Assembly (NCBI GenBank): GCA_964435035.1
Contig: CAYSXR010000002.1
Coordinates: 12,252-76,251, forward strand
DNA from: an uncultured Gammaproteobacteria bacterium
GTDB lineage: Bacteria > Patescibacteriota > Patescibacteriia > Magasanikbacterales > UBA922
Reading direction: 5' to 3'
Length of the DNA stretch: 64,000 nt
Part shown: one piece after another, positions 1 to 64,000 of the stretch
Layout: every line of letters begins with the position of its first letter
Position numbering within the stretch: the stretch's first letter is position 1
Translations under genes and position numbers: made by a program
The notes under the pieces: model-generated
Seen by the model: only the letters and a program-made list of their open reading frames with translations
Databases searched by the model: none
Told to the model about the DNA's origin: nothing

Positions 1-5
1 AGGGG

Positions 6-284
6 GTGCCCGAAGATGTTGTTGAAATTGATCCACATGCGTATCGAACGTATCTCACTTGTTATCGAGCAAAACATGAATTTAATTTAGAAGAAATTTT
101 GGTGATTACTCAAAATTTTCATTTGCCACGTACGATGTATCTGTGTAGCAAAATGGGAATTAAGACGATTGGTCTTTCTGCTGATCTGAAAGAATATCGA
201 GGGATGTGGAAAGCTCAAGGAAGGGAAGTGTTCTCGCGAGTGAAGGCAGTTGTGCAGGTACTGGTGACAAGGCCGAAGAAATAA
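6..284 (+). CDS. SanA/YdcF (DUF218) family protein, C-terminal part; 5' end outside the window
   Basis: ORF reaches the window edge. C-terminal motif ITQNFHLPRTMYLCSKMG matches the DUF218 TQxFHxxRA signature. Confidence 0.55.
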   Translation: MPEDVVEIDPHAYRTYLTCYRAKHEFNLEEILVITQNFHLPRTMYLCSKMGIKTIGLSADLKEYRGMWKAQGREVFSRVKAVVQVLVTRPKK

Positions 285-285
285 A

Positions 286-316
286 AGTAAAAGCACAAAA
301 GTTAAAACAAAAATAC
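286..316. repeat. GTAAAAG-CGCAAAAG-GTTAAAAG hexamer-word motif copy
   Basis: AAAGTAAAAGCACAAAAGTTAAAACAAAAA. Related copies at 1921-1958, 2316-2352 and 40727-40760. Confidence 0.6.
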
Positions 317-367
317 ACGGGAAAGATCTCGTGTATTTTAATTTGTATTTTGAATTGTCTTTTGCTT

Positions 368-823
368 TTACTTCGTTCCTGGAACCCTTCCTGGAATTTC
401 GAGTTCAATGTCGTTACTGTATACTGTACATTTTTGGTCGACTACTGCACAGACTCGGAAATGAGTGGTGCCAGCAGCTAGACCTTTCCATTCTTTTTCT
501 CGGAATCCTTTGCTTCTTTCGAATACAAATTTAGTGCCTGGATAGCTAGGGTTTTCTTCTGAACCACCGATAAGCCACCATTTTTCTACACTTTCAGCTA
601 CTTCGTTTGTGGGTTCCCATGTGAGATTTACTGAATAGGGACCCGTAATACTTCCGGTCAAAACGATACTATCGTCAATCTTTTCGCCATTTACGGTACC
701 CGTATCAGATGATGTTGGGTTTGTACCAGTATCTTTTGCTGGAGTAGGTTCACTCTGGCGTGAGCAACCAGCTCCTGTTAGGAGTAATACTCCTACTATG
801 ACAGGCAATATTCGTAGACGCAT
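368..823 (-). CDS. Secreted lipoprotein, hypothetical; Fn3-like beta-rich C-terminus
   Basis: Signal peptide with lipobox LLLTGAGCS, followed by a Thr/Ser-rich linker. Confidence 0.5.
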   Translation of the reverse strand: MRLRILPVIVGVLLLTGAGCSRQSEPTPAKDTGTNPTSSDTGTVNGEKIDDSIVLTGSITGPYSVNLTWEPTNEVAESVEKWWLIGGSEENPSYPGTKFVFERSKGFREKEWKGLAAGTTHFRVCAVVDQKCTVYSNDIELEIPGRVPGTK

Positions 824-902
824 AGTGTTTTAGTCTGTTTAAGAATAATGCGATATGGGATTAGTCTAGTAGATTGTTAGGATTTATGCAAGGGGCGGGG
901 GA

Positions 903-935
903 TTAGTTGTCTGGTTTTCTAGTTTTCTGGTTGGG
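903..935. repeat. GTCTGGTT / CTAGTT word repeat copy
   Basis: TAGTTGTCTGGTTTTCTAGTTTTCTGGTT. Confidence 0.7.
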
Positions 936-962
936 AGAGACGCAAAATTTTGCGTCTGTACC

Positions 963-1331
963 TTAGTTGTTTGGTTTAAAGTCGAGGGATAGCGAATTGA
1001 TGCAATATCGCTTGCCTGTAGGACCTGGTCCGTCGTCAAATACATGGCCCAGATGTCCTTTGCATTTCGCGCAGACGACCTCGGTTCGGTGCATGCCGTG
1101 AGTGTTGTCTTCAATAAGCTCTACAGCTCCTGAGTGAGCGAGGTCAGAGAAACTGGGCCAGCCTGTTCCTGAATCAAATTTTGTAACTGACGAAAATAAT
1201 TCTGAATTACAGAGCGCACAATTGTACATACCTTTTTCTTTGTTATGTACATATTTACCGCTGAATGGAGCTTCAGTTCCTTTCTCGAGGAGAATGCCGC
1301 ATTGTTGAGGGGTGAGGTGGGAAGTGTCCAT
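963..1331 (-). CDS. msrB: Peptide-methionine (R)-S-oxide reductase MsrB
   Basis: SelR fold motifs: CxxC ... CxxC zinc site and the catalytic GWPSF / RYCINS region. Confidence 0.9.
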
Positions 1332-1374
1332 AGGGATTTAGTTAGAAAGTTTCAAAGTGTGTATAGTCATATCG

Positions 1375-1920
1375 TTATTTTTTCACTTTTGCGAATTCAT
1401 TTTTGATTTTGATATCCGGTAATAGATGGTTCGATTGTTCGGTGTCTTCCGGTCTATAAATTAGAATTCGTATATCTATATGTGATAGAGGTACATTATT
1501 TTCCTCTCCAATTTTTTGTACTTCTCGATCTTGCATTCCTTTCATTTTGTTTGTTTCTTTTTCGGTATAATCAGGAAATCCGAAGGTGAGGGCTCCAAAA
1601 ATAATGACTCCTTTTGGGTTTTCATAGCTCGATTGATCGAGCAAGAGTTCGTCTTTGCTGTATGTGCTGAATTGGTTGAGTCTATCCACTCTCACACTCG
1701 GTATTCCTTGTTCTGTCAGTCGTGCTTTGATTGCACCTGAAAGAGTGGTTTTTCCAACGTTTGTATCGTTGTTTATTGGTCCTGCGATACCGACCACGAC
1801 ATAGTCTTGTGAATTGAGTAGTGTATGGATGCGTTCAAGCGCTTTTTCAACTCCTTCGTTGAATGAGTATTCTTTTTTTTCTTGTGTTACTTCTGGTGAG
1901 TATTCTCCTCGTTCTGGCAT
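1375..1920 (-). CDS. P-loop kinase-like protein (uridine kinase/PRK-like fold), function uncertain
   Basis: VVVGIAGPINNDTNVGKTT P-loop-like segment. Start moved to the internal ATG at 1920 because the longer ORF reads through an intergenic repeat. Confidence 0.4.
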   Translation of the reverse strand: MPERGEYSPEVTQEKKEYSFNEGVEKALERIHTLLNSQDYVVVGIAGPINNDTNVGKTTLSGAIKARLTEQGIPSVRVDRLNQFSTYSKDELLLDQSSYENPKGVIIFGALTFGFPDYTEKETNKMKGMQDREVQKIGEENNVPLSHIDIRILIYRPEDTEQSNHLLPDIKIKNEFAKVKK

Positions 1921-1958
1921 ATTTAAAAAGTTAAAAGTAAAAGCGCAAAAGGTAAAAG
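1921..1958. repeat. GTAAAAG word motif copy
   Basis: AAAAGTTAAAAGTAAAAGCGCAAAAGGTAAAAG. Confidence 0.6.
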
Positions 1959-1967
1959 ATTGAGAAA

Positions 1968-2070
1968 TTAAATCCGTCTCAATTCTGTCCAATTCCGTGT
2001 CATCCGTGTTCCATTGGGCGAATGTCAGAGAATAGAACACTGATGACACGGATTAAACGGATCGTCACGA
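1968..2070. repeat. ACGGAT-word palindromic intergenic element, copy 1
   Basis: Inverted arms AAATCCGT..CGTGTCATCCGTGTTC and GAATAGAACACTGATGACACGGATTAAACGGAT. Confidence 0.8.
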
Positions 2071-2310
2071 ATTTCTAATTATCAATTTTTCTTTATTAGC
2101 CCTTGTCATCTTTTTTATTTCCATTTCTCGTTTGGTTGCTTTCGATCTATCCTTATGTTTTTCGGTGTAGACCAGAGAGAAAGGGAGACGTGCTCGGACA
2201 TATACCGAACCTTTACCAGTCTGGTGAACTACAAGACGTTTTTCTAGGTCTTTTGCAATTCCGGTGTAGAGTGAGTCGTCGGCGCAACGAATGATGTAGA
2301 GAGTGTACAT
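2065..2310 (-). CDS. GIY-YIG nuclease superfamily protein (YhbQ/UPF0213-like)
   Basis: YTLYIIRC..DSLYTGIAKDLEKRLVVH matches the GIY-YIG motif. 81 aa. Confidence 0.7.
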   Translation of the reverse strand: MYTLYIIRCADDSLYTGIAKDLEKRLVVHQTGKGSVYVRARLPFSLVYTEKHKDRSKATKREMEIKKMTRANKEKLIIRNS

Positions 2311-2315
2311 TTGGG

Positions 2316-2352
2316 GAAAGTAAAAACTTAAAACGCAAAACTTAAAATAGTA
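2316..2352. repeat. GTAAAAG word motif copy (variant)
   Basis: AAAGTAAAAACTTAAAACGCAAAACTTAAAATAG. Confidence 0.55.
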
Positions 2353-2436
2353 GAAATTAGATTTTGACTTTTTTGATACTTTATCTTACTATACCTCATA
2401 TATAAGCCCTACTCAAGGGGTTTTTGTCTGTTATAT

Positions 2437-5001
2437 ATGCAAGAAAAAATTGTTATCAAAGGGGCGAGGGAGCATAATCTTAAGAACATTTCGCTTGAGC
2501 TTCCACGCAACAAAATGATTGTGTTTACCGGACTGTCTGGATCAGGCAAGTCTTCTTTGGCTTTCGACACTATCTTTGCCGAAGGACAGAGACGCTATAT
2601 TGAGAGTCTTTCAGCCTATGCTCGCCAATTTCTTGGTGGGATGCAGAAGCCTGATGTGGATGAGATCGAGGGATTGTCTCCTGCAATTTCTATTGATCAG
2701 AAGGCGCATAGTGCGAATCCCCGTTCAACGGTTGCAACTATTACTGAAATTTATGATTATCTTCGTGTCTTATTTGCGCGTATTGGAGAGCCTTTTTGTC
2801 CGCAGTGTGGTACGAAGATTGAGAAGATGACGACTGATGAAATTGGAGAGAGAATACAAGCTACTGTTTCCAAAATAGAAAAGCTTTCAAAAGGTGCGGA
2901 GCTTATTATTTTTGCACCAGTGGTTCGAGGGAGAAAAGGGGAGTATTATCAGATGCTCTATGATATGTACAATTCTGGATATCTTGAAGTTCGAGTTGAT
3001 GGAAAAATGAAGAGTTTGCGCGATCGGATTGTTCTATCGAAAAATACCAAACACACCATTGAGATTGTGGTAGATAAAATTCCATTGGCTGGTCTTGATA
3101 CACAGCGAATGGCTGAAGCAGTTGAGTCAGCGGTTGATCTGTCCAATGGATTGGTAACTGTATCATTTGACGGGAAACAAGAAGTTATCTATAGCACGCA
3201 GTATTCGTGTCCGAATGATGGATTTGCGTTTCCTGAGATTGAACCTCGGTTGTTTAGTTTCAATAGTCCATACGGTTATTGTACCGCGTGTACTGGTCTT
3301 GGAACTAAAGAATTATTTAGTGAAGAAGTGTGTCTTGTGTGTCAGGGGAAGCGTCTCAATAATACGGCCCTTTCAGTTAAAATCAATAATAAAAATATTT
3401 ACGAGATCACGAGTCTCATGATTAGTGAAGCAAGAGATTTTTTTACTGATCTTCGCAGTACGTTATCTCCACGAGTGATTGAAATATCTACGGCTGCATT
3501 GAATGAAATTGATAATCGTTTGAAATTCATGTTTGATGTGGGACTTCATTATCTTACCCTAAACCGAACTGCAGGCACGCTCTCTGGAGGAGAATCACAA
3601 CGTATTCGATTGGCGTCACAAGTGGGTCAGCGTCTTGTCGGGGCATTATATGTGTTAGACGAGCCTACGATTGGGCTGCATCAGAAAGATAATGATCAGC
3701 TGGTTTCAACACTTCGAAATCTCTGTGATGTCGGGAATACGATTATTGTCGTCGAGCATGATGAAGATACGATTATGGTGTCTGACTGGATTGTGGACAT
3801 TGGTCCAGGTGCGGGAACGCATGGGGGGCATGTAGTGTATTCGGGACCTTTATCCAGTCTGCTTAATAAGAAAAAACCAGAGAGTGTTGCGTATGGTAGC
3901 AAGACGTATGGATCAGTAGAAAAATCTCTTACAGGAAAATATTTGCGTGGAGAGCAGAAAATTTCGGTTCCAGAAAACCGTAGAAAAGTGGACAATACTA
4001 CTCCAAAGATAAAAATTAAAGGAGCGCGGGAACATAATCTCAAAAATATTTCTGTTGAGATTCCGTTGAAACGATTAGTGTGTTTGACCGGAGTGTCTGG
4101 ATCTGGAAAATCCACGCTTATGCATTCGATTCTCTATCGTTCGGTTGCAAATAAATTGAACCATACTCGGTACCATGTCGGAGAGCATGACGCAGTACTC
4201 AATACTGAGTATATTGATAAAATTATCAAGATTGATCAGAAGCCGATTGGGCGGACGCCACGAAGTAATCCTGCGACCTATACCAAGGCATATGATCCGA
4301 TTCGTGAAATTTTTGCCATGACTCCTGAAGCAAAAATCAGAGGATACAAAATTGGACGATTTAGTTTCAACGTACCTGGTGGACGATGTGAGAATTGCGA
4401 AGGAAAAGGATCGCTTGAAATTGAAATGCATTTTCTTCCGACAGTTTCGATTGTGTGTGATGTGTGTAAAGGAGCGAGATTCAATGCGGAAACTCTTGCG
4501 ATTCATTATAAAGAAAAAAATATTGCACAAGTACTGGCAATGACGATTGAAGAGTCACGAGAGTTTTTTCAAGATATTCCTCCAATTGCAGATAAATTGA
4601 ACATGCTTCATGAAGTAGGATTGGATTATCTCACCCTTGGACAATCTGCAAGTACGCTCTCAGGTGGTGAAGCGCAACGAATCAAATTATCTCGAGAACT
4701 GTCAAAGCGTGCGACGAGCAAAACGTTGTATTTGCTTGATGAGCCTACGACTGGACTCCATTTTGATGATGTAAAAAAATTAATTGAAGTATTGCAAAAA
4801 CTTACGTCACACGGCAATACGGTCATGATTATCGAACACAATCTTGAGGTTATCAAATCTGCTGACTGGATTATTGATCTTGGGCCTGAAGGGGGAGATA
4901 AAGGTGGAAAGCTGATTGCGACTGGAACTCCAGAAGAGATTGCGAGAAAATCTACGTCGAGTCATACGGGGTATTATTTGAAGCGAGTATTATCTACTTA
5001 A
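2437..5001 (+). CDS. uvrA: Excinuclease ABC subunit A
   Basis: Two ABC ATPase modules ([12 protein letters not shown] and [10 protein letters not shown]), LSGGE signature motifs twice, and zinc-finger Cys clusters. Confidence 0.95.
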
Positions 5002-5162
5002 TTTTGTGATAAGGTATATAAAAAATACGATTACATTTGGATAGGTTCAGAAAAAAATGAAATTTGTGGTCTATCGAATTGATTGACAACTCTGTTATTT
5101 TATGACAGAGTTTTGTGTATGTGCCGTAATTCAGCGGTACCTGATTCAGGAGGGACAGAGTC

Positions 5163-5579
5163 ATGGAAGAGGGTGTCTATATACTCCATCCACCTGCTCG
5201 CGTTCATAGGGGACCGCGGCCCCATAACCTCATCATCGGGCAGGTGTCCGGGATGATCCACGGCGGAATCGCGGTGTTTCCTGTGGCTGGCGGTGACAAA
5301 GAGCTTGTGCTTGTGTCCCTTCGTTCTCTCGAGAATGCAGATCGCAGCGATTGGAAGAGCAACAGCTGGTTCATGTTCACGGTCGTGTGTCTCGGCTGCA
5401 TCTTGGAGTCGGGAGAGGCCCGTACGTTTGATGGGATCTCTCAGCTCCACCAGCGCGGACTCCACTACATCTGCTGCAGCTTCGATCTCAGTCGTGTGCC
5501 CGATCGCACGGTCACGATCAAGCTTCTCCCGGACGAGCCGCCTGATCCGTCGAAGGGGGCCACGTTCCGTACCTGCTGA
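5163..5579 (+). CDS. Hypothetical protein encoded in high-GC island A
   Basis: Strong RBS AGGAGGG 8 nt before the ATG. On a sampled stretch GC3 (~78%) exceeds GC1, which exceeds GC2, as expected for the coding frame. The ORF track also shows overlapping ORFs in other frames and on the minus strand across the same high-GC stretch. Confidence 0.4.
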   Translation: MEEGVYILHPPARVHRGPRPHNLIIGQVSGMIHGGIAVFPVAGGDKELVLVSLRSLENADRSDWKSNSWFMFTVVCLGCILESGEARTFDGISQLHQRGLHYICCSFDLSRVPDRTVTIKLLPDEPPDPSKGATFRTC

Positions 5580-5766
5580 ATTCATCTATCATACGGACCC
5601 TTCACCTGTGCGTGAAGTGGTCCGTGTGATTTCCATCTATCACTTTGTAAGTGATTTTTTTGTTAGCATGTCTATATTCACTGTATCATTGACTTTTTTG
5701 TATTTATATGAAAGAATCTTTTTTGTTGCGTTGCATTTTCGTACGCACACATGTGGGAGCATCTTC

Positions 5767-6066
5767 ATGCAACATGCGGTTACTGGCGCAATGAAGAAGG
5801 GTAAGGTACGACCCTTCACGGTCGATGATCTTCCTGTACTCGAGAAGAATGGCTACACCCTTCGGGTCAAGAGCTCGGCCATCGAGAATAACGACTTCGA
5901 GGTGGAAGTGGGTCCTCCGAGCAATTCGGCCTTTCAGGTGGGGACTGTTCGTACGTACGTGTTCCACGAGGGAGCACAGCCGGTCTACGATCCACGCCGA
6001 CGGTATGGCTACGCCGAACTCAAATTCGATCTGGCGACGTCTCACGCCACCCTCGAGCTCCGCTGA
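5767..6066 (+). CDS. Hypothetical small protein in high-GC island A
   Basis: ATG preceded by TGGGAG. The ORF ends just before a strong hairpin terminator at 6083-6117. Confidence 0.4.
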   Translation: MQHAVTGAMKKGKVRPFTVDDLPVLEKNGYTLRVKSSAIENNDFEVEVGPPSNSAFQVGTVRTYVFHEGAQPVYDPRRRYGYAELKFDLATSHATLELR

Positions 6067-6082
6067 GCCTCCGTGTCTTCCA

Positions 6083-6117
6083 TAGCAAGGACCTTTCCTT
6101 TCGAGGAATGGTCCTTG
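6083..6117 (+). terminator. Hairpin terminator closing high-GC island A
   Basis: CAAGGACCTTTCCTTTCGAGGAATGGTCCTTG: a 9-bp GC-rich stem. Confidence 0.6.
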
Positions 6118-6184
6118 CATCTTACATATTGTGGATACTGCTATTGTGGCAGTTTTTTTATATTATTTTTTCTTGGTATACTAC

Positions 6185-7441
6185 ATGTCTATGATATCTG
6201 ATGCTTTGCTAAAAATTGTAGCTTCACTTCCTCAGAATCCAGGGATTTATTTGTTTTATAATGTAAAAAAAGAATTAGTCTATGTGGGAAAAGCTACATC
6301 ATTACGAAGTCGTGTGCGAAGCTATTTTCTTGCACGTAAAACTCCTCGCCCGATTGAACAGATGATGCATGAGGTGATTACAATCAAATATATTGAAACT
6401 GATTCTGTACTTGAAGCAGTGATTCTCGAATCAATGTATATCAAAAAATTTCAACCAATTTATAATGTAGAAGGAAAAGATGATAAAAGTTGGAATTATA
6501 TTATGATTACGAATGAGCTGTATCCGCAGGTATATACAATGCGTGAACATGAGTATGTACGTCTGAGTTCTGATGAAATTAAAAAAGATTTTCTACACAT
6601 GTCCGGTCCATATCCTGGGTTGAATGCGAAAGTGACCATGAAGTTACTTCGAAGGTTATTTTATATTTCAACGTGCAAACCGAATGCGAAACGTCCTTGC
6701 TTGTATCGTCAAATGGGACAGTGTCTCGGTGTATGTACGGGAGAGATTACGAGTGGTGACTATCGGAGAAAAGTAATTCGACCCTTGATTACGTTTTTGT
6801 CAGGAGGAAAGAAAAAGCTTATTACATCTTTTGAAACTCAGATGGTGCGTGCTGCGCGTGCAGAGCAATTCGAAGAAGCGGCGCGTCTTCGTAATCAATT
6901 ACATGCACTTACCCGTATTCAGGATATTGCCCTTATTAATAAAGATTTCTTTGCTGATTTGGAACCAAAAAAAGAAGATACAATACACATGCGAATTGAA
7001 GGATATGATATTTCTAATTTAGGAAAGACAGGAAAAGTGGGGAGTATGGTGGTGTTTGATGCCGACGGGCCGATCAAACATTCGTATCGTAAATTTAAAA
7101 TTAAAACTGTTGAAGGGCAGAGTGATGTAGATTGTCTCGAAGAAGTATTAGTCCGTAGATTCAAGCATGTTGAGTGGAAATTTCCCACAGCAATTATGAT
7201 TGATGGGGGATATCCGCAAGTGAATCGCGCAAAAGAAGTGCTTACTCGACTCGGGATTGCAATTCCTCTGGTGGGTATTGCAAAAGGTCCGGAACGCAAG
7301 CGGAATGATTTTATTTTGGGTAATAGGGAGTCTGAGTTTGTGAAGTGGGTAGATCAACATCGAGAATTGTTGATCCGAGTAAGAGACGAAGCTCATCGTT
7401 TTGCGATTACATATCAAAGAAAGTTGAGGAAGATTGGATAA
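6185..7441 (+). CDS. uvrC: Excinuclease ABC subunit C, short form lacking the C-terminal HhH2 region
   Basis: N-terminal GIY-YIG (GIYLFYN..LVYVGKA), Cys-rich segment, and RNase-H-like endonuclease region (IEGYDISNLGKTGKVGSMVVFDADGP). Confidence 0.85.
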   Translation: MSMISDALLKIVASLPQNPGIYLFYNVKKELVYVGKATSLRSRVRSYFLARKTPRPIEQMMHEVITIKYIETDSVLEAVILESMYIKKFQPIYNVEGKDDKSWNYIMITNELYPQVYTMREHEYVRLSSDEIKKDFLHMSGPYPGLNAKVTMKLLRRLFYISTCKPNAKRPCLYRQMGQCLGVCTGEITSGDYRRKVIRPLITFLSGGKKKLITSFETQMVRAARAEQFEEAARLRNQLHALTRIQDIALINKDFFADLEPKKEDTIHMRIEGYDISNLGKTGKVGSMVVFDADGPIKHSYRKFKIKTVEGQSDVDCLEEVLVRRFKHVEWKFPTAIMIDGGYPQVNRAKEVLTRLGIAIPLVGIAKGPERKRNDFILGNRESEFVKWVDQHRELLIRVRDEAHRFAITYQRKLRKIG

Positions 7442-7536
7442 TCAAAAATTGAAGAATAAAGATTGGAAGATTAAAAAAACATCGTATCGATTTTATAATT
7501 TTCCAATCTTTATTTTTTTAATCTTTAATCTTTTTT

Positions 7537-7989
7537 ATGTCATGGGAACAGCGACGACACGAGTGGAAACAATCTCCGCCTGAAATAGATAAAATTGATG
7601 AGTGGTTTCATTCATTATCATCAGACGAGCGCTTTGACGCATTTTTTGGTTCTGCAAGTTTTAGAGATATTACTGATCAGTTTCAGCGTTATTTGCATAG
7701 TATTTTTGATGGTCAAAAATCTTCACAATTTCGTTTTGAGCCAACTTCAAAACTTATTTCTTTTGTGTTGGGTAAAATAGTCATAAAAACTCCTGAGTTT
7801 CGTAACACGGTTAAAGATAACCAGAACGTGGTGAAGGTTTTGTTGGAGCAAGAATCTCGAGTTATGTGTAGAATGTATGCAATTTGCACCTATGAACCCC
7901 AGAAAAAACCGGGTATATCAGAATTTGCATATAATTTGGACATTCCATGGAAATGGGAGGAAACTGCGGTTGAGATACTTGGGTTTTGA
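7537..7989 (+). CDS. Hypothetical protein
   Basis: 150-aa ORF bracketed by hairpin terminators. No recognisable motif. Confidence 0.45.
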   Translation: MSWEQRRHEWKQSPPEIDKIDEWFHSLSSDERFDAFFGSASFRDITDQFQRYLHSIFDGQKSSQFRFEPTSKLISFVLGKIVIKTPEFRNTVKDNQNVVKVLLEQESRVMCRMYAICTYEPQKKPGISEFAYNLDIPWKWEETAVEILGF

Positions 7990-8049
7990 GCTTCTAAAAG
8001 AAGCTATGGTCACTATACCTACGAGAGTGGGTATTTTTTATACACAACA

Positions 8050-8122
8050 AAGTGGATAAGTGGGGTTGTAAAGGGGTGTATGGTGGTGTAAAATGGCTGG
8101 TAGTGGAGAATTGTGGGGAATT
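8050..8122 (+). promoter_or_regulatory. Array of GTGG(G/A) direct repeats upstream of mraZ (MraZ-box operator-like)
   Basis: At least six GTGGR/GGTGG words between about 8052 and 8120, immediately 5' of mraZ. Confidence 0.5.
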
Positions 8123-8187
8123 TCCTCATCTAGAGAGTAATACGCCATGCTTGTCTGTATAACTCTCGCAGGCTCTCAAATCTATAT

Positions 8188-8619
8188 ATGTTTATAGGTG
8201 AATATAGCCACAATTTAGATGAGAAAGGTCGCCTTGCAATACCCAAGAAATTTCGAGCCGATCTTTCACAAGGTGCTGTAGTTACCCGAGGACTCGATAA
8301 CTGCCTTTTTTTGTACACCAAGGCAGAGTGGGCAAAACTTGCGGAAAAACTGGCACAGTTGCCTTTTTCTCAAGCAAATAGTCGTGCATTTGCTCGACTC
8401 ATGCTTGCAGGAGCTATGGATGTTGAAGTAGATACACAGGGACGTATTATTCTTCCTCCATATTTACGTTCGTTTGCTGGACTTAGTAAATCAGTCGTGA
8501 TTGCTGGTCTGTATACTCGTCTTGAAATCTGGGATGAATCAAAATGGAAGTCATATACTACCTCAACTGAGTCTGAAAGTACGACAATTGCAGAACAGAT
8601 GGGTAACCTCGGCGTATGA
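8188..8619 (+). CDS. mraZ: Transcriptional regulator MraZ
   Basis: N-terminus MFIGEYSHNLDEKGRLAIPKKFR and the duplicated MraZ fold. Sits at the head of the dcw cluster. Confidence 0.9.
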   Translation: MFIGEYSHNLDEKGRLAIPKKFRADLSQGAVVTRGLDNCLFLYTKAEWAKLAEKLAQLPFSQANSRAFARLMLAGAMDVEVDTQGRIILPPYLRSFAGLSKSVVIAGLYTRLEIWDESKWKSYTTSTESESTTIAEQMGNLGV

Positions 8620-9560
8620 GACCTGTCTTCGTTAAAACTACGCCAGGCAGGCATATACCAGTCCTTTTACAAGAAGTGCTTCGTTCACTTGAATTGGCAC
8701 CTGGCAAAAATATTATTGATTGCACTGTGGGTGACGCAGGTCATAGTGAGGCAATACTTGCAGGTACTGCCCCAAATGGAAAATTACTTGCAATTGATGC
8801 TGATGCTGAAGCAATACTTCGAGCAAAGAATTTTCTTCATACTTTCGAAGATCGCGTGACATACGCGAGAGAAAATTTCGAACATTTGAAGAGAATTGTT
8901 GATGAAACTACTTTTGGTCCAGTCAATGGAATTCTCATGGATTTTGGATGGTCGAGTCCTCAGTTTGAAGAACGGAAACGTGGATTTAGCTTCCAGAACA
9001 AAGAAGAGGTTCTTGATATGCGCTATACCGCGCAGGGGGACGTTACTCGTCCGAGTGCTGCAGATCTTCTCCTTACTATGGATGAGACTGAGCTTGAAGA
9101 GATGTTCCGTGTATATGGAGAAGAGCGGTTGAGCTTGGAAATTGCACAAGCAATTGTTACTAAGCGGGACGAAAAACCGATTTCGACCGTGGGGGAGTTG
9201 GTCGAAGTGGTGCTTGCGACCTATCGCAGGAAACTGAAGACTGATAAAGAAATTCCGTGGGTGGGAGGATTGCACCCTGCAACGAAAGTGTTTCAGGCAC
9301 TCCGAATTGCGGTAAATGATGAATTAGGAGTGATTGAACGAGTGTTGCCTCAAGCGATTGAGGTGTTAGCTCCACAGGGAATGCTTGCAGTAATCACATT
9401 TCATTCTCTGGAAGATCGGATTGTCAAGCATTATTTCAAAGAACAGGCTAATAAAAATATTACTATTATTACTAAAAAACCAATTGTTGCGGGAGAGACG
9501 GAACACAAAGAAAATTCTCGCGCACGGTCGGCAAAATTACGAGTTATTAAGAAATTATGA
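8616..9560 (+). CDS. rsmH: 16S rRNA (cytosine1402-N4)-methyltransferase RsmH
   Basis: Overlaps the mraZ stop. SAM-MTase motifs (IDCTVGDAGHS, DFGWSSPQ). Confidence 0.9.
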   Translation: MRPVFVKTTPGRHIPVLLQEVLRSLELAPGKNIIDCTVGDAGHSEAILAGTAPNGKLLAIDADAEAILRAKNFLHTFEDRVTYARENFEHLKRIVDETTFGPVNGILMDFGWSSPQFEERKRGFSFQNKEEVLDMRYTAQGDVTRPSAADLLLTMDETELEEMFRVYGEERLSLEIAQAIVTKRDEKPISTVGELVEVVLATYRRKLKTDKEIPWVGGLHPATKVFQALRIAVNDELGVIERVLPQAIEVLAPQGMLAVITFHSLEDRIVKHYFKEQANKNITIITKKPIVAGETEHKENSRARSAKLRVIKKL

Positions 9561-9901
9561 ATGCATACATCAAGAAAAAATCAACCATGAAGGATCGAAG
9601 GGCTATTGTTCGACAGATTGTGCTTGGTAGAACATTTCGTTCTATGCTTTCGTTCGTAATGGTTGGGTTTGGTGTTTTGTATATTTGGCAGGTAAATACA
9701 GTGTCTTCGAAAGGATACGTTATTTCTGATTATGAACAACAAGTTTCTTTACTTGAGAGAGAAACTAGGAGTATTGATGTGGCGATTGCGGAACATACTT
9801 CGATTATGACGGTGAGAGAACGGCTGGTGGATGGACAATTCGAAGCGGTGACTGATGCTGAATATGTCTCACTCACGAGCGATGCGGTGGCGAAGAGATA
9901 A
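9557..9901 (+). CDS. FtsL/DivIC-like cell-division protein
   Basis: Single TM followed by a coiled-coil. Position immediately after rsmH matches ftsL in the dcw cluster. Confidence 0.45.
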   Translation: MNAYIKKKSTMKDRRAIVRQIVLGRTFRSMLSFVMVGFGVLYIWQVNTVSSKGYVISDYEQQVSLLERETRSIDVAIAEHTSIMTVRERLVDGQFEAVTDAEYVSLTSDAVAKR

Positions 9902-9910
9902 TTCATATAC

Positions 9911-9940
9911 TTAAAAACTCCTTAATTAAAAGGAGTTTTT
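9911..9940 (+). terminator. Terminator after the ftsL-like gene
   Basis: AAAAACTCCTTAATTAAAAGGAGTTTTTT. Confidence 0.7.
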
Positions 9941-10075
9941 TGTTTTATAGATTTTAATTCAAAACTCAAATCTCAAAGCTTAAAACTATAACTAAAAACT
10001 CAAAACTAAATTAGGTTTAACATTGGAGTTGTAAGTTTTAACTTTTGAGTTTTTCGTTTTGAGTTGAGCTAGACG
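9941..10075. repeat. CAAAACTC / GAGTTTTG word array forming a long imperfect hairpin
   Basis: TCAAAACTCAAATCTCAAAGCTTAAAACT..AAAAACTCAAAACTAAA, then GTTTTAACTTTTGAGTTTTTCGTTTTGAGTTGAG. Confidence 0.7.
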
Positions 10076-10130
10076 TTAATTCCATGTACGTGTGATTATA
10101 TGCTATACTATTGTACATTAGCTTTATATT

Positions 10131-10481
10131 ATGTGGCTTCTTATTTTACAACGCCTAACTCTCGAATTTTTCATGGATTTTTTGTACGCCCCTTTGTGGT
10201 GGTACACGAGAGGTCTCAAGCGTGCGGCTCAATTTAGTGCTCGATTAGTTGCCGCAGGAAATGCACAATTTGCTCCAGGAATTTGGTTGCTTAATATTTT
10301 TGTCCCCATGTTTGGGCAGTATGATTGGCAGGGTCGTTTGGTGAGTTTTTTTGTTCGTTTGGTAAATGTGATTATACGATCAGTCCTACTTATTTTGTGG
10401 GTACTTTTTTCTCTTGTTGTATTGCTGTTGTGGATTTTTATTCCTATATTTGTAGTGTACACATTGGTGTATTCGTTTTAA
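10131..10481 (+). CDS. Small polytopic membrane protein
   Basis: Hydrophobic helices. Placed immediately upstream of the Clp-like gene. Confidence 0.4.
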   Translation: MWLLILQRLTLEFFMDFLYAPLWWYTRGLKRAAQFSARLVAAGNAQFAPGIWLLNIFVPMFGQYDWQGRLVSFFVRLVNVIIRSVLLILWVLFSLVVLLLWIFIPIFVVYTLVYSF

Positions 10482-10490
10482 TTATTCTGT

Positions 10491-13262
10491 ATGCTTTTTA
10501 CTAAGCCCACACAATTATCTGTATTAAGTTGCACTCTGTGTGGAGGGACAGGGAAAGAAAATGGAAAGAAATGTCCTCAGTGTAGAGGTATGCTTCATGG
10601 AATTTTTGACCACACTACTTTTGTGTATTTTGGAGAACAGTATACTGTGTATTCGATTGGTCTACGTCGAGCTAGAAAATTTTTGAATGTTTTTAGAATT
10701 ATTGGTGCGCTAGTGGTATCATGTGCATCATTTGCAGGTTTTTTTTATTTTTTAATTCACGGAAATCGTCAAGATGCATTATTTAATCCTGTTTTTTGGT
10801 TCGGGCCCACTGCTCATAATTCGTTTCGAGCGCTCGTTTGGATAGGATTTCTCGGGTGTATCTATGTGTGGTATCGGGTATTGGTACAGAGAACTCCTCC
10901 ATCACATTTTACCTACCATGGAACGCAATTAATTCCTACTCAATTATCAGATGATACGTCGGAAATCACATGGGAAAAAGTACATAAATTGCCGCATAAA
11001 AAATATCTTGATATATCGCCATATCTTTCTCCTGAAGCGAGGGTTGTGCTGGAAAAGAGTTTTGAAATTGCACGAGAGTATGGGGCGGGACAGATTTCAC
11101 CATTACATCTCTTGTATGCGTTACTTTCGGATTCTAGCGTCGGTGAGGTTGGTATTAGATTACATATTCCGATGAAGTCGTTGCAGGCAATGATTGGCAA
11201 AACGTTTGGAGAAAAGAAACCATTGGTTCATACTATTTCGCCCACTTTTTCACCCGATACTCAAAATATTATTTTTCGATCATATTTTTTTACACGCGAA
11301 AAACATGACCCTCAAATACGTGTAACAACATTATTTAAATTTGTAGTTGAGCAGAATGATCAAATTCAAGAAATTTTATATGATATTGAAGTGGATAAGA
11401 CCAAACTAGATAATGTGATCGAGTGGGCTCGAATTCGGGAAACGATGACTGAAAATTATCGTGTGTTTGCGAGAGCTACTGCTGGAGTTTCGAAGTATGG
11501 AATGGATAGGGCTATGACTGCAGTTGCCACTCCCGCACTCAATCAGATGAGTCATGATCTCACTATTGCTGCAAAATATGGTGATATTGATATGTGTGTT
11601 GCGCGTGACAAAGAGATTGAAGAAATTTTGCGTATTATTGAAGGTGGGGGAAAAAATATCATGTTGGTTGGTGATCATGGTGTTGGCAAGGTCACGATTG
11701 TTCAGGGAATTGTAGAACGAATGATTAAGGGAGATGTACCTAAACTGTTGCAAGATAAGCGTATGGTGCAGTTGTCGGTAACTTCTCTTTTGGCAGGTAC
11801 TACGGTGGCTGGTGCAGAGGAGAGACTTATTCGTATTATGAATGAGATTACTCGGGCAAAAAATATTATTCTTTTTATTGATAATATTCATGATTTGATT
11901 GGAGTATCTGATGGGGGAGGACAAGGACTTGATGTTTCTGAGTCTCTTGCTGAGTATCTGCGAGCCGATCGATTTATTATGTTTGCAACAACATTACCTG
12001 ACGCGTATGCACGATTTATCGCACATTCAGAAATCGGTACCGTATTTTCAAAAATTGATATCCGTGAAATGGAAATCAATCAAGCAATTCGAGTGCTTGA
12101 ATCAAAGGCAGGCCAGATTGAATACAAAACCCGTGTATTTTTTTCGTATGATGCTGTGGAAAAGACAGTACAATTAGCACACAAATTTTTTACTGATCGA
12201 AATCTTCCTGAGAGTGCTCTTGCACTTATGTCTGAAGCGGGAAGTTATGCTAGGAGTGCACATGGTGAACATACATTAGTATCTGCTGATGATGTGGGTG
12301 CTGTAGTTGCTGATAAGACGGGAATTCCTGTGACGAGTATTACGGCAAATGAGTCAGAAAAATTACTCAAGCTTGAAGAAGAAATGCATACACAGGTTAT
12401 TGGACAGTCAGAAGCTGTAACGTTGGTTGCGAATGCGCTTAGAAGAGCTCGTGCAGACATGCGTTCGACTACACGTCCTATCTCCAGTTTTCTGTTCCTT
12501 GGTCCTACGGGGGTTGGAAAAACCGAACTTGCAAAGACTATTGCACGAGTATATTTTGGTGGTGAAGCTCGTATGATTCGAATTGATATGAGTGAATATC
12601 AGGATAATAATTCCATTTATCGTTTGATTGGGCAAGTAGGTGTGCAGGGTTCTGGTATTCTTACCCAAGCTGTAAAAGATCATCCGTTCTCGCTTGTACT
12701 TCTTGACGAATTTGAAAAAGCTGATTCAAATATTTTGAATTTGTTTTTGCAAGTTCTTGACGATGGACGCTTGACTGATAGTATGGGAAGAGTGGTAGAC
12801 TTTACGAACACAATTATTATTGCTACTTCAAATGCTGGAACTGAATATGTTTCAAAACGCATGAAAGAGGGGGCAACAAGCGAGGACGTTCGACAGGAAT
12901 TGATTCGCGGAGAATTAAAGAGTTATTATCGACCTGAATTATTGAATCGTTTTGATGGAATCGTACTCTTCAAGCCACTCACTGATCAAGAGATCAAACA
13001 GGTTGCCAAATTAATGCTTACACAGGTAGAAAAAGATTTGGAGGCTAAGGGCGTGTCATTCCATGTGGAAGATGTAGCGCTTGATGAACTTGCTCGAGTG
13101 GGATTTGATCCTGAGTTTGGTGCCCGACCTATGCGGAGAGCAATTCAGGATCGAGTGGAAAATGAACTTGCAAATTTAGTACTCAAAGGACAATTACAGA
13201 GAAGAGATATCATTGTTCTGGGAGAAGGACTTGTGCTCAGGGTTGAAAAACCAGTTAGTTGA
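10491..13262 (+). CDS. Membrane-anchored ClpC/ClpB-like AAA+ ATPase with N-terminal zinc ribbon
   Basis: N-terminal CxxC..CxxC ribbon plus 2 TM helices, Clp_N repeats, and two AAA+ modules. AAA-1 has an atypical Walker A (GDHGVGKV) and a Walker B Glu-to-Asn change (LFIDNIHD). AAA-2 is canonical (GPTGVGKTE; LLDEFEKA). Confidence 0.8.
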   Translation: MLFTKPTQLSVLSCTLCGGTGKENGKKCPQCRGMLHGIFDHTTFVYFGEQYTVYSIGLRRARKFLNVFRIIGALVVSCASFAGFFYFLIHGNRQDALFNPVFWFGPTAHNSFRALVWIGFLGCIYVWYRVLVQRTPPSHFTYHGTQLIPTQLSDDTSEITWEKVHKLPHKKYLDISPYLSPEARVVLEKSFEIAREYGAGQISPLHLLYALLSDSSVGEVGIRLHIPMKSLQAMIGKTFGEKKPLVHTISPTFSPDTQNIIFRSYFFTREKHDPQIRVTTLFKFVVEQNDQIQEILYDIEVDKTKLDNVIEWARIRETMTENYRVFARATAGVSKYGMDRAMTAVATPALNQMSHDLTIAAKYGDIDMCVARDKEIEEILRIIEGGGKNIMLVGDHGVGKVTIVQGIVERMIKGDVPKLLQDKRMVQLSVTSLLAGTTVAGAEERLIRIMNEITRAKNIILFIDNIHDLIGVSDGGGQGLDVSESLAEYLRADRFIMFATTLPDAYARFIAHSEIGTVFSKIDIREMEINQAIRVLESKAGQIEYKTRVFFSYDAVEKTVQLAHKFFTDRNLPESALALMSEAGSYARSAHGEHTLVSADDVGAVVADKTGIPVTSITANESEKLLKLEEEMHTQVIGQSEAVTLVANALRRARADMRSTTRPISSFLFLGPTGVGKTELAKTIARVYFGGEARMIRIDMSEYQDNNSIYRLIGQVGVQGSGILTQAVKDHPFSLVLLDEFEKADSNILNLFLQVLDDGRLTDSMGRVVDFTNTIIIATSNAGTEYVSKRMKEGATSEDVRQELIRGELKSYYRPELLNRFDGIVLFKPLTDQEIKQVAKLMLTQVEKDLEAKGVSFHVEDVALDELARVGFDPEFGARPMRRAIQDRVENELANLVLKGQLQRRDIIVLGEGLVLRVEKPVS

Positions 13263-13268
13263 TGAATT

Positions 13269-14333
13269 ATGGTACTTCATAGTATTTATTTTATCCTTGC
13301 TTTTGTGATTTCGGTAGTGATTACTGGGATTATTGCGGTTGCTATGCGTCGTTTGGGGATTATTGATCATCCTCGAGAGAAAAATTCACGAAAAATTCAT
13401 ACCCAAGCAGTGGCTTTGGGTGGTGGAGTTGCGTTATATCTCACTTTTTTTCTTTTGGTGTTTGTGGCTTGGTTTTTTGAACGGGGAACAAGCACTCTCT
13501 TTGATAGTCATGCAATTGTTGGTCTTTTTGTGGGTTCAACTATCCTTATGATTGGGGGAATTATTGATGATAAATATACTATACGTCCACGTTATCAAAT
13601 TATTGCTCCTATTCTTGCTTGTCTCGTTATCATCATGTTGAATGTTGGACCCCAGGTGATTTCAAATCTATGGGGAGGAGTACTTGATTTATCAGGTGTT
13701 CAATGGTCATTTCCGCCTTTTATCCATGTAGTGTTGTTTGCTGATATCCTCTTGTTTATCTGGCTTTTTGGTATGATGTTTACTACCAAATTTCTTGATG
13801 GACTTGATGGGTTGGTTGCAGGAGTGGTTGCGATCGCTGCGATTGTAATGTATCTGGTGTCTATGCAACCTCAATGGTATGATCCTACAGTGGCATTCCT
13901 TTCAATTATATTTGCCGGAACATGTCTCGGATTTTTGGTGTGGAATTTCAATCCTGCTAAAATATTTTTAGGAGAAGGTGGAAGTCTGATGACTGGGTTT
14001 ATTCTTGGATGTCTCGCGATTATTTCGAAAAGTAAAATTGCAGTTACTGTAATGGTTATTGGAATACCTATGATTGATGTGATACGTGTAATGGTGATGC
14101 GTATTAAAAAAGGAAAACCAGTGTATATTGGTGATCGTGAACATTTACATTATCGACTACTCGAATCAGGGTTAAGTCACCGTCAGTCAGTATTATTACT
14201 CTATGCAATTTCTTCTTTATTTGGTATGACCGCATTATTTCTCCAGGCAGAACATCAGATGATTGCCCTTTCTTTTTTGTTTATACTTATGCTTTTGATT
14301 GGGTTGTGGTTTTCTAAGCGTGAAAAACATTGA
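13269..14333 (+). CDS. Polyprenyl-phosphate sugar-1-phosphate transferase, WecA/TagO-like (MraY/WecA GT4 family)
   Basis: Roughly 10 TM helices. N-terminal GIIDHPREKNSRKIHTQAVALGGG and the KFLDGLDGL motif. Confidence 0.75.
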   Translation: MVLHSIYFILAFVISVVITGIIAVAMRRLGIIDHPREKNSRKIHTQAVALGGGVALYLTFFLLVFVAWFFERGTSTLFDSHAIVGLFVGSTILMIGGIIDDKYTIRPRYQIIAPILACLVIIMLNVGPQVISNLWGGVLDLSGVQWSFPPFIHVVLFADILLFIWLFGMMFTTKFLDGLDGLVAGVVAIAAIVMYLVSMQPQWYDPTVAFLSIIFAGTCLGFLVWNFNPAKIFLGEGGSLMTGFILGCLAIISKSKIAVTVMVIGIPMIDVIRVMVMRIKKGKPVYIGDREHLHYRLLESGLSHRQSVLLLYAISSLFGMTALFLQAEHQMIALSFLFILMLLIGLWFSKREKH

Positions 14334-14417
14334 TTACGCAGATTAATATGGATTTAAACAGATTGGATATGATTTTTTCAGTCTAAATCCGTTTTAATCT
14401 GTTTAAATCAATGTTGT
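14333..14417. repeat. Palindromic leader element (CATTGATT...AATCTG arms) ending in TAATCTGTTTAAATCAATGTT directly 5' of the start codon
   Basis: The same 21-nt 3' end recurs at 26711-26731 before rfbB. Contains GGATTTA/TAAATCCGT words related to the ACGGAT family. Confidence 0.7.
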
Positions 14418-14888
14418 ATGAAAGAAAAGAAACCAATAAAGAAAGTGGGAAAGTGGTTTATCTTTGCTTTTTTTGGGGCTGCCTTATTCTTGTTTGCCTG
14501 GAATAGACTTTATTGGCCGAAAGCCACTCTTGATGTAGGAGGTACAACGATTCGAGTGCTTGTGGCAAAGTCTATGTACCAGCAATATCGCGGCTTGGGT
14601 AAACGCGATACGATTGAGCCCTATGATGGTATGATATTTCCATTTTTGCTTTATGGGAGGCATGCAATTGTAATGCGGGATATGCGTTTTTCCCTTGATA
14701 TTGTGTGGCTCCGAGATGGGGTAGTCGCAGATTTAGCTCAGAATGTGCCACTTGAACCAGATGCTCGAGAAGGTGAATTTATGATTTATCGTCCACGAGC
14801 TGATGCAAATGCTGTTTTGGAGCTTCCTACAGGTAGGGCAGCAGAGCTTGGAATCACGATTGGGGCGGAGATTGGGCAGATTCGATAG
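14418..14888 (+). CDS. DUF192 (COG1430) family protein
   Basis: N-terminal TM. Pattern RGLG..MIFPF..MRDMRFSLDIVWL is typical of DUF192. Confidence 0.55.
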   Translation: MKEKKPIKKVGKWFIFAFFGAALFLFAWNRLYWPKATLDVGGTTIRVLVAKSMYQQYRGLGKRDTIEPYDGMIFPFLLYGRHAIVMRDMRFSLDIVWLRDGVVADLAQNVPLEPDAREGEFMIYRPRADANAVLELPTGRAAELGITIGAEIGQIR

Positions 14889-14893
14889 GAGAA

Positions 14894-15000
14894 AGTTGTC
14901 TGGTTTCCTGGTTATCTAGTTGTCTGGTTTTAGAGGTTGTATTTTGACTATTTAGACTAGAAAACTAGACAACTAGTAAACTAGTAGACCAGCAAACTAA
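14894..15000. repeat. GTCTGGTT / CTAGTT word repeat forming a long inverted repeat
   Basis: GTTGTCTGGTTTCCTGGTTATCTAGTTGTCTGGTT ... AGACTAGAAAACTAGACAACTAGTAAACTAGTAGACCAGCAAAC. Confidence 0.75.
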
Positions 15001-15002
15001 GA

Positions 15003-15037
15003 CACTTGACTTTTCCCCCTCTATCAGCTATAGTATC
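15003..15037 (+). promoter_or_regulatory. Sigma70-like promoter upstream of rplU (TTGACT-17-TATAGT)
   Basis: Near-consensus -35 and -10 hexamers with a 17-bp spacer, about 50 nt upstream of the rplU ATG. Confidence 0.5.
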
Positions 15038-15083
15038 CCTGTTTCCCAAAACATTTATTAAAAATCTTAGTTATTTATTCCGT

Positions 15084-15395
15084 ATGTTTGCAGTGATTCA
15101 AACCGGTGGAAAACAGTATCTGGTGAAGGCCGGAGATGTTATCAGAGTTGAAAAAATTGAGCTTGAAAATGGTCAAGAAGCAGTATTTGATAAAGTACTT
15201 CTCACTGCTGATGAAAATGGTGAAAATGTCGTATTCGGCAAGCCATACATTGATGGTGTGAGTATCCGAGCCACTGTTGAAGAACAGGGGCGACATGCGA
15301 AAGTTCGTGTAGTTAAATACAAACGCAAAGTTCGCTATAAGAGAACTATTGGACACAGACAAGCGTTTACCAAAGTAAAAATTTCAAAAGTGTAA
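15084..15395 (+). CDS. rplU: 50S ribosomal protein L21
   Basis: MFAVIQTGGKQYLVKAGDVIRVEKI is the bL21 signature. No rpmA follows it. Confidence 0.9.
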   Translation: MFAVIQTGGKQYLVKAGDVIRVEKIELENGQEAVFDKVLLTADENGENVVFGKPYIDGVSIRATVEEQGRHAKVRVVKYKRKVRYKRTIGHRQAFTKVKISKV

Positions 15396-15405
15396 TACTG
15401 AATAT

Positions 15406-15438
15406 TAAAAACTCCTGCTAAAGCGGGAGTTTTTTTAT
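15406..15438 (+). terminator. Rho-independent terminator after rplU
   Basis: AAAAACTCCTGCTAAAGCGGGAGTTTTTTT: hairpin followed by a T-run. Confidence 0.7.
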
Positions 15439-15493
15439 TGACTAATTTAGTTGAGTAGGTTAGTCTAGTGGCGCGTTACACCAAGGAGGGCGC

Positions 15494-16000
15494 ATGTTCA
15501 ATTGGCTCAAAACTCTGTTTGGTATTCGTAAGGGTCCCCCTGCACTGGAAATTGTGTGGAGTTCGTATACTCCAAAACCACTGCCACCGGCAACGAATGT
15601 CTGCTGTGTCGAGGGTAAGCATGGCGAACTCATCCACTACCGCTGTGGACACACTCAGCCTGAGAGGTACTCCTTCAATCTCTACGGAGATACAATCACC
15701 TGGGATGACGAGAATTACGAACGACGTGATATCTGTGGTGAGTGCTGGCTGGAGAAGCTTCATCCTGGTGTCATCCGCTGTGCGCGGTGTGGGCTCGGCA
15801 TTCCACCGGGTTTTCATGTTGCGCTCTACAATGATGATGAATGCTACAACCCGAAGTGGAAGACTGTGGTCACCGGGTATCCGGGTAAGATGGTGATCGG
15901 GTGTGCACGTGTCGACTGTGAGCCTGGCGGCTTTGTTGCCGGCGTGTGGATGGGTGATCGTGTGGATCTCTTGTTTGGTCAAGGCTCGATTTTCCTCTGA
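15494..16000 (+). CDS. Cys/His-rich hypothetical protein in high-GC island B (putative zinc-binding)
   Basis: RBS CACCAAGGAGGG precedes the ATG. Cysteine pairs CC, CGEC, CARC, CARVDC. Hairpin terminator downstream. Confidence 0.45.
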   Translation: MFNWLKTLFGIRKGPPALEIVWSSYTPKPLPPATNVCCVEGKHGELIHYRCGHTQPERYSFNLYGDTITWDDENYERRDICGECWLEKLHPGVIRCARCGLGIPPGFHVALYNDDECYNPKWKTVVTGYPGKMVIGCARVDCEPGGFVAGVWMGDRVDLLFGQGSIFL

Positions 16001-16143
16001 GTTCATCGCACCAAGAGACCTTCTCGAGAATCCCTCAGACAGTTGAGTTTCTACTCAGACATCCGACCAAGTGCTTGAAATCACTGTAGGTCGGATGTCT
16101 TCTCAAAATTAATATAATAAAATTCCGCTGTATTGGCGGAATT

Positions 16144-16743
16144 TTATATTGATGTTCTATTTTTTAGTGCACTCGAGAGGGTAATATCATCTGCATATTG
16201 CAAATCGCTTCCCATGGGGAGTCCACGTGCGAGACGAGAGACTTTGATTGCAGGAGTGATTTCTTTGATCTTTTTTTCGAGATACATCATGGTGGTTTCT
16301 CCATGTAGATCAGGATTGAGTGCGAGAATAATTTCTTCGATCTGACTTTTGCGGATACGTGCGAGTAGTTCGGGTATTTTTAGACCTCGTAATGAGTTTT
16401 CATCATGCCCTTTGATAACTCCTCGAAGTATGTGGTATCCACCGCGATACGTACCTGTTTTTTCTATTACTTCACGATCTTGGGGTTCAGCTACGATACA
16501 GACGGTCTTTGGGTCTCTTTGAGTTGAACTGCAGAGAATGCAAGGGTTGGTATCAGAAAATGTCCAACAGATTTCACAGCTTTTGACACTTTCGATAAGT
16601 TCTTTTAAGGCTAATGTTAGTTCGGCTACATCTTTTTTTCCAGATTTGAGCAAATAAAAAACAAAGCGTTCTGCAGTTCGAGGACCGACGCTTGGGAGAC
16701 TCCCGAACGCTTGAATGAGGTTTTGAATGCTCTTTGAATACAT
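16144..16743 (-). CDS. recR: Recombination protein RecR
   Basis: HhH segment (GPRTAERFVFYLL), C4 zinc finger and Toprim region. Confidence 0.9.
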   Translation of the reverse strand: MYSKSIQNLIQAFGSLPSVGPRTAERFVFYLLKSGKKDVAELTLALKELIESVKSCEICWTFSDTNPCILCSSTQRDPKTVCIVAEPQDREVIEKTGTYRGGYHILRGVIKGHDENSLRGLKIPELLARIRKSQIEEIILALNPDLHGETTMMYLEKKIKEITPAIKVSRLARGLPMGSDLQYADDITLSSALKNRTSI

Positions 16744-16747
16744 GTGT

Positions 16748-17050
16748 TTAGCTCAAGCCTGGAATTTCAGGAAGCCCTCCCATTTCCTTCATTTTCATGG
16801 CCATAATTCGCTGCATCTTTTTCATACCATCTTTGTGAGCATCTTTGATTCCTTCGGTAAGCTTTGATTTTTTGTCAGGTGAAAGTAGGGAATCTTCAAT
16901 TACTACATTAGTAAGCTCTAGATTACCATTCATCGTAAGTGATACGGAACCACCTGCAGCAGTAGTGGTTACTGATTCCTGACCGAGAGTACTTTGTAAT
17001 TCTTTTGCCTTATCTCGGATATCTTTGAATTGCTTGAGTTTGTTGAACAT
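16748..17050 (-). CDS. ybaB: Nucleoid-associated protein YbaB/EbfC
   Basis: 100-aa YbaB-type sequence. Conserved pairing with recR. Confidence 0.8.
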   Translation of the reverse strand: MFNKLKQFKDIRDKAKELQSTLGQESVTTTAAGGSVSLTMNGNLELTNVVIEDSLLSPDKKSKLTEGIKDAHKDGMKKMQRIMAMKMKEMGGLPEIPGLS

Positions 17051-17131
17051 ATTTCAAATTTAAAACTTAAAGTTCAAAACTCAAAGCTTGGATTAAAAGA
17101 TTTGAGTTTTGAGTTAGAGTTTTATTTTTTT
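17046..17131. repeat. CAAAACTC / GAGTTTTG word array, second locus
   Basis: TTTAAAACTTAAAGTTCAAAACTCAAAGCTT..GATTTGAGTTTTGAGTTAGAGTTTT. Confidence 0.7.
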
Positions 17132-18530
17132 ATTCAAGACTTGAAGCACCACCGCCGTGTTGAAGATCCAGGTTTTTATAGCTTGCTCGAGCTTCGTCGA
17201 AGTATACTTTCACGACACCTGTTGGACCGTTTCTATGTTTTGCAATGTGAATTTCTCCAATATATCTCTCATCTGGAGGAATATCTTCCATACGGTAATT
17301 TCTGTCGGCTGCTTTTCGATAAATAAACATTACCACGTCAGCATCTTGCTCAATACTACCAGATTCACGGAGGTGTGCAAGCTTTGGGATCGCAGGTTTG
17401 CTTTGCTCCACTGCACGAGAGAGCTGTGAAAGCGCGATTACGGGAACATTGAGTTCACGAGCAATACCTTTGAGGTTACGACTAATCACACTAACTTCTT
17501 GTACACGGTTATCACTAAATTTATTACTGTGTGATTCCATGAGCTGTAAGTAATCGATAATAATCATCCCAAGCCCATGTTCTGCTTGAAGTTGTCGTGC
17601 TTTGGTACGGATATGCATGACATTGTTTCCGGGAGTATCGTCAATAAAAATTGGCGCTTCAGCGAGAAGTCCCATGGCATGTCCGATACGAGGAAAATCG
17701 TCGCTGTCTGGGCGGTCGGAGAGATTACCGGTACGCATTTTCCACAAATCAATTCCAGCCTCGGCACAGAGTAGGCGATCTACTAATTGTTCTTTACTCA
17801 TTTCAAGAGAAAATATCCCTACCGGCACTTTCATACGCACGGCAGCATGGCGGGCAATGTCTAGTGCAAACGACGTTTTTCCGACCGAAGGACGTGCTGC
17901 AAGAATTACCAAATCAGATTTCTGAAATCCAGCGAGAAGTTGATCAAGCTGGGTAAATCCACTCGCGACTCCACGAAGTTTTCCTTTTTCTCGATGTAAT
18001 TCATCAATACGATCAAATGCATCATTCAAGATTCCTCTAATTGGCGTAAATGTTTGGCGCAAGTGTTTTTGTGTAATTGCAAAAAGATGCTGTTGTGCTT
18101 CATCAAGCAGTCCATCTACATCTTCTGCATCTTCTTTATATCCTAATTTTGAAATCTCATGCGCAGAATGGAGTAATTTTCGAAGGGTTGATTTGCGACG
18201 AATAATATTTGCATATTCAACAATATGAGAAGCGGAGGGGACGCTATTTGAAAGTTCTACTAAATAGCTTCTTCCACCAATTTGTTCGAGCTGTCCTTTT
18301 TCATGAAGACGGTTCGCAAGGGTGAGTACGTCTATTGGTTCACTTTTGCTATAGAGCTCCTGAATGGCTTCAAAAATCATACCATGCCCCGTCTTGTAAA
18401 AATCTTCGACATCAATCAAATCAGCGATTTTGATTATCGCTTCTTTATCTATCAGAATAGAACCAAGGAGGGATTTTTCGGCCTCGAGGTTCTGTGGGGG
18501 GATCTTTTCAAGGGCTGTAATGTCTGCCAT
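17130..18530 (-). CDS. dnaB: Replicative DNA helicase DnaB
   Basis: N-terminal DnaB domain and a RecA-like domain with Walker A GARPSVGKTSFAL. Confidence 0.95.
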   Translation of the reverse strand: MADITALEKIPPQNLEAEKSLLGSILIDKEAIIKIADLIDVEDFYKTGHGMIFEAIQELYSKSEPIDVLTLANRLHEKGQLEQIGGRSYLVELSNSVPSASHIVEYANIIRRKSTLRKLLHSAHEISKLGYKEDAEDVDGLLDEAQQHLFAITQKHLRQTFTPIRGILNDAFDRIDELHREKGKLRGVASGFTQLDQLLAGFQKSDLVILAARPSVGKTSFALDIARHAAVRMKVPVGIFSLEMSKEQLVDRLLCAEAGIDLWKMRTGNLSDRPDSDDFPRIGHAMGLLAEAPIFIDDTPGNNVMHIRTKARQLQAEHGLGMIIIDYLQLMESHSNKFSDNRVQEVSVISRNLKGIARELNVPVIALSQLSRAVEQSKPAIPKLAHLRESGSIEQDADVVMFIYRKAADRNYRMEDIPPDERYIGEIHIAKHRNGPTGVVKVYFDEARASYKNLDLQHGGGASSLE

Positions 18531-18662
18531 AGTGGACGTATCATATCCCAGCTGTGGCAGAGTTACAATGCGGACACTTGATAATATGTGCAGATACTGT
18601 GCATAGGTGGAAAGTTCAGAGAATCTATGCTAGAGTTAGCTTAAGTTTAGTGAGTTATTAAA

Positions 18663-18844
18663 TAAAAAACTCCCCCATAGGGAGTGGTATAAAATGAAGG
18701 GACGGGGGTGCAGAGTCCTAGAACTGCGCCATCCCGATAGAAACGTCTTGAACGTTTAGAGTTTCCTCAGAGAATTTACCTATAAGGTACGTCCGGCTGC
18801 AAGTTCACTGTAGATACTACATGAACACTCGCTAAGCCTCTCTC
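18663..18844 (-). ncRNA. Candidate small RNA (about 180 nt) with its own promoter and intrinsic terminator; class unknown
   Basis: Minus-strand TTGACA-17-TAAATC promoter at about 18851-18880. Minus-strand hairpin plus U-run terminator CTCCCTATGGGGGAGTTTTTT at 18663-18684. No plausible ORF. Internal hairpins present. Confidence 0.3.
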
Positions 18845-18909
18845 GTCAGTAGATTTATCATTTTTATATTTCACTGTCAAGTGGTTTTATCTAAATCCTT
18901 TTTATATTT

Positions 18910-19866
18910 ATGAATGTATCGGTTGCGAATTTAACGTGTGTTGAGTGTGGGAAACCAATGAATTTGTCTACCACTTCTGAAGCAGAGAAGTATATTTGTG
19001 CTTCCTGTGGACATGATTATCCTGTCCAGGATGGTATTGTGGTTGCTTGGCCGAAAAGCATGGGTGAGTTGGCGCTTGAAGAAGCTCATTATCACGATGA
19101 ATTTGATGAAGACGCTGGGGATGTACACCAACTAACCGCGCATCGAAATAAATTCTATCATGATTTTATTCATGAATATATTAGAAAACACCCTGCTGGA
19201 CGAGCGCTTGAAGTAGGTGCTGGAAGTTCGGGTACTGAAGCTAAGCAGGTTATTCAGCATCATGCGGTGGTGGAAACTGATATCTCGCCTGATACCCTCA
19301 AACGTCTTCGTAATAACTTACCGAAACATCCTGAGGCGTTTGTTGCGGCTGATGGCGAACATATCCCATTTGAGAAAGCCAGTTTTGATATTGTGTATAT
19401 GGTCGCTACGTTTCATCATTTTGAACATCCGGAAATTGCATTAGCTGAATTTGCACGAGTATTGAAACCTGGTGGACTCTTGGTTATGGGAGTAGAACCA
19501 AATACGACGTATTTCAAACCGATAAAACATGTGCGCAAGCATTTATGTCGTGCGACACATATGAATCCTGCTGAAGGATCAAAGGCTGATGCGCTGATGG
19601 AAGGTTTTACGTATGCGAAACTTAAGCAATTGCTTGGTACTCCACAGTGGAGTGCATATACCATTCGGCCAATGTGGCTTTTTGCCGGATTCACCCATTA
19701 TACCCTTGAATTTTTGTACCGAGCATTCAAAATGAAAAAGAGAATCTCACTTCCTAAGGGTCTTGAAAAAAGTATTGTGCGGTTGGATGAATTTCTATTT
19801 TCGATTCCAGGATTTAAGCATGTAGGATGGCATTGGATTATTACGGCTCATAGGTCAGAAAAGTAA
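18910..19866 (+). CDS. Class I SAM-dependent methyltransferase with N-terminal zinc ribbon
   Basis: CVECGKP..CASCGH ribbon, then EVGAGSSG (motif I) and VLKPGGLL (post-I). Confidence 0.7.
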   Translation: MNVSVANLTCVECGKPMNLSTTSEAEKYICASCGHDYPVQDGIVVAWPKSMGELALEEAHYHDEFDEDAGDVHQLTAHRNKFYHDFIHEYIRKHPAGRALEVGAGSSGTEAKQVIQHHAVVETDISPDTLKRLRNNLPKHPEAFVAADGEHIPFEKASFDIVYMVATFHHFEHPEIALAEFARVLKPGGLLVMGVEPNTTYFKPIKHVRKHLCRATHMNPAEGSKADALMEGFTYAKLKQLLGTPQWSAYTIRPMWLFAGFTHYTLEFLYRAFKMKKRISLPKGLEKSIVRLDEFLFSIPGFKHVGWHWIITAHRSEK

Positions 19867-19868
19867 GT

Positions 19869-21053
19869 ATGAAGATTTGTATTATTAATAATATTTATCC
19901 GCCGTATCACCGAGGTGGTGCTGAACAGGTGGTGGTACAAACGGTGAAGAGCCTGCGAGAGCGGGGACACTCGGTTATTGTGATTACCTCAACTCCACAC
20001 CAGGATGAAACAGTAGAAGAGAACGGAGTGCGGATTTATCGCATCAATCCGAAAAATTCTTATTTCTATACCGATGCACATACACATGGAGTATTTTCAC
20101 GTATACGATGGCATATTGAAAATATTTGGAATTCATATGTTGCTCTCCGGGTTGACGCAATTATTATGCAAGAAAAACCTGATGTGGTGCATACACATAA
20201 TTTGATTGGACTATCTTTTCTTATTCCCAAGCGAATTCGTGCTCGGAATATTCGTCATGTGCATACGATTCATGATGTACAACTCGTCGAGCCAAGTGCA
20301 ATGATTTTGAAAACTAGGGAAAAAAGTTTTCGGTATCACGGTCCACATACTGCGTTATATAGTTTTATTACCAAACAATTACTTGGTTCGCCTGATGTGA
20401 TTATTTCACCATCCAAATTTTTATTGGATTTTTATTTAGCGAGAGGTTTTTTCCCCGATTCACGGAGGATTGTTATTAGAAATCCATTAACGTTTTCTCA
20501 TGCTATTGCGGATGAAAAACAGATAACCCCGATACTCACGATGGTATATGCTGGTCAAATCGAATATCATAAGGGGGTAACGGTACTTATTGATGCGTTG
20601 CAAAAAGTTCGCCCTGATTTTCAGAATAACGTAGTGTTACATATCGCAGGGAACGGGTCGCAGCTCGGTGAAATAAAAAAACAAGCTGAGCACAACTCAA
20701 ATATTATTATCCATGGTAGAGTCGAGCGGGAAGTGCTTGGAGAATTATATCGACAGGCGGATATTACGATCGTGCCGTCACTATGCTATGAGAATTCTCC
20801 GACGGTCATATTCGAAAGTTTTTCATTTCATGTGCCGGTTCTTGCAAGTAGGATTGAGGGAATTGCAGAGCTTATTGAAGAGGGGAGAAATGGAATTATG
20901 TTTGAAGCAGGAAATGTGAGTGAACTTGCACAAAAAATTGAGTGGTGTGTAGCGCATCGAGAAGATTTGCAGAATATGAGAGAACTCATTGCAATACCCA
21001 AATCCAATAACGAAGAATATACGACAGCGCTTGAGGCGAGTTATCATTTTTGA
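19869..21053 (+). CDS. Glycosyltransferase family 4 (GT-B)
   Basis: YPPYHRGGAEQVV N-terminus and C-terminal EX7E-type region (CYENSPTVIFESFSFHVPVLAS). Confidence 0.8.
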   Translation: MKICIINNIYPPYHRGGAEQVVVQTVKSLRERGHSVIVITSTPHQDETVEENGVRIYRINPKNSYFYTDAHTHGVFSRIRWHIENIWNSYVALRVDAIIMQEKPDVVHTHNLIGLSFLIPKRIRARNIRHVHTIHDVQLVEPSAMILKTREKSFRYHGPHTALYSFITKQLLGSPDVIISPSKFLLDFYLARGFFPDSRRIVIRNPLTFSHAIADEKQITPILTMVYAGQIEYHKGVTVLIDALQKVRPDFQNNVVLHIAGNGSQLGEIKKQAEHNSNIIIHGRVEREVLGELYRQADITIVPSLCYENSPTVIFESFSFHVPVLASRIEGIAELIEEGRNGIMFEAGNVSELAQKIEWCVAHREDLQNMRELIAIPKSNNEEYTTALEASYHF

Positions 21054-23152
21054 TATTCAAAAATCCACATTTTATCTTCAATTACATGCCAGGAATTGGC
21101 TGTTTTTTTTGCTCCATCGATGATAGCTTCTTTATTTTTCCAATACCAGGGAACTACAAAATAGACTTTGTCTGCCTGTGTGAGCTCGAATACGGTATCA
21201 ACTGTTTCTCTTTTTTGTCCTTCATACAACATACTCTCATACGCCAATTGCAATGGTCCACCTGAGGGGATAGCGTAGTAAAACTGTGGTCCTACTGAGG
21301 TGTCAAAATAATGAGCAAATGGATGTTCAGTCAGGGCAGTTACCGCAGTTAGGATGGATGAAAGTACTACATAATTAGTATCCAGATTTTCCGAATCAAT
21401 CCATTCAACTACTTGTTGATCATATACGGTCACATTAAATCCGGGGAAATATACTTTGTTGTTGTATTGTGGATATGAGAAATAGAGGGAGAGCATGAGT
21501 AGTATTCCAATTTTTATAGAACCGATGATGTAGAGTGTCCTTTGTGTTATGTTAAGTTTAGATGTTACTAATTGGGTTTTTTCTTTGGTAATTTTGTATA
21601 TCCCATACATTGCGAGCGGGATCAATACGACGATTGAGGCAATTAATAATCGAAGTGGATAATTTGCTTGCTCATGAAATGAAACATTCGGGAAGGTAAT
21701 GAGTGTGCGGAGTAAGAAAGCGCCGAGTACTAGTCCAATACTTCCTGATACTAATATTGGTGCGAGTTTTGTTTTTTTGAGGAACCAATATCCGAAACCA
21801 GAAAAAATAAGTATTACTGGAGTAATTGCGTATTGCCAAGCGTAGAGTAATTCAAAATACCATGTAGCATCTGCTCTGTACCAGAATGGGCGTCTGAAGA
21901 AATCGAGGAACAATTGTATGTGTGAAAATGGATTGGTAAGTTTTGGAATACTATATCCAGCGAGCCATTGCTGGGTTGCAAACATAAGTAGTGGAAGTAG
22001 TGCGATACTCATTATTATTCCTGTATACGCGAGTATGTGTATTTTTTTATTTTTTGATCGAACCGTAATGTTACTCGCTATAATTAGTATGAGGATAGGA
22101 ACACCAAGCAGAGGATGTGTAGCGAGTGTACACAATGCGAGACATAATACTATGGTGTAGGGAATAATTGAATATACATACCCGACCAAGGCGATGATTG
22201 TGAGAACTACCAGTAATAGAGCTAGATTGTGAGGAGTGGTGAGGTTAAATGATAGAAAAAATAAGAAAGGGATCGTAAGAGAAAGTGTGAGGGCTGTTTC
22301 TTTTGCTATACCCCATGCCCTGGGCAAGATACTGTATAGAAGCGTTGGAATTGAAAGTGACGCTAGTATTGGCACTAGAAAAATATCTATATATTTGACA
22401 GCGACTCCTGTAATTCGTGAGAGTGTCACCACGAGACTATATTGTCCTAGGTAGAAGGGTTCTTTTGGGTTGATAAAACCATTTTCGAGAATCCATGATT
22501 CTGTTGCGCGGTGAATAAACCCATCAAATCCAAATCCTAGTTTGTATACGATTGCAGCAATGCTGTAGAAAATGAAAAAATGTACTACGGTTGCCGTTAG
22601 CATGAGTTTGGGAGGAGTTTTTTTTGCTAATAGGTAGATGAAGAGAGAGGTCGATATGGTGAATAGTATAAAGAACCATGGGGAGAATGCCATCCAGGGT
22701 GATTGCATGAGCTCTCCGTTTCGAGCGAGTATGATTATCGTAATTTGAATGCATTCAACTATTGCAAAAAGATAGAATAAAAAGTGTATCTTATACGTGT
22801 GTGTGGCTTCTTTTTTTTCAGATGGTGTTTTTTTCTTTTTGAATAATAGGAGAAGTGGTAAAAATATCGCAAGAAGCGAAATCTCTCGAGTAAGTTTATA
22901 AGGATAATATGCGATTACCCCGATAAGGGAAATTAGGGAGAGTGTAAGTGCAATACCAGACCAGTGTTGTATTTCTTTTTCTCCATTAATTCGCTCACCA
23001 ATTGTTTTTCCTAGCGTAACTATATAGGTAAAAAATGCGATGGTTGAAATGATTGGCTGGTGATATAGATATGTTTCTCCAATCAGTAAAAAACCAGTAA
23101 TTAGAAGTAGGTATAGTCGAGTATTGAATTTTTGGCTTATTTTAGCTATCAT
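21044..23152 (-). CDS. Large polytopic membrane protein, putative GT-C-like glycan polymerase/transferase
   Basis: 702 aa. More than 12 TM helices followed by a C-terminal soluble domain. Embedded in the glycan locus. Confidence 0.55.
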   Translation of the reverse strand: MIAKISQKFNTRLYLLLITGFLLIGETYLYHQPIISTIAFFTYIVTLGKTIGERINGEKEIQHWSGIALTLSLISLIGVIAYYPYKLTREISLLAIFLPLLLLFKKKKTPSEKKEATHTYKIHFLFYLFAIVECIQITIIILARNGELMQSPWMAFSPWFFILFTISTSLFIYLLAKKTPPKLMLTATVVHFFIFYSIAAIVYKLGFGFDGFIHRATESWILENGFINPKEPFYLGQYSLVVTLSRITGVAVKYIDIFLVPILASLSIPTLLYSILPRAWGIAKETALTLSLTIPFLFFLSFNLTTPHNLALLLVVLTIIALVGYVYSIIPYTIVLCLALCTLATHPLLGVPILILIIASNITVRSKNKKIHILAYTGIIMSIALLPLLMFATQQWLAGYSIPKLTNPFSHIQLFLDFFRRPFWYRADATWYFELLYAWQYAITPVILIFSGFGYWFLKKTKLAPILVSGSIGLVLGAFLLRTLITFPNVSFHEQANYPLRLLIASIVVLIPLAMYGIYKITKEKTQLVTSKLNITQRTLYIIGSIKIGILLMLSLYFSYPQYNNKVYFPGFNVTVYDQQVVEWIDSENLDTNYVVLSSILTAVTALTEHPFAHYFDTSVGPQFYYAIPSGGPLQLAYESMLYEGQKRETVDTVFELTQADKVYFVVPWYWKNKEAIIDGAKKTANSWHVIEDKMWIFEYQK

Positions 23153-23176
23153 ATAAATAATAGTGTATCTAATCTT

Positions 23177-23800
23177 ATGGGATTTATCAAACGGTTTAAA
23201 GAGCGGAACGGTGATTTATTTGTGTATTTGAAAGCAGAAGAGGTTCATCCGCATGATCATTTTTTGGCAAAAACCATACTCAAATGGTTTCCCACAAGTA
23301 TTACTCCAAATCGGATAAGTATTTTTAGAATTTTAGCGACTCCTGTTGTTTTTTATTTGGTATTGAATGGGTTTTATCGGATTGGGATTATTGCCTTTCT
23401 TTTGGTGGCATTTACTGACGCTCTTGATGGCTCTCTTGCTCGTACAAAGAATAAAGTAACTAAGTTTGGTATGCTTATTGATCCTTTGGCTGATAAATTT
23501 CTTGTTGGCTCTATTGTACTTCTCCTGGTTTTCAGATATTTGAGTCCATGGCTTGGGATTGCTGTTCTTGGTATTGAGATGCTATTCATTACGACTGCAT
23601 TGGTTGCTCGAATCAAGTTCAAGACAGTACATATGGCAAATCGATGGGGGAAGATTAAAATGTTTCTCCAGGTGCTTGCAATGTGTGCGATTATGTTTGG
23701 GTTGGTGCTCGACGTGCCAATATTTTTCTCATTCGCAACTGGAATTTTGGGGCTCGCAATTGGTTTTGCTATTGTGAGTTTGTTTAAACACGGACTTTAG
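23177..23800 (+). CDS. CDP-alcohol phosphatidyltransferase family protein
   Basis: DALDGSLAR..KFGMLIDPLADK matches the D-G-x2-A-R..G-x3-D-x3-D motif. Confidence 0.75.
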   Translation: MGFIKRFKERNGDLFVYLKAEEVHPHDHFLAKTILKWFPTSITPNRISIFRILATPVVFYLVLNGFYRIGIIAFLLVAFTDALDGSLARTKNKVTKFGMLIDPLADKFLVGSIVLLLVFRYLSPWLGIAVLGIEMLFITTALVARIKFKTVHMANRWGKIKMFLQVLAMCAIMFGLVLDVPIFFSFATGILGLAIGFAIVSLFKHGL

Positions 23801-23824
23801 ATTTTGGACTGATATTTTTTTGGT

Positions 23825-25516
23825 ATGGAGATTCCTGCACTTCACAACGAACCACATTCAGCCTCACCTAAAAAGAGATTGGTTTATATACTATTTTCTA
23901 TCTCGGTGATTTTTTTCTGTTCATATTTTTATCTTCACGGGGGTGAGGCGCTGCAAGATCTAAGAAGTGGTATAAGCCATAACATTATTTCAAATCAGCC
24001 GGATGAAATGGCTAATTATTTTTTTATCAAAGAGTTAGTGATTGGTCATTCATTTGGTTGGTATGAACCTCTGAATGAAATTGTATCTAGCCAAGTACAT
24101 GCACGTAGTATGACGGTGATTAATGGTCGACTGGAACCAATTGGATTTCCATTTTTTATTGTATTGGTTTCTGTATTTGCGTTTGTACCGACTATGATTT
24201 TTGGTCCAGGTTTTTTTAATATACTCGCCATTAGTTTAGTACCATTGTTTGCTATTGCATCGAATTTTTTATTATATGACACGGTGAGAAGGTTGTGGAA
24301 TGAACGAATGGCTTTTATTAGTTCGATTTTATTATTTTTGTCACCCGCATGGTGGTATTGGGCGAGCAGACCATTTCAACATACGATTCCGTTTATATTT
24401 TTTGTACTCCTTGGTATATATGGATTATTACGAATACAAGATGCCAGGGTTACGCGTGAAAAATTATGTTATACCGTGGTTAGTGCTTTGGGAATTTCAT
24501 GTGCACTGGCAATTCGTCCTACTGAACTTATTTGGATTGTAGGACTGTATGGATATATCGTGTATTTGATTCGAGCACAGATTTCAAAACAGCAGATCAT
24601 TGTATGGAGTGGGACGATTGCGTTTGTTGTTTTATTATTTTTTGTAGTACAAGATGCTTTTTATGGAAGTCCATTGGCGAGCGGATATGTAAAACCCTCT
24701 GTTGAAGGTAGTGCAGGTAGTGTGTTTGCAGGCGGTCAAGGAGTTTCTTTTTTCCGTGCTTTTTTCTTTCCTTTCGGTTTTGATATTATTACTGCGGTGA
24801 AGACCATATATCAATATTTTTTTCTACTATTTAATTCCTGGGTTTTGTGGGCATTTGTATCGTTTTTGTTTATTTTGGCACGCGGTGAAAAAGCAATTAG
24901 GAAGTATTGCGTTGTATATTGCATACTCAGTCTGTACCTCGTCTTGTGGTATGGGTCATGGAGTTTTAGTGATAACCTACTCGGTCTTCCCTCGGTAGGT
25001 AGTTCACAGGCGCGATATTTTATGCCGATGTATATTGGCATGGTACCTTTGATTGCGTATTTTTGTGATCGAATACTAACAACGTTTTCACGTATCAAAC
25101 AAACTCTTGCGATTAGTGTGTTACTTCTCGTTTTTTCACTAGCTTCATATAGTGCTGTTTTCAAATCTTTCCCTGAAGGGCTTGTGACAATTAAAAATAC
25201 GTTACGTGAAAATGCACAGAGACAAGTCGAAATTTACACGCATGTTCCTGAATATGGATTGGTGGTGACTCGATATGGAGATAAATATATATTTCCAGGT
25301 AGAAAAGTAATGATACGAACAGAAGAAACTGTCTGGGCATATTCAGTAAAACAACTTTTAGAAATTGGTATGCCTGTATGGTGGTATGATTTGGAATTGA
25401 CATCCGAAGAGCAAGAAGAATTGGATGAATTATTGCGTACACATGGATTGGTTCTTGGTGAGGTGGTTGTGGGTACTGATAACCTTCAACTTAGAGAGAT
25501 AGGGTTGAAAAAATAG
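23825..25516 (+). CDS. Polytopic membrane glycosyltransferase, ArnT/PMT (GT39/GT83)-like
   Basis: 563 aa with about 12 TM helices and extracytoplasmic loops. In the glycan locus. Confidence 0.5.
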   Translation: MEIPALHNEPHSASPKKRLVYILFSISVIFFCSYFYLHGGEALQDLRSGISHNIISNQPDEMANYFFIKELVIGHSFGWYEPLNEIVSSQVHARSMTVINGRLEPIGFPFFIVLVSVFAFVPTMIFGPGFFNILAISLVPLFAIASNFLLYDTVRRLWNERMAFISSILLFLSPAWWYWASRPFQHTIPFIFFVLLGIYGLLRIQDARVTREKLCYTVVSALGISCALAIRPTELIWIVGLYGYIVYLIRAQISKQQIIVWSGTIAFVVLLFFVVQDAFYGSPLASGYVKPSVEGSAGSVFAGGQGVSFFRAFFFPFGFDIITAVKTIYQYFFLLFNSWVLWAFVSFLFILARGEKAIRKYCVVYCILSLYLVLWYGSWSFSDNLLGLPSVGSSQARYFMPMYIGMVPLIAYFCDRILTTFSRIKQTLAISVLLLVFSLASYSAVFKSFPEGLVTIKNTLRENAQRQVEIYTHVPEYGLVVTRYGDKYIFPGRKVMIRTEETVWAYSVKQLLEIGMPVWWYDLELTSEEQEELDELLRTHGLVLGEVVVGTDNLQLREIGLKK

Positions 25517-25550
25517 TACACATGAGATAGGATGAGCTAAGTTGACTAAG

Positions 25551-25590
25551 TTATCTGGTTTACTGGTTATCTAGTTGTACAGTTTGTAAT
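25551..25590. repeat. GTCTGGTT / CTAGTT word repeat copy (variant)
   Basis: TTATCTGGTTTACTGGTTATCTAGTTGTACAGTTTG. Confidence 0.6.
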
Positions 25591-25597
25591 TTTATTT

Positions 25598-25630
25598 TCC
25601 GCCCAAGGCGGATCCGCCTTGGGCGGAGAA
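25598..25630. repeat. GC-rich perfect palindrome centred on GGATCC (bidirectional terminator-like)
   Basis: CCGCCCAAGGCGGATCCGCCTTGGGCGG. Confidence 0.6.
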
Positions 25631-25688
25631 CTTTGTCCTGACTTAGTCGGGACGAAGGTGGAACTTTTAATTTTGAACTTTTTTTATT

Positions 25689-26093
25689 ATGGATTGCATT
25701 TTTTGTAGCATAATCAAAAGAGATGTGCCTAATTATACGGTGTACGAAGATGACCATGTTTTGGCATTTCTTGATATTCATCCTACTGTCGAAGGTCATT
25801 CGGTAGTTATACCAAAAACACATGGTGCAACAATCCTTGAATTTAGTGAGGAAGCTCTAGGACAATTAATGAAGGGTGCTCAAAAAGCAAGTGAGAGATT
25901 GAACGATGTATTGCATCCAGATGGATTTTCAATTGGGTGGAATCACGGAGAAGCAGCAAAACAAGGGGTGCCTCATCTCCATGTGCATATTATTCCCCGA
26001 TATCACGGTGATGGTGGGGGAAGTATGCATTCGATTGTTCAGCAAGATGGTATGCGCACGGTGGAGGATGTTTCAAAACTTTTTCATATATAG
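25689..26093 (+). CDS. HIT family hydrolase
   Basis: HIT motif HLHVHIIPR. Confidence 0.85.
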   Translation: MDCIFCSIIKRDVPNYTVYEDDHVLAFLDIHPTVEGHSVVIPKTHGATILEFSEEALGQLMKGAQKASERLNDVLHPDGFSIGWNHGEAAKQGVPHLHVHIIPRYHGDGGGSMHSIVQQDGMRTVEDVSKLFHI

Positions 26094-26098
26094 TATTT

Positions 26099-26638
26099 AT
26101 GCCGTCACCCTTAAAAAAAGTTTCAGAAGAAATATTGCATGAAAATCCATGGTGGAGATATAAGCATGATATTTTTTCTTTCCCTGATGGTAAAGAGGGG
26201 AGTTATTACTATGGAGAAACGTATGGAATGTCCATTATTGTTCCTATTTTACCCGATGGTCGATTGATTTTGGTAAAACAATACCGGTATTTAAATGACA
26301 AATATAGTATTGAATTTCCTGGCGGAGGGATAAAAAAAGGAGAAGCACCGTCAGTTGTTGCTAAGCGAGAACTCATGGAAGAAACTGGTTTTACTGCTGA
26401 GGAATTTATTAATATTTCAAATTTTGAGCCGCATAATGGGTTATTTCTTGATTCGACGCATGTCTTTATTGCCAAACAAATTTCTCAGATCGATACTCAC
26501 AAGCCAAAGGGTGATGAAACCGAATTTATTGAAATATTGTTGCGTCGACCAGATGAAGTTGAACAGCTGATTCGGAATAATGAAATCTGGGATGGACAGA
26601 CTCTTGCGACATGGGCAGTGGCACGGTATTATGTATAA
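26099..26638 (+). CDS. Nudix hydrolase (ADP-ribose pyrophosphatase-like)
   Basis: Nudix box GGGIKKGEAPSVVAKRELMEETG. Confidence 0.8.
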   Translation: MPSPLKKVSEEILHENPWWRYKHDIFSFPDGKEGSYYYGETYGMSIIVPILPDGRLILVKQYRYLNDKYSIEFPGGGIKKGEAPSVVAKRELMEETGFTAEEFINISNFEPHNGLFLDSTHVFIAKQISQIDTHKPKGDETEFIEILLRRPDEVEQLIRNNEIWDGQTLATWAVARYYV

Positions 26639-26640
26639 AC

Positions 26641-26732
26641 ATTGATTTAGATGGATTAATACGGATTTAGACTGAAAATACAAATTCGTTTAATCTGCGT
26701 AATCAATGTCTTAATCTGTTTAAATCAATGTT
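26641..26732. repeat. Palindromic leader element, second copy (tandem hairpins), directly 5' of rfbB
   Basis: CATTGATTTAGATGGATTAA..TTAATCTGCGTAATCAATG..TTAATCTGTTTAAATCAATGTT then ATG. Confidence 0.7.
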
Positions 26733-27794
26733 ATGAAATTATTAGTAACTGGTGGAGCGGGATTTATTGGATCCAATTTTATTCGGTATATGCTCGGGGC
26801 GCATCCTGAGTATACAATCGTAAATTATGACAAGCTTACGTATGCTGGAAATTTGGAAAATCTTCTCGATGTGCAAGATAATCCGAATTACACTTTTGTG
26901 CAGGGGGATATTATTGATCTTGGTCATATTAATACGGTGATGAAAGAACATGGTATTACGCACTTGATTAATTTTGCAGCTGAAACCCATGTAGACCGTT
27001 CAATCCATGGGGGAAGTAAAGATTTTGTGCTTACGAATACCCTTGGAACGCAGATGCTCCTTGATGCTGTTCGATTTAATACACTTGAAAAATTCGTTAA
27101 TGTTTCAACTGATGAAGTATATGGTTCACTTGATCTTGATTCTCCTGATCTATTTACTGAGTCTACTCCCGTCATGCCTAATATGCCTTATGCAGCCGCA
27201 AAAGCTGGAGGCGATCTTATGTGTAATGCGTACTACGTAACGCATAAGGTGCCGGTAGTAGTAACGCATTGCTCTAATAATTATGGGCCCTATCAATTTC
27301 CGGAAAAGCTCATTCCTTTTTTTGTGTTTAAACTTTTGAAAGGTGAAAAAGTACCGGTATATGGAGATGGGCTCAATGTGCGTGATTGGATTCATGTTCG
27401 CGATCATGCCTCAGCACTCGATATATTGCTCCACAAAGGCGAAGCGGGCGGTGTCTATAATATTGGGGTTGATAATGAGCGAAATAATCTCGAAATTACC
27501 AAAATGATTTTGGAGATTATGGGAAATGGTTTAGAAAAAATTGAATATGTGACCGACCGACCAGGGCATGATCGTCGCTATGCAATAGACGCATCAAAAA
27601 TTAAAGCTTTGGGTTGGAAACCAGAATATACCAGAGAAAAGTTTTATCAAGGGCTACAAGAAACCGTTGAATGGTACAAGACCAATACGAAGTGGGTTGA
27701 AAATTTGTGGCAGAAGAAAAGCGATGAAATGAATACATTTCAAAAAGAACTTGACCGATCGACCACAGCTCAAAAAGCGGATATTGTTCAGTAG
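26733..27794 (+). CDS. rfbB: dTDP-glucose 4,6-dehydratase
   Basis: GGAGFIGSN Rossmann motif, YAAAK catalytic motif. Typical RmlB length. Confidence 0.9.
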   Translation: MKLLVTGGAGFIGSNFIRYMLGAHPEYTIVNYDKLTYAGNLENLLDVQDNPNYTFVQGDIIDLGHINTVMKEHGITHLINFAAETHVDRSIHGGSKDFVLTNTLGTQMLLDAVRFNTLEKFVNVSTDEVYGSLDLDSPDLFTESTPVMPNMPYAAAKAGGDLMCNAYYVTHKVPVVVTHCSNNYGPYQFPEKLIPFFVFKLLKGEKVPVYGDGLNVRDWIHVRDHASALDILLHKGEAGGVYNIGVDNERNNLEITKMILEIMGNGLEKIEYVTDRPGHDRRYAIDASKIKALGWKPEYTREKFYQGLQETVEWYKTNTKWVENLWQKKSDEMNTFQKELDRSTTAQKADIVQ

Positions 27795-27802
27795 TTCTGA
27801 TT

Positions 27803-28225
27803 ATGAAAAAAGAATTTAGAAAATTCAGTTTGAAAACGTTTACTGGAAAAGGATATACTTTGACTCCGGTTGAGTTTAAAGATATTTCTCCATTTGAGGT
27901 AAAGCGAATGTATTATATTACTCATTTTGAGCCGGTTGTTCAGACTGGTGAACATTGTCATAAAATTGAAGAAGAAGTATTTATCCAGGCTGAAGGTTCT
28001 TCAGTTGCCATTATTGATCGAGGGCAGGGAAAAGAAGAAATAGCACTTACCGAAGGTGAGGCACTGTATGTTCCAAATTATGTATGGCATGGATTTAAAG
28101 ATCCATCAGTTGATTGTACGATTATTGCGCTTTCCTCTACCAATTACACATCGGATCGAAGTGACTATGTGGAGAATTATGAAGAATATGTGACTTTTCG
28201 AGATGAGAAATTGAGTGAAAGTTAG
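27803..28225 (+). CDS. Cupin-fold dTDP-sugar epimerase/isomerase (RmlC/FdtA-like)
   Basis: 140-aa cupin with His residues, placed between rfbB and rfbD. Confidence 0.5.
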   Translation: MKKEFRKFSLKTFTGKGYTLTPVEFKDISPFEVKRMYYITHFEPVVQTGEHCHKIEEEVFIQAEGSSVAIIDRGQGKEEIALTEGEALYVPNYVWHGFKDPSVDCTIIALSSTNYTSDRSDYVENYEEYVTFRDEKLSES

Positions 28226-28228
28226 AGT

Positions 28229-29092
28229 ATGAGTGAGAAAAAGGTGATTATATTTGGAGCACAGGGAATGCTCGGACAAGAATTAGTCCGTGAATTTGGT
28301 GCTGTAGGGTATGAGATTCATGCACTTGATCGTGATGAATGTGATGTAACTAATGAGACTGCTGTTCGTGAGGTACTTGAAATGATTAAGCCAACTCTCG
28401 TTATTAATGCTGTTGCTCATAATGGTGTTGACGCAATTGAAGATCATGAAGATGAATATGTAAAAGCGCGCATGCTTAATGTAGAGGTCCCAGGAATGCT
28501 CGCACAATTATGTAAGAAAAATACTATTGTTTTTGTACATTATTCGACTGATTATGTGTTTTCTGGTTCCAATATAGATGGATATGATGAGTCGAGTATT
28601 CCCGATCCTGTAAGTAAGTATGGGGAATTGAAAGCACTTGGTGAGGGAGTAGTAATTGATGCTGGTGGATCGTATTATATAATTAGATTATCAAAATTAT
28701 TTGGAAAACCAGCTTTTTCGACTGGTGCCAAGAAAAGTTTTGTAGATACTATTCTTGCACTTGTTCGTGAAGGGGGAAAAAATGAGCTTGATATTGTTGA
28801 TGAAGAAGTAAGTGCTCCGACATACGCTCCGGATCTTGCTCAGTTTACTCGAAAATTGATTGAAGATGCTCCGCTCTCTGGAATTTATCATGGCGCTAAT
28901 AGTGGGGCATGTACCTGGTTTGGTTTTGCAAGTAGAATTTTTGAATATGCGGGATTGTCACCCAAACTTATTCCAGTTACTTCCAATACATTTCCACGAC
29001 CAGCCAAACGACCAGATAATTCGGTACTTCTGAATACTAAGCGGCCAATCCAGCGATCGTGGGAAGAAGCTTTGAAAGAATATCTTGGTTAA
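28229..29092 (+). CDS. rfbD: dTDP-4-dehydrorhamnose reductase
   Basis: RmlD fold: IFGAQGMLG Rossmann motif and YGELK catalytic motif. Confidence 0.85.
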   Translation: MSEKKVIIFGAQGMLGQELVREFGAVGYEIHALDRDECDVTNETAVREVLEMIKPTLVINAVAHNGVDAIEDHEDEYVKARMLNVEVPGMLAQLCKKNTIVFVHYSTDYVFSGSNIDGYDESSIPDPVSKYGELKALGEGVVIDAGGSYYIIRLSKLFGKPAFSTGAKKSFVDTILALVREGGKNELDIVDEEVSAPTYAPDLAQFTRKLIEDAPLSGIYHGANSGACTWFGFASRIFEYAGLSPKLIPVTSNTFPRPAKRPDNSVLLNTKRPIQRSWEEALKEYLG

Positions 29093-29111
29093 GCTTATTT
29101 TAATAACTATA

Positions 29112-29142
29112 AAAAAGCCTTTATTTTAAGGGCTTTTTTGTT
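29112..29142 (+). terminator. Terminator after rfbD; left copy of a 35-bp direct repeat
   Basis: AAAAAAGCCTTTATTTTAAGGGCTTTTTTGTTTT. The same sequence recurs at 30011-30042 with one mismatch. Confidence 0.7.
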
Positions 29143-29154
29143 TTTATACTGTTA

Positions 29155-29183
29155 TTGACATAAATCCTTTTTTATGGTAATTT
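29155..29183 (+). promoter_or_regulatory. Sigma70-like promoter TTGACA-17-TAATTT for the island C Nudix gene
   Basis: Hexamers with a 17-bp spacer located 75 nt upstream of the ATG at 29258. Confidence 0.45.
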
Positions 29184-29257
29184 GTATTGTTTTCTTGGAA
29201 TATCCGAGATACAAGGTAACCTTTACATTGTTCCACCTGGCATTCGCCAAAGAGGAC

Positions 29258-29962
29258 ATGGCTGATAGTGATATCAGAGGTGTTTCTATGGGTTTCGAAA
29301 TGACGCCTATTCCGCCCGAGAAGGCGCGTGGGTGGAAGCTCGAGATCGATGGTGTCGAAGCTACGGCTTCGCTCATCGAGCTCGAGAGCAAGTTCGGAAA
29401 GCTGGTCTACGGTCTTCGCCCCGAAGGCTATGACAGCTGGGTGTTCTACGAGACCGGCGGGGGCGGGTCAGTGACCCTGCCCTTCAGCTGCAACGCCAAG
29501 ACGGGAGAGCTCCTCGTGGGTCTTCTTCCGGAAGTCCGCCCCAACATGGGCCCAGGTCTTCATCTGTGCATCGTTGGCGGCTTCAAGGAGCCGAACGAGA
29601 GCCATGTGGAGGCACAGGCTCGTGAAGCGGATGAGGAGGTTGGCATGGGCCATCTCGAGGCTATTGAGCTCGAGGGTTTGCCCTATAACTCCAACAGAAT
29701 GCTGTTCGTGGCCGATGCCTCTCAGGGTGAGGGAGTCCGCGCCTGGGGAATTCACATCCCATTCGCGTGTCTCGTGCCGAACGACGATGGTGGCTACCAT
29801 CTGACCAACCTCCAGCAGGCGGATGCTGATCGTCTCGGCAAGGCGAAGAACGTCGTCTTCTTCCCGTGGCATATCGCCACGAAGAAGACCTCTGACGCAC
29901 TCGCGCACGCTGCGATCCTGCAGCTACTCGCGATGCAGTGGGAGAACGGTCACATCCCCTGA
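29258..29962 (+). CDS. Nudix hydrolase encoded in high-GC island C
   Basis: Canonical Nudix box GGFKEPNESHVEAQAREADEEVGM. RBS AAAGAGGA. About 58% GC, against a low-GC genome. Confidence 0.65.
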   Translation: MADSDIRGVSMGFEMTPIPPEKARGWKLEIDGVEATASLIELESKFGKLVYGLRPEGYDSWVFYETGGGGSVTLPFSCNAKTGELLVGLLPEVRPNMGPGLHLCIVGGFKEPNESHVEAQAREADEEVGMGHLEAIELEGLPYNSNRMLFVADASQGEGVRAWGIHIPFACLVPNDDGGYHLTNLQQADADRLGKAKNVVFFPWHIATKKTSDALAHAAILQLLAMQWENGHIP

Positions 29963-30010
29963 CCTGTTCCTCCACCCGTCCCACTTGGATTTATTCAAGT
30001 GGGACATCTT

Positions 30011-30042
30011 CAAAAAAGCCTTTATTTTAAAGGCTTTTTTGT
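30011..30042 (+). terminator. Terminator after the island C gene; right copy of the 35-bp direct repeat
   Basis: AAAAAAGCCTTTATTTTAAAGGCTTTTTTGTTTT. Confidence 0.7.
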
Positions 30043-30108
30043 TTTACAAAACACTAGATTCTTGCTAAGCTTGAATATATCTCTATATTTAGTTTTATAG
30101 CCTATTTT

Positions 30109-31176
30109 ATGCTTGATTCACTTATTGCTATCAAAAAAATCGATACTGAAAATATGCTCGGTAGTCTCCAGATGCTTCACAAACAAGTGGATGAGATTGC
30201 TCTGATTGCAGAAGATTTAATGATACCTTCGGCTTACAAAAAGTTTGATCGAATTGTAGTTTTTGGTATGGGTGGATCGGCATTGGGAAGTCAGGTGATC
30301 CAATCGGTCTATCGAAAGGAGCTCAAATATCCGCTTGAAATTATTAATGGATATGAAATGCCAGGGTACGTAAATTCCAAAACGTTGGTAATTTTATCGA
30401 GTTATTCAGGAACTACTGAAGAGGTTTTGTTTGTAGCTGAATTGGCACGAGTACGAAAAGCGAAAATCGCTGTAATTTCTGCCGGTGGGGAACTTGCTCA
30501 GTTTGCAAAGAAAAATAAATATCCAGCACTGATTTTTTCAACAGAAAATAATCCTTGTGGCTCTCCAAGAATGGGGCTCGGGTATTCGATCATTGGGCAA
30601 CTAATTCTTTTTTCAAAGCTTGGAGTTTTGAAAATTTCAAAAAAACAAATTCAAGAAGTTGTCAAAACTATTGCAGTATATGATACTTCGTATGGTGTGC
30701 TTACACCTGAAAAAGAAAATCCTGCAAAACAGCTTGCTCGAAAAACTATTGATCGAAGTGTGTGGTTTGTGGGCAGCGAACATTTGCTTGGGAGTGCACA
30801 TATTGCGGCAAATCAGATGAATGAGAACGCAAAGCGTATGAGTGGATATTTCTCAGTGCCTGAGCTCAACCATCATTTGATGGAAGGGATGATGTATCCA
30901 AAAGGAAATAAAAGTAGTTTATTGTTTGTTCTTCTTGAGTCATCGCTTTATTTTGAACGAGTACAAAAACGGTATAGTGTGACGAAAAAAGTTCTTGAAA
31001 AGAATGGTATTGTGCATGCATCTTACGTTAGTAAAGAAAGTGATTCACTGTTGCAAATGTGTGAATGTCTCGTATTTTTTAGTTATGTAAGCTACTATTC
31101 TGGATTGTTGAAAAAAATTGATCCGACAGCAATTCCATTTGTGGATTATTTTAAGAAAGAAATGGGAAAGAGTTGA
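30109..31176 (+). CDS. SIS-domain bifunctional phosphoglucose/phosphomannose isomerase-like protein
   Basis: VVFGMGGSALGSQV SIS motif and a second SIS half. Confidence 0.65.
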   Translation: MLDSLIAIKKIDTENMLGSLQMLHKQVDEIALIAEDLMIPSAYKKFDRIVVFGMGGSALGSQVIQSVYRKELKYPLEIINGYEMPGYVNSKTLVILSSYSGTTEEVLFVAELARVRKAKIAVISAGGELAQFAKKNKYPALIFSTENNPCGSPRMGLGYSIIGQLILFSKLGVLKISKKQIQEVVKTIAVYDTSYGVLTPEKENPAKQLARKTIDRSVWFVGSEHLLGSAHIAANQMNENAKRMSGYFSVPELNHHLMEGMMYPKGNKSSLLFVLLESSLYFERVQKRYSVTKKVLEKNGIVHASYVSKESDSLLQMCECLVFFSYVSYYSGLLKKIDPTAIPFVDYFKKEMGKS

Positions 31177-31262
31177 TAAGTGATAATCATGTAGGTAGAT
31201 TAGTAGACTCACAAAATGCTTACTCTGCTTATAGCTTATCTTGCTTACTCTGCTTATAGCTT

Positions 31263-32060
31263 ATGACTTTATCAGTAATTACTGTAACATGGAATAGTAA
31301 AGATTTTATTTTGAAACAAATAGAGTCGGTTCGAAATGCAGTAAAAAATATCGAGATTGAGCAGATTGTTGTTGATAATGGGTCAATTGATGGCACTGTT
31401 CAGGTGATACAAGAAAAATTTTCTGATGTTCGGGTAATTGTAAATAAAGAGAATAAAGGTTTTGGAGCAGCAAATAATCAGGGTGTTCTTATTTCAAAAG
31501 GGGAGTATGTATTATTCCTTAACCCTGATATGGTGCTCCATCCAGGTTCGCTCGATTTGTTTGTCGATTGGATGAATAAAAATAATCGGGCGGGTATTGC
31601 AAGCCCTCGATTACTCGACAAGCAGGGAAATTTTAATCGGGATACGGCACCGCGTCGATTTCCGCGCGTATGGGAACAACTTGCGATTGTTTTGAAATTA
31701 CCGCATCTGTTTCCTGGATTGCTTGGTGCATACCGAATGGAGGGTTTTGATAGCACTAGAGAACAAGAAGTGGACTCAGTGCAGGGCTCCTGTATGTTGG
31801 TGAGGAGGGAATTGATTGAGAAATTAGGATATGCGTTTGATCCTCGATATTTTATCTGGTTTGAAGATGTAGATCTTTGTAGGGAAGCGTATAGGCTCGG
31901 ATTTACGGTCGTGTATACTCCCGTTATAAGTGCGATTGATTACAGTGGGCAGAGTTTCAAAAAACGTACTACCTGGTGGAAACAAAAACAATTTATCACC
32001 TCAATGATTGTATATTTTAGAAAATGGGGGTTTGGTAGAGTCGAAAGTCGAAAGTCATAA
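31263..32060 (+). CDS. Glycosyltransferase family 2
   Basis: GT-A fold: VVDNGSIDGT and DxD region (LNPDMV). The C-terminus runs into an AAAGTC hexamer repeat. Confidence 0.8.
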   Translation: MTLSVITVTWNSKDFILKQIESVRNAVKNIEIEQIVVDNGSIDGTVQVIQEKFSDVRVIVNKENKGFGAANNQGVLISKGEYVLFLNPDMVLHPGSLDLFVDWMNKNNRAGIASPRLLDKQGNFNRDTAPRRFPRVWEQLAIVLKLPHLFPGLLGAYRMEGFDSTREQEVDSVQGSCMLVRRELIEKLGYAFDPRYFIWFEDVDLCREAYRLGFTVVYTPVISAIDYSGQSFKKRTTWWKQKQFITSMIVYFRKWGFGRVESRKS

Positions 32061-32075
32061 AGTCGAAAGTAAATT
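32036..32075. repeat. AAAGTC(G) hexanucleotide tandem repeat
   Basis: AGTCGAAAGTCGAAAGTCATAAAGTCGAAAGTAAA, overlapping the stop of the GT2 gene that ends at 32060. Confidence 0.7.
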
Positions 32076-32087
32076 CAACATACTTTT

Positions 32088-33167
32088 ATGCAGAAGTTGC
32101 TTATACAATTGGTGACGTGGAATGGAAAAAAGTATATCCCATATCTTTTTGATTCTTTGCGGAAACAAAGTTTTACAGATTTCCATCTATTTATTCTTGA
32201 TAATGGTTCTACTGATGGGACACAAGAGTTAATTGAAAAAGAATTGCAGAATTTTCAGTTTGAATATACATTTGAAAAAAATGGAAAAAATGTTGGTTTT
32301 GCAGGAGGTCATAATCAAATTTATAAACTCAAAAGTCAAAACTCAAAAGTCAAAAGTTTTGATTATATACTTTTGTTGAATCAAGATGTGTATCTTACGT
32401 CAGATTGTATTGAGAGAATGGTTAATTTTTTGAAGAAAAATCCAGACGCTGCGGCAGTAAGCCCCAGACTTATGCGATGGAATTTTGCGGAAGCATCTGA
32501 AGGTATAGAAAAGAGTTTTAGTTTTTTTGTTGATTCACTTGGACTGCGAGTATTTCGAAATCGTCGGGTAATTGAGAAATATGCTGGACAAGTTTGGGAA
32601 GAAAAGAAATCACGGATGGAGTTATCGTTTCGAACCCATGATGATGCGATGGAAGTTTTTGGAGTGTCCGGAGCACTGCCCATGTTTCGGTGGAGTTGTC
32701 TTGAAGTGGTAAGTTTTGATGATCATACTTTTTTTGATACTAGTTATCACTCATACAAAGAGGATGTGGATCTTGCATATCGGCTTCGAATCGCGGGGCT
32801 CCGTTCGTATATACTTCTTGATTCAGTTGCATACCATGATCGAAGTGCGTTCGGCGTTGATCGGGTGGGAGATCGTATTTCTATACAAAATAAGAAAGTA
32901 CAACCTGAATGGATAAAATACCATAGCTATAAAAATCATCTGATGACGTTCTATAAGAATGAGTACTGGCAGAACACCATCCTTGATTTTCCGTGGATTT
33001 TGTGGTATGAGTTAAAGAAGTTTATATATTTTTTCCTATTTGATCGTTCGATTTTGAGGGGGTTAGGTGAAGTGTGGAAGGGGCGCACTGAGCTCCGCAA
33101 GAAAAGGCTTATGGTCAAAAAAATAAGGAAAGCTTCGTGGCAAGATCTGCGTGAGTGGTGGAAATAA
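32088..33167 (+). CDS. Glycosyltransferase family 2
   Basis: ILDNGSTDGT and LLLNQDV motifs. Contains an in-frame AAAGTC/AAAACTC hexamer repeat at 32325-32362. Confidence 0.75.
   Translation: MQKLLIQLVTWNGKKYIPYLFDSLRKQSFTDFHLFILDNGSTDGTQELIEKELQNFQFEYTFEKNGKNVGFAGGHNQIYKLKSQNSKVKSFDYILLLNQDVYLTSDCIERMVNFLKKNPDAAAVSPRLMRWNFAEASEGIEKSFSFFVDSLGLRVFRNRRVIEKYAGQVWEEKKSRMELSFRTHDDAMEVFGVSGALPMFRWSCLEVVSFDDHTFFDTSYHSYKEDVDLAYRLRIAGLRSYILLDSVAYHDRSAFGVDRVGDRISIQNKKVQPEWIKYHSYKNHLMTFYKNEYWQNTILDFPWILWYELKKFIYFFLFDRSILRGLGEVWKGRTELRKKRLMVKKIRKASWQDLREWWK
32325..32362. repeat. AAAAGTC/AAAACTC hexanucleotide repeat inside a GT2 coding region (in frame)
   Basis: CTCAAAAGTCAAAACTCAAAAGTCAAAAGTTTT encodes KLKSQNSKVKSF. 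Confidence 0.7.
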
Positions 33168-33170
33168 AAT

Positions 33171-34004
33171 ATGAAAGATATTGCAATTATTGTGGTGAAT
33201 TACAAGATGAGAAAACATATTGAAAAATGTTTCTCTTCTTTATTTCCTGAAATTGCTACTTCTAATCTTCAGGTCGAGGTTGTTGTTATTGATAATGCTT
33301 CAAGTGATGGTATTGAGTTTTTTTTGAAAGAAAAATATCCGAGCGTACATTTTGTCGGACTTCAAGAAAATCAAGGTTTTGGTCGGGCGCAAAATATAGG
33401 TATGAAAAGTGTTGAGGCAAAATATTATTTTGTACTCAATCCTGACACGTTTTTTAGGTCCGGAGGACAGGCGCTTCAAAAATTGTTTCGTTTTATGGAG
33501 GCACATCTACATGTTGGAATGGTGGGTCCTAAATTACTTAATGAGGATGGAACACTCCAGTCTTCATGTTGGAGATTTCCAACTTTTTTTCAGCCAGTGT
33601 TTAGTCGTACTGTGTTGGGACATAGAGGGAGAGGAAAGAAAATCTCAGATCATTACTTCATGAAAGATTTTGACCATAATTCTACTCGTCCTGTTGATGT
33701 AGTCATGGGTTCTGCTATGTTTGTGCGTGCAGAAGCAATACAACAGGTGGGTGGATTTGATGAAAAATTTAAAATGTATTTTGAGGATACTGATTGGTGT
33801 CTCCGAATGTGGGAAAAAAAGTGGGCAGTCTATTATGTACATGATATTATACTGACACATACTCACCGACGCGGGTCTGCGGAGATTCCAGGAATTATTA
33901 AAGGTTTTTTTAAGAATAAATTAGCGCGTATTCATTTTGTTAGTTGGCTTACGTATATGTGGAAATGGCAACGTGTATATAAGTATTATGTTGAAAAACA
34001 TTAA
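33171..34004 (+). CDS. Glycosyltransferase family 2
   Basis: VIDNASSDG, NPDTFF and FEDTDWC motifs. Confidence 0.8.
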   Translation: MKDIAIIVVNYKMRKHIEKCFSSLFPEIATSNLQVEVVVIDNASSDGIEFFLKEKYPSVHFVGLQENQGFGRAQNIGMKSVEAKYYFVLNPDTFFRSGGQALQKLFRFMEAHLHVGMVGPKLLNEDGTLQSSCWRFPTFFQPVFSRTVLGHRGRGKKISDHYFMKDFDHNSTRPVDVVMGSAMFVRAEAIQQVGGFDEKFKMYFEDTDWCLRMWEKKWAVYYVHDIILTHTHRRGSAEIPGIIKGFFKNKLARIHFVSWLTYMWKWQRVYKYYVEKH

Positions 34005-34006
34005 GT

Positions 34007-35113
34007 ATGTCTGGTAATCAACCAAAAATTGGCATTGTTTATTTACTCTACTATCATAATGAGTCATACATCGATGATGTAGTTTCTGCTTTGAAAAAAG
34101 TAACTTATCCGAAGGATAGGTTGGAACTTATTATTGTAGCAAATGAGCATCCGAACGACGGGTCATTTATGCATTATATAGACTCTACGGTAGTTCCACT
34201 TTCTGGAGTAGATTTTCCGCATGTAACTGTCTTGCCTCAGAAGACAAATTTGGGATTTGCTGGTGGAAATAATATTGGCGCAAAGTGGGCAGTGGATCAT
34301 GGTTGTAAGTATGTTTTTTTTCATAATAACGATGGATTTGTTGCGACTAATGCGTTTGAGCCTTTGGTGGATACTCTTGAAACAGATAAAACTATTGGAC
34401 TTGCTCAGTCGCTTGTGATGCTTCATCCAGAAACTAATCTACTTAATAGTGCGGGGAATTCTTTTCACTATTTGGGTTTTGGATACTGCGATCAATACCG
34501 TCTCGATATTAAAAACTTGTCTTTTCCTCCGATTACAGATGTTGATTATACGAGTGGTGCAGCACTGTTTGTACGTAGTGATTTGATTGAGAAATATGGT
34601 GCGTGGGATAGTGACTTTTTTATGTATCATGAAGATTTGGAATGGTCATTTCGTCTGCGAACATTAGGATACCGTTCGGTGCTGGTACGGGATTCATTGT
34701 TTTATCATAAATATCAATTTGGACGGAGTATCGAAAAATTATTTTTTATGGAGCGGAATCGAGTTGCTATCATGATTATGTTTTTCAAATTTCCTACCTT
34801 GCTACTACTTCTTCCGATGAGCTTGATTCTTGAGATCGGACTTTGGACTTTTGCAATCAAAGCAAAGAATGGTCGTAAGCGTCTGGAAATGTATCGATAT
34901 TGGATCAAGAAAAAAAACTGGGATATATGGCTCGCAAAACGCAGAAAAATTCAGAAAGAGCGTGTGGTTGGTGACCGTGAATTATTGAAACATTCTGTCC
35001 CTGGTATTTATTTTCAAGACTCACAAATGGATAACCCGCTTCTCGTGTATGTGGGCAATCCTATTATGAAATTGTATTGGTGGGTTGTGGTAAAAGGTCT
35101 GATCTGGTGGTAG
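34007..35113 (+). CDS. Glycosyltransferase family 2 with C-terminal TM segment
   Basis: GFAGGNNIG and HNNDGFV motifs. C-terminal hydrophobic helices. Confidence 0.75.
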   Translation: MSGNQPKIGIVYLLYYHNESYIDDVVSALKKVTYPKDRLELIIVANEHPNDGSFMHYIDSTVVPLSGVDFPHVTVLPQKTNLGFAGGNNIGAKWAVDHGCKYVFFHNNDGFVATNAFEPLVDTLETDKTIGLAQSLVMLHPETNLLNSAGNSFHYLGFGYCDQYRLDIKNLSFPPITDVDYTSGAALFVRSDLIEKYGAWDSDFFMYHEDLEWSFRLRTLGYRSVLVRDSLFYHKYQFGRSIEKLFFMERNRVAIMIMFFKFPTLLLLLPMSLILEIGLWTFAIKAKNGRKRLEMYRYWIKKKNWDIWLAKRRKIQKERVVGDRELLKHSVPGIYFQDSQMDNPLLVYVGNPIMKLYWWVVVKGLIWW

Positions 35114-35170
35114 CCTTGAAAAAGTTTTATCCTTATGATAAGATTCTGTGTCTTCCGAAATATATAGCGT

Positions 35171-36256
35171 ATGCGTATAAGAAAAGCGATTTTGACTGGT
35201 GGAGGTCGTGCAACACGGCTGCAGCCAATTACTACAACCATTAATAAACACTTACTTCCGCTTGCAAATAAGCCGATGATTTTTCATGCAATTGAAAAAG
35301 CTGTTCAGGCTGGGGTGACGGAGATTTTTATTAATACGAATCCCGGAGAAACTCAGCTGCAGGCTATGATTGGAGATGGGGGCCACTGGGGAGTCACTAT
35401 TAAGTTTTTTGAGCAGACTGGAGGACCTCAGGGAATTGCTCATGTAGTGAATGAAGCAAGAGCTTTTATTGGTGACGAACCGTTTATGTTCTATCTCTCT
35501 GATAATGTGTTACTTGGTGATCTAAACGGGATGTTTGATGAATTTAGTGCAGGGACCTATGATTGTATGCTCGCATTGTCAGAAGTACATGACCCTGAAC
35601 GTTTTGGTGTGCCTGTATTTAATGATAAGAAAGAATTGATTGATGTGATTGAAAAGCCTGCACGAGCACCAAATAATTTTGCAGTTACGGGGATTTATTT
35701 GTATGGACCACGTGTTTTTTTTGATGCTTTTAAAAATATTGAAAAAAGTGAGCGTGGAGAATATGAGATTTCAACTATTCATTCGCTATTCCTGAAGCAG
35801 GGAAAGAAGGTAGGGTATAAGGAAATTACTGGTTGGTGGAAAGATACTGGGAAGATGGATGATTTACTTGTTGCAAATAGACTATTACTCGATCAAACTC
35901 CGCGAGATTATTTTACCTACGCCACGGAAATGGTAAAAAATGCGAAAATTAGTGGACTTGTGCATATTGGAAATGGATCGCAAATTGGCGAAGAGGTGAC
36001 TGTAAATGGACCTGTAATTATTGGGGAAAATGTAGTTTTGGAGAATTGTACTATTGGTCCTTACGTTACTGTTAGTTCAGGTAGTGAAATTAGGGGGGCT
36101 CGAATTGATGATTCAATTATCCTTGATAATGCAAGTATTACTATTGATATGCATATTACGCATAGTATTATTGGTAAACAAGTGAAATTGGTCAAAAAAA
36201 ATACCGAGGGTGGTCGGTCAATGATTATTGGAGATAAGACTAGTGTAGAGTTGTAA
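35171..36256 (+). CDS. rfbA: Glucose-1-phosphate thymidylyltransferase, long form with C-terminal left-handed beta-helix
   Basis: AILTGGGRATRLQPIT nucleotidyltransferase motif. C-terminal hexapeptide repeats. Confidence 0.8.
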   Translation: MRIRKAILTGGGRATRLQPITTTINKHLLPLANKPMIFHAIEKAVQAGVTEIFINTNPGETQLQAMIGDGGHWGVTIKFFEQTGGPQGIAHVVNEARAFIGDEPFMFYLSDNVLLGDLNGMFDEFSAGTYDCMLALSEVHDPERFGVPVFNDKKELIDVIEKPARAPNNFAVTGIYLYGPRVFFDAFKNIEKSERGEYEISTIHSLFLKQGKKVGYKEITGWWKDTGKMDDLLVANRLLLDQTPRDYFTYATEMVKNAKISGLVHIGNGSQIGEEVTVNGPVIIGENVVLENCTIGPYVTVSSGSEIRGARIDDSIILDNASITIDMHITHSIIGKQVKLVKKNTEGGRSMIIGDKTSVEL

Positions 36257-36305
36257 TTTTTTCTCTCGTGAAACTAAAATATTGGAATGAGATTCCAATA
36301 TTTTT

Positions 36306-37637
36306 TTAATACTCTAAAGAATGTATTCCTATTCTTCCTGCGAAAGTACCAAAGAAGTAGAGAGTGCGTCTCGTTGTGTTTATAGAAACAAGGGTATATG
36401 AATCTGTTGATACGAGTGTATGTCGAACATAATATCCTGGATTGAATGCTGATAATTCTTTTTCGGTGGCAAGTAAGAGGACTCCATTTTGATCGAGAAG
36501 GGAAACGTTTTTAATTCTATCACCACTTCGATTGAGCAAGCTTATTCCACCGTCGGCATACACACTTGAGAGTTCCCATGGAGACCATATGAGCCATTCC
36601 TCGGTTCTGCGATTATAGTGCGTGTCGATTCCATTGATTGTCTGAATTGATTCGATTCCATTATTTACTAATTTTGCAACAATGGTTTTGTCTTTGTGTG
36701 TTACGATAATTTTCGAATTGTCCGCATGAATAATTGAATCTATTTCGTCGCCCAAGCTGTACAGTGTTTGTGTATGAGGGTTTTTGATTGTATTTCCATA
36801 TGCCTCCCATATTCCACCCTCTTTATCTCGATACCAGATACTACTAGATACTATGCCAGCAATTCGATCTGATCGCGTTAGTGAGTGTATGAGTATATTT
36901 TTATCTTGGTAGATATACAGAGGTTCTGTAGGATTGATTGAATTCCATGTGAGGACTGCATCATTTTTGATGGGAGTAATATTAGTGGTTTCTGGATTGG
37001 TGAGTGAGATTAGATATAGGGTATCTTCATTTACTCCACGTATTCGGCTATAGGCGAGTGAGGCGTAGGGGGAAACTTCAACTATTGGTTCAACTGCATT
37101 AAGTGTACGATATACGAGTGTGTCATTGTCTGTTGTGACATTGATTACGTGTAATTCGTAGAGCTCATTTACTTTTTTTAAAACCAACAGTGTGTCATTG
37201 TATCCTTTTACACTCAATACTGTTTCGTCTGTCTCAAATAGGCGTACCGGTAGCGCATCTTTGATGAGTGTCACCCCTTTAATATATGTGGTGTTATTAC
37301 TTTCGATTGCTATGTCTCGTTCCCAGGTTTTGTAGCCAGGGCGTTCTATTTTTAATGCGTAGGTCCCTGGTGCGCGATTGGTAAGTTTAATCGGAATATC
37401 TCGTTCAATCTGAATTCCATTAAGACTCACGACAGAATTTCGGGGCTCCACGTCAACGCTTAATACTCCTGTCTGTTTGATTTGTTTTTTTACAAAATCA
37501 TACCGGTACCCTGCAGTGTATAGGATTACTGATGGTGTGATAATCAGAAAAGCCATCCATAAACCAAACATAAAAACTCTTCGTACGGGTCGGGTGAAAA
37601 TATGGCCTATTTTATGGGTTTTTGGGTGTTTATTCAC
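36306..37637 (-). CDS. Membrane-anchored PEGA-domain protein with beta-propeller-like C-terminus
   Basis: N-terminal TM. PEGA-like segment (VDVEPRNSVVSLNGIQIERDIPIKLTNRAPGTYALKIERPGYKTWERDI). Confidence 0.55.
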   Translation of the reverse strand: MNKHPKTHKIGHIFTRPVRRVFMFGLWMAFLIITPSVILYTAGYRYDFVKKQIKQTGVLSVDVEPRNSVVSLNGIQIERDIPIKLTNRAPGTYALKIERPGYKTWERDIAIESNNTTYIKGVTLIKDALPVRLFETDETVLSVKGYNDTLLVLKKVNELYELHVINVTTDNDTLVYRTLNAVEPIVEVSPYASLAYSRIRGVNEDTLYLISLTNPETTNITPIKNDAVLTWNSINPTEPLYIYQDKNILIHSLTRSDRIAGIVSSSIWYRDKEGGIWEAYGNTIKNPHTQTLYSLGDEIDSIIHADNSKIIVTHKDKTIVAKLVNNGIESIQTINGIDTHYNRRTEEWLIWSPWELSSVYADGGISLLNRSGDRIKNVSLLDQNGVLLLATEKELSAFNPGYYVRHTLVSTDSYTLVSINTTRRTLYFFGTFAGRIGIHSLEY

Positions 37638-37703
37638 AAATTGCTTAAATTGTTATTATTTGGTATCATTATAAGCGAAAATTGCTTTAAATTCAATTGT
37701 AGT

Positions 37704-39008
37704 ATGGCAACGTACGTAATCAATGGTGGTAAGAAGCTGCATGGTTCTATTGCAGTTCGAAACGCAAAAAATTCAGCGCTTGGACTTTTATCAGCAGCTG
37801 TTATGGTGGCTGGTAGGGTGACTCTCAAAGACATGCCTCGAATTGAAGAGGTATATCGTTTTATTGAGATGTTGCAGAGTATTAATGTTTTGTGTGAATG
37901 GAAAGATGAACACACTCTTGTTATTGATAGTTCGGAAAAATTACATTTGGAAACAATTGATAGACAATCGTCTTCGAAAATTCGTTCATCATTATTATTA
38001 CTCGGTTCACTTGCTTCACGAGTACTCTCATACCGGTTATATCGTTCCGGTGGGTGCAAGCTTGGGGAACGCACGGTACGACCTCATCTCTACGCACTTG
38101 AAAAATTTGGTATACATATTACAACAACCGAAGATCATTACGAAGTGGTTACAAGTAAGAAATTACAGGCTGCATATGTAGTAATGTATGAAGCGGGGGA
38201 TACACCTACTGAAAATGCAATTATGGCCGCGGCATGTGCTGAAGGTACTACCATTATTAAATTTGCTTCAGCAAATTATATGGTGCAGGATCTGTGTTAT
38301 TTTTTGGTGAAAGCTGGTGTGAAGATTTCTGGAATTGGTACACAGACACTTACGATACAGGGAACTAAAAAATTCAAATCAAACATTGAATATTCAGTGA
38401 TGCCTGATCCGATTGAAGCAATGGCTTTTATTGCTGCAGCAATAACGACGCAGTCTCGTCTGGTAATTGAAAATTGTCCGATAGATTTTCTTGAACTTGA
38501 GCTTGAAAAATTAAGAGTAATGGGGCAACAGTTTACCTTACATAAAGAGAGAAAATCTAAGAATGGAAAATTTGCTATCGTGGATATTGAAATTACTCCT
38601 TCGAAATTAGTAGCTCTTCCAGATAAAATTCATGGCATGCCATTCCCTGGAATTAATATTGACAATGTTCCATTTTTTGTACCGATTGCGACGACTGCAA
38701 AAGGAAGAACACTCATCCATGATTGGGTATTTGAAAATCGTACTTTTTATTATCTTGAATTTCAAAAATTAGGAGCTAAAATTACACTTCTTGATCCTCA
38801 TCGCGTGTTTGTGGAAGGTGTAACTCCACTCATAGGGCGAGAAATTATTGCACCAGATGGGATTCGTCCTGCAATGGCACTTTTAGTAGGAATGCTTGCG
38901 GCAAAAGGAATTTCAAAATTGCGTGATATTTATGTGATTGAACGTGGTTATGAAGATCTTGAAACAAGACTTCGGAGTATCGGGGTAGATATTACGAGAA
39001 CTGAATAG
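37704..39008 (+). CDS. murA: UDP-N-acetylglucosamine 1-carboxyvinyltransferase
   Basis: EPT fold. Start taken at MATYVINGGKKLHGSIAVRNAKNSALGLLSAA. Catalytic Cys region GGCKLG. Confidence 0.9.
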   Translation: MATYVINGGKKLHGSIAVRNAKNSALGLLSAAVMVAGRVTLKDMPRIEEVYRFIEMLQSINVLCEWKDEHTLVIDSSEKLHLETIDRQSSSKIRSSLLLLGSLASRVLSYRLYRSGGCKLGERTVRPHLYALEKFGIHITTTEDHYEVVTSKKLQAAYVVMYEAGDTPTENAIMAAACAEGTTIIKFASANYMVQDLCYFLVKAGVKISGIGTQTLTIQGTKKFKSNIEYSVMPDPIEAMAFIAAAITTQSRLVIENCPIDFLELELEKLRVMGQQFTLHKERKSKNGKFAIVDIEITPSKLVALPDKIHGMPFPGINIDNVPFFVPIATTAKGRTLIHDWVFENRTFYYLEFQKLGAKITLLDPHRVFVEGVTPLIGREIIAPDGIRPAMALLVGMLAAKGISKLRDIYVIERGYEDLETRLRSIGVDITRTE

Positions 39009-39104
39009 TGAAATTATTCTAATTAACCTAATTTCTAAAAATGAATTTGAAATTTATTTAGAGTACTTAGGTTAATTAGAATAATTAACAACATAACTTT
39101 TGTT

Positions 39105-40364
39105 ATGGAAGAATCAAAGAAAAATAAATTTACTCGACATATTGTCACCAGTGCTTTAATTTTGGGTGTTTTTGTTTCGGGAGTTCTTACAGGTACTTCA
39201 TACGGAATGCGGGCAATACTTCGTGGCGATAATCCTTCTGCAGTGCATGCTGTCACTCATTTATTTTCACCTGCAGAAAACTCGGAAGTTTCTTTTGATC
39301 AGTTCTGGGAGGTGTGGAGGAAAATTCAGGAAAAATATGTGTATAAGCCAGTAGCTGATACTGATTTGTTTTATGGTTCAATGGTGGGTCTTGTTCAATC
39401 GCTTGGTGATCCGTATTCGGTGTACATGCCACCGGCAAAAGCAGAAGAATTCAGACAGGATTTATCGGGTGAATTTTTTGGTATTGGTGCTGAGGTGGGA
39501 CTCAAAGATAATAAGGTAACTGTGATTGCTCCATTGCCCAAATCTCCTGCAGAAAAAGCAGGATTACGAGCAGGGGACGTGATTATTATGGTGGATGGTA
39601 CTGATGTGTCAGGAAAAGGAATTGACGAAGTGATTACACAGATTAGAGGACCTAAAGGTACGGTCGTTACTCTCACTATATTAAAAGTAGGAGCAGTAAC
39701 CGCTACTGAAATAAAGATTACGCGCGATGTAATTACGGTGCCAACTGCGACATGGAGTATGAAAGAAGGAAATATTGCGTACCTTCGTGTTAGCTATTTT
39801 AATGATACGACGTGGGGAGAATTCGATAAAATAGTAAAAGAAATCACCAATAAGAAGGTGCAGGGAATTGTGCTTGATCTTCGAAGTAATCCAGGAGGAT
39901 ATCTTGATACATCGGTACAAGTTGCGAGTGAGTGGATAGACTCTGGGGTGATTGTGTATGAAAAATTAAACGATGGGTACCGTGATCAGTTTAGTGCAGA
40001 CTCAGGTAAACATCGATTTGTGGGTATTCCTACGGTTATTCTTGTAGACGAAGGGACTGCATCTGGGGCTGAGATTGTGTCTGGCGCACTTCAGGATTAT
40101 GGTGTAGCAACTCTTGTTGGAAATAAAACGTTTGGAAAAGGATCGGTGCAGGATTTCGAATATTTCCCTGATGGATCAGCGCTGAAGCTTACTATTGCAG
40201 AATGGCTTACTCCTCATGAACGCCAGATTAATAAGCTGGGAATCGAGCCTGATATTACGATCGAAAAAATGTTTGTGCAAAAAGAGGGAACTGATGGAAC
40301 ATCACCTGATCATTTTGACGACATTGGACTTGTAAAAGCTTTAGAGCTTTTACAGAAAAAATAA
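39105..40364 (+). CDS. ctpA: Carboxyl-terminal processing peptidase, S41 family
   Basis: N-terminal TM, PDZ domain, and the S41 catalytic region (NPGGYLD...GTASGAEIV). Confidence 0.85.
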   Translation: MEESKKNKFTRHIVTSALILGVFVSGVLTGTSYGMRAILRGDNPSAVHAVTHLFSPAENSEVSFDQFWEVWRKIQEKYVYKPVADTDLFYGSMVGLVQSLGDPYSVYMPPAKAEEFRQDLSGEFFGIGAEVGLKDNKVTVIAPLPKSPAEKAGLRAGDVIIMVDGTDVSGKGIDEVITQIRGPKGTVVTLTILKVGAVTATEIKITRDVITVPTATWSMKEGNIAYLRVSYFNDTTWGEFDKIVKEITNKKVQGIVLDLRSNPGGYLDTSVQVASEWIDSGVIVYEKLNDGYRDQFSADSGKHRFVGIPTVILVDEGTASGAEIVSGALQDYGVATLVGNKTFGKGSVQDFEYFPDGSALKLTIAEWLTPHERQINKLGIEPDITIEKMFVQKEGTDGTSPDHFDDIGLVKALELLQKK

Positions 40365-40376
40365 GCCCATTTTTCT

Positions 40377-40730
40377 ATGCTTCATATTATCGGTATCGTT
40401 GTCCAAGGGGAGAAGCGTGGGCGTATTTTGGGTTTTCCTACTGCAAATATTGATATCAAAAAGAAAAAACTATATGTAACTCCTGGAATTTTTGCAGGAT
40501 GGGCAGTGGTTGGAAAAAAGAGGTATAAGGCGGCGGTATTTATTCCTACTACTCTTGATCGAGCTGAGGCTCATTTGCTCGATTATACAGGAAAGGAATT
40601 TTATGGAAAGCATATTGAACTCGAAGTATTGCAAAAGGTGAGCGAAATTGAGCGTTATGATACTACTGATGAATTGATCGAAAAAATTAAGAGTGATGTT
40701 GAGCTCGTAAGAGAAGTGTTGGAAAAGTAA
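40377..40730 (+). CDS. Riboflavin kinase (monofunctional RibF C-terminal-domain homolog)
   Basis: GIVVQGEKRGRILGFPTANI flavokinase motif. Confidence 0.7.
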   Translation: MLHIIGIVVQGEKRGRILGFPTANIDIKKKKLYVTPGIFAGWAVVGKKRYKAAVFIPTTLDRAEAHLLDYTGKEFYGKHIELEVLQKVSEIERYDTTDELIEKIKSDVELVREVLEK

Positions 40731-40760
40731 AAGTGAAAAAGTTAAAAGGTAAAAAAATCC
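40727..40760. repeat. GTAAAAG word motif copy
   Basis: AAGTAAAAGTGAAAAAGTTAAAAGGTAAAAAAATCC. Confidence 0.55.
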
Positions 40761-40788
40761 GCGATAAAGCGGATTTTTTTGATGTTGA

Positions 40789-41637
40789 TTATAGTCTCTC
40801 CACCCAATGCTTATCGACAACTACTTCAAGTTCGAGATACACTTTTTTTGCCAAGGCTTGTTCGAGTTCACGACGAGCCATCTGTCCGATTTCTTTGATA
40901 CGTTTTCCTCCTGCGCCAATAATTAATTTTTTGTATCGTTCTTCGTCGGTCAAAATTCTTGCAGTGATTACAAAAATATCTGACTTTTCTTCTACGTTGT
41001 CTACTTCAACAGTCATCGAGTAGGGGATTTCTTTATCAAATACTGAAAACACTTTTTCACGGATAAGTTCTGATATAAAGAAATATTCGTGTACATTGGT
41101 TAGTTGTCCATCGGTGTACATTGGTTCACCTTCAGGCATCAATTCCATTACCTTCTCTTTGAGAGGTTGAATATGACTTGCTCGAAGTGCTGAGAGTGAG
41201 AATACTGCGTTGAAATCTTTTCCTAATAATTCGTAGTCCCTTTGGTGCTTTCGGTCACGTTCTGGAAGATCACTCTTGTTTATTACTAGAATTTTTGGAA
41301 GATCAATGTGTCGGATTAGTCCGAATGCATATCGCTCTTCATCACCAATTTCTCGTGTTGGGTCTACTACATAGATAATCATGTCTACCCCTTCAAGTGC
41401 TTCTTTTGCTCGCTGAATAAGTTTACTCGTAAGTGAACTTTTGCGATCTTTGAAGATACCTGGGGTGTCAACGAAGGTTATTTGTCCCTCAGGAGTATTC
41501 ACTACCCCATGAATCACGTTTCGGGTCATCTGTGCACGAAAACTCGTAGCTGAAACTTTGGTTCCTACGAGGGTGTTTAAGAGGGTGGATTTTCCTACAT
41601 TTGAGCGTCCAATTAGGATGGCAAAGCCTGATTTCAT
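40789..41637 (-). CDS. era: GTPase Era
   Basis: G1 motif GRSNVGKSTLLN, G3 motif DTPG, and C-terminal KH domain. Confidence 0.9.
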   Translation of the reverse strand: MKSGFAILIGRSNVGKSTLLNTLVGTKVSATSFRAQMTRNVIHGVVNTPEGQITFVDTPGIFKDRKSSLTSKLIQRAKEALEGVDMIIYVVDPTREIGDEERYAFGLIRHIDLPKILVINKSDLPERDRKHQRDYELLGKDFNAVFSLSALRASHIQPLKEKVMELMPEGEPMYTDGQLTNVHEYFFISELIREKVFSVFDKEIPYSMTVEVDNVEEKSDIFVITARILTDEERYKKLIIGAGGKRIKEIGQMARRELEQALAKKVYLELEVVVDKHWVERL

Positions 41638-41640
41638 AAT

Positions 41641-41676
41641 GGTTTTCTGGTTGTCTAGATTACTAGTTGTCTGGTC
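41641..41676. repeat. GTCTGGTT / CTAGTT word repeat copy
   Basis: GGTTTTCTGGTTGTCTAGATTACTAGTTGTCTGGT, immediately 5' of the era start. Confidence 0.7.
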
Positions 41677-41736
41677 AGTAAAAAGAATATATCATGTTAT
41701 TGCCTAAATTTCAAGGATGTTGTATCATATTCCCAT

Positions 41737-42186
41737 ATGAAAGTACTTCTTTTGAGCGATGTACAGACGCTTGGAAAAAAGGGAGAGATCAAAGAAGTTT
41801 CCGAAGGTTATGCTCGGAATTTTCTCATCCGTCAGGGATTGGCAGAGATTGCGACTTCAAAAACATTCTCGATGATTGATTCTCGCAAGAGAAAAGCGGA
41901 CAAAGTCAAAGCAGAAGAAGAAAAAAAACATCGCAAGGTGTTCTCGGCACTTAATGGTAGAAGTATTACTATTCCTGCTAAAGTTGCGGGAGGAACGACA
42001 TTATATGCCGCTGTATCTCCTGCGACGATCTCGGAAGAACTCGAAGAAGTGTATAAGGTTGAAATTGATCCGGCAGATATCGTGATTGAAACACCACTTA
42101 AAATCGTTGGAACACACAAAATCGTCATTGTCTGTAGTAAAGATCTCAAGGCAAAAATGAACGTTATTGTTGAAGCTCTTGATTAA
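41737..42186 (+). CDS. rplI: 50S ribosomal protein L9
   Basis: MKVLLLSDVQTLGKKGEIKEVSEGYARNFLI is the bL9 signature. Confidence 0.9.
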   Translation: MKVLLLSDVQTLGKKGEIKEVSEGYARNFLIRQGLAEIATSKTFSMIDSRKRKADKVKAEEEKKHRKVFSALNGRSITIPAKVAGGTTLYAAVSPATISEELEEVYKVEIDPADIVIETPLKIVGTHKIVIVCSKDLKAKMNVIVEALD

Positions 42187-42245
42187 GAATCTTCCTCCTT
42201 TCTCGGAGGATTTTACTTTTTATTTTTTTGAATATTTATTTTTTT

Positions 42246-43880
42246 ATGAAAAAATCCATCAAACGCAAATTTATATTTGTAGTTGGAGGTGTACTTTCGG
42301 GAGTAGGGAAGGGTGTTACTTCTGCATCAGTTGGAGCAATTCTTAAAGCAAAGGGTTTTTCGGTTACTGCATTGAAAATTGATCCGTATGTAAATGTAGA
42401 TGCAGGTACGATGAATCCTGTTGAACATGGAGAAGTTTTTGTGACGGATGATCGTGATGAGACGGATCAGGATATGGGGAATTATGAGCGATTTTTGGAC
42501 GTTGATCTCTCCAGTTTGAATTACATGACGACGGGGAGAGTGTATCTCAGTGTCATTGAAGCAGAACGTGCGATGAAATACAAAGGAAAATGTGTGCAAG
42601 TAGTACCACATATTCCTGAACATATTATTGAACGTATTGAGACTGCAGCTGCGGCTGCCAATGCTGAGATTAGTATTGTTGAAATTGGTGGGACCGTTGG
42701 TGAATATGAAAATATTTTGTTTCTTGAGGCAGCACGTATGATGAAACTCCGAGATCCTGAGAGTATTGCACTCGTTCTCGTGAGTTATTTACCCGTACCT
42801 TCACATTTGGGAGAGATGAAAACCAAACCTACCCAACACGCCTCACGCGCTCTGAACAGTGTTGGACTTCAGGCTGATATGATTGTGGCGCGTGGACCGT
42901 CTGATCTGGATGCGCCACGTCGAGAAAAGCTTGCAATATTTTGTGGAGTGAAGAAAGATTATTGTATTTCAGCTCCTGATGTTTCTAGTATTTATGAGAT
43001 ACCAATCAAGATGGAAGATCAGGATATTGGAAATAAATTACTTTCAATTTTGAAAATAAATAAACGAAAAACTGATTTGAGTGCGTGGAATAAATTATTA
43101 GAGCATGTCCGAAATGGGAAGCGTGAAGTAAAAATTGCTGTTGTGGGAAAATATTTTGGTACTGGAAATTTTACACTTGCTGATTCGTATATTTCAGTGA
43201 TTGAAGCTATTAAGCATGCGTCATGGAGTCAGTCGGTAAAACCAATGCTTGAGTGGGTCGATTCTGAGGAGTTTGAAAAAGATCCAAAATCAATCAAAAA
43301 TTTAAGTAATTTTGATGCAGTGATTGTTCCTGGTGGATTTGGAACACGTGGTGTTGAGGGAATTATTTCTGCAATTGAATATGTTCGAAAAAATAATATT
43401 CCATATTTAGGATTGTGCTACGGTATGCAGCTTGCTACCATTGAATTTGCACGGCATATCTTGAAAAAAACAGATGCACATACACTAGAAGTTAATGCAA
43501 AAACTAAGGATCCGATTATTCATATCAATCCGATGCAAGCTAGTAATGTACGTGAGCAGAAATATGGTGGAACGATGCGATTGGGTGCTTATGACTGTGC
43601 TCTTCGAAAAGACACCAAAGTGTATAAGGCGTATGGAGAAGGTGTTATTTCAGAACGTCATCGTCATCGATATGAGTTTAATAACGAATATCGAGAGGAG
43701 ATGGATGCGGCCGGACTCAAGATAGTTGGTATTAATCCAGAGACTGATTTGGTAGAAATTGTTGAGCTTGAAAATCATCCTTATTTTGTCGGAGTGCAAT
43801 TTCATCCTGAGTTCAAATCTCGCCCCATGCGACCACATCCACTCTTTGTGGGGCTCATCAAAGCTGCTCTTCAGAAATAG
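42246..43880 (+). CDS. pyrG: CTP synthase
   Basis: N-terminal synthetase domain (FVVGGVLSGVGKG) and C-terminal GATase domain (GLCYGMQ). Confidence 0.95.
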   Translation: MKKSIKRKFIFVVGGVLSGVGKGVTSASVGAILKAKGFSVTALKIDPYVNVDAGTMNPVEHGEVFVTDDRDETDQDMGNYERFLDVDLSSLNYMTTGRVYLSVIEAERAMKYKGKCVQVVPHIPEHIIERIETAAAAANAEISIVEIGGTVGEYENILFLEAARMMKLRDPESIALVLVSYLPVPSHLGEMKTKPTQHASRALNSVGLQADMIVARGPSDLDAPRREKLAIFCGVKKDYCISAPDVSSIYEIPIKMEDQDIGNKLLSILKINKRKTDLSAWNKLLEHVRNGKREVKIAVVGKYFGTGNFTLADSYISVIEAIKHASWSQSVKPMLEWVDSEEFEKDPKSIKNLSNFDAVIVPGGFGTRGVEGIISAIEYVRKNNIPYLGLCYGMQLATIEFARHILKKTDAHTLEVNAKTKDPIIHINPMQASNVREQKYGGTMRLGAYDCALRKDTKVYKAYGEGVISERHRHRYEFNNEYREEMDAAGLKIVGINPETDLVEIVELENHPYFVGVQFHPEFKSRPMRPHPLFVGLIKAALQK

Positions 43881-43969
43881 TAAGAACGTGTGTAGTTAAA
43901 ATATTTCATAGAAAATATAAACTCTATCTTTTCATTGGCTTTCTTGCTATTGGCTATGGACTATGTATA

Positions 43970-45073
43970 ATGGAAGATATGGCTGAAAATTCTGAATATA
44001 GTATTTATCACACCACGAGAGAAGCATGGGAAGCCATGCTTCTCTCTATTGCTGAAGCGAAACACTCGGTTTATTGGGAGATGTATATTTTGGTTGATGA
44101 TGATGCGGGTAATCGATTTTTTGATGTCCTTGTTAAGAAAGCAAAAGAAGGGGTGCGTATCAAAATTATTATTGATTATTGGGGAAGTTTTTGGCTTTCC
44201 AACAAAAAAATCCAAGAACTTCGAGCTGTCGGTATTGATATCAGAATGTTTCATCCAGGCAAAAATCCTTTGTTTGGATTTAAAGATTGGCTCATGCGTC
44301 GAACACATCGCAAAATTTTGATTATTGATGAAAAAATTGGGTTTGTTGGAGGAGTGAATGTACATAAGAGTTTTGAACAGTGGGATGATTTGGTGGTGAA
44401 ACTACAAGGTAAACCAGTCCGCTCGCTCCTTCGGTCATTTGCAAAATTTTATATCAGATGCGGAGGAAACAAAGATGAAGTTCGTCACATGTTCAAATTT
44501 CGTTATCGAGTACGACGTGATACGTTTGATTTTGTCTACGATGATATTGATCGTACTAAGTCAAAAATAAAACGACGATATCTAGATGCTATTTATAAAG
44601 CGCGTGAACGGGTAATTTTATTTTCCCCATATTATTTTCCTGATAGACATTTTCTCGCAGCGCTTTGGGCTGCACGAAACAGAAATGTGCGTGTTGACCT
44701 TTTGATTCCATTTCGTACTGATGTTCGGTTGGCAACATATGCTGCGTATGCGTGGTTTTCACTTATGACTAAACGTGGTGTGAAGGTACACCTCACTAAA
44801 AAAATGATGCATGGGAAAGGTGTGGTGGTAGATGATGATTTGGCATTTGTAGGGACAAGTAATTTGGAACATTCGAGTTTTGACTATAATCAAGAAGTAA
44901 ATATTTCGATGACTGATAAAAAAGCAGTCGCTGAGGTTAAAGGCGTGGTTGAAAAATGGATTGAAGATGCAGATGAACTTGATCGTGAAGTATGGGGAAA
45001 ACGTGGAAAGTGGGCAAGGTTCAAGGAGAAAGTGGCTCAGAAATTGTATGCGTATTGGTTTGATGTAAAATAG
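43970..45073 (+). CDS. Phospholipase D / cardiolipin-synthase-like protein (two HKD motifs)
   Basis: HRKILIIDEKIGFVGGVN and HGKGVVVDDDLAFVGTSN. Confidence 0.8.
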   Translation: MEDMAENSEYSIYHTTREAWEAMLLSIAEAKHSVYWEMYILVDDDAGNRFFDVLVKKAKEGVRIKIIIDYWGSFWLSNKKIQELRAVGIDIRMFHPGKNPLFGFKDWLMRRTHRKILIIDEKIGFVGGVNVHKSFEQWDDLVVKLQGKPVRSLLRSFAKFYIRCGGNKDEVRHMFKFRYRVRRDTFDFVYDDIDRTKSKIKRRYLDAIYKARERVILFSPYYFPDRHFLAALWAARNRNVRVDLLIPFRTDVRLATYAAYAWFSLMTKRGVKVHLTKKMMHGKGVVVDDDLAFVGTSNLEHSSFDYNQEVNISMTDKKAVAEVKGVVEKWIEDADELDREVWGKRGKWARFKEKVAQKLYAYWFDVK

Positions 45074-45078
45074 TTTTT

Positions 45079-45753
45079 TTGGTTAATTTGTGTATTATGA
45101 AAAAAATTTTATTTAATTTGGAGAATGAGCCAATGAGTGGGCTAACCCATTTTATTGGTTTTCTATTCGCTTTAGCGGGTCTGGTTTTACTTACCGTATT
45201 TGCTAGCCTTCAGGGAAATGTGTGGCATGTGGTAAGCTTTTCTATTTTTGGCACCAGTATGGTTTTGTTGTATGCCGCAAGTTCGGCTTACCATTTTGTT
45301 CCTATTACGTCGCGTGTGAAATCATTGATGCAGCGGATTGATCAGTCAATGGTGTATGTGTTGATTGCGGGTACGTACACTCCACTTGCACTGGTTACAT
45401 TACGAGGTCCGTGGGGTTGGTCTTTGTTTGGGGTGATTTGGGGGCTTGCTCTCGTGGGTGTGGTATTGAGAATCTTTAATATTGTGGTGCCAAAGTCTAT
45501 CTCTCTTGGCCTATATCTAGTCATGGGTTGGCTCGCACTTATCTTTATTTTTCCTCTAAAACAACACCTATCTTCTGTTGCATTATTTTTATTATTTCTT
45601 GGGGGTATATTTTATACGCTTGGTTCTATTGCTTTTGCATTTGGTCATATTACTTTTTATCCCAAATGGTTTGGTATGCACGAAGTGTTCCATATTTTTG
45701 TCATGTGTGGCACTGCTGCACATTTTTGCCTTATTTTTGGATATTTATTATAA
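45079..45753 (+). CDS. Hemolysin III / PAQR family membrane protein (start may be the ATG at 45133)
   Basis: 7-TM Hly-III pattern with SSAYHFVP and HxxxH motifs. Confidence 0.8.
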   Translation: MVNLCIMKKILFNLENEPMSGLTHFIGFLFALAGLVLLTVFASLQGNVWHVVSFSIFGTSMVLLYAASSAYHFVPITSRVKSLMQRIDQSMVYVLIAGTYTPLALVTLRGPWGWSLFGVIWGLALVGVVLRIFNIVVPKSISLGLYLVMGWLALIFIFPLKQHLSSVALFLLFLGGIFYTLGSIAFAFGHITFYPKWFGMHEVFHIFVMCGTAAHFCLIFGYLL

Positions 45754-45765
45754 GGGTTTTTTGGT

Positions 45766-47013
45766 ATGGACATGTCACAAAAACAATCCATTCGTGAACC
45801 CCTTGCGTATCGGATGAGACCGAGGAATTTTGATGAGTACGTAGGCCAAGAAAAACTTACAGGCAAAAATTCTTCTTTGCGTAGTATGATCGAAAGAGGA
45901 GTTGTTCCTCCGATGATGCTCTGGGGTCCGCCAGGGGTTGGGAAGACGAGTCTTGCAATGCTTATTTCAGAAGTTGCAGGATTGCCTTTTGTAACACTTT
46001 CAGCAGTTGAGAGTGGAAAGAAGGTGTTGACTGAAACTGTTCGTGAAGCAGAAGAGTTATTTCAGAAGGAAGGTAAACGTACGATTCTTTTTGTTGATGA
46101 AATCCATCGCTGGAATAAGGCTCAGCAGGATGCATTATTGCCCTATGTAGAGCGGGGCACGGTGATTCTCATTGGTGCAACCACTGAAAATCCATCATTT
46201 GAAATTATCTCTCCATTATTATCTCGTACTCGAGTCTATATATTGGAACGTTTGGAGAATGAACATATTATCGAAATTGTTAATCGTGCCTTGAAAGATG
46301 AAGAGAGGGGGCTAGGGAAAATGAATATTAAGTTCGAGGCAAATGTACTCGAGTATATTGCATTTATTTCAGGGGGTGATGCGCGAGTAGCACTGAATGC
46401 ACTTGAGATTGCGTATGTTTCAAAGTCTGGCATCAAGAAAAAAAATGGTGAGATAGTTATTACTGAAAAAGATATTAAGGAAGCTTTGCAACGAACGCAT
46501 GTTATTTTTGATAAAAAAGGTGAGGAATTTTATAATCTTATTTCTGCGTTGCACAAATCAATGCGGGGGAGTGATCCGAATGCTTCTCTGTATTGGCTTG
46601 CGCGTATGCTCGAAGGCGGGGCTGATCCGCTCTATATTGCTCGTCGTGTACTCCGATTTGCAAGTGAGGATATTGGTATGGCAAATAGTGAAGCTATGAT
46701 CCAGGCAAATGCAGCATACGATGCGTGCCACAAGATTGGTATGCCGGAATGTTCGGTTCATCTCGCCCAGGCAGTGGTGTATTGCGCAAAATCGAAGAAA
46801 TCAAATGCATTGTATCGAGCATATGGACTGGCTGCAGCTGACGCACGAAATACATCGCATCTTGGAGTGCCTATTCATCTTCGCAATGCGCCGACCAAAC
46901 TGATGAAAGATATTGGGTATGGGAAGGACTATAAATATAATCCTGATTATACAGAACCAGTAGATCAAGATTATCTTCCTCCTGAATTAAAAAAAAGAGA
47001 CTATTTTGGTTAA
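45766..47013 (+). CDS. rarA: Replication-associated recombination protein A (MgsA/RarA AAA+ ATPase)
   Basis: LWGPPGVGKTSLA Walker A, DEIHRWNK Walker B, and the MgsA C-terminal domain. Confidence 0.9.
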   Translation: MDMSQKQSIREPLAYRMRPRNFDEYVGQEKLTGKNSSLRSMIERGVVPPMMLWGPPGVGKTSLAMLISEVAGLPFVTLSAVESGKKVLTETVREAEELFQKEGKRTILFVDEIHRWNKAQQDALLPYVERGTVILIGATTENPSFEIISPLLSRTRVYILERLENEHIIEIVNRALKDEERGLGKMNIKFEANVLEYIAFISGGDARVALNALEIAYVSKSGIKKKNGEIVITEKDIKEALQRTHVIFDKKGEEFYNLISALHKSMRGSDPNASLYWLARMLEGGADPLYIARRVLRFASEDIGMANSEAMIQANAAYDACHKIGMPECSVHLAQAVVYCAKSKKSNALYRAYGLAAADARNTSHLGVPIHLRNAPTKLMKDIGYGKDYKYNPDYTEPVDQDYLPPELKKRDYFG

Positions 47014-47444
47014 ATAGTCTCTATGGTAATTTTTCTTTCAGTCGTAGTACCTGCAGTAAGTGTAACGACAATCAATTTTTTATTTTCAAGTAACTTCTCT
47101 ACTTTTTCTGGCCACTCTATGATCGTAAGTGTGTCTGGTCTACCTAGATATTCTTCAATTCCTATTTCTATCAGATCTTTGTAGGTTTCAAGTCGGTAGG
47201 TGTCTACATGGACTAATTCTTTGATTGTCTCATGATCCACCGGGTAGACGCTCATGAGTGTGAATGTGGGACTCATCACTTCTTTTTCAATTCCCAATCC
47301 TTCTGCAATTCCTTTGGTAAAGGCAGTTTTGCCTGCACCTAATTCTCCTTTGAGAATAATAATATCTCCGCCCTCAAGCGTGCGAGCAAGCTCTTTGCCA
47401 ATTTCTTTGGTTTCATGTGCTGAGTGGGAGATGTGGGTGGACAT
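47010..47444 (-). CDS. tsaE: tRNA threonylcarbamoyladenosine biosynthesis protein TsaE
   Basis: GDIIILKGELGAGKTAFTKGI P-loop. 144 aa. Confidence 0.85.
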   Translation of the reverse strand: MSTHISHSAHETKEIGKELARTLEGGDIIILKGELGAGKTAFTKGIAEGLGIEKEVMSPTFTLMSVYPVDHETIKELVHVDTYRLETYKDLIEIGIEEYLGRPDTLTIIEWPEKVEKLLENKKLIVVTLTAGTTTERKITIETI

Positions 47445-47451
47445 AGGTTGT

Positions 47452-47545
47452 ATTTATCCGTGTAGATCCGTGTCATCAGTGTTCTATTCTAAAACATTCG
47501 CTAATGGAACACGGATGACACGGATCTAACGGATTGGAACGGATT
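47452..47545. repeat. ACGGAT-word palindromic intergenic element, copy 2
   Basis: GGAACACGGATGACACGGATCTAACGGATTGGAACGGATTT plus an upstream inverted arm. Abuts the tsaE start codon. Confidence 0.85.
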
Positions 47546-47550
47546 TAATT

Positions 47551-48807
47551 CTATTTACTTACAAGTTCAGGATACAACGGAAACTTTTCATTAAGTTTTT
47601 TTACTTCAGCTTTTATTTCGCTGAGCATTACTTCATCATGTGAATTGGTAAGTGCTCTATCAATATATTCTGCAACGAGTTTCATTTCTTCTTCTTTAAA
47701 TCCTCTGGTAGTGAGTGCTGGAGTTCCGAGGCGAATACCGCTTGGATCCATTGCTGAACGGGCATCGTCTGGGATCATATTTTTGTTTACGGTGATTCCA
47801 GCCTTATCAAGTGCTTTTTCTGCTTCAGCACCGCTAATTCCCTTACTAGTTACTGCGTCAATCAAGAGTAGGTGATTGTCAGTTCCTCCAAACATGAGCT
47901 TGTAGTTTCGGTTGTTGAATTCACTTTCTAATACTTTTGCATTCTTTCTGATTTGTTGTGCATATTCTTTGAATGCTGGCTCAAGTGCTTCTTTGAATGC
48001 TACTGCTTTTGCTGCAATATTATTTTCATGCGGACCACCCTGGAATCCGGGGAATACTGATTTATCAATTGCTTTTGCGATTTCTTTTTTGCACATAATC
48101 ATTCCGCCTCGAGGTCCACGAAGTGTTTTGTGTGTGGTTGTTGTTACTACGTCAAATAGGGGAACGGGATTATTCATTTCACCGCCAGCAATGAGTCCTG
48201 CGATGTGTGCAATATCAGCCATCGTGAGTGCCCCTACTTCGTCTGCAATTTTTTTGATTTCAGCGTATTCGATTTCACGTGAGTATGCACTGTAGCCAAC
48301 GAGAATCATTTTTGGTTTGTGTTCCAGTGCCATTGCTCGAAGATTATCAAGGTCTATTTTTCCTTCGGCATTAGTTTTATATCTAATAAAATTGAATACT
48401 TTCGTCATGTGTGTGACGGGGTGTCCATGTGTTAGGTGTCCGCCATGTGATAAGTCCATACCAAGAATCGTATCTCCTGGATTGAGTAAACCAAAATACA
48501 CAGCAATATTTGCAGGTGCTCCGGATAATGGTTGTACATTCACATGTTCGGCACCAAATAATTGTTTGGCACGATCGATTGCAAGTGTTTCAATTTCATC
48601 AATAAATTCACAACCGCCGTAATATCGCTTTCCTGGGTATCCTTCGGAATATTTATTAGTAGCGATTGATCCGAGTGCTTCAAGTACAGGGAGTGATACA
48701 AAGTTTTCAGAAGGGATCATTTCAAGTCCGGTCTCTTGCCTGTTTCGTTCACGCTCGAGTGCTGCAAATAGGGAAGGGTCGAAATCTTTAATTTTTTGTT
48801 TGTTCAT
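47551..48807 (-). CDS. glyA: Serine hydroxymethyltransferase
   Basis: SHMT signature TTTTHKTLRGPRGGMI with the PLP lysine. Confidence 0.95.
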   Translation of the reverse strand: MNKQKIKDFDPSLFAALERERNRQETGLEMIPSENFVSLPVLEALGSIATNKYSEGYPGKRYYGGCEFIDEIETLAIDRAKQLFGAEHVNVQPLSGAPANIAVYFGLLNPGDTILGMDLSHGGHLTHGHPVTHMTKVFNFIRYKTNAEGKIDLDNLRAMALEHKPKMILVGYSAYSREIEYAEIKKIADEVGALTMADIAHIAGLIAGGEMNNPVPLFDVVTTTTHKTLRGPRGGMIMCKKEIAKAIDKSVFPGFQGGPHENNIAAKAVAFKEALEPAFKEYAQQIRKNAKVLESEFNNRNYKLMFGGTDNHLLLIDAVTSKGISGAEAEKALDKAGITVNKNMIPDDARSAMDPSGIRLGTPALTTRGFKEEEMKLVAEYIDRALTNSHDEVMLSEIKAEVKKLNEKFPLYPELVSK

Positions 48808-48883
48808 AAAATAGTTAGTCGTAACTGATGAGTAAGAAAGAAAATTTAACCTAAATTACAACATACTAATTTAATGTATTAAT

Positions 48884-49285
48884 TTATTTGTATTCTTTGA
48901 TAACTTCAATTACATTTGGGGCACAATCTTCAGGGAGATTATTAATATCAAACCATTCCCATTCTACAATATTAGACCCAGGTTTTATTTCTCCAATTCG
49001 TTTTGCAAGATAGTGAATAAGAATCACTAATTTTTCTGGTTGGTCTGGACGAAATACGAGCATTGGTTTGAGGGGTTGTATAATTTCAACTTCAATTCCC
49101 ATTTCTTCCATCACTTCACGCTTACATGCGTCTTCGAGTGAAATGTCAAAAGACTCGACTTCTCCTCCAGGAAAAAGCCAGGGAGTAATCCGTCCATCAT
49201 CTTTTTGTTCTTTATTTAGCAACACCTTACCATCTTCGATAATGACAGGTCCTGAGGCAATGATTGTTTGGGCGGGGAGATTCAT
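48884..49285 (-). CDS. Nudix hydrolase
   Basis: Nudix box GGEVESFDISLEDACKREVMEEMG. Confidence 0.75.
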   Translation of the reverse strand: MNLPAQTIIASGPVIIEDGKVLLNKEQKDDGRITPWLFPGGEVESFDISLEDACKREVMEEMGIEVEIIQPLKPMLVFRPDQPEKLVILIHYLAKRIGEIKPGSNIVEWEWFDINNLPEDCAPNVIEVIKEYK

Positions 49286-49697
49286 ATGCAGGTATTGTAG
49301 CTAAGATGGCGAAATATCACAAGCTGGTTTTGGTTGACTTTCGGTGGGATGTATTGTATGCTTTTCTGCGGATTTTGCCCGAAGTACGGGTCCGTCACCC
49401 AAGTACTGTGGAGGTTAGTTCATGTTCACTCTGGTGTGCGTCATGGGACTCTGGACCCAGATCGTGTGTGTCCCGGACAAGGGAAGGAAGATTACTCGAG
49501 TTCGGAATCGCAAACATGGCTGGCACGTCGGAGGGGCGGGACAGCTTCCGATGGGTCATCGGCGGAAATTCAGGAAGCCGCGTTGAGTGACTGGGAGTGG
49601 TAGATCTGGGAACAGATCTTAGCTCAGGAGCGCTTTCCTGGATTCATCATGTCGTCGACGGGACTGTGCATCGCACGGTCCCGTCAGTTCTCTTACC

Positions 49698-49728
49698 TAT
49701 TTATTCGAGCCCTATCGGGCTTTTATTA
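49698..49728 (+). terminator. Intrinsic terminator ending a high-GC plus-strand transcript within island D
   Basis: GAGCCCTATCGGGCTTTTATTATTTT. Confidence 0.6.
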
Positions 49729-49833
49729 TTTTACCAAATAAAGTATTGACTTTATGATAATGTTTATATATCCTATTGCGGTGCTTAGCTCGACCTCGGT
49801 CGAGTTGTGCCGTCAACCAGAGGAAACATCATC

Positions 49834-50040
49834 ATGTCAGATTCAGAAAGAAATGATCAGCCGCGCCTTCGGAGTCGCCGTCGAGTCCATACTGCCGGAG
49901 CTTTCGATCACATTCAACGTGTGCTCGTCGACGAAGAGCAGAATATGCCACCCTATCGGAACGTAGGGCATCAGCAGCCCGGAGTGCGTCTCAGTGATGC
50001 ATGCATCATTCCCAACCAGCGGCCGGACTACAAGTCCTGA
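49834..50040 (+). CDS. Hypothetical small protein (68 aa) in high-GC island D
   Basis: RBS AGAGGAAA 7 nt upstream of the ATG. Arg-rich N-terminus. A bidirectional terminator lies at 50108-50134. Confidence 0.3.
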   Translation: MSDSERNDQPRLRSRRRVHTAGAFDHIQRVLVDEEQNMPPYRNVGHQQPGVRLSDACIIPNQRPDYKS

Positions 50041-50107
50041 TCCGTGATCCTCTTGCCCGGAGACTGCTCGCTCAATGCGAGTAGTCTTCCTGGCCCCTTC
50101 GTCAAAT

Positions 50108-50134
50108 TAAAAGAAGCTCCTAATAGGAGCTTCT
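50108..50134. terminator. Bidirectional terminator between island D and elp3
   Basis: AAAAGAAGCTCCTAATAGGAGCTTCTT. Confidence 0.6.
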
Positions 50135-51807
50135 TATGTTATTTCTTTAATCATGTACGTTCCTTCTTTTTTGTAGCCAAGCTTTTCATAATATCCCCGT
50201 ACACCTACTCCGGAAATTACGGCAAGTTTTTTTACGTTATTTTTTTTGGTAATGCGTTCAGCCTCGGCCATTAATTTTTTTCCATATCCTTTGTGCTGAC
50301 TACCGATTGTTTTTGTCTTTCCAATTCCAATCATTTGTCCGTATACATGGAGTTCACGGATGAATGCGCTTCCTTTGATTTCGGGCATGAGGGTGTGCAG
50401 GGTTTCTAGTTGTCTGGTTTTCTGGTTGTCTGGTTCGTGAGGAATGCGGAGACGAAGAAAACCGTAGACTGCGATACGATTTTTATCTTCCATTGAAATA
50501 AAGTATTCGGTCCCTCCAATAGTTTCGTAGGTGTCTACGAAAACGTGTGGTTCAGCGTCTGGATCTATCTTGTCTTTTTGGCGATAAATCTCTCGGCAAC
50601 GCAAACACTCGCAATGTTTTCCTTCTTTTTTGAGTTGGTACTCGAGCATTTCACGGAGGTTGGTGATGATATTTCCATTTTCAATTTCTGTTGCAGGAAT
50701 ATCTCGAATAAGTCGGGAAATACGGCAATAGCGTGGAGTTGCAAGTTTCATTTCGAGTAATGCCCGGAACAATCCTTCATCTCCATATGATTTGTAACGA
50801 CCATCTAAGAACCATTGGTATAATTCTGCTGATTTAATTACGGTGTTTGGATAAATCTTAATCATGTCTGGACGAAGTCCTAAATCTGAAAAGATTTCTT
50901 TATACATTTCAATATCATGTTCAGGTGTGGTTCCAGGTAAATCTGGCATGAAGTGTAAATCCACTTTGAATCCCGCTTCGCGAAGCAAATAAATTGCGTC
51001 ACGGAATTGTTGTACCGTATGTCCTCGATTGATCAGCTTTAAAATAGTATCATCAGTTGCTTGAAGTCCGAGTTCAATTCGCGTACAACCTTGTAAACGC
51101 ATGTGATGAATAGATTTCGGTGAAATTGCATCGGGTCTGGTTTCAAGGGTCAAGCCAATAATACGATGTCCGGTTGATTCATTGATGGTTTGTTCCATAT
51201 CTAATGCAGCTTGTAGGTCAGCAATAGATTTGTCATTCCAATATTCTTCAGGTGTGGGACCTATAGGTACTTCTCGATTGAAGTCATTGCAAGCTTTAAA
51301 GGATTCGAGAATAAACCAATATTGGTATTTGAGAGGGTAGGCATTCCAGGTTCCACCTTTTAATATGTATTCAATTTTGTCTGTTGGGTGTCCGTTCAAT
51401 TCAAGCATTTCAAGACGTTTTTTCATTTGCTCGTACGGACTAAAATCAAGTCTGAGAGCTCGTGCTGCTGCTGGTTCGGTGGCAATATAGCTTTTTGGCA
51501 TTCTAAGTTCGGTAGGGCAGTAAATGCATTTACCGGGGCAGGTATAGGGTTTTACCAGAGAGGTAATTATTACTACTCCAGAGAGTGTTCGCACATTTGC
51601 TTTGCGTAGGAAAAATTCCATCTGTTCGTCGGGTAGAATACTTTTCTTTTCAATAAGACTCTGGTAGGCTATGAGCAGTGCCTGATTTGCAGGCTGTCGA
51701 ATATTTAGCTTCGAAGCACCACGACGTTTTGCATCGTCAAAATCGTCCTTGGTTAGAGGCTTGTCGTCGACAATATATTTCATTAGTTTTTCAGCGATTT
51801 CGTTCAT
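50134..51807 (-). CDS. elp3: Elp3-family radical-SAM/GNAT protein (tRNA uridine-34 modification acetyltransferase homolog)
   Basis: Radical SAM core (CPGKCIYCP) and C-terminal GNAT domain (HKGYGKKLMAEAERI). 557 aa. Confidence 0.85.
   Translation of the reverse strand: MNEIAEKLMKYIVDDKPLTKDDFDDAKRRGASKLNIRQPANQALLIAYQSLIEKKSILPDEQMEFFLRKANVRTLSGVVIITSLVKPYTCPGKCIYCPTELRMPKSYIATEPAAARALRLDFSPYEQMKKRLEMLELNGHPTDKIEYILKGGTWNAYPLKYQYWFILESFKACNDFNREVPIGPTPEEYWNDKSIADLQAALDMEQTINESTGHRIIGLTLETRPDAISPKSIHHMRLQGCTRIELGLQATDDTILKLINRGHTVQQFRDAIYLLREAGFKVDLHFMPDLPGTTPEHDIEMYKEIFSDLGLRPDMIKIYPNTVIKSAELYQWFLDGRYKSYGDEGLFRALLEMKLATPRYCRISRLIRDIPATEIENGNIITNLREMLEYQLKKEGKHCECLRCREIYRQKDKIDPDAEPHVFVDTYETIGGTEYFISMEDKNRIAVYGFLRLRIPHEPDNQKTRQLETLHTLMPEIKGSAFIRELHVYGQMIGIGKTKTIGSQHKGYGKKLMAEAERITKKNNVKKLAVISGVGVRGYYEKLGYKKEGTYMIKEIT
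50401..50437. repeat. GTCTGGTT / CTAGTT word repeat copy embedded in-frame in the elp3 coding region
   Basis: GGTTTCTAGTTGTCTGGTTTTCTGGTTGTCTGGTT encodes the HEPDNQKTRQLET insert on the minus strand. Confidence 0.7.
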
Positions 51808-51811
51808 GCTA

Positions 51812-51915
51812 TCTTTATAGAATAGAACACGGATGACACGGATCTAACGGATTAGAACGGATTTGTATTTATCCGTGTCTATCCATTTAATCCGTTAAAT
51901 CAGTGTTCCATTTAT
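51812..51915. repeat. ACGGAT-word palindromic intergenic element, copy 3
   Basis: TAGAATAGAACACGGATGACACGGATCTAACGGATTAGAACGGATTT plus inverted arm. Lies between divergent elp3 and the MTase-Nudix gene. Confidence 0.85.
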
Positions 51916-51921
51916 CAAATT

Positions 51922-53061
51922 ATGCAAAATAACAATTTCATTTCCCAAAATAAAGACGTCTATAATACTATTGCTTCGTATTTTTCTAGTACCCGTCAAT
52001 TTGTCTGGGAAGATTTAAAGGATTTTTCCCAGTATATCACGAAGGAAGACACGGTTCTTGATATTGGCTGTGGGAACGGTAGAGTATATCAATTATGCGA
52101 GAATTTGCAAGTAGCTTACACTGGAATTGATCAGAGTGAAGAGCTCATCGCGATTGCTAAAAATAAGTATCCGACAGTTCATTTTGATGTAGGGGAGATG
52201 ACTGAGCTTCCATACGAGGATGCCTCTTTTTCTATAATTATTTGTGTTGCAACTTTTAATCATTTACCTGATCGTGATTCACGATTGAAATCACTTGGTG
52301 AGATGAAGCGGGTACTCAAACCTGGTGGAATAATTCTCATGACGAATTGGAATGTATTATCAGATAATGCACAGAAGTACATTGATCGTGAAAAATGGAA
52401 AATTGTAGATAATAATAGACAAGATGTATTAGTGCCATGGATGACGCCGGTTGGTGAAAAAATGCCGGGTGATCGGTATTATCATGGGTATGAGTTATCG
52501 GAATTATTTGAATTATTTACGGATATTGGGTTTATTGTCGAGCAACAATATTATGCAAAAAAAGGGAAGCGAAGTAATAAACATCAAGGGCATAATATGG
52601 TAAGTATCGTACGGAATAAGTGGACCGGTGTGCCTTCTGCTGGGGGAGTGGTAGTGCGAAAAGAGGGTGATAAATATGTAGTGGCACTTGAACGCGATAC
52701 TGCATTGGAAAAATCCGACTACTGGTTTATTCCCAAGGGGCACCTGGATTCAGGAGAAACATTGGAAGAAGCTGCACGAAGAGAAATTAGTGAGGAAGTT
52801 GGAATTTTAGAATTGGAATATGAATGTTTTCTGATGAAAAGTGAACGAAAGTCGTTTGTCGGGGATGAGTGGAAGAATATGTATTATTTTTTGTATATCA
52901 CAAAACAAATTGAATTAAAACCAAAGCTATTGTCAGGAGAGAGACATCATGAAGCTAAATGGGTAGATTTGTTTCAAAAGGAACCTATATCTTCGTTTGA
53001 GGAGCAAGAAAACGTTTTTAAATTGGTACGGACTTATATTGACGCGCGTAAGATTTCTTGA
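51922..53061 (+). CDS. Fusion protein: class I SAM methyltransferase (N-terminal) plus Nudix hydrolase (C-terminal)
   Basis: VLDIGCGNGRV and VLKPGGIIL MTase motifs, then Nudix box GHLDSGETLEEAARREISEEVG. Confidence 0.7.
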   Translation: MQNNNFISQNKDVYNTIASYFSSTRQFVWEDLKDFSQYITKEDTVLDIGCGNGRVYQLCENLQVAYTGIDQSEELIAIAKNKYPTVHFDVGEMTELPYEDASFSIIICVATFNHLPDRDSRLKSLGEMKRVLKPGGIILMTNWNVLSDNAQKYIDREKWKIVDNNRQDVLVPWMTPVGEKMPGDRYYHGYELSELFELFTDIGFIVEQQYYAKKGKRSNKHQGHNMVSIVRNKWTGVPSAGGVVVRKEGDKYVVALERDTALEKSDYWFIPKGHLDSGETLEEAARREISEEVGILELEYECFLMKSERKSFVGDEWKNMYYFLYITKQIELKPKLLSGERHHEAKWVDLFQKEPISSFEEQENVFKLVRTYIDARKIS

Positions 53062-53086
53062 CGCTTTTGTGCATTTGCATTAGAGT
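53058..53086 (+). promoter_or_regulatory. Sigma70-like promoter TTGACG-17-TAGAGT for the island E gene
   Basis: Hexamers with an exact 17-bp spacer. They overlap the stop codon of the upstream gene. Confidence 0.45.
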
Positions 53087-53140
53087 ACATCCGGTTTCTT
53101 TCATGACTGGGTTTGTTCCATCACCAAGGAGGTGTGGTGT

Positions 53141-53428
53141 ATGCGGAGCTACCGATTGTTTACTGAAGCGGTCAAGAAAATCATCCCCGATGTCGAGCTG
53201 CATACAGCTCTTGATGCTCAGCAGGAGACGATCGTCGATAGCCTCCTCCCTCAGAATGTGGATGATGTTCCGATCGAGGTCATCATTTTGTATCTCGAAG
53301 GTGGTAGACATGGCGCGCTCCTCAAAAGGCTCAAAGGAGCTGAAGCTGTGCGTGTGCTCTTCGAGGAGTGGAAACATGGCAAGTGGAGCGACTGGGTCAG
53401 GGTGGGGGCGAGGCGCGAGGGTAGATGA
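53141..53428 (+). CDS. Hypothetical small protein (95 aa) in high-GC island E
   Basis: RBS CACCAAGGAGG 8 nt upstream of the ATG. Hairpin ACGTAGGGT..ACCCTACGT downstream. Confidence 0.4.
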   Translation: MRSYRLFTEAVKKIIPDVELHTALDAQQETIVDSLLPQNVDDVPIEVIILYLEGGRHGALLKRLKGAEAVRVLFEEWKHGKWSDWVRVGARREGR

Positions 53429-53495
53429 AAGAGCGGGAGCAGCGCCAGGTGAGTAATTAATGAAGGAAGCACGTAGGGTGTGGATTCCCCATACC

Positions 53496-54383
53496 CTACG
53501 TTCCTGTAATCAGGCATGCGACCGACCCATCGAATTTCCATCCTTTGTCTAGAGCTTTTTGCAGTCCTGCGATTGATAGGGCAGAGTTTGGGGAGACTAA
53601 AATTTCACAGGTGTCCTCGGTGAGTTTGATTGCAGATTGAATTTTCTCATCGCTTACAATCCAACCAGATCCCTTGGATTTTTTTATTATGTCGATTACT
53701 TTTTCTTTTCGGTGAGCCACATTGTCGACAATTGCACTAGCGAGTGATGTTTCTGTATGGGTAAATTCTGTATCAAAATATTCGGCCATAGGGTGACAAT
53801 GTTCGGTTTGTACAATATGAATTTGTGGTTTTGGTTCTGATAGTTTTTCAAATTCAAGTCCTAGTGCTTGTGCAGTGGTTCCTGAAGATGTGGGAATGAA
53901 AATGGCGGACAAATTTGGAATGTGAGCGAGTTCTTTTGCGAGTTCAAAGTATCCCTCGAGTGCGAGGTCATCAGTTGATTGTCGGAGATTCAATGCGGTT
54001 CCTGTTTTGTGCATGTGAAGTGCTTCTTTTTTTGGTCGTTCGGTTTGTATAATCGTAATATGTGCATCTTCTTCTTTTTCTGTTTCAAGAATTATGAGTT
54101 TTTTTGGTTGTATTTTTTGTCCGACAAATACCGTGAGTTTGAGTGGGGTTTCAGTATTGTTTCGATTATGTGATCGTACATACTTTATTGCAGAGAGCGC
54201 TGCATTTCCAGATGATGAAATAACAAAAGACGTTTTATTTTCTTTTTGCACATAATGCTCAATCATGTGGGGAATTGAACGTCCCTTGTGCGATCCAAAC
54301 GCGTGTAGATCTTCACGTTTGAGGTACACTTCAACCCCGAACATGTCGTTTAGATTTTGATATGATTGTTGAGTAGTTTTCAT
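53496..54383 (-). CDS. PLP-dependent enzyme of the tryptophan-synthase-beta (fold type II) superfamily
   Basis: LKREDLHAFGSHKGRS lysine motif. Start moved to the internal ATG at 54383 so that it does not overlap the divergent promoter. Confidence 0.55.
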   Translation of the reverse strand: MKTTQQSYQNLNDMFGVEVYLKREDLHAFGSHKGRSIPHMIEHYVQKENKTSFVISSSGNAALSAIKYVRSHNRNNTETPLKLTVFVGQKIQPKKLIILETEKEEDAHITIIQTERPKKEALHMHKTGTALNLRQSTDDLALEGYFELAKELAHIPNLSAIFIPTSSGTTAQALGLEFEKLSEPKPQIHIVQTEHCHPMAEYFDTEFTHTETSLASAIVDNVAHRKEKVIDIIKKSKGSGWIVSDEKIQSAIKLTEDTCEILVSPNSALSIAGLQKALDKGWKFDGSVACLITGT

Positions 54384-54389
54384 ACATTT

Positions 54390-54418
54390 TTGACTATGGG
54401 AAAATATCGTGTTATAGT
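54390..54418 (+). promoter_or_regulatory. Sigma70-like promoter TTGACT-17-TATAGT reading toward the LysW-like micro-ORF
   Basis: Near-consensus hexamers with a 17-bp spacer. Confidence 0.45.
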
Positions 54419-54502
54419 TTTTCTTGCGCATATACTTTGCGCAACTTTATTTTAGTCCTGCCCCTGCTCAAGCTGTGGCAGACGATGTAAACACTACCAT
54501 GT

Positions 54503-54664
54503 ATGAGACTTATCTGTCCAGAATGTAAAAATGAAGTCGATATTTCAACATTCCCTAATCTTGCTATTGATCAGGTACTTGAGTGTGATACCTGTGGAAT
54601 TACACTTGTGGTGATTGATGTGGGCGACGAAGTATTTGCCGAAATTGTTGATGAGGGGAAATAA
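54503..54664 (+). CDS. LysW-like zinc-ribbon micro-protein (53 aa)
   Basis: MRLICPECKNEVDISTFPNLAIDQVLECDTCGITLVVIDVGDEVFAEIVDEGK: CPxC...CDTCG pattern and acidic tail. Not in the supplied ORF track because it is under 60 aa. Confidence 0.4.
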   Translation: MRLICPECKNEVDISTFPNLAIDQVLECDTCGITLVVIDVGDEVFAEIVDEGK

Positions 54665-54679
54665 ATTAGTTATTGCATT

Positions 54680-55035
54680 ACGTCATCCCCGCGAAAGCGG
54701 GGATCTTGTGTAATAGGAGGGGTATGGAATATTTTTTTGTGTATATTTTAGCTAGTAAAAAGTGCGGTGTTTTGTATATTGGAGTTACGAATGATCTAAC
54801 GCGTAGGGTTCAGGAATATAAAGCAGGAATTATTGAGGGGTTTACAAAAAAGTATTTTGTACACAAACTAGTATATTTTGAAACGTATACTTTTATTTTA
54901 GAAGCGATTAAACGAGAAAAGCAGCTTAAGAAATGGAATAGAGAGTGGAAGATAGGCTTAATAGAAAAGCAAAATCCAAATTGGTTAGACTTAGCTTCAG
55001 AGGAAAAAAGATCCCCGCTTTCGCGGGGATGACGT
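54680..55035 (+). mobile_element. GIY-YIG nuclease gene bounded by perfect 28-bp terminal inverted repeats (candidate miniature mobile cassette)
   Basis: TIR-L at 54680-54707 is ACGTCATCCCCGCGAAAGCGGGGATCTT. TIR-R at 55008-55035 is its exact reverse complement. Each TIR is itself a hairpin. Confidence 0.5.
54724..55032 (+). CDS. GIY-YIG nuclease superfamily protein
   Basis: YFFVYILASKKCGVLYIGVTNDLTRRVQEH-like GIY-YIG motif. RBS TAGGAGGGG. C-terminal codons overlap the right TIR. Confidence 0.7.
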   Translation: MEYFFVYILASKKCGVLYIGVTNDLTRRVQEYKAGIIEGFTKKYFVHKLVYFETYTFILEAIKREKQLKKWNREWKIGLIEKQNPNWLDLASEEKRSPLSRG

Positions 55036-55078
55036 CTTAAATGTAGTAATTTGCTAAGCGTTAGTCGGAATGACGCTG

Positions 55079-55627
55079 TCACTCAAATAGCATTTTTTTG
55101 AATTCGTCCAGTTTTCCTTGGTAATGAAGTTTGAGAATATCAAGTGTGAGATCTTTTGAACGGAAATCCGGATGCATGAGTATTTCCATGAATTCATCGA
55201 ATGATACTAGACGTGTTCTGATACGTTCACCAGGATCTAGGCGTTGTTCGGTGACTTTTGTACAATTTTTTGCAATAAAACATGAAATAGTCCAGTCCAT
55301 TTTATTGTATAGGTTTCGTTCACGATATAATTTCCAGTGTTCTGCGGTATACCCGGTTTCCTCGAGCATTTCACGTTTGGCTCCCTCAAGTGCACTTTCA
55401 CCTTCGTTAATTACTCCACCGATGAGGCCAATACGTTTTGAAATGGTTGGTTGTTCCTCCTCTGCAACCATGATTTTATCTCCCATAATCGGTAGTACTT
55501 GTACGCTTCCGAGCCGTGTAAGTCCTTCGAATGTTTCAGTCGTTCCATCAAACATTTCTTGTTCCCATTGATATACATCAAAGATTTTTCCTTTGAATAC
55601 TTTTTTTGCATGTTTGGGTATGGACAT
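55079..55627 (-). CDS. Nudix hydrolase
   Basis: Nudix box GGVINEGESALEGAKREMLEETG. Confidence 0.8.
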   Translation of the reverse strand: MSIPKHAKKVFKGKIFDVYQWEQEMFDGTTETFEGLTRLGSVQVLPIMGDKIMVAEEEQPTISKRIGLIGGVINEGESALEGAKREMLEETGYTAEHWKLYRERNLYNKMDWTISCFIAKNCTKVTEQRLDPGERIRTRLVSFDEFMEILMHPDFRSKDLTLDILKLHYQGKLDEFKKMLFE

Positions 55628-55628
55628 A

Positions 55629-57005
55629 TTATTTTTTTATTCTCTCCACCAGTTCTTCTATCATACCACGAAATCCGTGGCTTCCGAGAAATGCAATCGT
55701 GTCTCCTTTTTTTGCCATTTCAGAAAGTTTTGTAATCAAATTACCATCATTATCGAGATATTCAACATTGCGATGGGTTTCCCCAATTACATTTACAAGC
55801 TCTGCTCCATCGAGTGGGGTTTCTGAGTTTTTATCTGTTTTGATTACGGTAAGTCGGGGGATAATCACTATATCTGCATCTTTGAACGCATGATCGTATC
55901 CTTTTGCAGCACTTGGCTGTCGGTTTCCCGTGTTTGGTTCGAATAGTGCAATTACTTTACCTTTCGTTATTTTTCGAACGGTAGAAAGTGCTGAACTTGC
56001 TTTTGCAGGGGAGTGAGCAATATCATCAATGATAGTAATATCTCCTTTCAGTCTTTTTTCCATGCGACGCTTGAGTCCTTGGTGATTGGCTATACTTTTG
56101 ATAATTGAGTTTACTTCGACTCCAATTGTGTGTGCGAGTGCAAAACAGCCAGTAATATTTTCCGCTTGATACTCACTGAGAAATGGAGATTGAATATTGA
56201 ATACTGAATGTTGATTTTTTATTTTGAATGTCATGCCTGTTGTTGAAGTTTTTACCTCAAAAAATTGGTAGTCATTATGCTCGCTTAGTCCATAACTCAC
56301 GGTTTTGCATAATGCGTGTTTTGCATAGTCGTGCGCACGTTCAGAAATTACTAAGAGACCGTTTGCTGGCAGTGACAAAATTAATGTTTCAAAAGTTTCA
56401 AAATATTTTTGTTCAGTTGGGTAGATATCAGCATGATCCCATTCAACTGCGGTTAATAATAAATGTGTTGGATCATAGTGTGCGAATTTGGGGCTATTGT
56501 CCCATCGTGCAGTTTTGTATTCATCACCTTCGAGTACATTCCATATACCACTTCCAATTACGGCTGAAGGTATCTCATCAATACTTAATCCTCCAAACAT
56601 GTAGCTTGGATCATAGTTTGCATCAGTAAGAATCTGCGATAGGAGTGCTGCTGAACTCGTTTTGCCGTATGTGCCAGCACAGACAATAGAGTTTTCTTTG
56701 AGAAAAAACTTTTTGATTAATTCTGGATAGGAGACGTAAGGTATTTTATTCTCTTGTACAAAAATCCATTCTGGATTAGTAGAGGCTGCAACATTTCCTA
56801 CGACCACGAGATCAGGATTTCCATTTGAGCACATTTTGGTAGGATGCCATCCTGGATAGTAGGGGACGTCATTATTTTTTAGATATGTTGAAATAGGAGG
56901 AAAGAATCCTTTGTCACTACCTGTCACGTTGTGCCCAGCTTTTTTGAGCGCGAGTGCGAGACCTCCCATGGCTACGCCGCAAATTCCGATAAAGTGGATT
57001 TTCAT
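55629..57005 (-). CDS. Mur ligase family protein, Mpl/MurC-like
   Basis: N-terminus IHFIGICGVAMGGLALALKKAGHNVTGSD..FFPPIS is close to Mpl. Mur ligase middle domain (GTYGKTS) and C-terminal domain. Confidence 0.8.
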   Translation of the reverse strand: MKIHFIGICGVAMGGLALALKKAGHNVTGSDKGFFPPISTYLKNNDVPYYPGWHPTKMCSNGNPDLVVVGNVAASTNPEWIFVQENKIPYVSYPELIKKFFLKENSIVCAGTYGKTSSAALLSQILTDANYDPSYMFGGLSIDEIPSAVIGSGIWNVLEGDEYKTARWDNSPKFAHYDPTHLLLTAVEWDHADIYPTEQKYFETFETLILSLPANGLLVISERAHDYAKHALCKTVSYGLSEHNDYQFFEVKTSTTGMTFKIKNQHSVFNIQSPFLSEYQAENITGCFALAHTIGVEVNSIIKSIANHQGLKRRMEKRLKGDITIIDDIAHSPAKASSALSTVRKITKGKVIALFEPNTGNRQPSAAKGYDHAFKDADIVIIPRLTVIKTDKNSETPLDGAELVNVIGETHRNVEYLDNDGNLITKLSEMAKKGDTIAFLGSHGFRGMIEELVERIKK

Positions 57006-57709
57006 ACGCTTAAAATTTTCTTTAACTCATCAACATTAGTATTCCATTTCTCCCCATCAAACCATTCAGCTCCGGAAAATTGGAATTTGTAGGTATCAGT
57101 AGGACGTTGTGCTGAGCCTAGGTACACATATTTTTTTCCAGTATCTTTCGCCCATACAATTGCCTTCGTCATCATACCGATACCGATATTGGTAAATTGA
57201 CTTACGTTTGTAAGTTCGTAGAATGGGTATGAGTAATGCAGAATGTCTTTATTGGTATAACAAATTGCGTAGCCGAGTGTTGATACTTCACTCTGATTGG
57301 TTGTAACGACCCTCTCTAACTCCCCCTTGTAGGGGGAGGAATATTCGAGAAGCAGATTAAAGTTGCGATTATCCGCGTCGGTCAGCAATTCTTTTACTTT
57401 GTTTGCGCTAAAGGTGCCGTCACCAAATTTGGTGGTATAAAAATCTTTGGCAAGTTTGCCAATTGACCAGTGGTAGTCGGAATAGGGAAGGGGAATGGTA
57501 ACCAGTGTGATTTCATCTGTCTTTTTGAGCACACGTCGATTTTCGCTTGATAATTCAAATTTTGATAAATCAATTCGTACACTGCGTGTCTGATCCATCT
57601 CACCTTTGCCTCTGCGTGTAAAAACAAAACCATCAGCGTACATTTTACTGATGTTCTCTGAGGAAAAATCGGTGATTGTTTGTTTTTTCCAGCTTAAGTA
57701 GTTTGACAT
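57002..57709 (-). CDS. Arginyl/leucyl-tRNA-protein transferase (Ate/Bpt) family protein
   Basis: ATE_N-like GFVFTRRG, then ATE_C-like SENRRVLKK...EYS...YVYLGS...KFQF..EW. Start moved to the ATG at 57709 because the longer ORF reads through an intergenic repeat. Confidence 0.6.
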   Translation of the reverse strand: MSNYLSWKKQTITDFSSENISKMYADGFVFTRRGKGEMDQTRSVRIDLSKFELSSENRRVLKKTDEITLVTIPLPYSDYHWSIGKLAKDFYTTKFGDGTFSANKVKELLTDADNRNFNLLLEYSSPYKGELERVVTTNQSEVSTLGYAICYTNKDILHYSYPFYELTNVSQFTNIGIGMMTKAIVWAKDTGKKYVYLGSAQRPTDTYKFQFSGAEWFDGEKWNTNVDELKKILSV

Positions 57710-57775
57710 AGAATAGAACACGGATGACACGGATTTAACGGATTGGGACGGATTATATTTATTATTGATCTTGTT
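57710..57775. repeat. ACGGAT-word element, copy 4 (single arm)
   Basis: TAGAATAGAACACGGATGACACGGATTTAACGGATTGGGACGGATT, abutting the start codon at 57709. Confidence 0.8.
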
Positions 57776-57795
57776 ATGTTTACCCAATCAGTATG

Positions 57796-58197
57796 CTATT
57801 TAATTTTTGTTTTTTGAGTGTGAAATCTTTTTTCCATCCATCGGTAGATTCCAATAAATGCGCCCGTGCTTAGTATTGTAAAGAATGCCACCACTATATT
57901 GAATTCTGAGAAAAAAGCAGCAACGATTCCTCCAATCATGAGAATGTAGCTCCATGTTTTCATCTGCATTGCAGCAAAAAACATATTTGCGGCAGGGTCG
58001 GAGAGATGCCAGTATCGGTCGACGAGGAGGATGCTAACTCCAAAAATGAATATCCACATTGGTACTAGCATCGCACCGAGTGTTTCTTCGGGTATCGATG
58101 AACCGAATACTGCAAATGCGATGATTGCCCATACAAATGAAATGCCGAATGCGATTGCGCCTGCATAAAGCGCCTTTAGTCTAAACCAGATTAACAT
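57796..58197 (-). CDS. Small polytopic membrane protein
   Basis: Four predicted TM helices. Confidence 0.45.
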   Translation of the reverse strand: MLIWFRLKALYAGAIAFGISFVWAIIAFAVFGSSIPEETLGAMLVPMWIFIFGVSILLVDRYWHLSDPAANMFFAAMQMKTWSYILMIGGIVAAFFSEFNIVVAFFTILSTGAFIGIYRWMEKRFHTQKTKIK

Positions 58198-58239
58198 ATG
58201 GTATACTTAGAATACTTAATTTTTTAAATTGTGTAATCT

Positions 58240-58419
58240 ATGGAAGAAAAACCAGTTGCACCTTCGAGTAAAACTCGTTTGGTGTTCAGTATCATAGTAC
58301 TTGCGGTCGGTCTTATCATGCTTGGTACTATGGAAGCGAAGCAATGGGCTTGGGTCGTGACGGTGGTCGGCGCATTGTCGATTATGTACAACGTGTTTAT
58401 GATGAAAAAAGGGAAATAG
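58240..58419 (+). CDS. Small membrane protein (59 aa, 2 TM), hypothetical
   Basis: ATG-initiated ORF with two hydrophobic helices, followed by hairpin terminator AAAAATACGTACGTACTGTACGTATTTTTT. Confidence 0.3.
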   Translation: MEEKPVAPSSKTRLVFSIIVLAVGLIMLGTMEAKQWAWVVTVVGALSIMYNVFMMKKGK

Positions 58420-58464
58420 CCTTTTTTGTCTTTCGAAAAATACGTACGTACTGTACGTATTTTT

Positions 58465-59595
58465 TTAATATAATGCAATCCAGAGACCAAGTAGTACCAT
58501 CCCTGAATGCACGATCCAGAATCGCATTACGGTCTTTTCCTCGCTCCATCCGCGAATTTCAAAATGGTGATGGATGGGTGCCATAGAGAAAATGCGACGA
58601 CCAAGTGTGTGTCTGCCGATGATTTGAATCACGACGCTTATAAGTTCAGCAAAGAAGATAAATCCGAATAATGGGAGGAGGAGCATGTGATTGATGACAA
58701 TCGTATTGATCGCAAGGAGTGCTCCCAGTCCGAGTGAACCTACATCTCCCATCTGGAAACGTGCAGGTTTGATATTGAAATAGGTATATGCAATGAGTGC
58801 TCCTGCAACCATAGTATTTAGAATTGCAATTTCTTGGTAGCCCTGGAGCCAGCTTAGTACGCCGAGTGTTGAGAAGGTGACTAAGAGAGATCCTCCTGCA
58901 AGACCGTCCATTCCATCAGCTACGTTTACAGCATTTGCCGTAAACATAACAAAGAAAATAATAAGCGGAATAATCCAGATGCCGATATTTACAAATCCAT
59001 CAAATGGAATATGAATTTCTCTCCAGGTTTCGCCGAGTTTGAAATATACCCACCATGCGGTGATAGCACCTGCGATAAACTGCAATAATAATTTTTCATG
59101 TACATGAATACCACGACCTGGGTGTCTCGAGAGCCAGACTGAGGTGCGTTTGAACAGTGACCAGGGGAGTGTGATTGTATACCACACACGCATTTTCCAG
59201 TCATGGTGTACGTGAATGAGGCGGAATACTTGGCTTAGTTTTCTACTGCGACGTTTTTGTCCATAGATATTCATCACATCATCAATTCCTCCAAGGAGGG
59301 CTGACAAAAGCATTACTCCAATTGGTACCCAGGTGTATTTTCTCTCCCAATTAAAAATCATGGTAAGTATGGCGACCGTGACAATGACCAATAGGCCTCC
59401 CATCACGGGGACACCGGCTTTTCCTTTGCGAGCGCCCATCGCTAGGGTTGCGTCGTATTCGGGGCGTCGGGTGAGTTTGTATCGGTAGAGAATTTTGGTA
59501 AGCAGAGGTGCCCAAGCAAATGCGGCAAGGCAAGAGAGAAGTCCATAGCCTATGATGGAGCGTAGGAGATCGAGAGAAGATTCAGGAATTACCAT
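58465..59595 (-). CDS. mraY: Phospho-N-acetylmuramoyl-pentapeptide transferase
   Basis: Ten TM helices and MraY motifs NAVNVADGMDGLAGG and HHH. Confidence 0.85.
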   Translation of the reverse strand: MVIPESSLDLLRSIIGYGLLSCLAAFAWAPLLTKILYRYKLTRRPEYDATLAMGARKGKAGVPVMGGLLVIVTVAILTMIFNWERKYTWVPIGVMLLSALLGGIDDVMNIYGQKRRSRKLSQVFRLIHVHHDWKMRVWYTITLPWSLFKRTSVWLSRHPGRGIHVHEKLLLQFIAGAITAWWVYFKLGETWREIHIPFDGFVNIGIWIIPLIIFFVMFTANAVNVADGMDGLAGGSLLVTFSTLGVLSWLQGYQEIAILNTMVAGALIAYTYFNIKPARFQMGDVGSLGLGALLAINTIVINHMLLLPLFGFIFFAELISVVIQIIGRHTLGRRIFSMAPIHHHFEIRGWSEEKTVMRFWIVHSGMVLLGLWIALY

Positions 59596-59700
59596 AGTTT
59601 GTTAGTTTGTAGTCAGTAGAGAAAGCCAATGGTTGGTATAAAAAGAATGGCTTATTTAAGCCACTCCAGTCTACTGCAAAATAAGGAAAAATTCAAGTTA

Positions 59701-60360
59701 TTACGTATCTTTGATTTTTCTTCTTAGTTCATTGATATTTCTGAGGTCATTACCCATAATATTTTCTCTGGAAACTACGCCGGTTTGATCTACTGGCTGT
59801 TCTACCATTTTCATTACACATTCAATGAGGCAGTCTCGTAATCCTTGGCTACTCTCAGGTGAGATTTGATCTGGTGTAATTCCACGTTCTTTCATTGCTT
59901 GTTCAAGTGTTTCTTCGGTTATAATACCCTTGAATATATCTCTTTGAGCTTTTGGTGTGCCATATTCTTTTACTACTCCTTTAATAAAAGATAGTATTTC
60001 ATCAATTGTCAGGTTGTTTTCAGGGTCTTTTCCGATTTGTATTCTTTGTACTTGAGCCTCTTTGAGGAGATAGAGATGATCGTTTAGATCTTCAAAATTG
60101 TTTTTGTCGAATAGCTTGTCTATGGTGCGTACTGCGTGATCGAGTTCCTCAGTATGTACTGATTCTTGTTCCAATGTTGCACGGCGTATTTTTAATTTTT
60201 CTATTTCACGGTCTATTGCCTCTATGTCACTGTCTATTTCAAGAAGGTCTTTTTCAAAAGAGGATTGTATTTGTGTGTATGCAGATCTGTTTTCAGAGCC
60301 TACTGTTTGTCGTTTTTCTGCTGAACCACCCCAGAACGGACCTTTTTTAGATTCTGTCAT
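59701..60360 (-). CDS. Hypothetical coiled-coil protein
   Basis: Charged heptad-rich sequence with no recognisable motif. Confidence 0.45.
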   Translation of the reverse strand: MTESKKGPFWGGSAEKRQTVGSENRSAYTQIQSSFEKDLLEIDSDIEAIDREIEKLKIRRATLEQESVHTEELDHAVRTIDKLFDKNNFEDLNDHLYLLKEAQVQRIQIGKDPENNLTIDEILSFIKGVVKEYGTPKAQRDIFKGIITEETLEQAMKERGITPDQISPESSQGLRDCLIECVMKMVEQPVDQTGVVSRENIMGNDLRNINELRRKIKDT

Positions 60361-60364
60361 ATGT

Positions 60365-61135
60365 TTAAAATTTATTGATACGCTTTATGATTACTGTATC
60401 AGCCGACTTAAGGTATGTCCATGTTTCATTTTTCTCACCATTCTTTCCATCCTCAGTCCATTTTTGTTCAAGAATAGTTCCGTTTGGCTTGGTAATTTCA
60501 ATTGTACCTCGTCTGATACCTTTGGTGTATTTTCCTTCGCTTTTCCAGGTATATGAATGTGCATATTCTAGTGACTGTACTTTTTCTGAGTCGTCACGAG
60601 TGACTGAGGTAATAATAATTACATGATTGTAGTCATGTTGGGGTCCTCCGCCAAGTGAGATTATCAAATCGCTTGGTCTCACCTCAGCGAGAGAAATTTC
60701 GGTGGAATTTTCATGAAGTGTAGTTACTCCAGTATTTTCCGTTGTTCTGATTTTTGCAATCATTCTTCGGAGTAGTCTTTTTGATTTGAATGACAGTATT
60801 TTTTTGAGTGTTTTTCCTTTGGATTGAAGTTCTGCATCAAGAATGTAGTATGCAAAAGCAGAACAATCAAGTCCGATATGATGTTCGGTTAGAAATTTTA
60901 CGAGATCGCCTTCATTTAATTCATCGAGTTCAAACTTATCTCGAAGCGAGAGAATGCGTGCTTCGTCAGCAATTTCCAGAGGAGTTCCTTTTCCTACCAG
61001 TACTCGAAGTGCTCCCCGGAGATTGGTTGTGCGATTGTTGAAATAGGGGCAATTGATTGTTTTGTTTCCAATTTTGAGGTGTTCGTATGAATCGATCACT
61101 GCGAGTGCTTGGTCTGAAAGTTTTTTTGTAATCAT
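60365..61135 (-). CDS. Cytoplasmic NlpC/P60-like (papain-fold Cys-His) domain protein
   Basis: GLDCSAFAYYIL (Cys nucleophile context) and DLIISLGGGPQHDYNHVIIITSV (His context). No signal peptide. Confidence 0.4.
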   Translation of the reverse strand: MITKKLSDQALAVIDSYEHLKIGNKTINCPYFNNRTTNLRGALRVLVGKGTPLEIADEARILSLRDKFELDELNEGDLVKFLTEHHIGLDCSAFAYYILDAELQSKGKTLKKILSFKSKRLLRRMIAKIRTTENTGVTTLHENSTEISLAEVRPSDLIISLGGGPQHDYNHVIIITSVTRDDSEKVQSLEYAHSYTWKSEGKYTKGIRRGTIEITKPNGTILEQKWTEDGKNGEKNETWTYLKSADTVIIKRINKF

Positions 61136-61139
61136 AATT

Positions 61140-61248
61140 GCATTAATCCGTGTAAACCCGTGTTATCCGTTAAATCCGCGTTCTATTAAGTGAATGTTAT
61201 AGAATAGCACACGGATGACACGGATTTAACGGATTGGGACGGATTTTT
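61140..61248. repeat. ACGGAT-word palindromic intergenic element, copy 5
   Basis: Both arms present. Abuts the NlpC/P60-like start (61135) and the ATP-grasp stop (61247). Confidence 0.85.
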
Positions 61249-62467
61249 ATATTGAAATAATATCCTTAATCTCTATTCCGACATCGGTAAACTCCCTATC
61301 AGTTTCAATAATGCTTGTGTCTGATTGTATTCGTAATAGATCGCTATTGTGTTCAGTGTTATTATATGGAATCACTTTGAAATTTTTCTCTGTTAGTTTT
61401 TTTGACGCTTCTTCAAGTTGTGTAACGGATGTTATCTTTTTTGTTACTCGTTGAATAATCTGTGCTCCGTTAGAAATTTTTACGAGAGTCACTTCGTCCA
61501 ATGGTTCACCAAGTAGTGCATTCACATGTGCTTCAAGAACGGTGAGCGTACTTTCGTCTTTTTTAATCTTATTCTGTAGTTCGCTTTCGTGCGAAGTACT
61601 TGCTGGCTGACGTGCATTGATTTCTATCAGATACCATCGGCTTTCTTTGGTACTCCAGATTGCGTCGATTCCAAATAATCCGACCCAACCAAGGTTACGA
61701 AGTGTATTAGCCACCTCTCGTGCTATGAGATCATACGAAGTGCGTTCTGATTCATTTAATATGCGATAGGGAGCTCCCCAGTCATTTCCAATAGTAGCAA
61801 ATGCACTGTCAGTGAATGGTTTTATTCCCGTAATCTGATAGCTGATATTTCCAGTGAGTGTGGTGTCTTGTGCAACTACAATATTACTTGTAAACACCGG
61901 TCCTTCAATAAGTGGTGCAATTCGTGATTCACGTTTTGGAAATTGATTTTTTAGTTCATCTAATTTTTCTGCTGCATCAATAATCATTGTTCCACTTCCC
62001 GTGTGAGAATGATTAAATTGAAGTACAAAAGGTGTGTCTAGCCATTGAATTTCTTCAATTCTTTTTTTCTCATATCGGGGCATGAGTTCGCTTAATTTTT
62101 CAAGTGTGGTGAGCTGTGTAATTTTTTCTTCAAGCGAAGCTGCTAATTTTGATGCAGGATTTAGAAGCGTATATTCCATTTTTTTACACCATTTTTCTAT
62201 GAGCGATGTATTTTTGAATACAAGGATTTTTGGTGAGTCAAATGTGCTCAAAAGCTTTTCGGTTTCTTCATGAGCTAGTAGCTCGTGAGTATCAAGTGTA
62301 TTCGGGCTATCTATAAGGTGTATGCGGTCAGGGTATGCATTCTGAACTGACTTGGCAAACGGTGTTTCATTTGAGATAATGAAAATAGACGGAATGGTAA
62401 GGCATCCGATAGCGCGTTCGATGTCACGAGTGATATAGATGATTGTATTTTTGCCAACTTTTTTCAT
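61247..62467 (-). CDS. ATP-grasp domain protein (peptide/D-Ala-D-Ala-ligase-like)
   Basis: C-terminal ATP-grasp signature GLFGIDAIWSTKESRWYLIEINARQ. Unknown 190-aa N-terminal domain. Confidence 0.6.
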   Translation of the reverse strand: MKKVGKNTIIYITRDIERAIGCLTIPSIFIISNETPFAKSVQNAYPDRIHLIDSPNTLDTHELLAHEETEKLLSTFDSPKILVFKNTSLIEKWCKKMEYTLLNPASKLAASLEEKITQLTTLEKLSELMPRYEKKRIEEIQWLDTPFVLQFNHSHTGSGTMIIDAAEKLDELKNQFPKRESRIAPLIEGPVFTSNIVVAQDTTLTGNISYQITGIKPFTDSAFATIGNDWGAPYRILNESERTSYDLIAREVANTLRNLGWVGLFGIDAIWSTKESRWYLIEINARQPASTSHESELQNKIKKDESTLTVLEAHVNALLGEPLDEVTLVKISNGAQIIQRVTKKITSVTQLEEASKKLTEKNFKVIPYNNTEHNSDLLRIQSDTSIIETDREFTDVGIEIKDIISI

Positions 62468-62502
62468 AATTTAGACTCAAGCATACTATTTTTTCTTTCT
62501 AA

Positions 62503-63471
62503 TTGCAACGTATGGAAGCACTCGCACCAAAATTGAAACAGTACGGAAAAGTAAAAATAAGTGAACCATTATTCAAACATACGTCATTTAAAATTGGTGG
62601 GTCAGCTCGATTTTTTGTGTCTCCTGAAACACTAGAGAGTCATGTGGAACTGATGCAGTACCTCGATGGTATTGGAGTCTCATATGTGATTCTTGGTGGG
62701 GGGAGTAATATGCTTGCGCCAGATACTGGTTTTGACGGCGTGGTCATTCACCCTGAATACCAAGAAATTAAACGTGAAGGGTCCAAAGTTATTGCAGATG
62801 CCGGAGCGCTCACCGTGTCCGTTGCGCGATTTTCTATGAAAGAACAATTGACTGGTTTTGAGTGGGGAGTTGGGGTGCCTGGTACCATCGGTGGTGCGGT
62901 TCGCGGAAATGCAGGTGCGATGGGATTTGAAATGAAAGATTCGGTAACAAAAGTAACCATGTACCAAGATGGAGAAGTGATGGATTTTAATATTGAACAA
63001 TGTGCTTTTGAGTATCGATCAAGTATTTTTAAACGTAAAGGTGGAGTAGTCTTGCAAGTTACACTTGAGTTGGAACAAACAGAAAATAAAGAACTAATCA
63101 AACATGCACTTGAGTATCTTAATTACCGAAATTCTACTCAGCCTCAAGGCCATGCTTCGACTGGATGTATCTTCCAAAATCCTGATGTTGGTAAATACCG
63201 TCCTCAGTTAGTTGAGCATTTTGATAAATATAGCGAGCATGTACAGAAATTTCTATCACTGGGCAAGATCTCCGCGGGTTGGCTTATTGAACAAGCGGGG
63301 TTGAAAGGTGAACAGGTGGGGCAAGCACTGGTTTCTGAACAACATGGTAATTTTATTGTGAATTTAGGAGGTGCCACTTCTCACGATGTACGCACTCTTA
63401 TTGATAGAATCAAAGAAACGGTCTATACTAAATTTGGGATCACACTTGAGGAGGAAATATACACTTTTTAG
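62503..63471 (+). CDS. murB: UDP-N-acetylenolpyruvoylglucosamine reductase
   Basis: FAD-binding region (FKIGGSARFFV, ILGGGSN) and MurB C-terminal domain. Confidence 0.9.
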   Translation: MQRMEALAPKLKQYGKVKISEPLFKHTSFKIGGSARFFVSPETLESHVELMQYLDGIGVSYVILGGGSNMLAPDTGFDGVVIHPEYQEIKREGSKVIADAGALTVSVARFSMKEQLTGFEWGVGVPGTIGGAVRGNAGAMGFEMKDSVTKVTMYQDGEVMDFNIEQCAFEYRSSIFKRKGGVVLQVTLELEQTENKELIKHALEYLNYRNSTQPQGHASTGCIFQNPDVGKYRPQLVEHFDKYSEHVQKFLSLGKISAGWLIEQAGLKGEQVGQALVSEQHGNFIVNLGGATSHDVRTLIDRIKETVYTKFGITLEEEIYTF

Positions 63472-63499
63472 TCAATATTTTATTCTTAATCCGAATTGT

Positions 63500-63847
63500 A
63501 TGAACATTTCAATTCATGCTAATAGTACTGAGCTTACTGATGCGCTTCGTGAATATGCTGAAAAGAAAATGGAAGGTTTGGTAAAATATTTTGATGGTAT
63601 TACTCGGGTGGTTGTAGATATTGGACTTATTTCGACTCATCATCAAAAAGGTAAAATATTTTTTGCCGAGGCAAATGTACATCTTCCTCAGGGTAAAATG
63701 ATTCGCGTGAGAAAAGAAGCTGAAGATTTGTATAAAGCGATTGATAAAGTGAAAGATCATTTGAAAGTAGAACTTGATGAATTCAAGAGTAAGTTGCGAT
63801 CAAAAGATCGTGAAGTACTTCGGGATGTCAAAGGGTATCAGGAGTAG
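63500..63847 (+). CDS. hpf: Ribosome hibernation promoting factor (HPF/RaiA short form)
   Basis: MNISIHANSTELTDALREYAEKK is the typical sigma-54-modulation-protein N-terminus. Confidence 0.85.
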   Translation: MNISIHANSTELTDALREYAEKKMEGLVKYFDGITRVVVDIGLISTHHQKGKIFFAEANVHLPQGKMIRVRKEAEDLYKAIDKVKDHLKVELDEFKSKLRSKDREVLRDVKGYQE

Positions 63848-63849
63848 GT

Positions 63850-63876
63850 TTTTTTGGTTGTCTAGTTGTCTGGTTA
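63850..63876. repeat. GTCTGGTT / CTAGTT word repeat copy after hpf
   Basis: TTGGTTGTCTAGTTGTCTGGTT. Confidence 0.7.
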
Positions 63877-64000
63877 ATGACGTACTATGAAACGTGAAGG
63901 TGGAGAAAATGGTGGTGTAGGATTTGAATCAAAATTTAGAGAAGGTGAAACAGAATTTCAGAAAGTTCTTTTTGATGTTGCACGAAGTGCACATTATCTA

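Follow-up and report, generated by a model that had tools for sequence, protein, structure and literature searches.

A divergent ATE/Bpt-superfamily transferase-like protein linked to peptidoglycan precursor genes in CPR bacteria

Enzymes of the ATE/Bpt group are, to our knowledge, directed towards N-terminal Asp or Glu residues of proteins and not towards peptidoglycan precursors, which counts against a cell-wall role for a relative of this group. A Tyr-Lys pair is indispensable for KlAte1, and its Lys also occurs in FemX and the aminoacyl-phosphatidylglycerol synthases (PMC9351520). No description of a cell-wall linkage of an ATE-like protein was found in the searched literature. Here, an ATE/Bpt-like gene situated among peptidoglycan genes was analyzed in a DNA stretch of 64,000 nucleotides (the window). 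The host belongs to the ultrasmall CPR bacteria and has not been cultivated. The analysis is based on homology, fold, conserved motifs, synteny and gene fusions; from these we infer catalytic activity, donor amino acid, acceptor and stage of action.

The gene row proposed in a sequence-only reading of the window was confirmed, with matching coordinates, by the ORF list and by Pfam and NCBIfam profile searches (Table 1). It runs on the minus strand in the order ATP-grasp, NlpC/P60-like, coiled-coil, MraY, small membrane protein, ATE/Bpt-like, MurC/Mpl-like ligase and Nudix, with murB divergent. The row had been taken for one operon, a view that needs correction. The ligase ATG overlaps the ATE-like stop codon (ATGA), the 268 bp between mraY and the 133-aa gene hold an opposite-strand ORF, and a terminator-like hairpin (59667-59644, minus strand) lies between the coiled-coil gene and mraY. 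The ORF in the gap showed 69-86% protein identity in three relatives (L008, L009 and L010). A further terminator-like hairpin was found at 55030-55011, near the Nudix gene. The coiled-coil and 133-aa genes are confined to the closest relatives, the latter having a homologue in L010 only. The second GT4 protein of the window (13269-14333) is WecA-like.

Table 1. Coordinates and supporting matches of the genes in and around the cluster (positions in the window).
Feature	Position	Strand	Evidence
PLP-dependent PALP enzyme, threonine-synthase-like	53496-54431	-	PF00291 E 2.8e-35; weak ThrC-type matches
LysW-like zinc-ribbon protein	54503-54664	+	Pfam Zn_ribbon_LysW on homologues; C-terminal DEGK
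Nudix hydrolase, operon end	55079-55627	-	PF00293 E 4e-11; weak NudE-like match
MurC/Mpl-like UDP-MurNAc ligase	55629-57005	-	three Mur ligase domains; TIGR01082 murC, TIGR01081 mpl
Divergent ATE/Bpt-superfamily aminoacyl-tRNA transferase-like protein	57002-57709	-	235 aa from ATG 57709; ORF reaches TTG 57787
133-aa membrane protein, lineage-specific	57796-58197	-	no Pfam/NCBIfam family match
59-aa two-helix membrane ORF	58240-58419	+	inside mraY/133-aa gene gap
MraY (phospho-MurNAc-pentapeptide translocase)	58465-59595	-	PF00953 E 2.5e-27; TIGR00445 176 bits vs cut-off 192
Coiled-coil protein, 219 aa, lineage-specific	59701-60360	-	Pfam matches all below gathering cut-offs
Cytoplasmic NlpC/P60-like cysteine hydrolase or transferase	60365-61135	-	CHAP E 0.009; Cys91/His171/His193
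ATP-grasp carboxylate-amine ligase	61247-62467	-	PF02655; fold confirmed by AF2 and Foldseek
MurB, divergently transcribed	62503-63471	+	NF010480 278 bits, above cut-off 259

Homologues of the ATE-like protein are 215-245 aa long, and the ATG given in Table 1 is therefore probably the true start. The window protein matched the NCBIfam arginyltransferase model PRK01305 with an E-value of 3e-10 to 4e-10 (39.7 bits, cut-off 267) and Pfam ATE_C with 0.009 (17 bits, cut-off 25). NCBIfam arginyltransferase models were matched by all 69 family members and ATE_C by 66 of them, whereas FemAB, Aat (Leu_Phe_trans) and ATE_N were matched by none, placing the family on the ATE/Bpt side. The AF2 model had a pLDDT of 90.4, and its best 50 Foldseek matches were aminoacyl-tRNA transferases throughout (ATE1, L-/A-PGS, Weissella FemX and L/F-transferase), ATE1 being the best with an E-value of 1e-7 and a TMq of 0.67. 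Across 69 homologues from three clades, Lys208 never varies and Tyr207 hardly does. The two residues occupy the Y-K motif position within the ATE_C match, and their mapping onto Ate1 residues is by this motif position, not by structural superposition. Judged by profiles and modelled fold, the assignment as an Ate/Bpt-type transferase holds at the superfamily level. The protein does not belong to Bpt/ATE1 proper: the family scores far below the Bpt cut-offs (by 130-230 bits) and shows neither the ATE_N domain nor the regulatory Cys motifs, and the window protein has no Cys in residues 1-149.

Nevertheless, Bpt and ATE1 come closest in both sequence and fold, and homologues are annotated by JGI as arginyl- or leucyl-tRNA protein transferases. 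The protein could be a Bpt-like transferase acting on protein N-termini, whether as part of an N-degron pathway or on a specific envelope protein, with co-location with mur genes reflecting co-regulation with growth. The small LysW-like protein, which has an invariant C-terminus and is co-inherited with the module, would be a possible substrate. We consider a protein substrate unlikely. ATE_N, which like its Cys motifs was not detected in any of the 69 members, provides the pocket for the acidic residue in Ate1 and Bpt, and the score deficit points the same way. No ClpS-like gene was seen beside the Clp ATPase of the window, where the upstream ORF (10131-10481) is a membrane protein. Furthermore, three CPR lineages conserve enzymes for peptidoglycan precursors next to the gene, and a fourth clade conserves alanine racemase there.

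Among species representatives of Magasanikbacteria, mraY was found at most 1.5 kb upstream of the ATE-like gene in 69 of 71 loci and a MurC-like ligase downstream in 67 of 67, with gaps of 20-30 bp or less, or overlap, in about half of the loci. Chance does not explain this, as the same arrangement is found again in dozens of species-level genomes despite protein identities of only 35-60%. murB was present in 38 of the 52 related loci with enough flank, and roughly one in three related loci had Nudix. The Microgenomates orthologue (hhalign E 1.7e-55) is part of a dcw cluster with the order mraZ-mraW-ftsL-ftsI-murE-ATE-murC-murB-murA-(ddl)-murF-mraY-NlpC/P60, murE being directly upstream of it in 27 of 29 loci and murC directly downstream in 24 of 25. 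One Dojkabacteria locus reads ATE-murC-pgeF-murB. The partner conserved most tightly is not mraY but the MurC/Mpl-like ligase and, in Microgenomates, also murE. Across CPR lineages, linkage to mraY and murC is conserved, in Dojkabacteria for murC in the one locus, and, together with the profile assignment, it leaves the sequence-only reading standing. Given the recurrence of this linkage, the ATE-like enzyme probably builds or decorates the peptide of the cell wall with the help of a charged tRNA. In a high-GC soil clade, alanine racemase was located upstream on the same strand in 21 of 35 loci, mostly directly before the ATE-like gene, and 12 of these 21 loci also contained ATP-grasp.

A role in peptidoglycan synthesis is opposed by a Dojkabacteria paralogue and a Bacteroidota-like clade, both unlinked to mur genes, and by the lack of a dedicated tRNA gene or RNA leader with the cluster. 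CPR synteny could also in part be due to shared ancestry of an old gene order. If the gene were only a passenger in such a frozen order, its role could be an unrelated one, for example lipid aminoacylation or small-molecule acylation. The clades without mur linkage, the aminoacyl-phosphatidylglycerol synthases among the fold matches and the generic GNAT families matched by some homologues would suit this explanation, which we find improbable. The pairing outlasts both rearrangement (mraY-ATE-murC in Magasanikbacteria versus murE-ATE-murC in Microgenomates) and repeated insertions of GIY-YIG and methyltransferase genes, overlaps of stop and start codons are frequent, an independent clade ties the gene to alanine racemase, and the protein has no membrane or flippase domain.

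The identity of the Mur ligase bears on a different explanation. By BLASTP, all 71 CPR ligases were nearer to E. coli Mpl than to E. coli MurC (192 versus 90 bits for the window ligase), a comparison made with E. coli reference sequences only. NCBIfam HMMs did not favour Mpl: the window ligase scored 234.5 bits for murC and 223.3 bits for mpl, both below cut-off, and that of L087 scored 260 and 208, respectively. In a peptide-first or salvage route, the ATE-like protein would add an amino acid, e.g. L-Ala from Ala-tRNA, to the free alpha-amine of D-Glu or gamma-D-Glu-diamino acid, the Mpl-like ligase would couple the preformed peptide to UDP-MurNAc, and the NlpC/P60 and ATP-grasp proteins would trim or rebuild scavenged peptides. 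Cytoplasmic NlpC/P60 enzymes are known in murein-peptide recycling (YkfC), a D-Glu-type acceptor resembles the N-terminal Glu recognised by ATE/Bpt enzymes, and the ATE-like gene and the ligase gene, often overlapping, are the tightest pair. Microgenomates MurE (401-421 aa) and MurF (401 aa) are without the N-terminal domain 1 that the MurC/Mpl-like ligase keeps, and no murD was found in the Microgenomates dcw stretch. In L176 a short MurE adjoins the ATE-like gene beside a separate full-length MurE. Even so, we consider such a route doubtful, albeit the likeliest of the alternatives. Apart from the HMM scores, the presence of murA and murB speaks against it, six relatives (L059 and five others) encode a divergent full-length MurD homologue beside the module, and CPR peptidoglycan pathways have been called essentially complete (PMC7143001). 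The murD-like gene, together with murF and ftsI beside the module in L018, L038, L040 and L086, argues for an accessory role of the ATE-like protein and not a wholesale replacement of Mur ligases. The DNPR motif of MurE still has its Arg in Microgenomates (as EDPR), which hints at a DAP-type wall; bridges are less common there, and this counts against a branched peptide.

The ATE-like gene is inherited together with NlpC/P60-like, ATP-grasp, LysW-like and PLP-enzyme genes. Cys91 (G-x-D-C-S), His171 and His193 of the NlpC/P60-like protein are invariant in 28 homologues. Besides the weak CHAP match, the protein weakly resembled LytE at its catalytic motif, and no N-terminal hydrophobic segment was found. 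The Microgenomates orthologue (30% identity, E 1e-26) is encoded after mraY. The ATP-grasp model (pLDDT 93.1) matched PurK, PurT, PurD, biotin carboxylase and L-amino-acid ligases in Foldseek, and not specifically Ddl. The suggestion that the ATP-grasp and NlpC/P60 proteins act on one substrate gains support, because the two are fused in several genomes; ATP-grasp::Nudix fusions occur in others.

LysW-like and PALP genes were both present in 62 of 64 Magasanik loci. The PALP gene, divergent from the LysW-like gene, keeps its place next to the module in both Magasanikbacteria and Microgenomates, and the LysW-like gene is likewise found beside the Microgenomates cluster. In an alignment of 70+ LysW-like copies the C-terminal DEGK/EEK was invariant. 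LysW systems employ ATP-grasp ligases (LysX/ArgX), and in Microgenomates L106 and L117 an ATP-grasp homologue is located downstream of the PALP gene. These features would fit a carrier-protein route, in which the LysW-like carrier, the PLP enzyme, ATP-grasp and the ATE-like protein make a non-canonical amino acid or dipeptide (for example a DAP or lanthionine substitute) and a Mur ligase installs the block. However, such a route is the least probable of the explanations considered. The ATP-grasp fold matches are generic and not LysX/RimK-like, the terminal residue of the LysW-like protein is Lys and not the Glu used by LysX, and the surroundings contain none of the kinase, reductase or aminotransferase genes that carrier-protein pathways have. 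The ligase gene lies between the ATE-like gene and the LysW-like and PALP genes, and in Microgenomates eight genes lie between.

In our preferred, still tentative reading of sequence and models, with a probability of roughly 45%, the ATE-like protein would aminoacylate a peptidoglycan precursor in a Fem-like, tRNA-dependent manner. The 235-aa protein would be a catalytically active transferase that depends on aminoacyl-tRNA, and within the Fem-like GNAT superfamily it would belong to the ATE/Bpt branch, a branch that would have been recruited to peptidoglycan precursor synthesis in CPR bacteria. With aminoacyl-tRNA as the predicted donor, the aminoacyl ester would be attacked by a free amine of a cytoplasmic precursor. 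The likeliest acceptor may be the amine of the position-3 diamino acid added by MurE, on UDP-MurNAc-peptide or on lipid I/II. The intermediate could be stabilized by Tyr207-Lys208, as by Tyr303-Lys304 in Ate1 and Phe304-Lys305 in FemX. The product would be a branched or extended stem peptide, carried on by MraY and later enzymes, and the ATP-grasp, NlpC/P60-like and Nudix proteins probably form, trim or proof-read an amide bond of the same peptide in its nucleotide-linked state.

Among known systems, Bpt/ATE1 (ATE_N plus ATE_C; PRK01305) is the best sequence family and the best structural match, the latter to human ATE1. Bacterial Bpt is of similar size, and the Y-K catalytic motif and a basic R/K-rich helix (S-S-E-N-R-R-x-L-K-K) are conserved. 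The ATE-like protein differs in its low PRK01305 score, in the undetectable ATE_N, in the absence of the Fe-S-binding CxxC and CC cysteines of ATE1, and in a mur/dcw rather than Clp/N-degron context. L/F-transferase (Aat) and the aminoacyl-phosphatidylglycerol synthases (MprF C-terminal domain) share superfamily and donor type (Foldseek TMq 0.42-0.47), but there is no HMM match, the structural similarity is weaker, the conserved motifs are other ones and the ATE-like protein has no membrane domain. Mpl murein peptide recycling (Mpl with LdcA and YkfC) likewise combines a MurC/Mpl-type ligase, here nearer to E. coli Mpl by BLASTP, with a cytoplasmic NlpC/P60-type enzyme. However, genes of the LdcA, AmpG or NagZ type were not seen, the HMMs fail to tell Mpl and MurC apart in this case, and we know of no recycling pathway with a tRNA-dependent transferase. 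The ATP-grasp::NlpC/P60 fusions pair amide-forming and amide-cleaving domains, as does glutathionylspermidine synthetase/amidase (CHAP amidase plus ATP-dependent amide ligase); the domain order is reversed, and the likeness shown is one of architectural logic. From FemABX/MurM (Weissella viridescens FemX, S. aureus FemX/A/B) the ATE-like family is set apart by the FemAB HMM result, by being about 100 residues shorter than FemX, by the Tyr before the catalytic Lys, as in ATE1, and by TM-scores to FemX of about 0.5, below those for ATE1. The Fem-like GNAT fold (FemX E 4e-6), the catalytic Lys and the association with cell-wall genes are shared with FemABX/MurM, as would be the proposed function, in which an amino acid is added from tRNA to an amine of a peptidoglycan precursor.

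The gene row proposed in the sequence-only reading, in which an Ate/Bpt-type transferase gene lies beside mraY among cell-wall genes, was reproduced by the ORF list and by profile scans (see table). The start of the ATE-like protein, a divergent member of the ATE/Bpt superfamily, is probably ATG 57709, because its homologues are 215-245 aa long; this gives a protein of 235 aa. Its stop codon shares bases with the start codon of the ligase gene (ATGA). The proposal of a single operon held for the minus-strand gene order but not for a clean single unit: the 268-bp gap between mraY and the gene for the 133-aa membrane protein contains a 59-aa membrane ORF on the opposite strand, and a terminator-like hairpin precedes mraY, between it and the coiled-coil gene. 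The 59-aa ORF encodes two membrane helices and is 69-86% identical in the three closest relatives (L008-L010). The hairpin scan overall was not above chance.

Coordinates of the module, its neighbours and comparison loci (window positions unless a locus is named)
Feature	Location	Strand	Source or remark
ATP-grasp protein	61247-62467	-	ORF list, profile scan
NlpC/P60-like protein	60365-61135	-	ORF list, profile scan
Coiled-coil protein, 219 aa	59701-60360	-	ORF list
MraY	58465-59595	-	ORF list, profile scan
Membrane ORF, 59 aa	58240-58419	+	
Membrane protein, 133 aa	57796-58197	-	ORF list
ATE/Bpt-like protein	57002-57787	-	ORF list, profile scan
Mur ligase, three-domain	55629-57005	-	ORF list, profile scan
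Nudix hydrolase	55079-55627	-	ORF list, profile scan
murB, divergent	62503-63471	+	ORF list, profile scan
GIY-YIG ORF	54673-55032	+	also L004 10770-11075, L034 about 9656
LysW-like protein	54503-54664	+	divergent pair with PALP
PLP-dependent enzyme (PALP)	53496-54431	-	divergent pair with LysW-like
Intergenic stretch, 434 bp	53062-53495		
Methyltransferase-Nudix fusion	51922-53061	+	
Elp3-type enzyme	50134-51807	-	
Truncated dcw cluster	8188-14333		
ORF upstream of Clp ATPase	10131-10481		membrane protein
LysW-like, Microgenomates	L088 16376-16534; L089 16414-16572		
Short MurE/MurF, Microgenomates	L087 6769-8004; L087 13464-14669		
Full-length and short MurE	L176 5436-6923 and 7739-9004		
Divergent MurD homologue, 439 aa	L059 13772-15091	-	also L062, L023, L068, L028, L049
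PgeF/YfiH-type gene, Dojkabacteria	L177 3355-4179		
High-GC clade loci	L127-L175, L094		e.g. L156 7823-9798, L136 4039-5319
ATP-grasp::NlpC/P60 fusions	L001 6570-8456; L075 6045-8027		P0426, P0435, P0440, P0455, P0476, P0500, P0506
ATP-grasp::Nudix fusions			P0467, P0489, P0492, P0497, P0501, P0503

MraY gave a strong PF00953 match and was matched in tblastn by E. coli MraY (E 2e-32); with TIGR00445 it reached 176 bits in two stretches, below the cut-off of 192. Apart from MraY the window encodes one GT4 protein, which is WecA-like. It lies in a truncated dcw cluster, where mraZ-mraW-ftsL-like is present without ftsI-murE-murF-mraY; next come a membrane ORF, a ClpB/ClpC-like ATPase and the WecA-like protein. 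The ORF upstream of the Clp ATPase was considered as ClpS, and this was rejected since it encodes a membrane protein. murA and a large glycosyltransferase cluster are encoded elsewhere in the window, and no murD, murE, murF, murG, ddl, ftsW or PBP gene was found within its 64 kb. The window holds no tRNA gene and no Rfam family at gathering score, and no tRNA gene was conserved near the cluster across 47 loci. When two regions, mraY-ATE and the gap separating the methyltransferase-Nudix gene from PALP, were scanned for RNA families at relaxed thresholds, matches stayed at chance level. That gap has overlapping ORFs on both strands with no convincing gene, and is not conserved in related loci. 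In many Magasanikbacteria loci the module keeps two further neighbours, the adjoining methyltransferase-Nudix fusion and a tRNA-modification enzyme of the bacterial Elp3 type (radical-SAM/GNAT, 514 bits).

Pfam and NCBIfam matches of the window's ATE-like protein were confined to the NCBIfam arginyltransferase models (Bpt, PRK01305 equivalogs), with 39.7 bits (cut-off 267), and to Pfam ATE_C, with 17.1 bits (gathering score 25). A family census was made of 69 members drawn from three clades. Arginyltransferase models matched all 69 (best E 8.8e-18) and ATE_C matched 66 (best E 3e-10), some Microgenomates members passing the ATE_C cut-off with 30-36 bits; Acetyltransf_6 was additionally matched by 12. 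None of the 69 matched FemAB (PF02388) at E <= 0.1, Leu_Phe_trans or the NCBIfam aat model, or ATE_N. Searches of PDB sequences with the family profiles A1 and A6 returned chance-level GNAT and HAD matches and no ATE1, Fem or Aat entry. Canonical Bpt, sought by tblastn against plasmids, gave no match. The type found in the window forms 1,986 clusters at 90% identity and a second type forms 246. Among 1.84 billion proteins only 464 clusters at 50% identity reached E <= 1e-3, so the family forms a compact group separate from canonical Bpt. Within the Fem-like GNAT superfamily the ATE-like protein falls in the ATE/Bpt branch, outside Bpt/ATE1 proper, and the labels "arginyltransferase" and "GNAT N-acetyltransferase" that these genes now carry are probably misleading.

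A role of this clade in peptidoglycan precursor synthesis is the explanation with the best support. The analysis shows homology, fold, conserved motifs, gene order and fusions, and from these we infer the activity, donor, acceptor and stage of the enzyme. When one genome was scanned for each GTDB species, 361 genomes encoded a relative, and the best 80 of these loci were almost all from Magasanikbacteria, some under placeholder names. Neighbours were counted among these best 80 of 361 by tblastn with the window proteins as queries, the denominators being loci with enough flank. Upstream of the ATE-like gene, mraY was at most 1.5 kb away in 69/71 loci, and downstream a MurC-like ligase gene was at most 3.2 kb away in 67/67. 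LysW-like and PALP genes followed in 62/64, ATP-grasp and NlpC/P60-like genes lay upstream in 50/58, and murB was present in 38/52. Gaps are small: no more than 20 bp separate mraY from ATE in about 30 of 76 loci, and no more than 30 bp separate ATE from the ligase in about 34 of 69. GIY-YIG or methyltransferase genes are inserted at various points and the module order is unbroken. Depending on the genome, small GIY-YIG ORFs follow the LysW-like gene or lie between the ATE-like and ligase genes or between mraY and the ATE-like gene, which looks like mobile-element-type insertion that left the gene order intact.

The arrangement was also found in Microgenomates, where the ATE-like gene lies within the dcw cluster. 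The ATE-like subfamily of Microgenomates/Shapirobacteria aligned with the first at an hhalign probability of 100 (E 1.7e-55, 37% identity) and is clearly orthologous to the window type. The gene order is mraZ-mraW-ftsL-ftsI-murE-ATE-murC-murB-murA-(ddl)-murF-mraY-NlpC/P60-like-LysW-like(-)-PALP(+). In 33 low-GC loci of the metagenome scan, counted where there was enough flank, the ATE-like gene was directly preceded by murE in 27/29 and directly followed by murC in 24/25, and an NlpC/P60-like gene came after mraY in 12/14. In two Microgenomates loci, L106 and L117, PALP is followed by a gene for a homologue of the window ATP-grasp protein (E 1e-13 and 2e-18, respectively). The order in a Woesebacteria-like locus is ftsI-murA-murE(full)-x-murE(short)-ATE-murC-like-NlpC/P60-like. 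The ATE-like enzyme would carry out a Fem-type reaction, transferring an amino acid from aminoacyl-tRNA onto a free amine of the stem peptide; MurE would create this acceptor, which fits the position of the ATE-like gene directly after murE.

A Dojkabacteria locus has the order ATE-murC-pgeF-murB(-)-murA. Its PgeF/YfiH-type (Cu-oxidase_4) gene thus follows murC, itself placed after the ATE-like gene; PgeF edits mis-made UDP-MurNAc-amino acid products. In a high-GC soil/peat clade outside the CPR (about 40% identical), the operon is ATP-grasp(GARS-like)-alanine racemase-ATE-like. A same-strand alanine racemase gene was found upstream in 21/35 loci, mostly directly adjoining and often overlapping the ATE-like gene by 4 bp, with the GARS-like ATP-grasp gene further upstream in 12 loci. 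This is again a D-alanine/peptide-ligase context. The high-GC ATP-grasp was considered as a specific relative of the window ATP-grasp and rejected (hhalign E 0.054). A Dojkabacteria paralogue of the ATE-like protein and a Bacteroidota-like clade with a homologue show no linkage to mur genes. Mere hitch-hiking with mur genes, for which these unlinked homologues speak, is very unlikely. The Magasanikbacteria loci keep their order with proteins only 35-60% identical.

The ligase of the window scored 234.5 bits with murC (cut-off 335) and 223.3 bits with mpl (cut-off 389). By BLASTP against E. coli references only, 71 of 71 CPR ligases were closer to Mpl than to MurC, which is suggestive of an Mpl-like character. 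Microgenomates MurE (401-421 aa) and MurF (401 aa) are without N-terminal domain 1, the domain that binds UDP in E. coli MurE and MurF. Locus L176 has genes for two forms of MurE, one full-length and one short, of which the short form adjoins the ATE-like gene. The Arg of the DNPR motif is retained in short MurE (EDPR). The BLASTP preference for Mpl and the short MurE and MurF speak for a peptide-first or salvage route, in which the ATE-like enzyme would add an amino acid to a fragment beginning with Glu before the Mpl-like ligase joins this fragment to UDP-MurNAc. Such a route is unlikely. In some Magasanik relatives ftsI and murF adjoin mraY, Microgenomates clusters include canonical Ddl, and in six Magasanik relatives a gene for a very divergent MurD homologue of full length borders the module, next after PALP. 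The homologue of L059 is 22% identical to E. coli MurD over its full length and has the P-loop GAVGKAT; it would be missed at routine annotation thresholds. The idea that murD is absent and replaced by the module is weakened by this homologue. CPR peptidoglycan pathways are essentially complete (PMC7143001), and an accessory role of the ATE-like protein is therefore favoured.

It is a long shot that CPR bacteria part-assemble the stem peptide off the nucleotide in a tRNA-dependent, peptide-first manner. A D-Glu-diamino-acid fragment would come from a MurE-like ligase that lacks the UDP-binding domain, its Glu would receive an N-terminal residue from aminoacyl-tRNA through the ATE/Bpt-like enzyme, the Mpl-like ligase would join the finished peptide to UDP-MurNAc, and the ATP-grasp, NlpC/P60-like, LysW-like and PLP-dependent proteins would supply or edit building blocks. 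If true, a pathway regarded as universal would have a variant that is tRNA-dependent and peptide-first.

The partner proteins were analyzed for their own relationships. Cys91 (in G-[IV]-D-C-S), His171 and His193 of the NlpC/P60-like protein were invariant and in canonical triad order in 28 sequences from two CPR classes, and the Cys motif aligns with the catalytic motif of LytE. No signal peptide was found in this protein, its match to CHAP was weak (E 0.009, 16.9 bits, cut-off 26), and its PDB profile matches had E values of 0.26 or worse. The ATP-grasp model had a confident fold (pLDDT 93.1). No Ddl appeared in its listed top 50 Foldseek matches, which were to L-amino-acid ligases, biotin carboxylase, PurK, PurT and PurD. 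No Ddl match was obtained with Pfam or NCBIfam models, and a weak match was seen to archaeal pseudomurein ATP-grasp (E 6e-4). Assignment as a plain Ddl was rejected on account of the generic fold matches and the co-occurrence of canonical Ddl in Microgenomates clusters. ATP-grasp::NlpC/P60-like fusions were found in L001/L016, in L075 and in at least seven database proteins, and ATP-grasp::Nudix fusions in six, with a Nudix domain weakly similar to that of the window (E 4e-4). The fusions tie the ATP-grasp, NlpC/P60-like and Nudix activities to one process, which plausibly acts on a nucleotide-linked peptide. In the database protein P0262 (809 aa) an ATE-like homologue is itself fused to PPDK_N (ATP-grasp-like) and a PEP-utilising mobile domain, another link from the transferase family to ATP-dependent activating domains.

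LysW-like and PALP genes form a divergent pair beside the cell-wall module in both Magasanikbacteria and Microgenomates. The LysW-like zinc ribbon (CPECK...EC..CG) ends in an invariant DEGK, with EEK in Microgenomates, and its partner is a threonine-synthase-like PLP enzyme. The pair may form a carrier-protein system, or it may lead to a diamino acid, for example lanthionine. That the module as a whole is a LysW-type carrier pathway making an unusual building block is highly improbable.

Much of bacterial diversity belongs to the CPR, whose members are host-dependent for amino acids; their wall chemistry is, to our knowledge, essentially unmeasured. In full-text literature searches no paper connected ATE/Bpt-like proteins with the peptidoglycan of CPR bacteria, and a CPR-wide ATE/Bpt-like clade embedded in mur/dcw genes with a co-inherited partner set appears to be undescribed. 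There is a smaller chance that the clade marks a non-canonical route to the stem peptide. Peptidoglycan branching via tRNA is well known, and we know of tRNA-dependent peptidoglycan decoration so far only from the Fem/MurM enzymes of Gram-positive bacteria and of ATE/Bpt enzymes only as modifiers of protein N-termini. If the role in precursor synthesis is true, the clade would be a second, independent enzyme lineage in wall chemistry, or, alternatively, would belong to a non-canonical stem-peptide route. The module offers concrete, expressible test proteins: the transferase, Mpl/MurC-like ligase, ATP-grasp, NlpC/P60-like and LysW-like proteins and the PLP enzyme.

An AlphaFold2 model of the ATE-like protein, built on 31 sequences, had a pLDDT of 90.4 and a pTM of 0.88, and its top 50 Foldseek matches in the PDB were all aminoacyl-tRNA transferases. 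Human ATE1 (8tzv) was the best match (E 1e-7, TMq 0.67); TMq values were 0.52-0.67 for the Ate1 structures of yeast and K. lactis. Weissella FemX (4ii9, 1ne9, 7z5y) matched with E 4e-6 to 1e-5 and TMq about 0.5, lysyl- and alanyl-phosphatidylglycerol synthases were also among the top 50, and L/F-transferase was a weak match (TMq 0.42). Tyr4, Gly27, Arg42, Arg45, Arg59, Gly146, Gly198, Lys208, Glu215 and Trp222 were invariant across the 69 sequences, and Tyr207 was kept in at least 90%. Tyr207-Lys208 coincides with the Y-K motif of the ATE_C profile and, from its position within that match, is presumably equivalent to Tyr303-Lys304 of K. lactis Ate1, which are essential; the Lys is common to FemX (Lys305) and the phosphatidylglycerol synthases (PMC9351520). 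A genuine protein N-terminal transferase, as the best structural match might imply, is quite unlikely: the Cys motifs CGYC and CC, which bind an Fe-S cluster in ATE1 (10.1101/2022.07.20.500667; also described in PMC9351520), are absent from the ATE-like protein, which in the window has no Cys in residues 1-149. The kinship of ATE1 and Fem enzymes was established by Rai et al. (2006), as cited in PMC9351520. For the favoured role in precursor synthesis a parallel is FemABX, with which the modelled ATE-like protein shares the Fem-like GNAT fold and, in its invariant Lys208, a presumed catalytic Lys.
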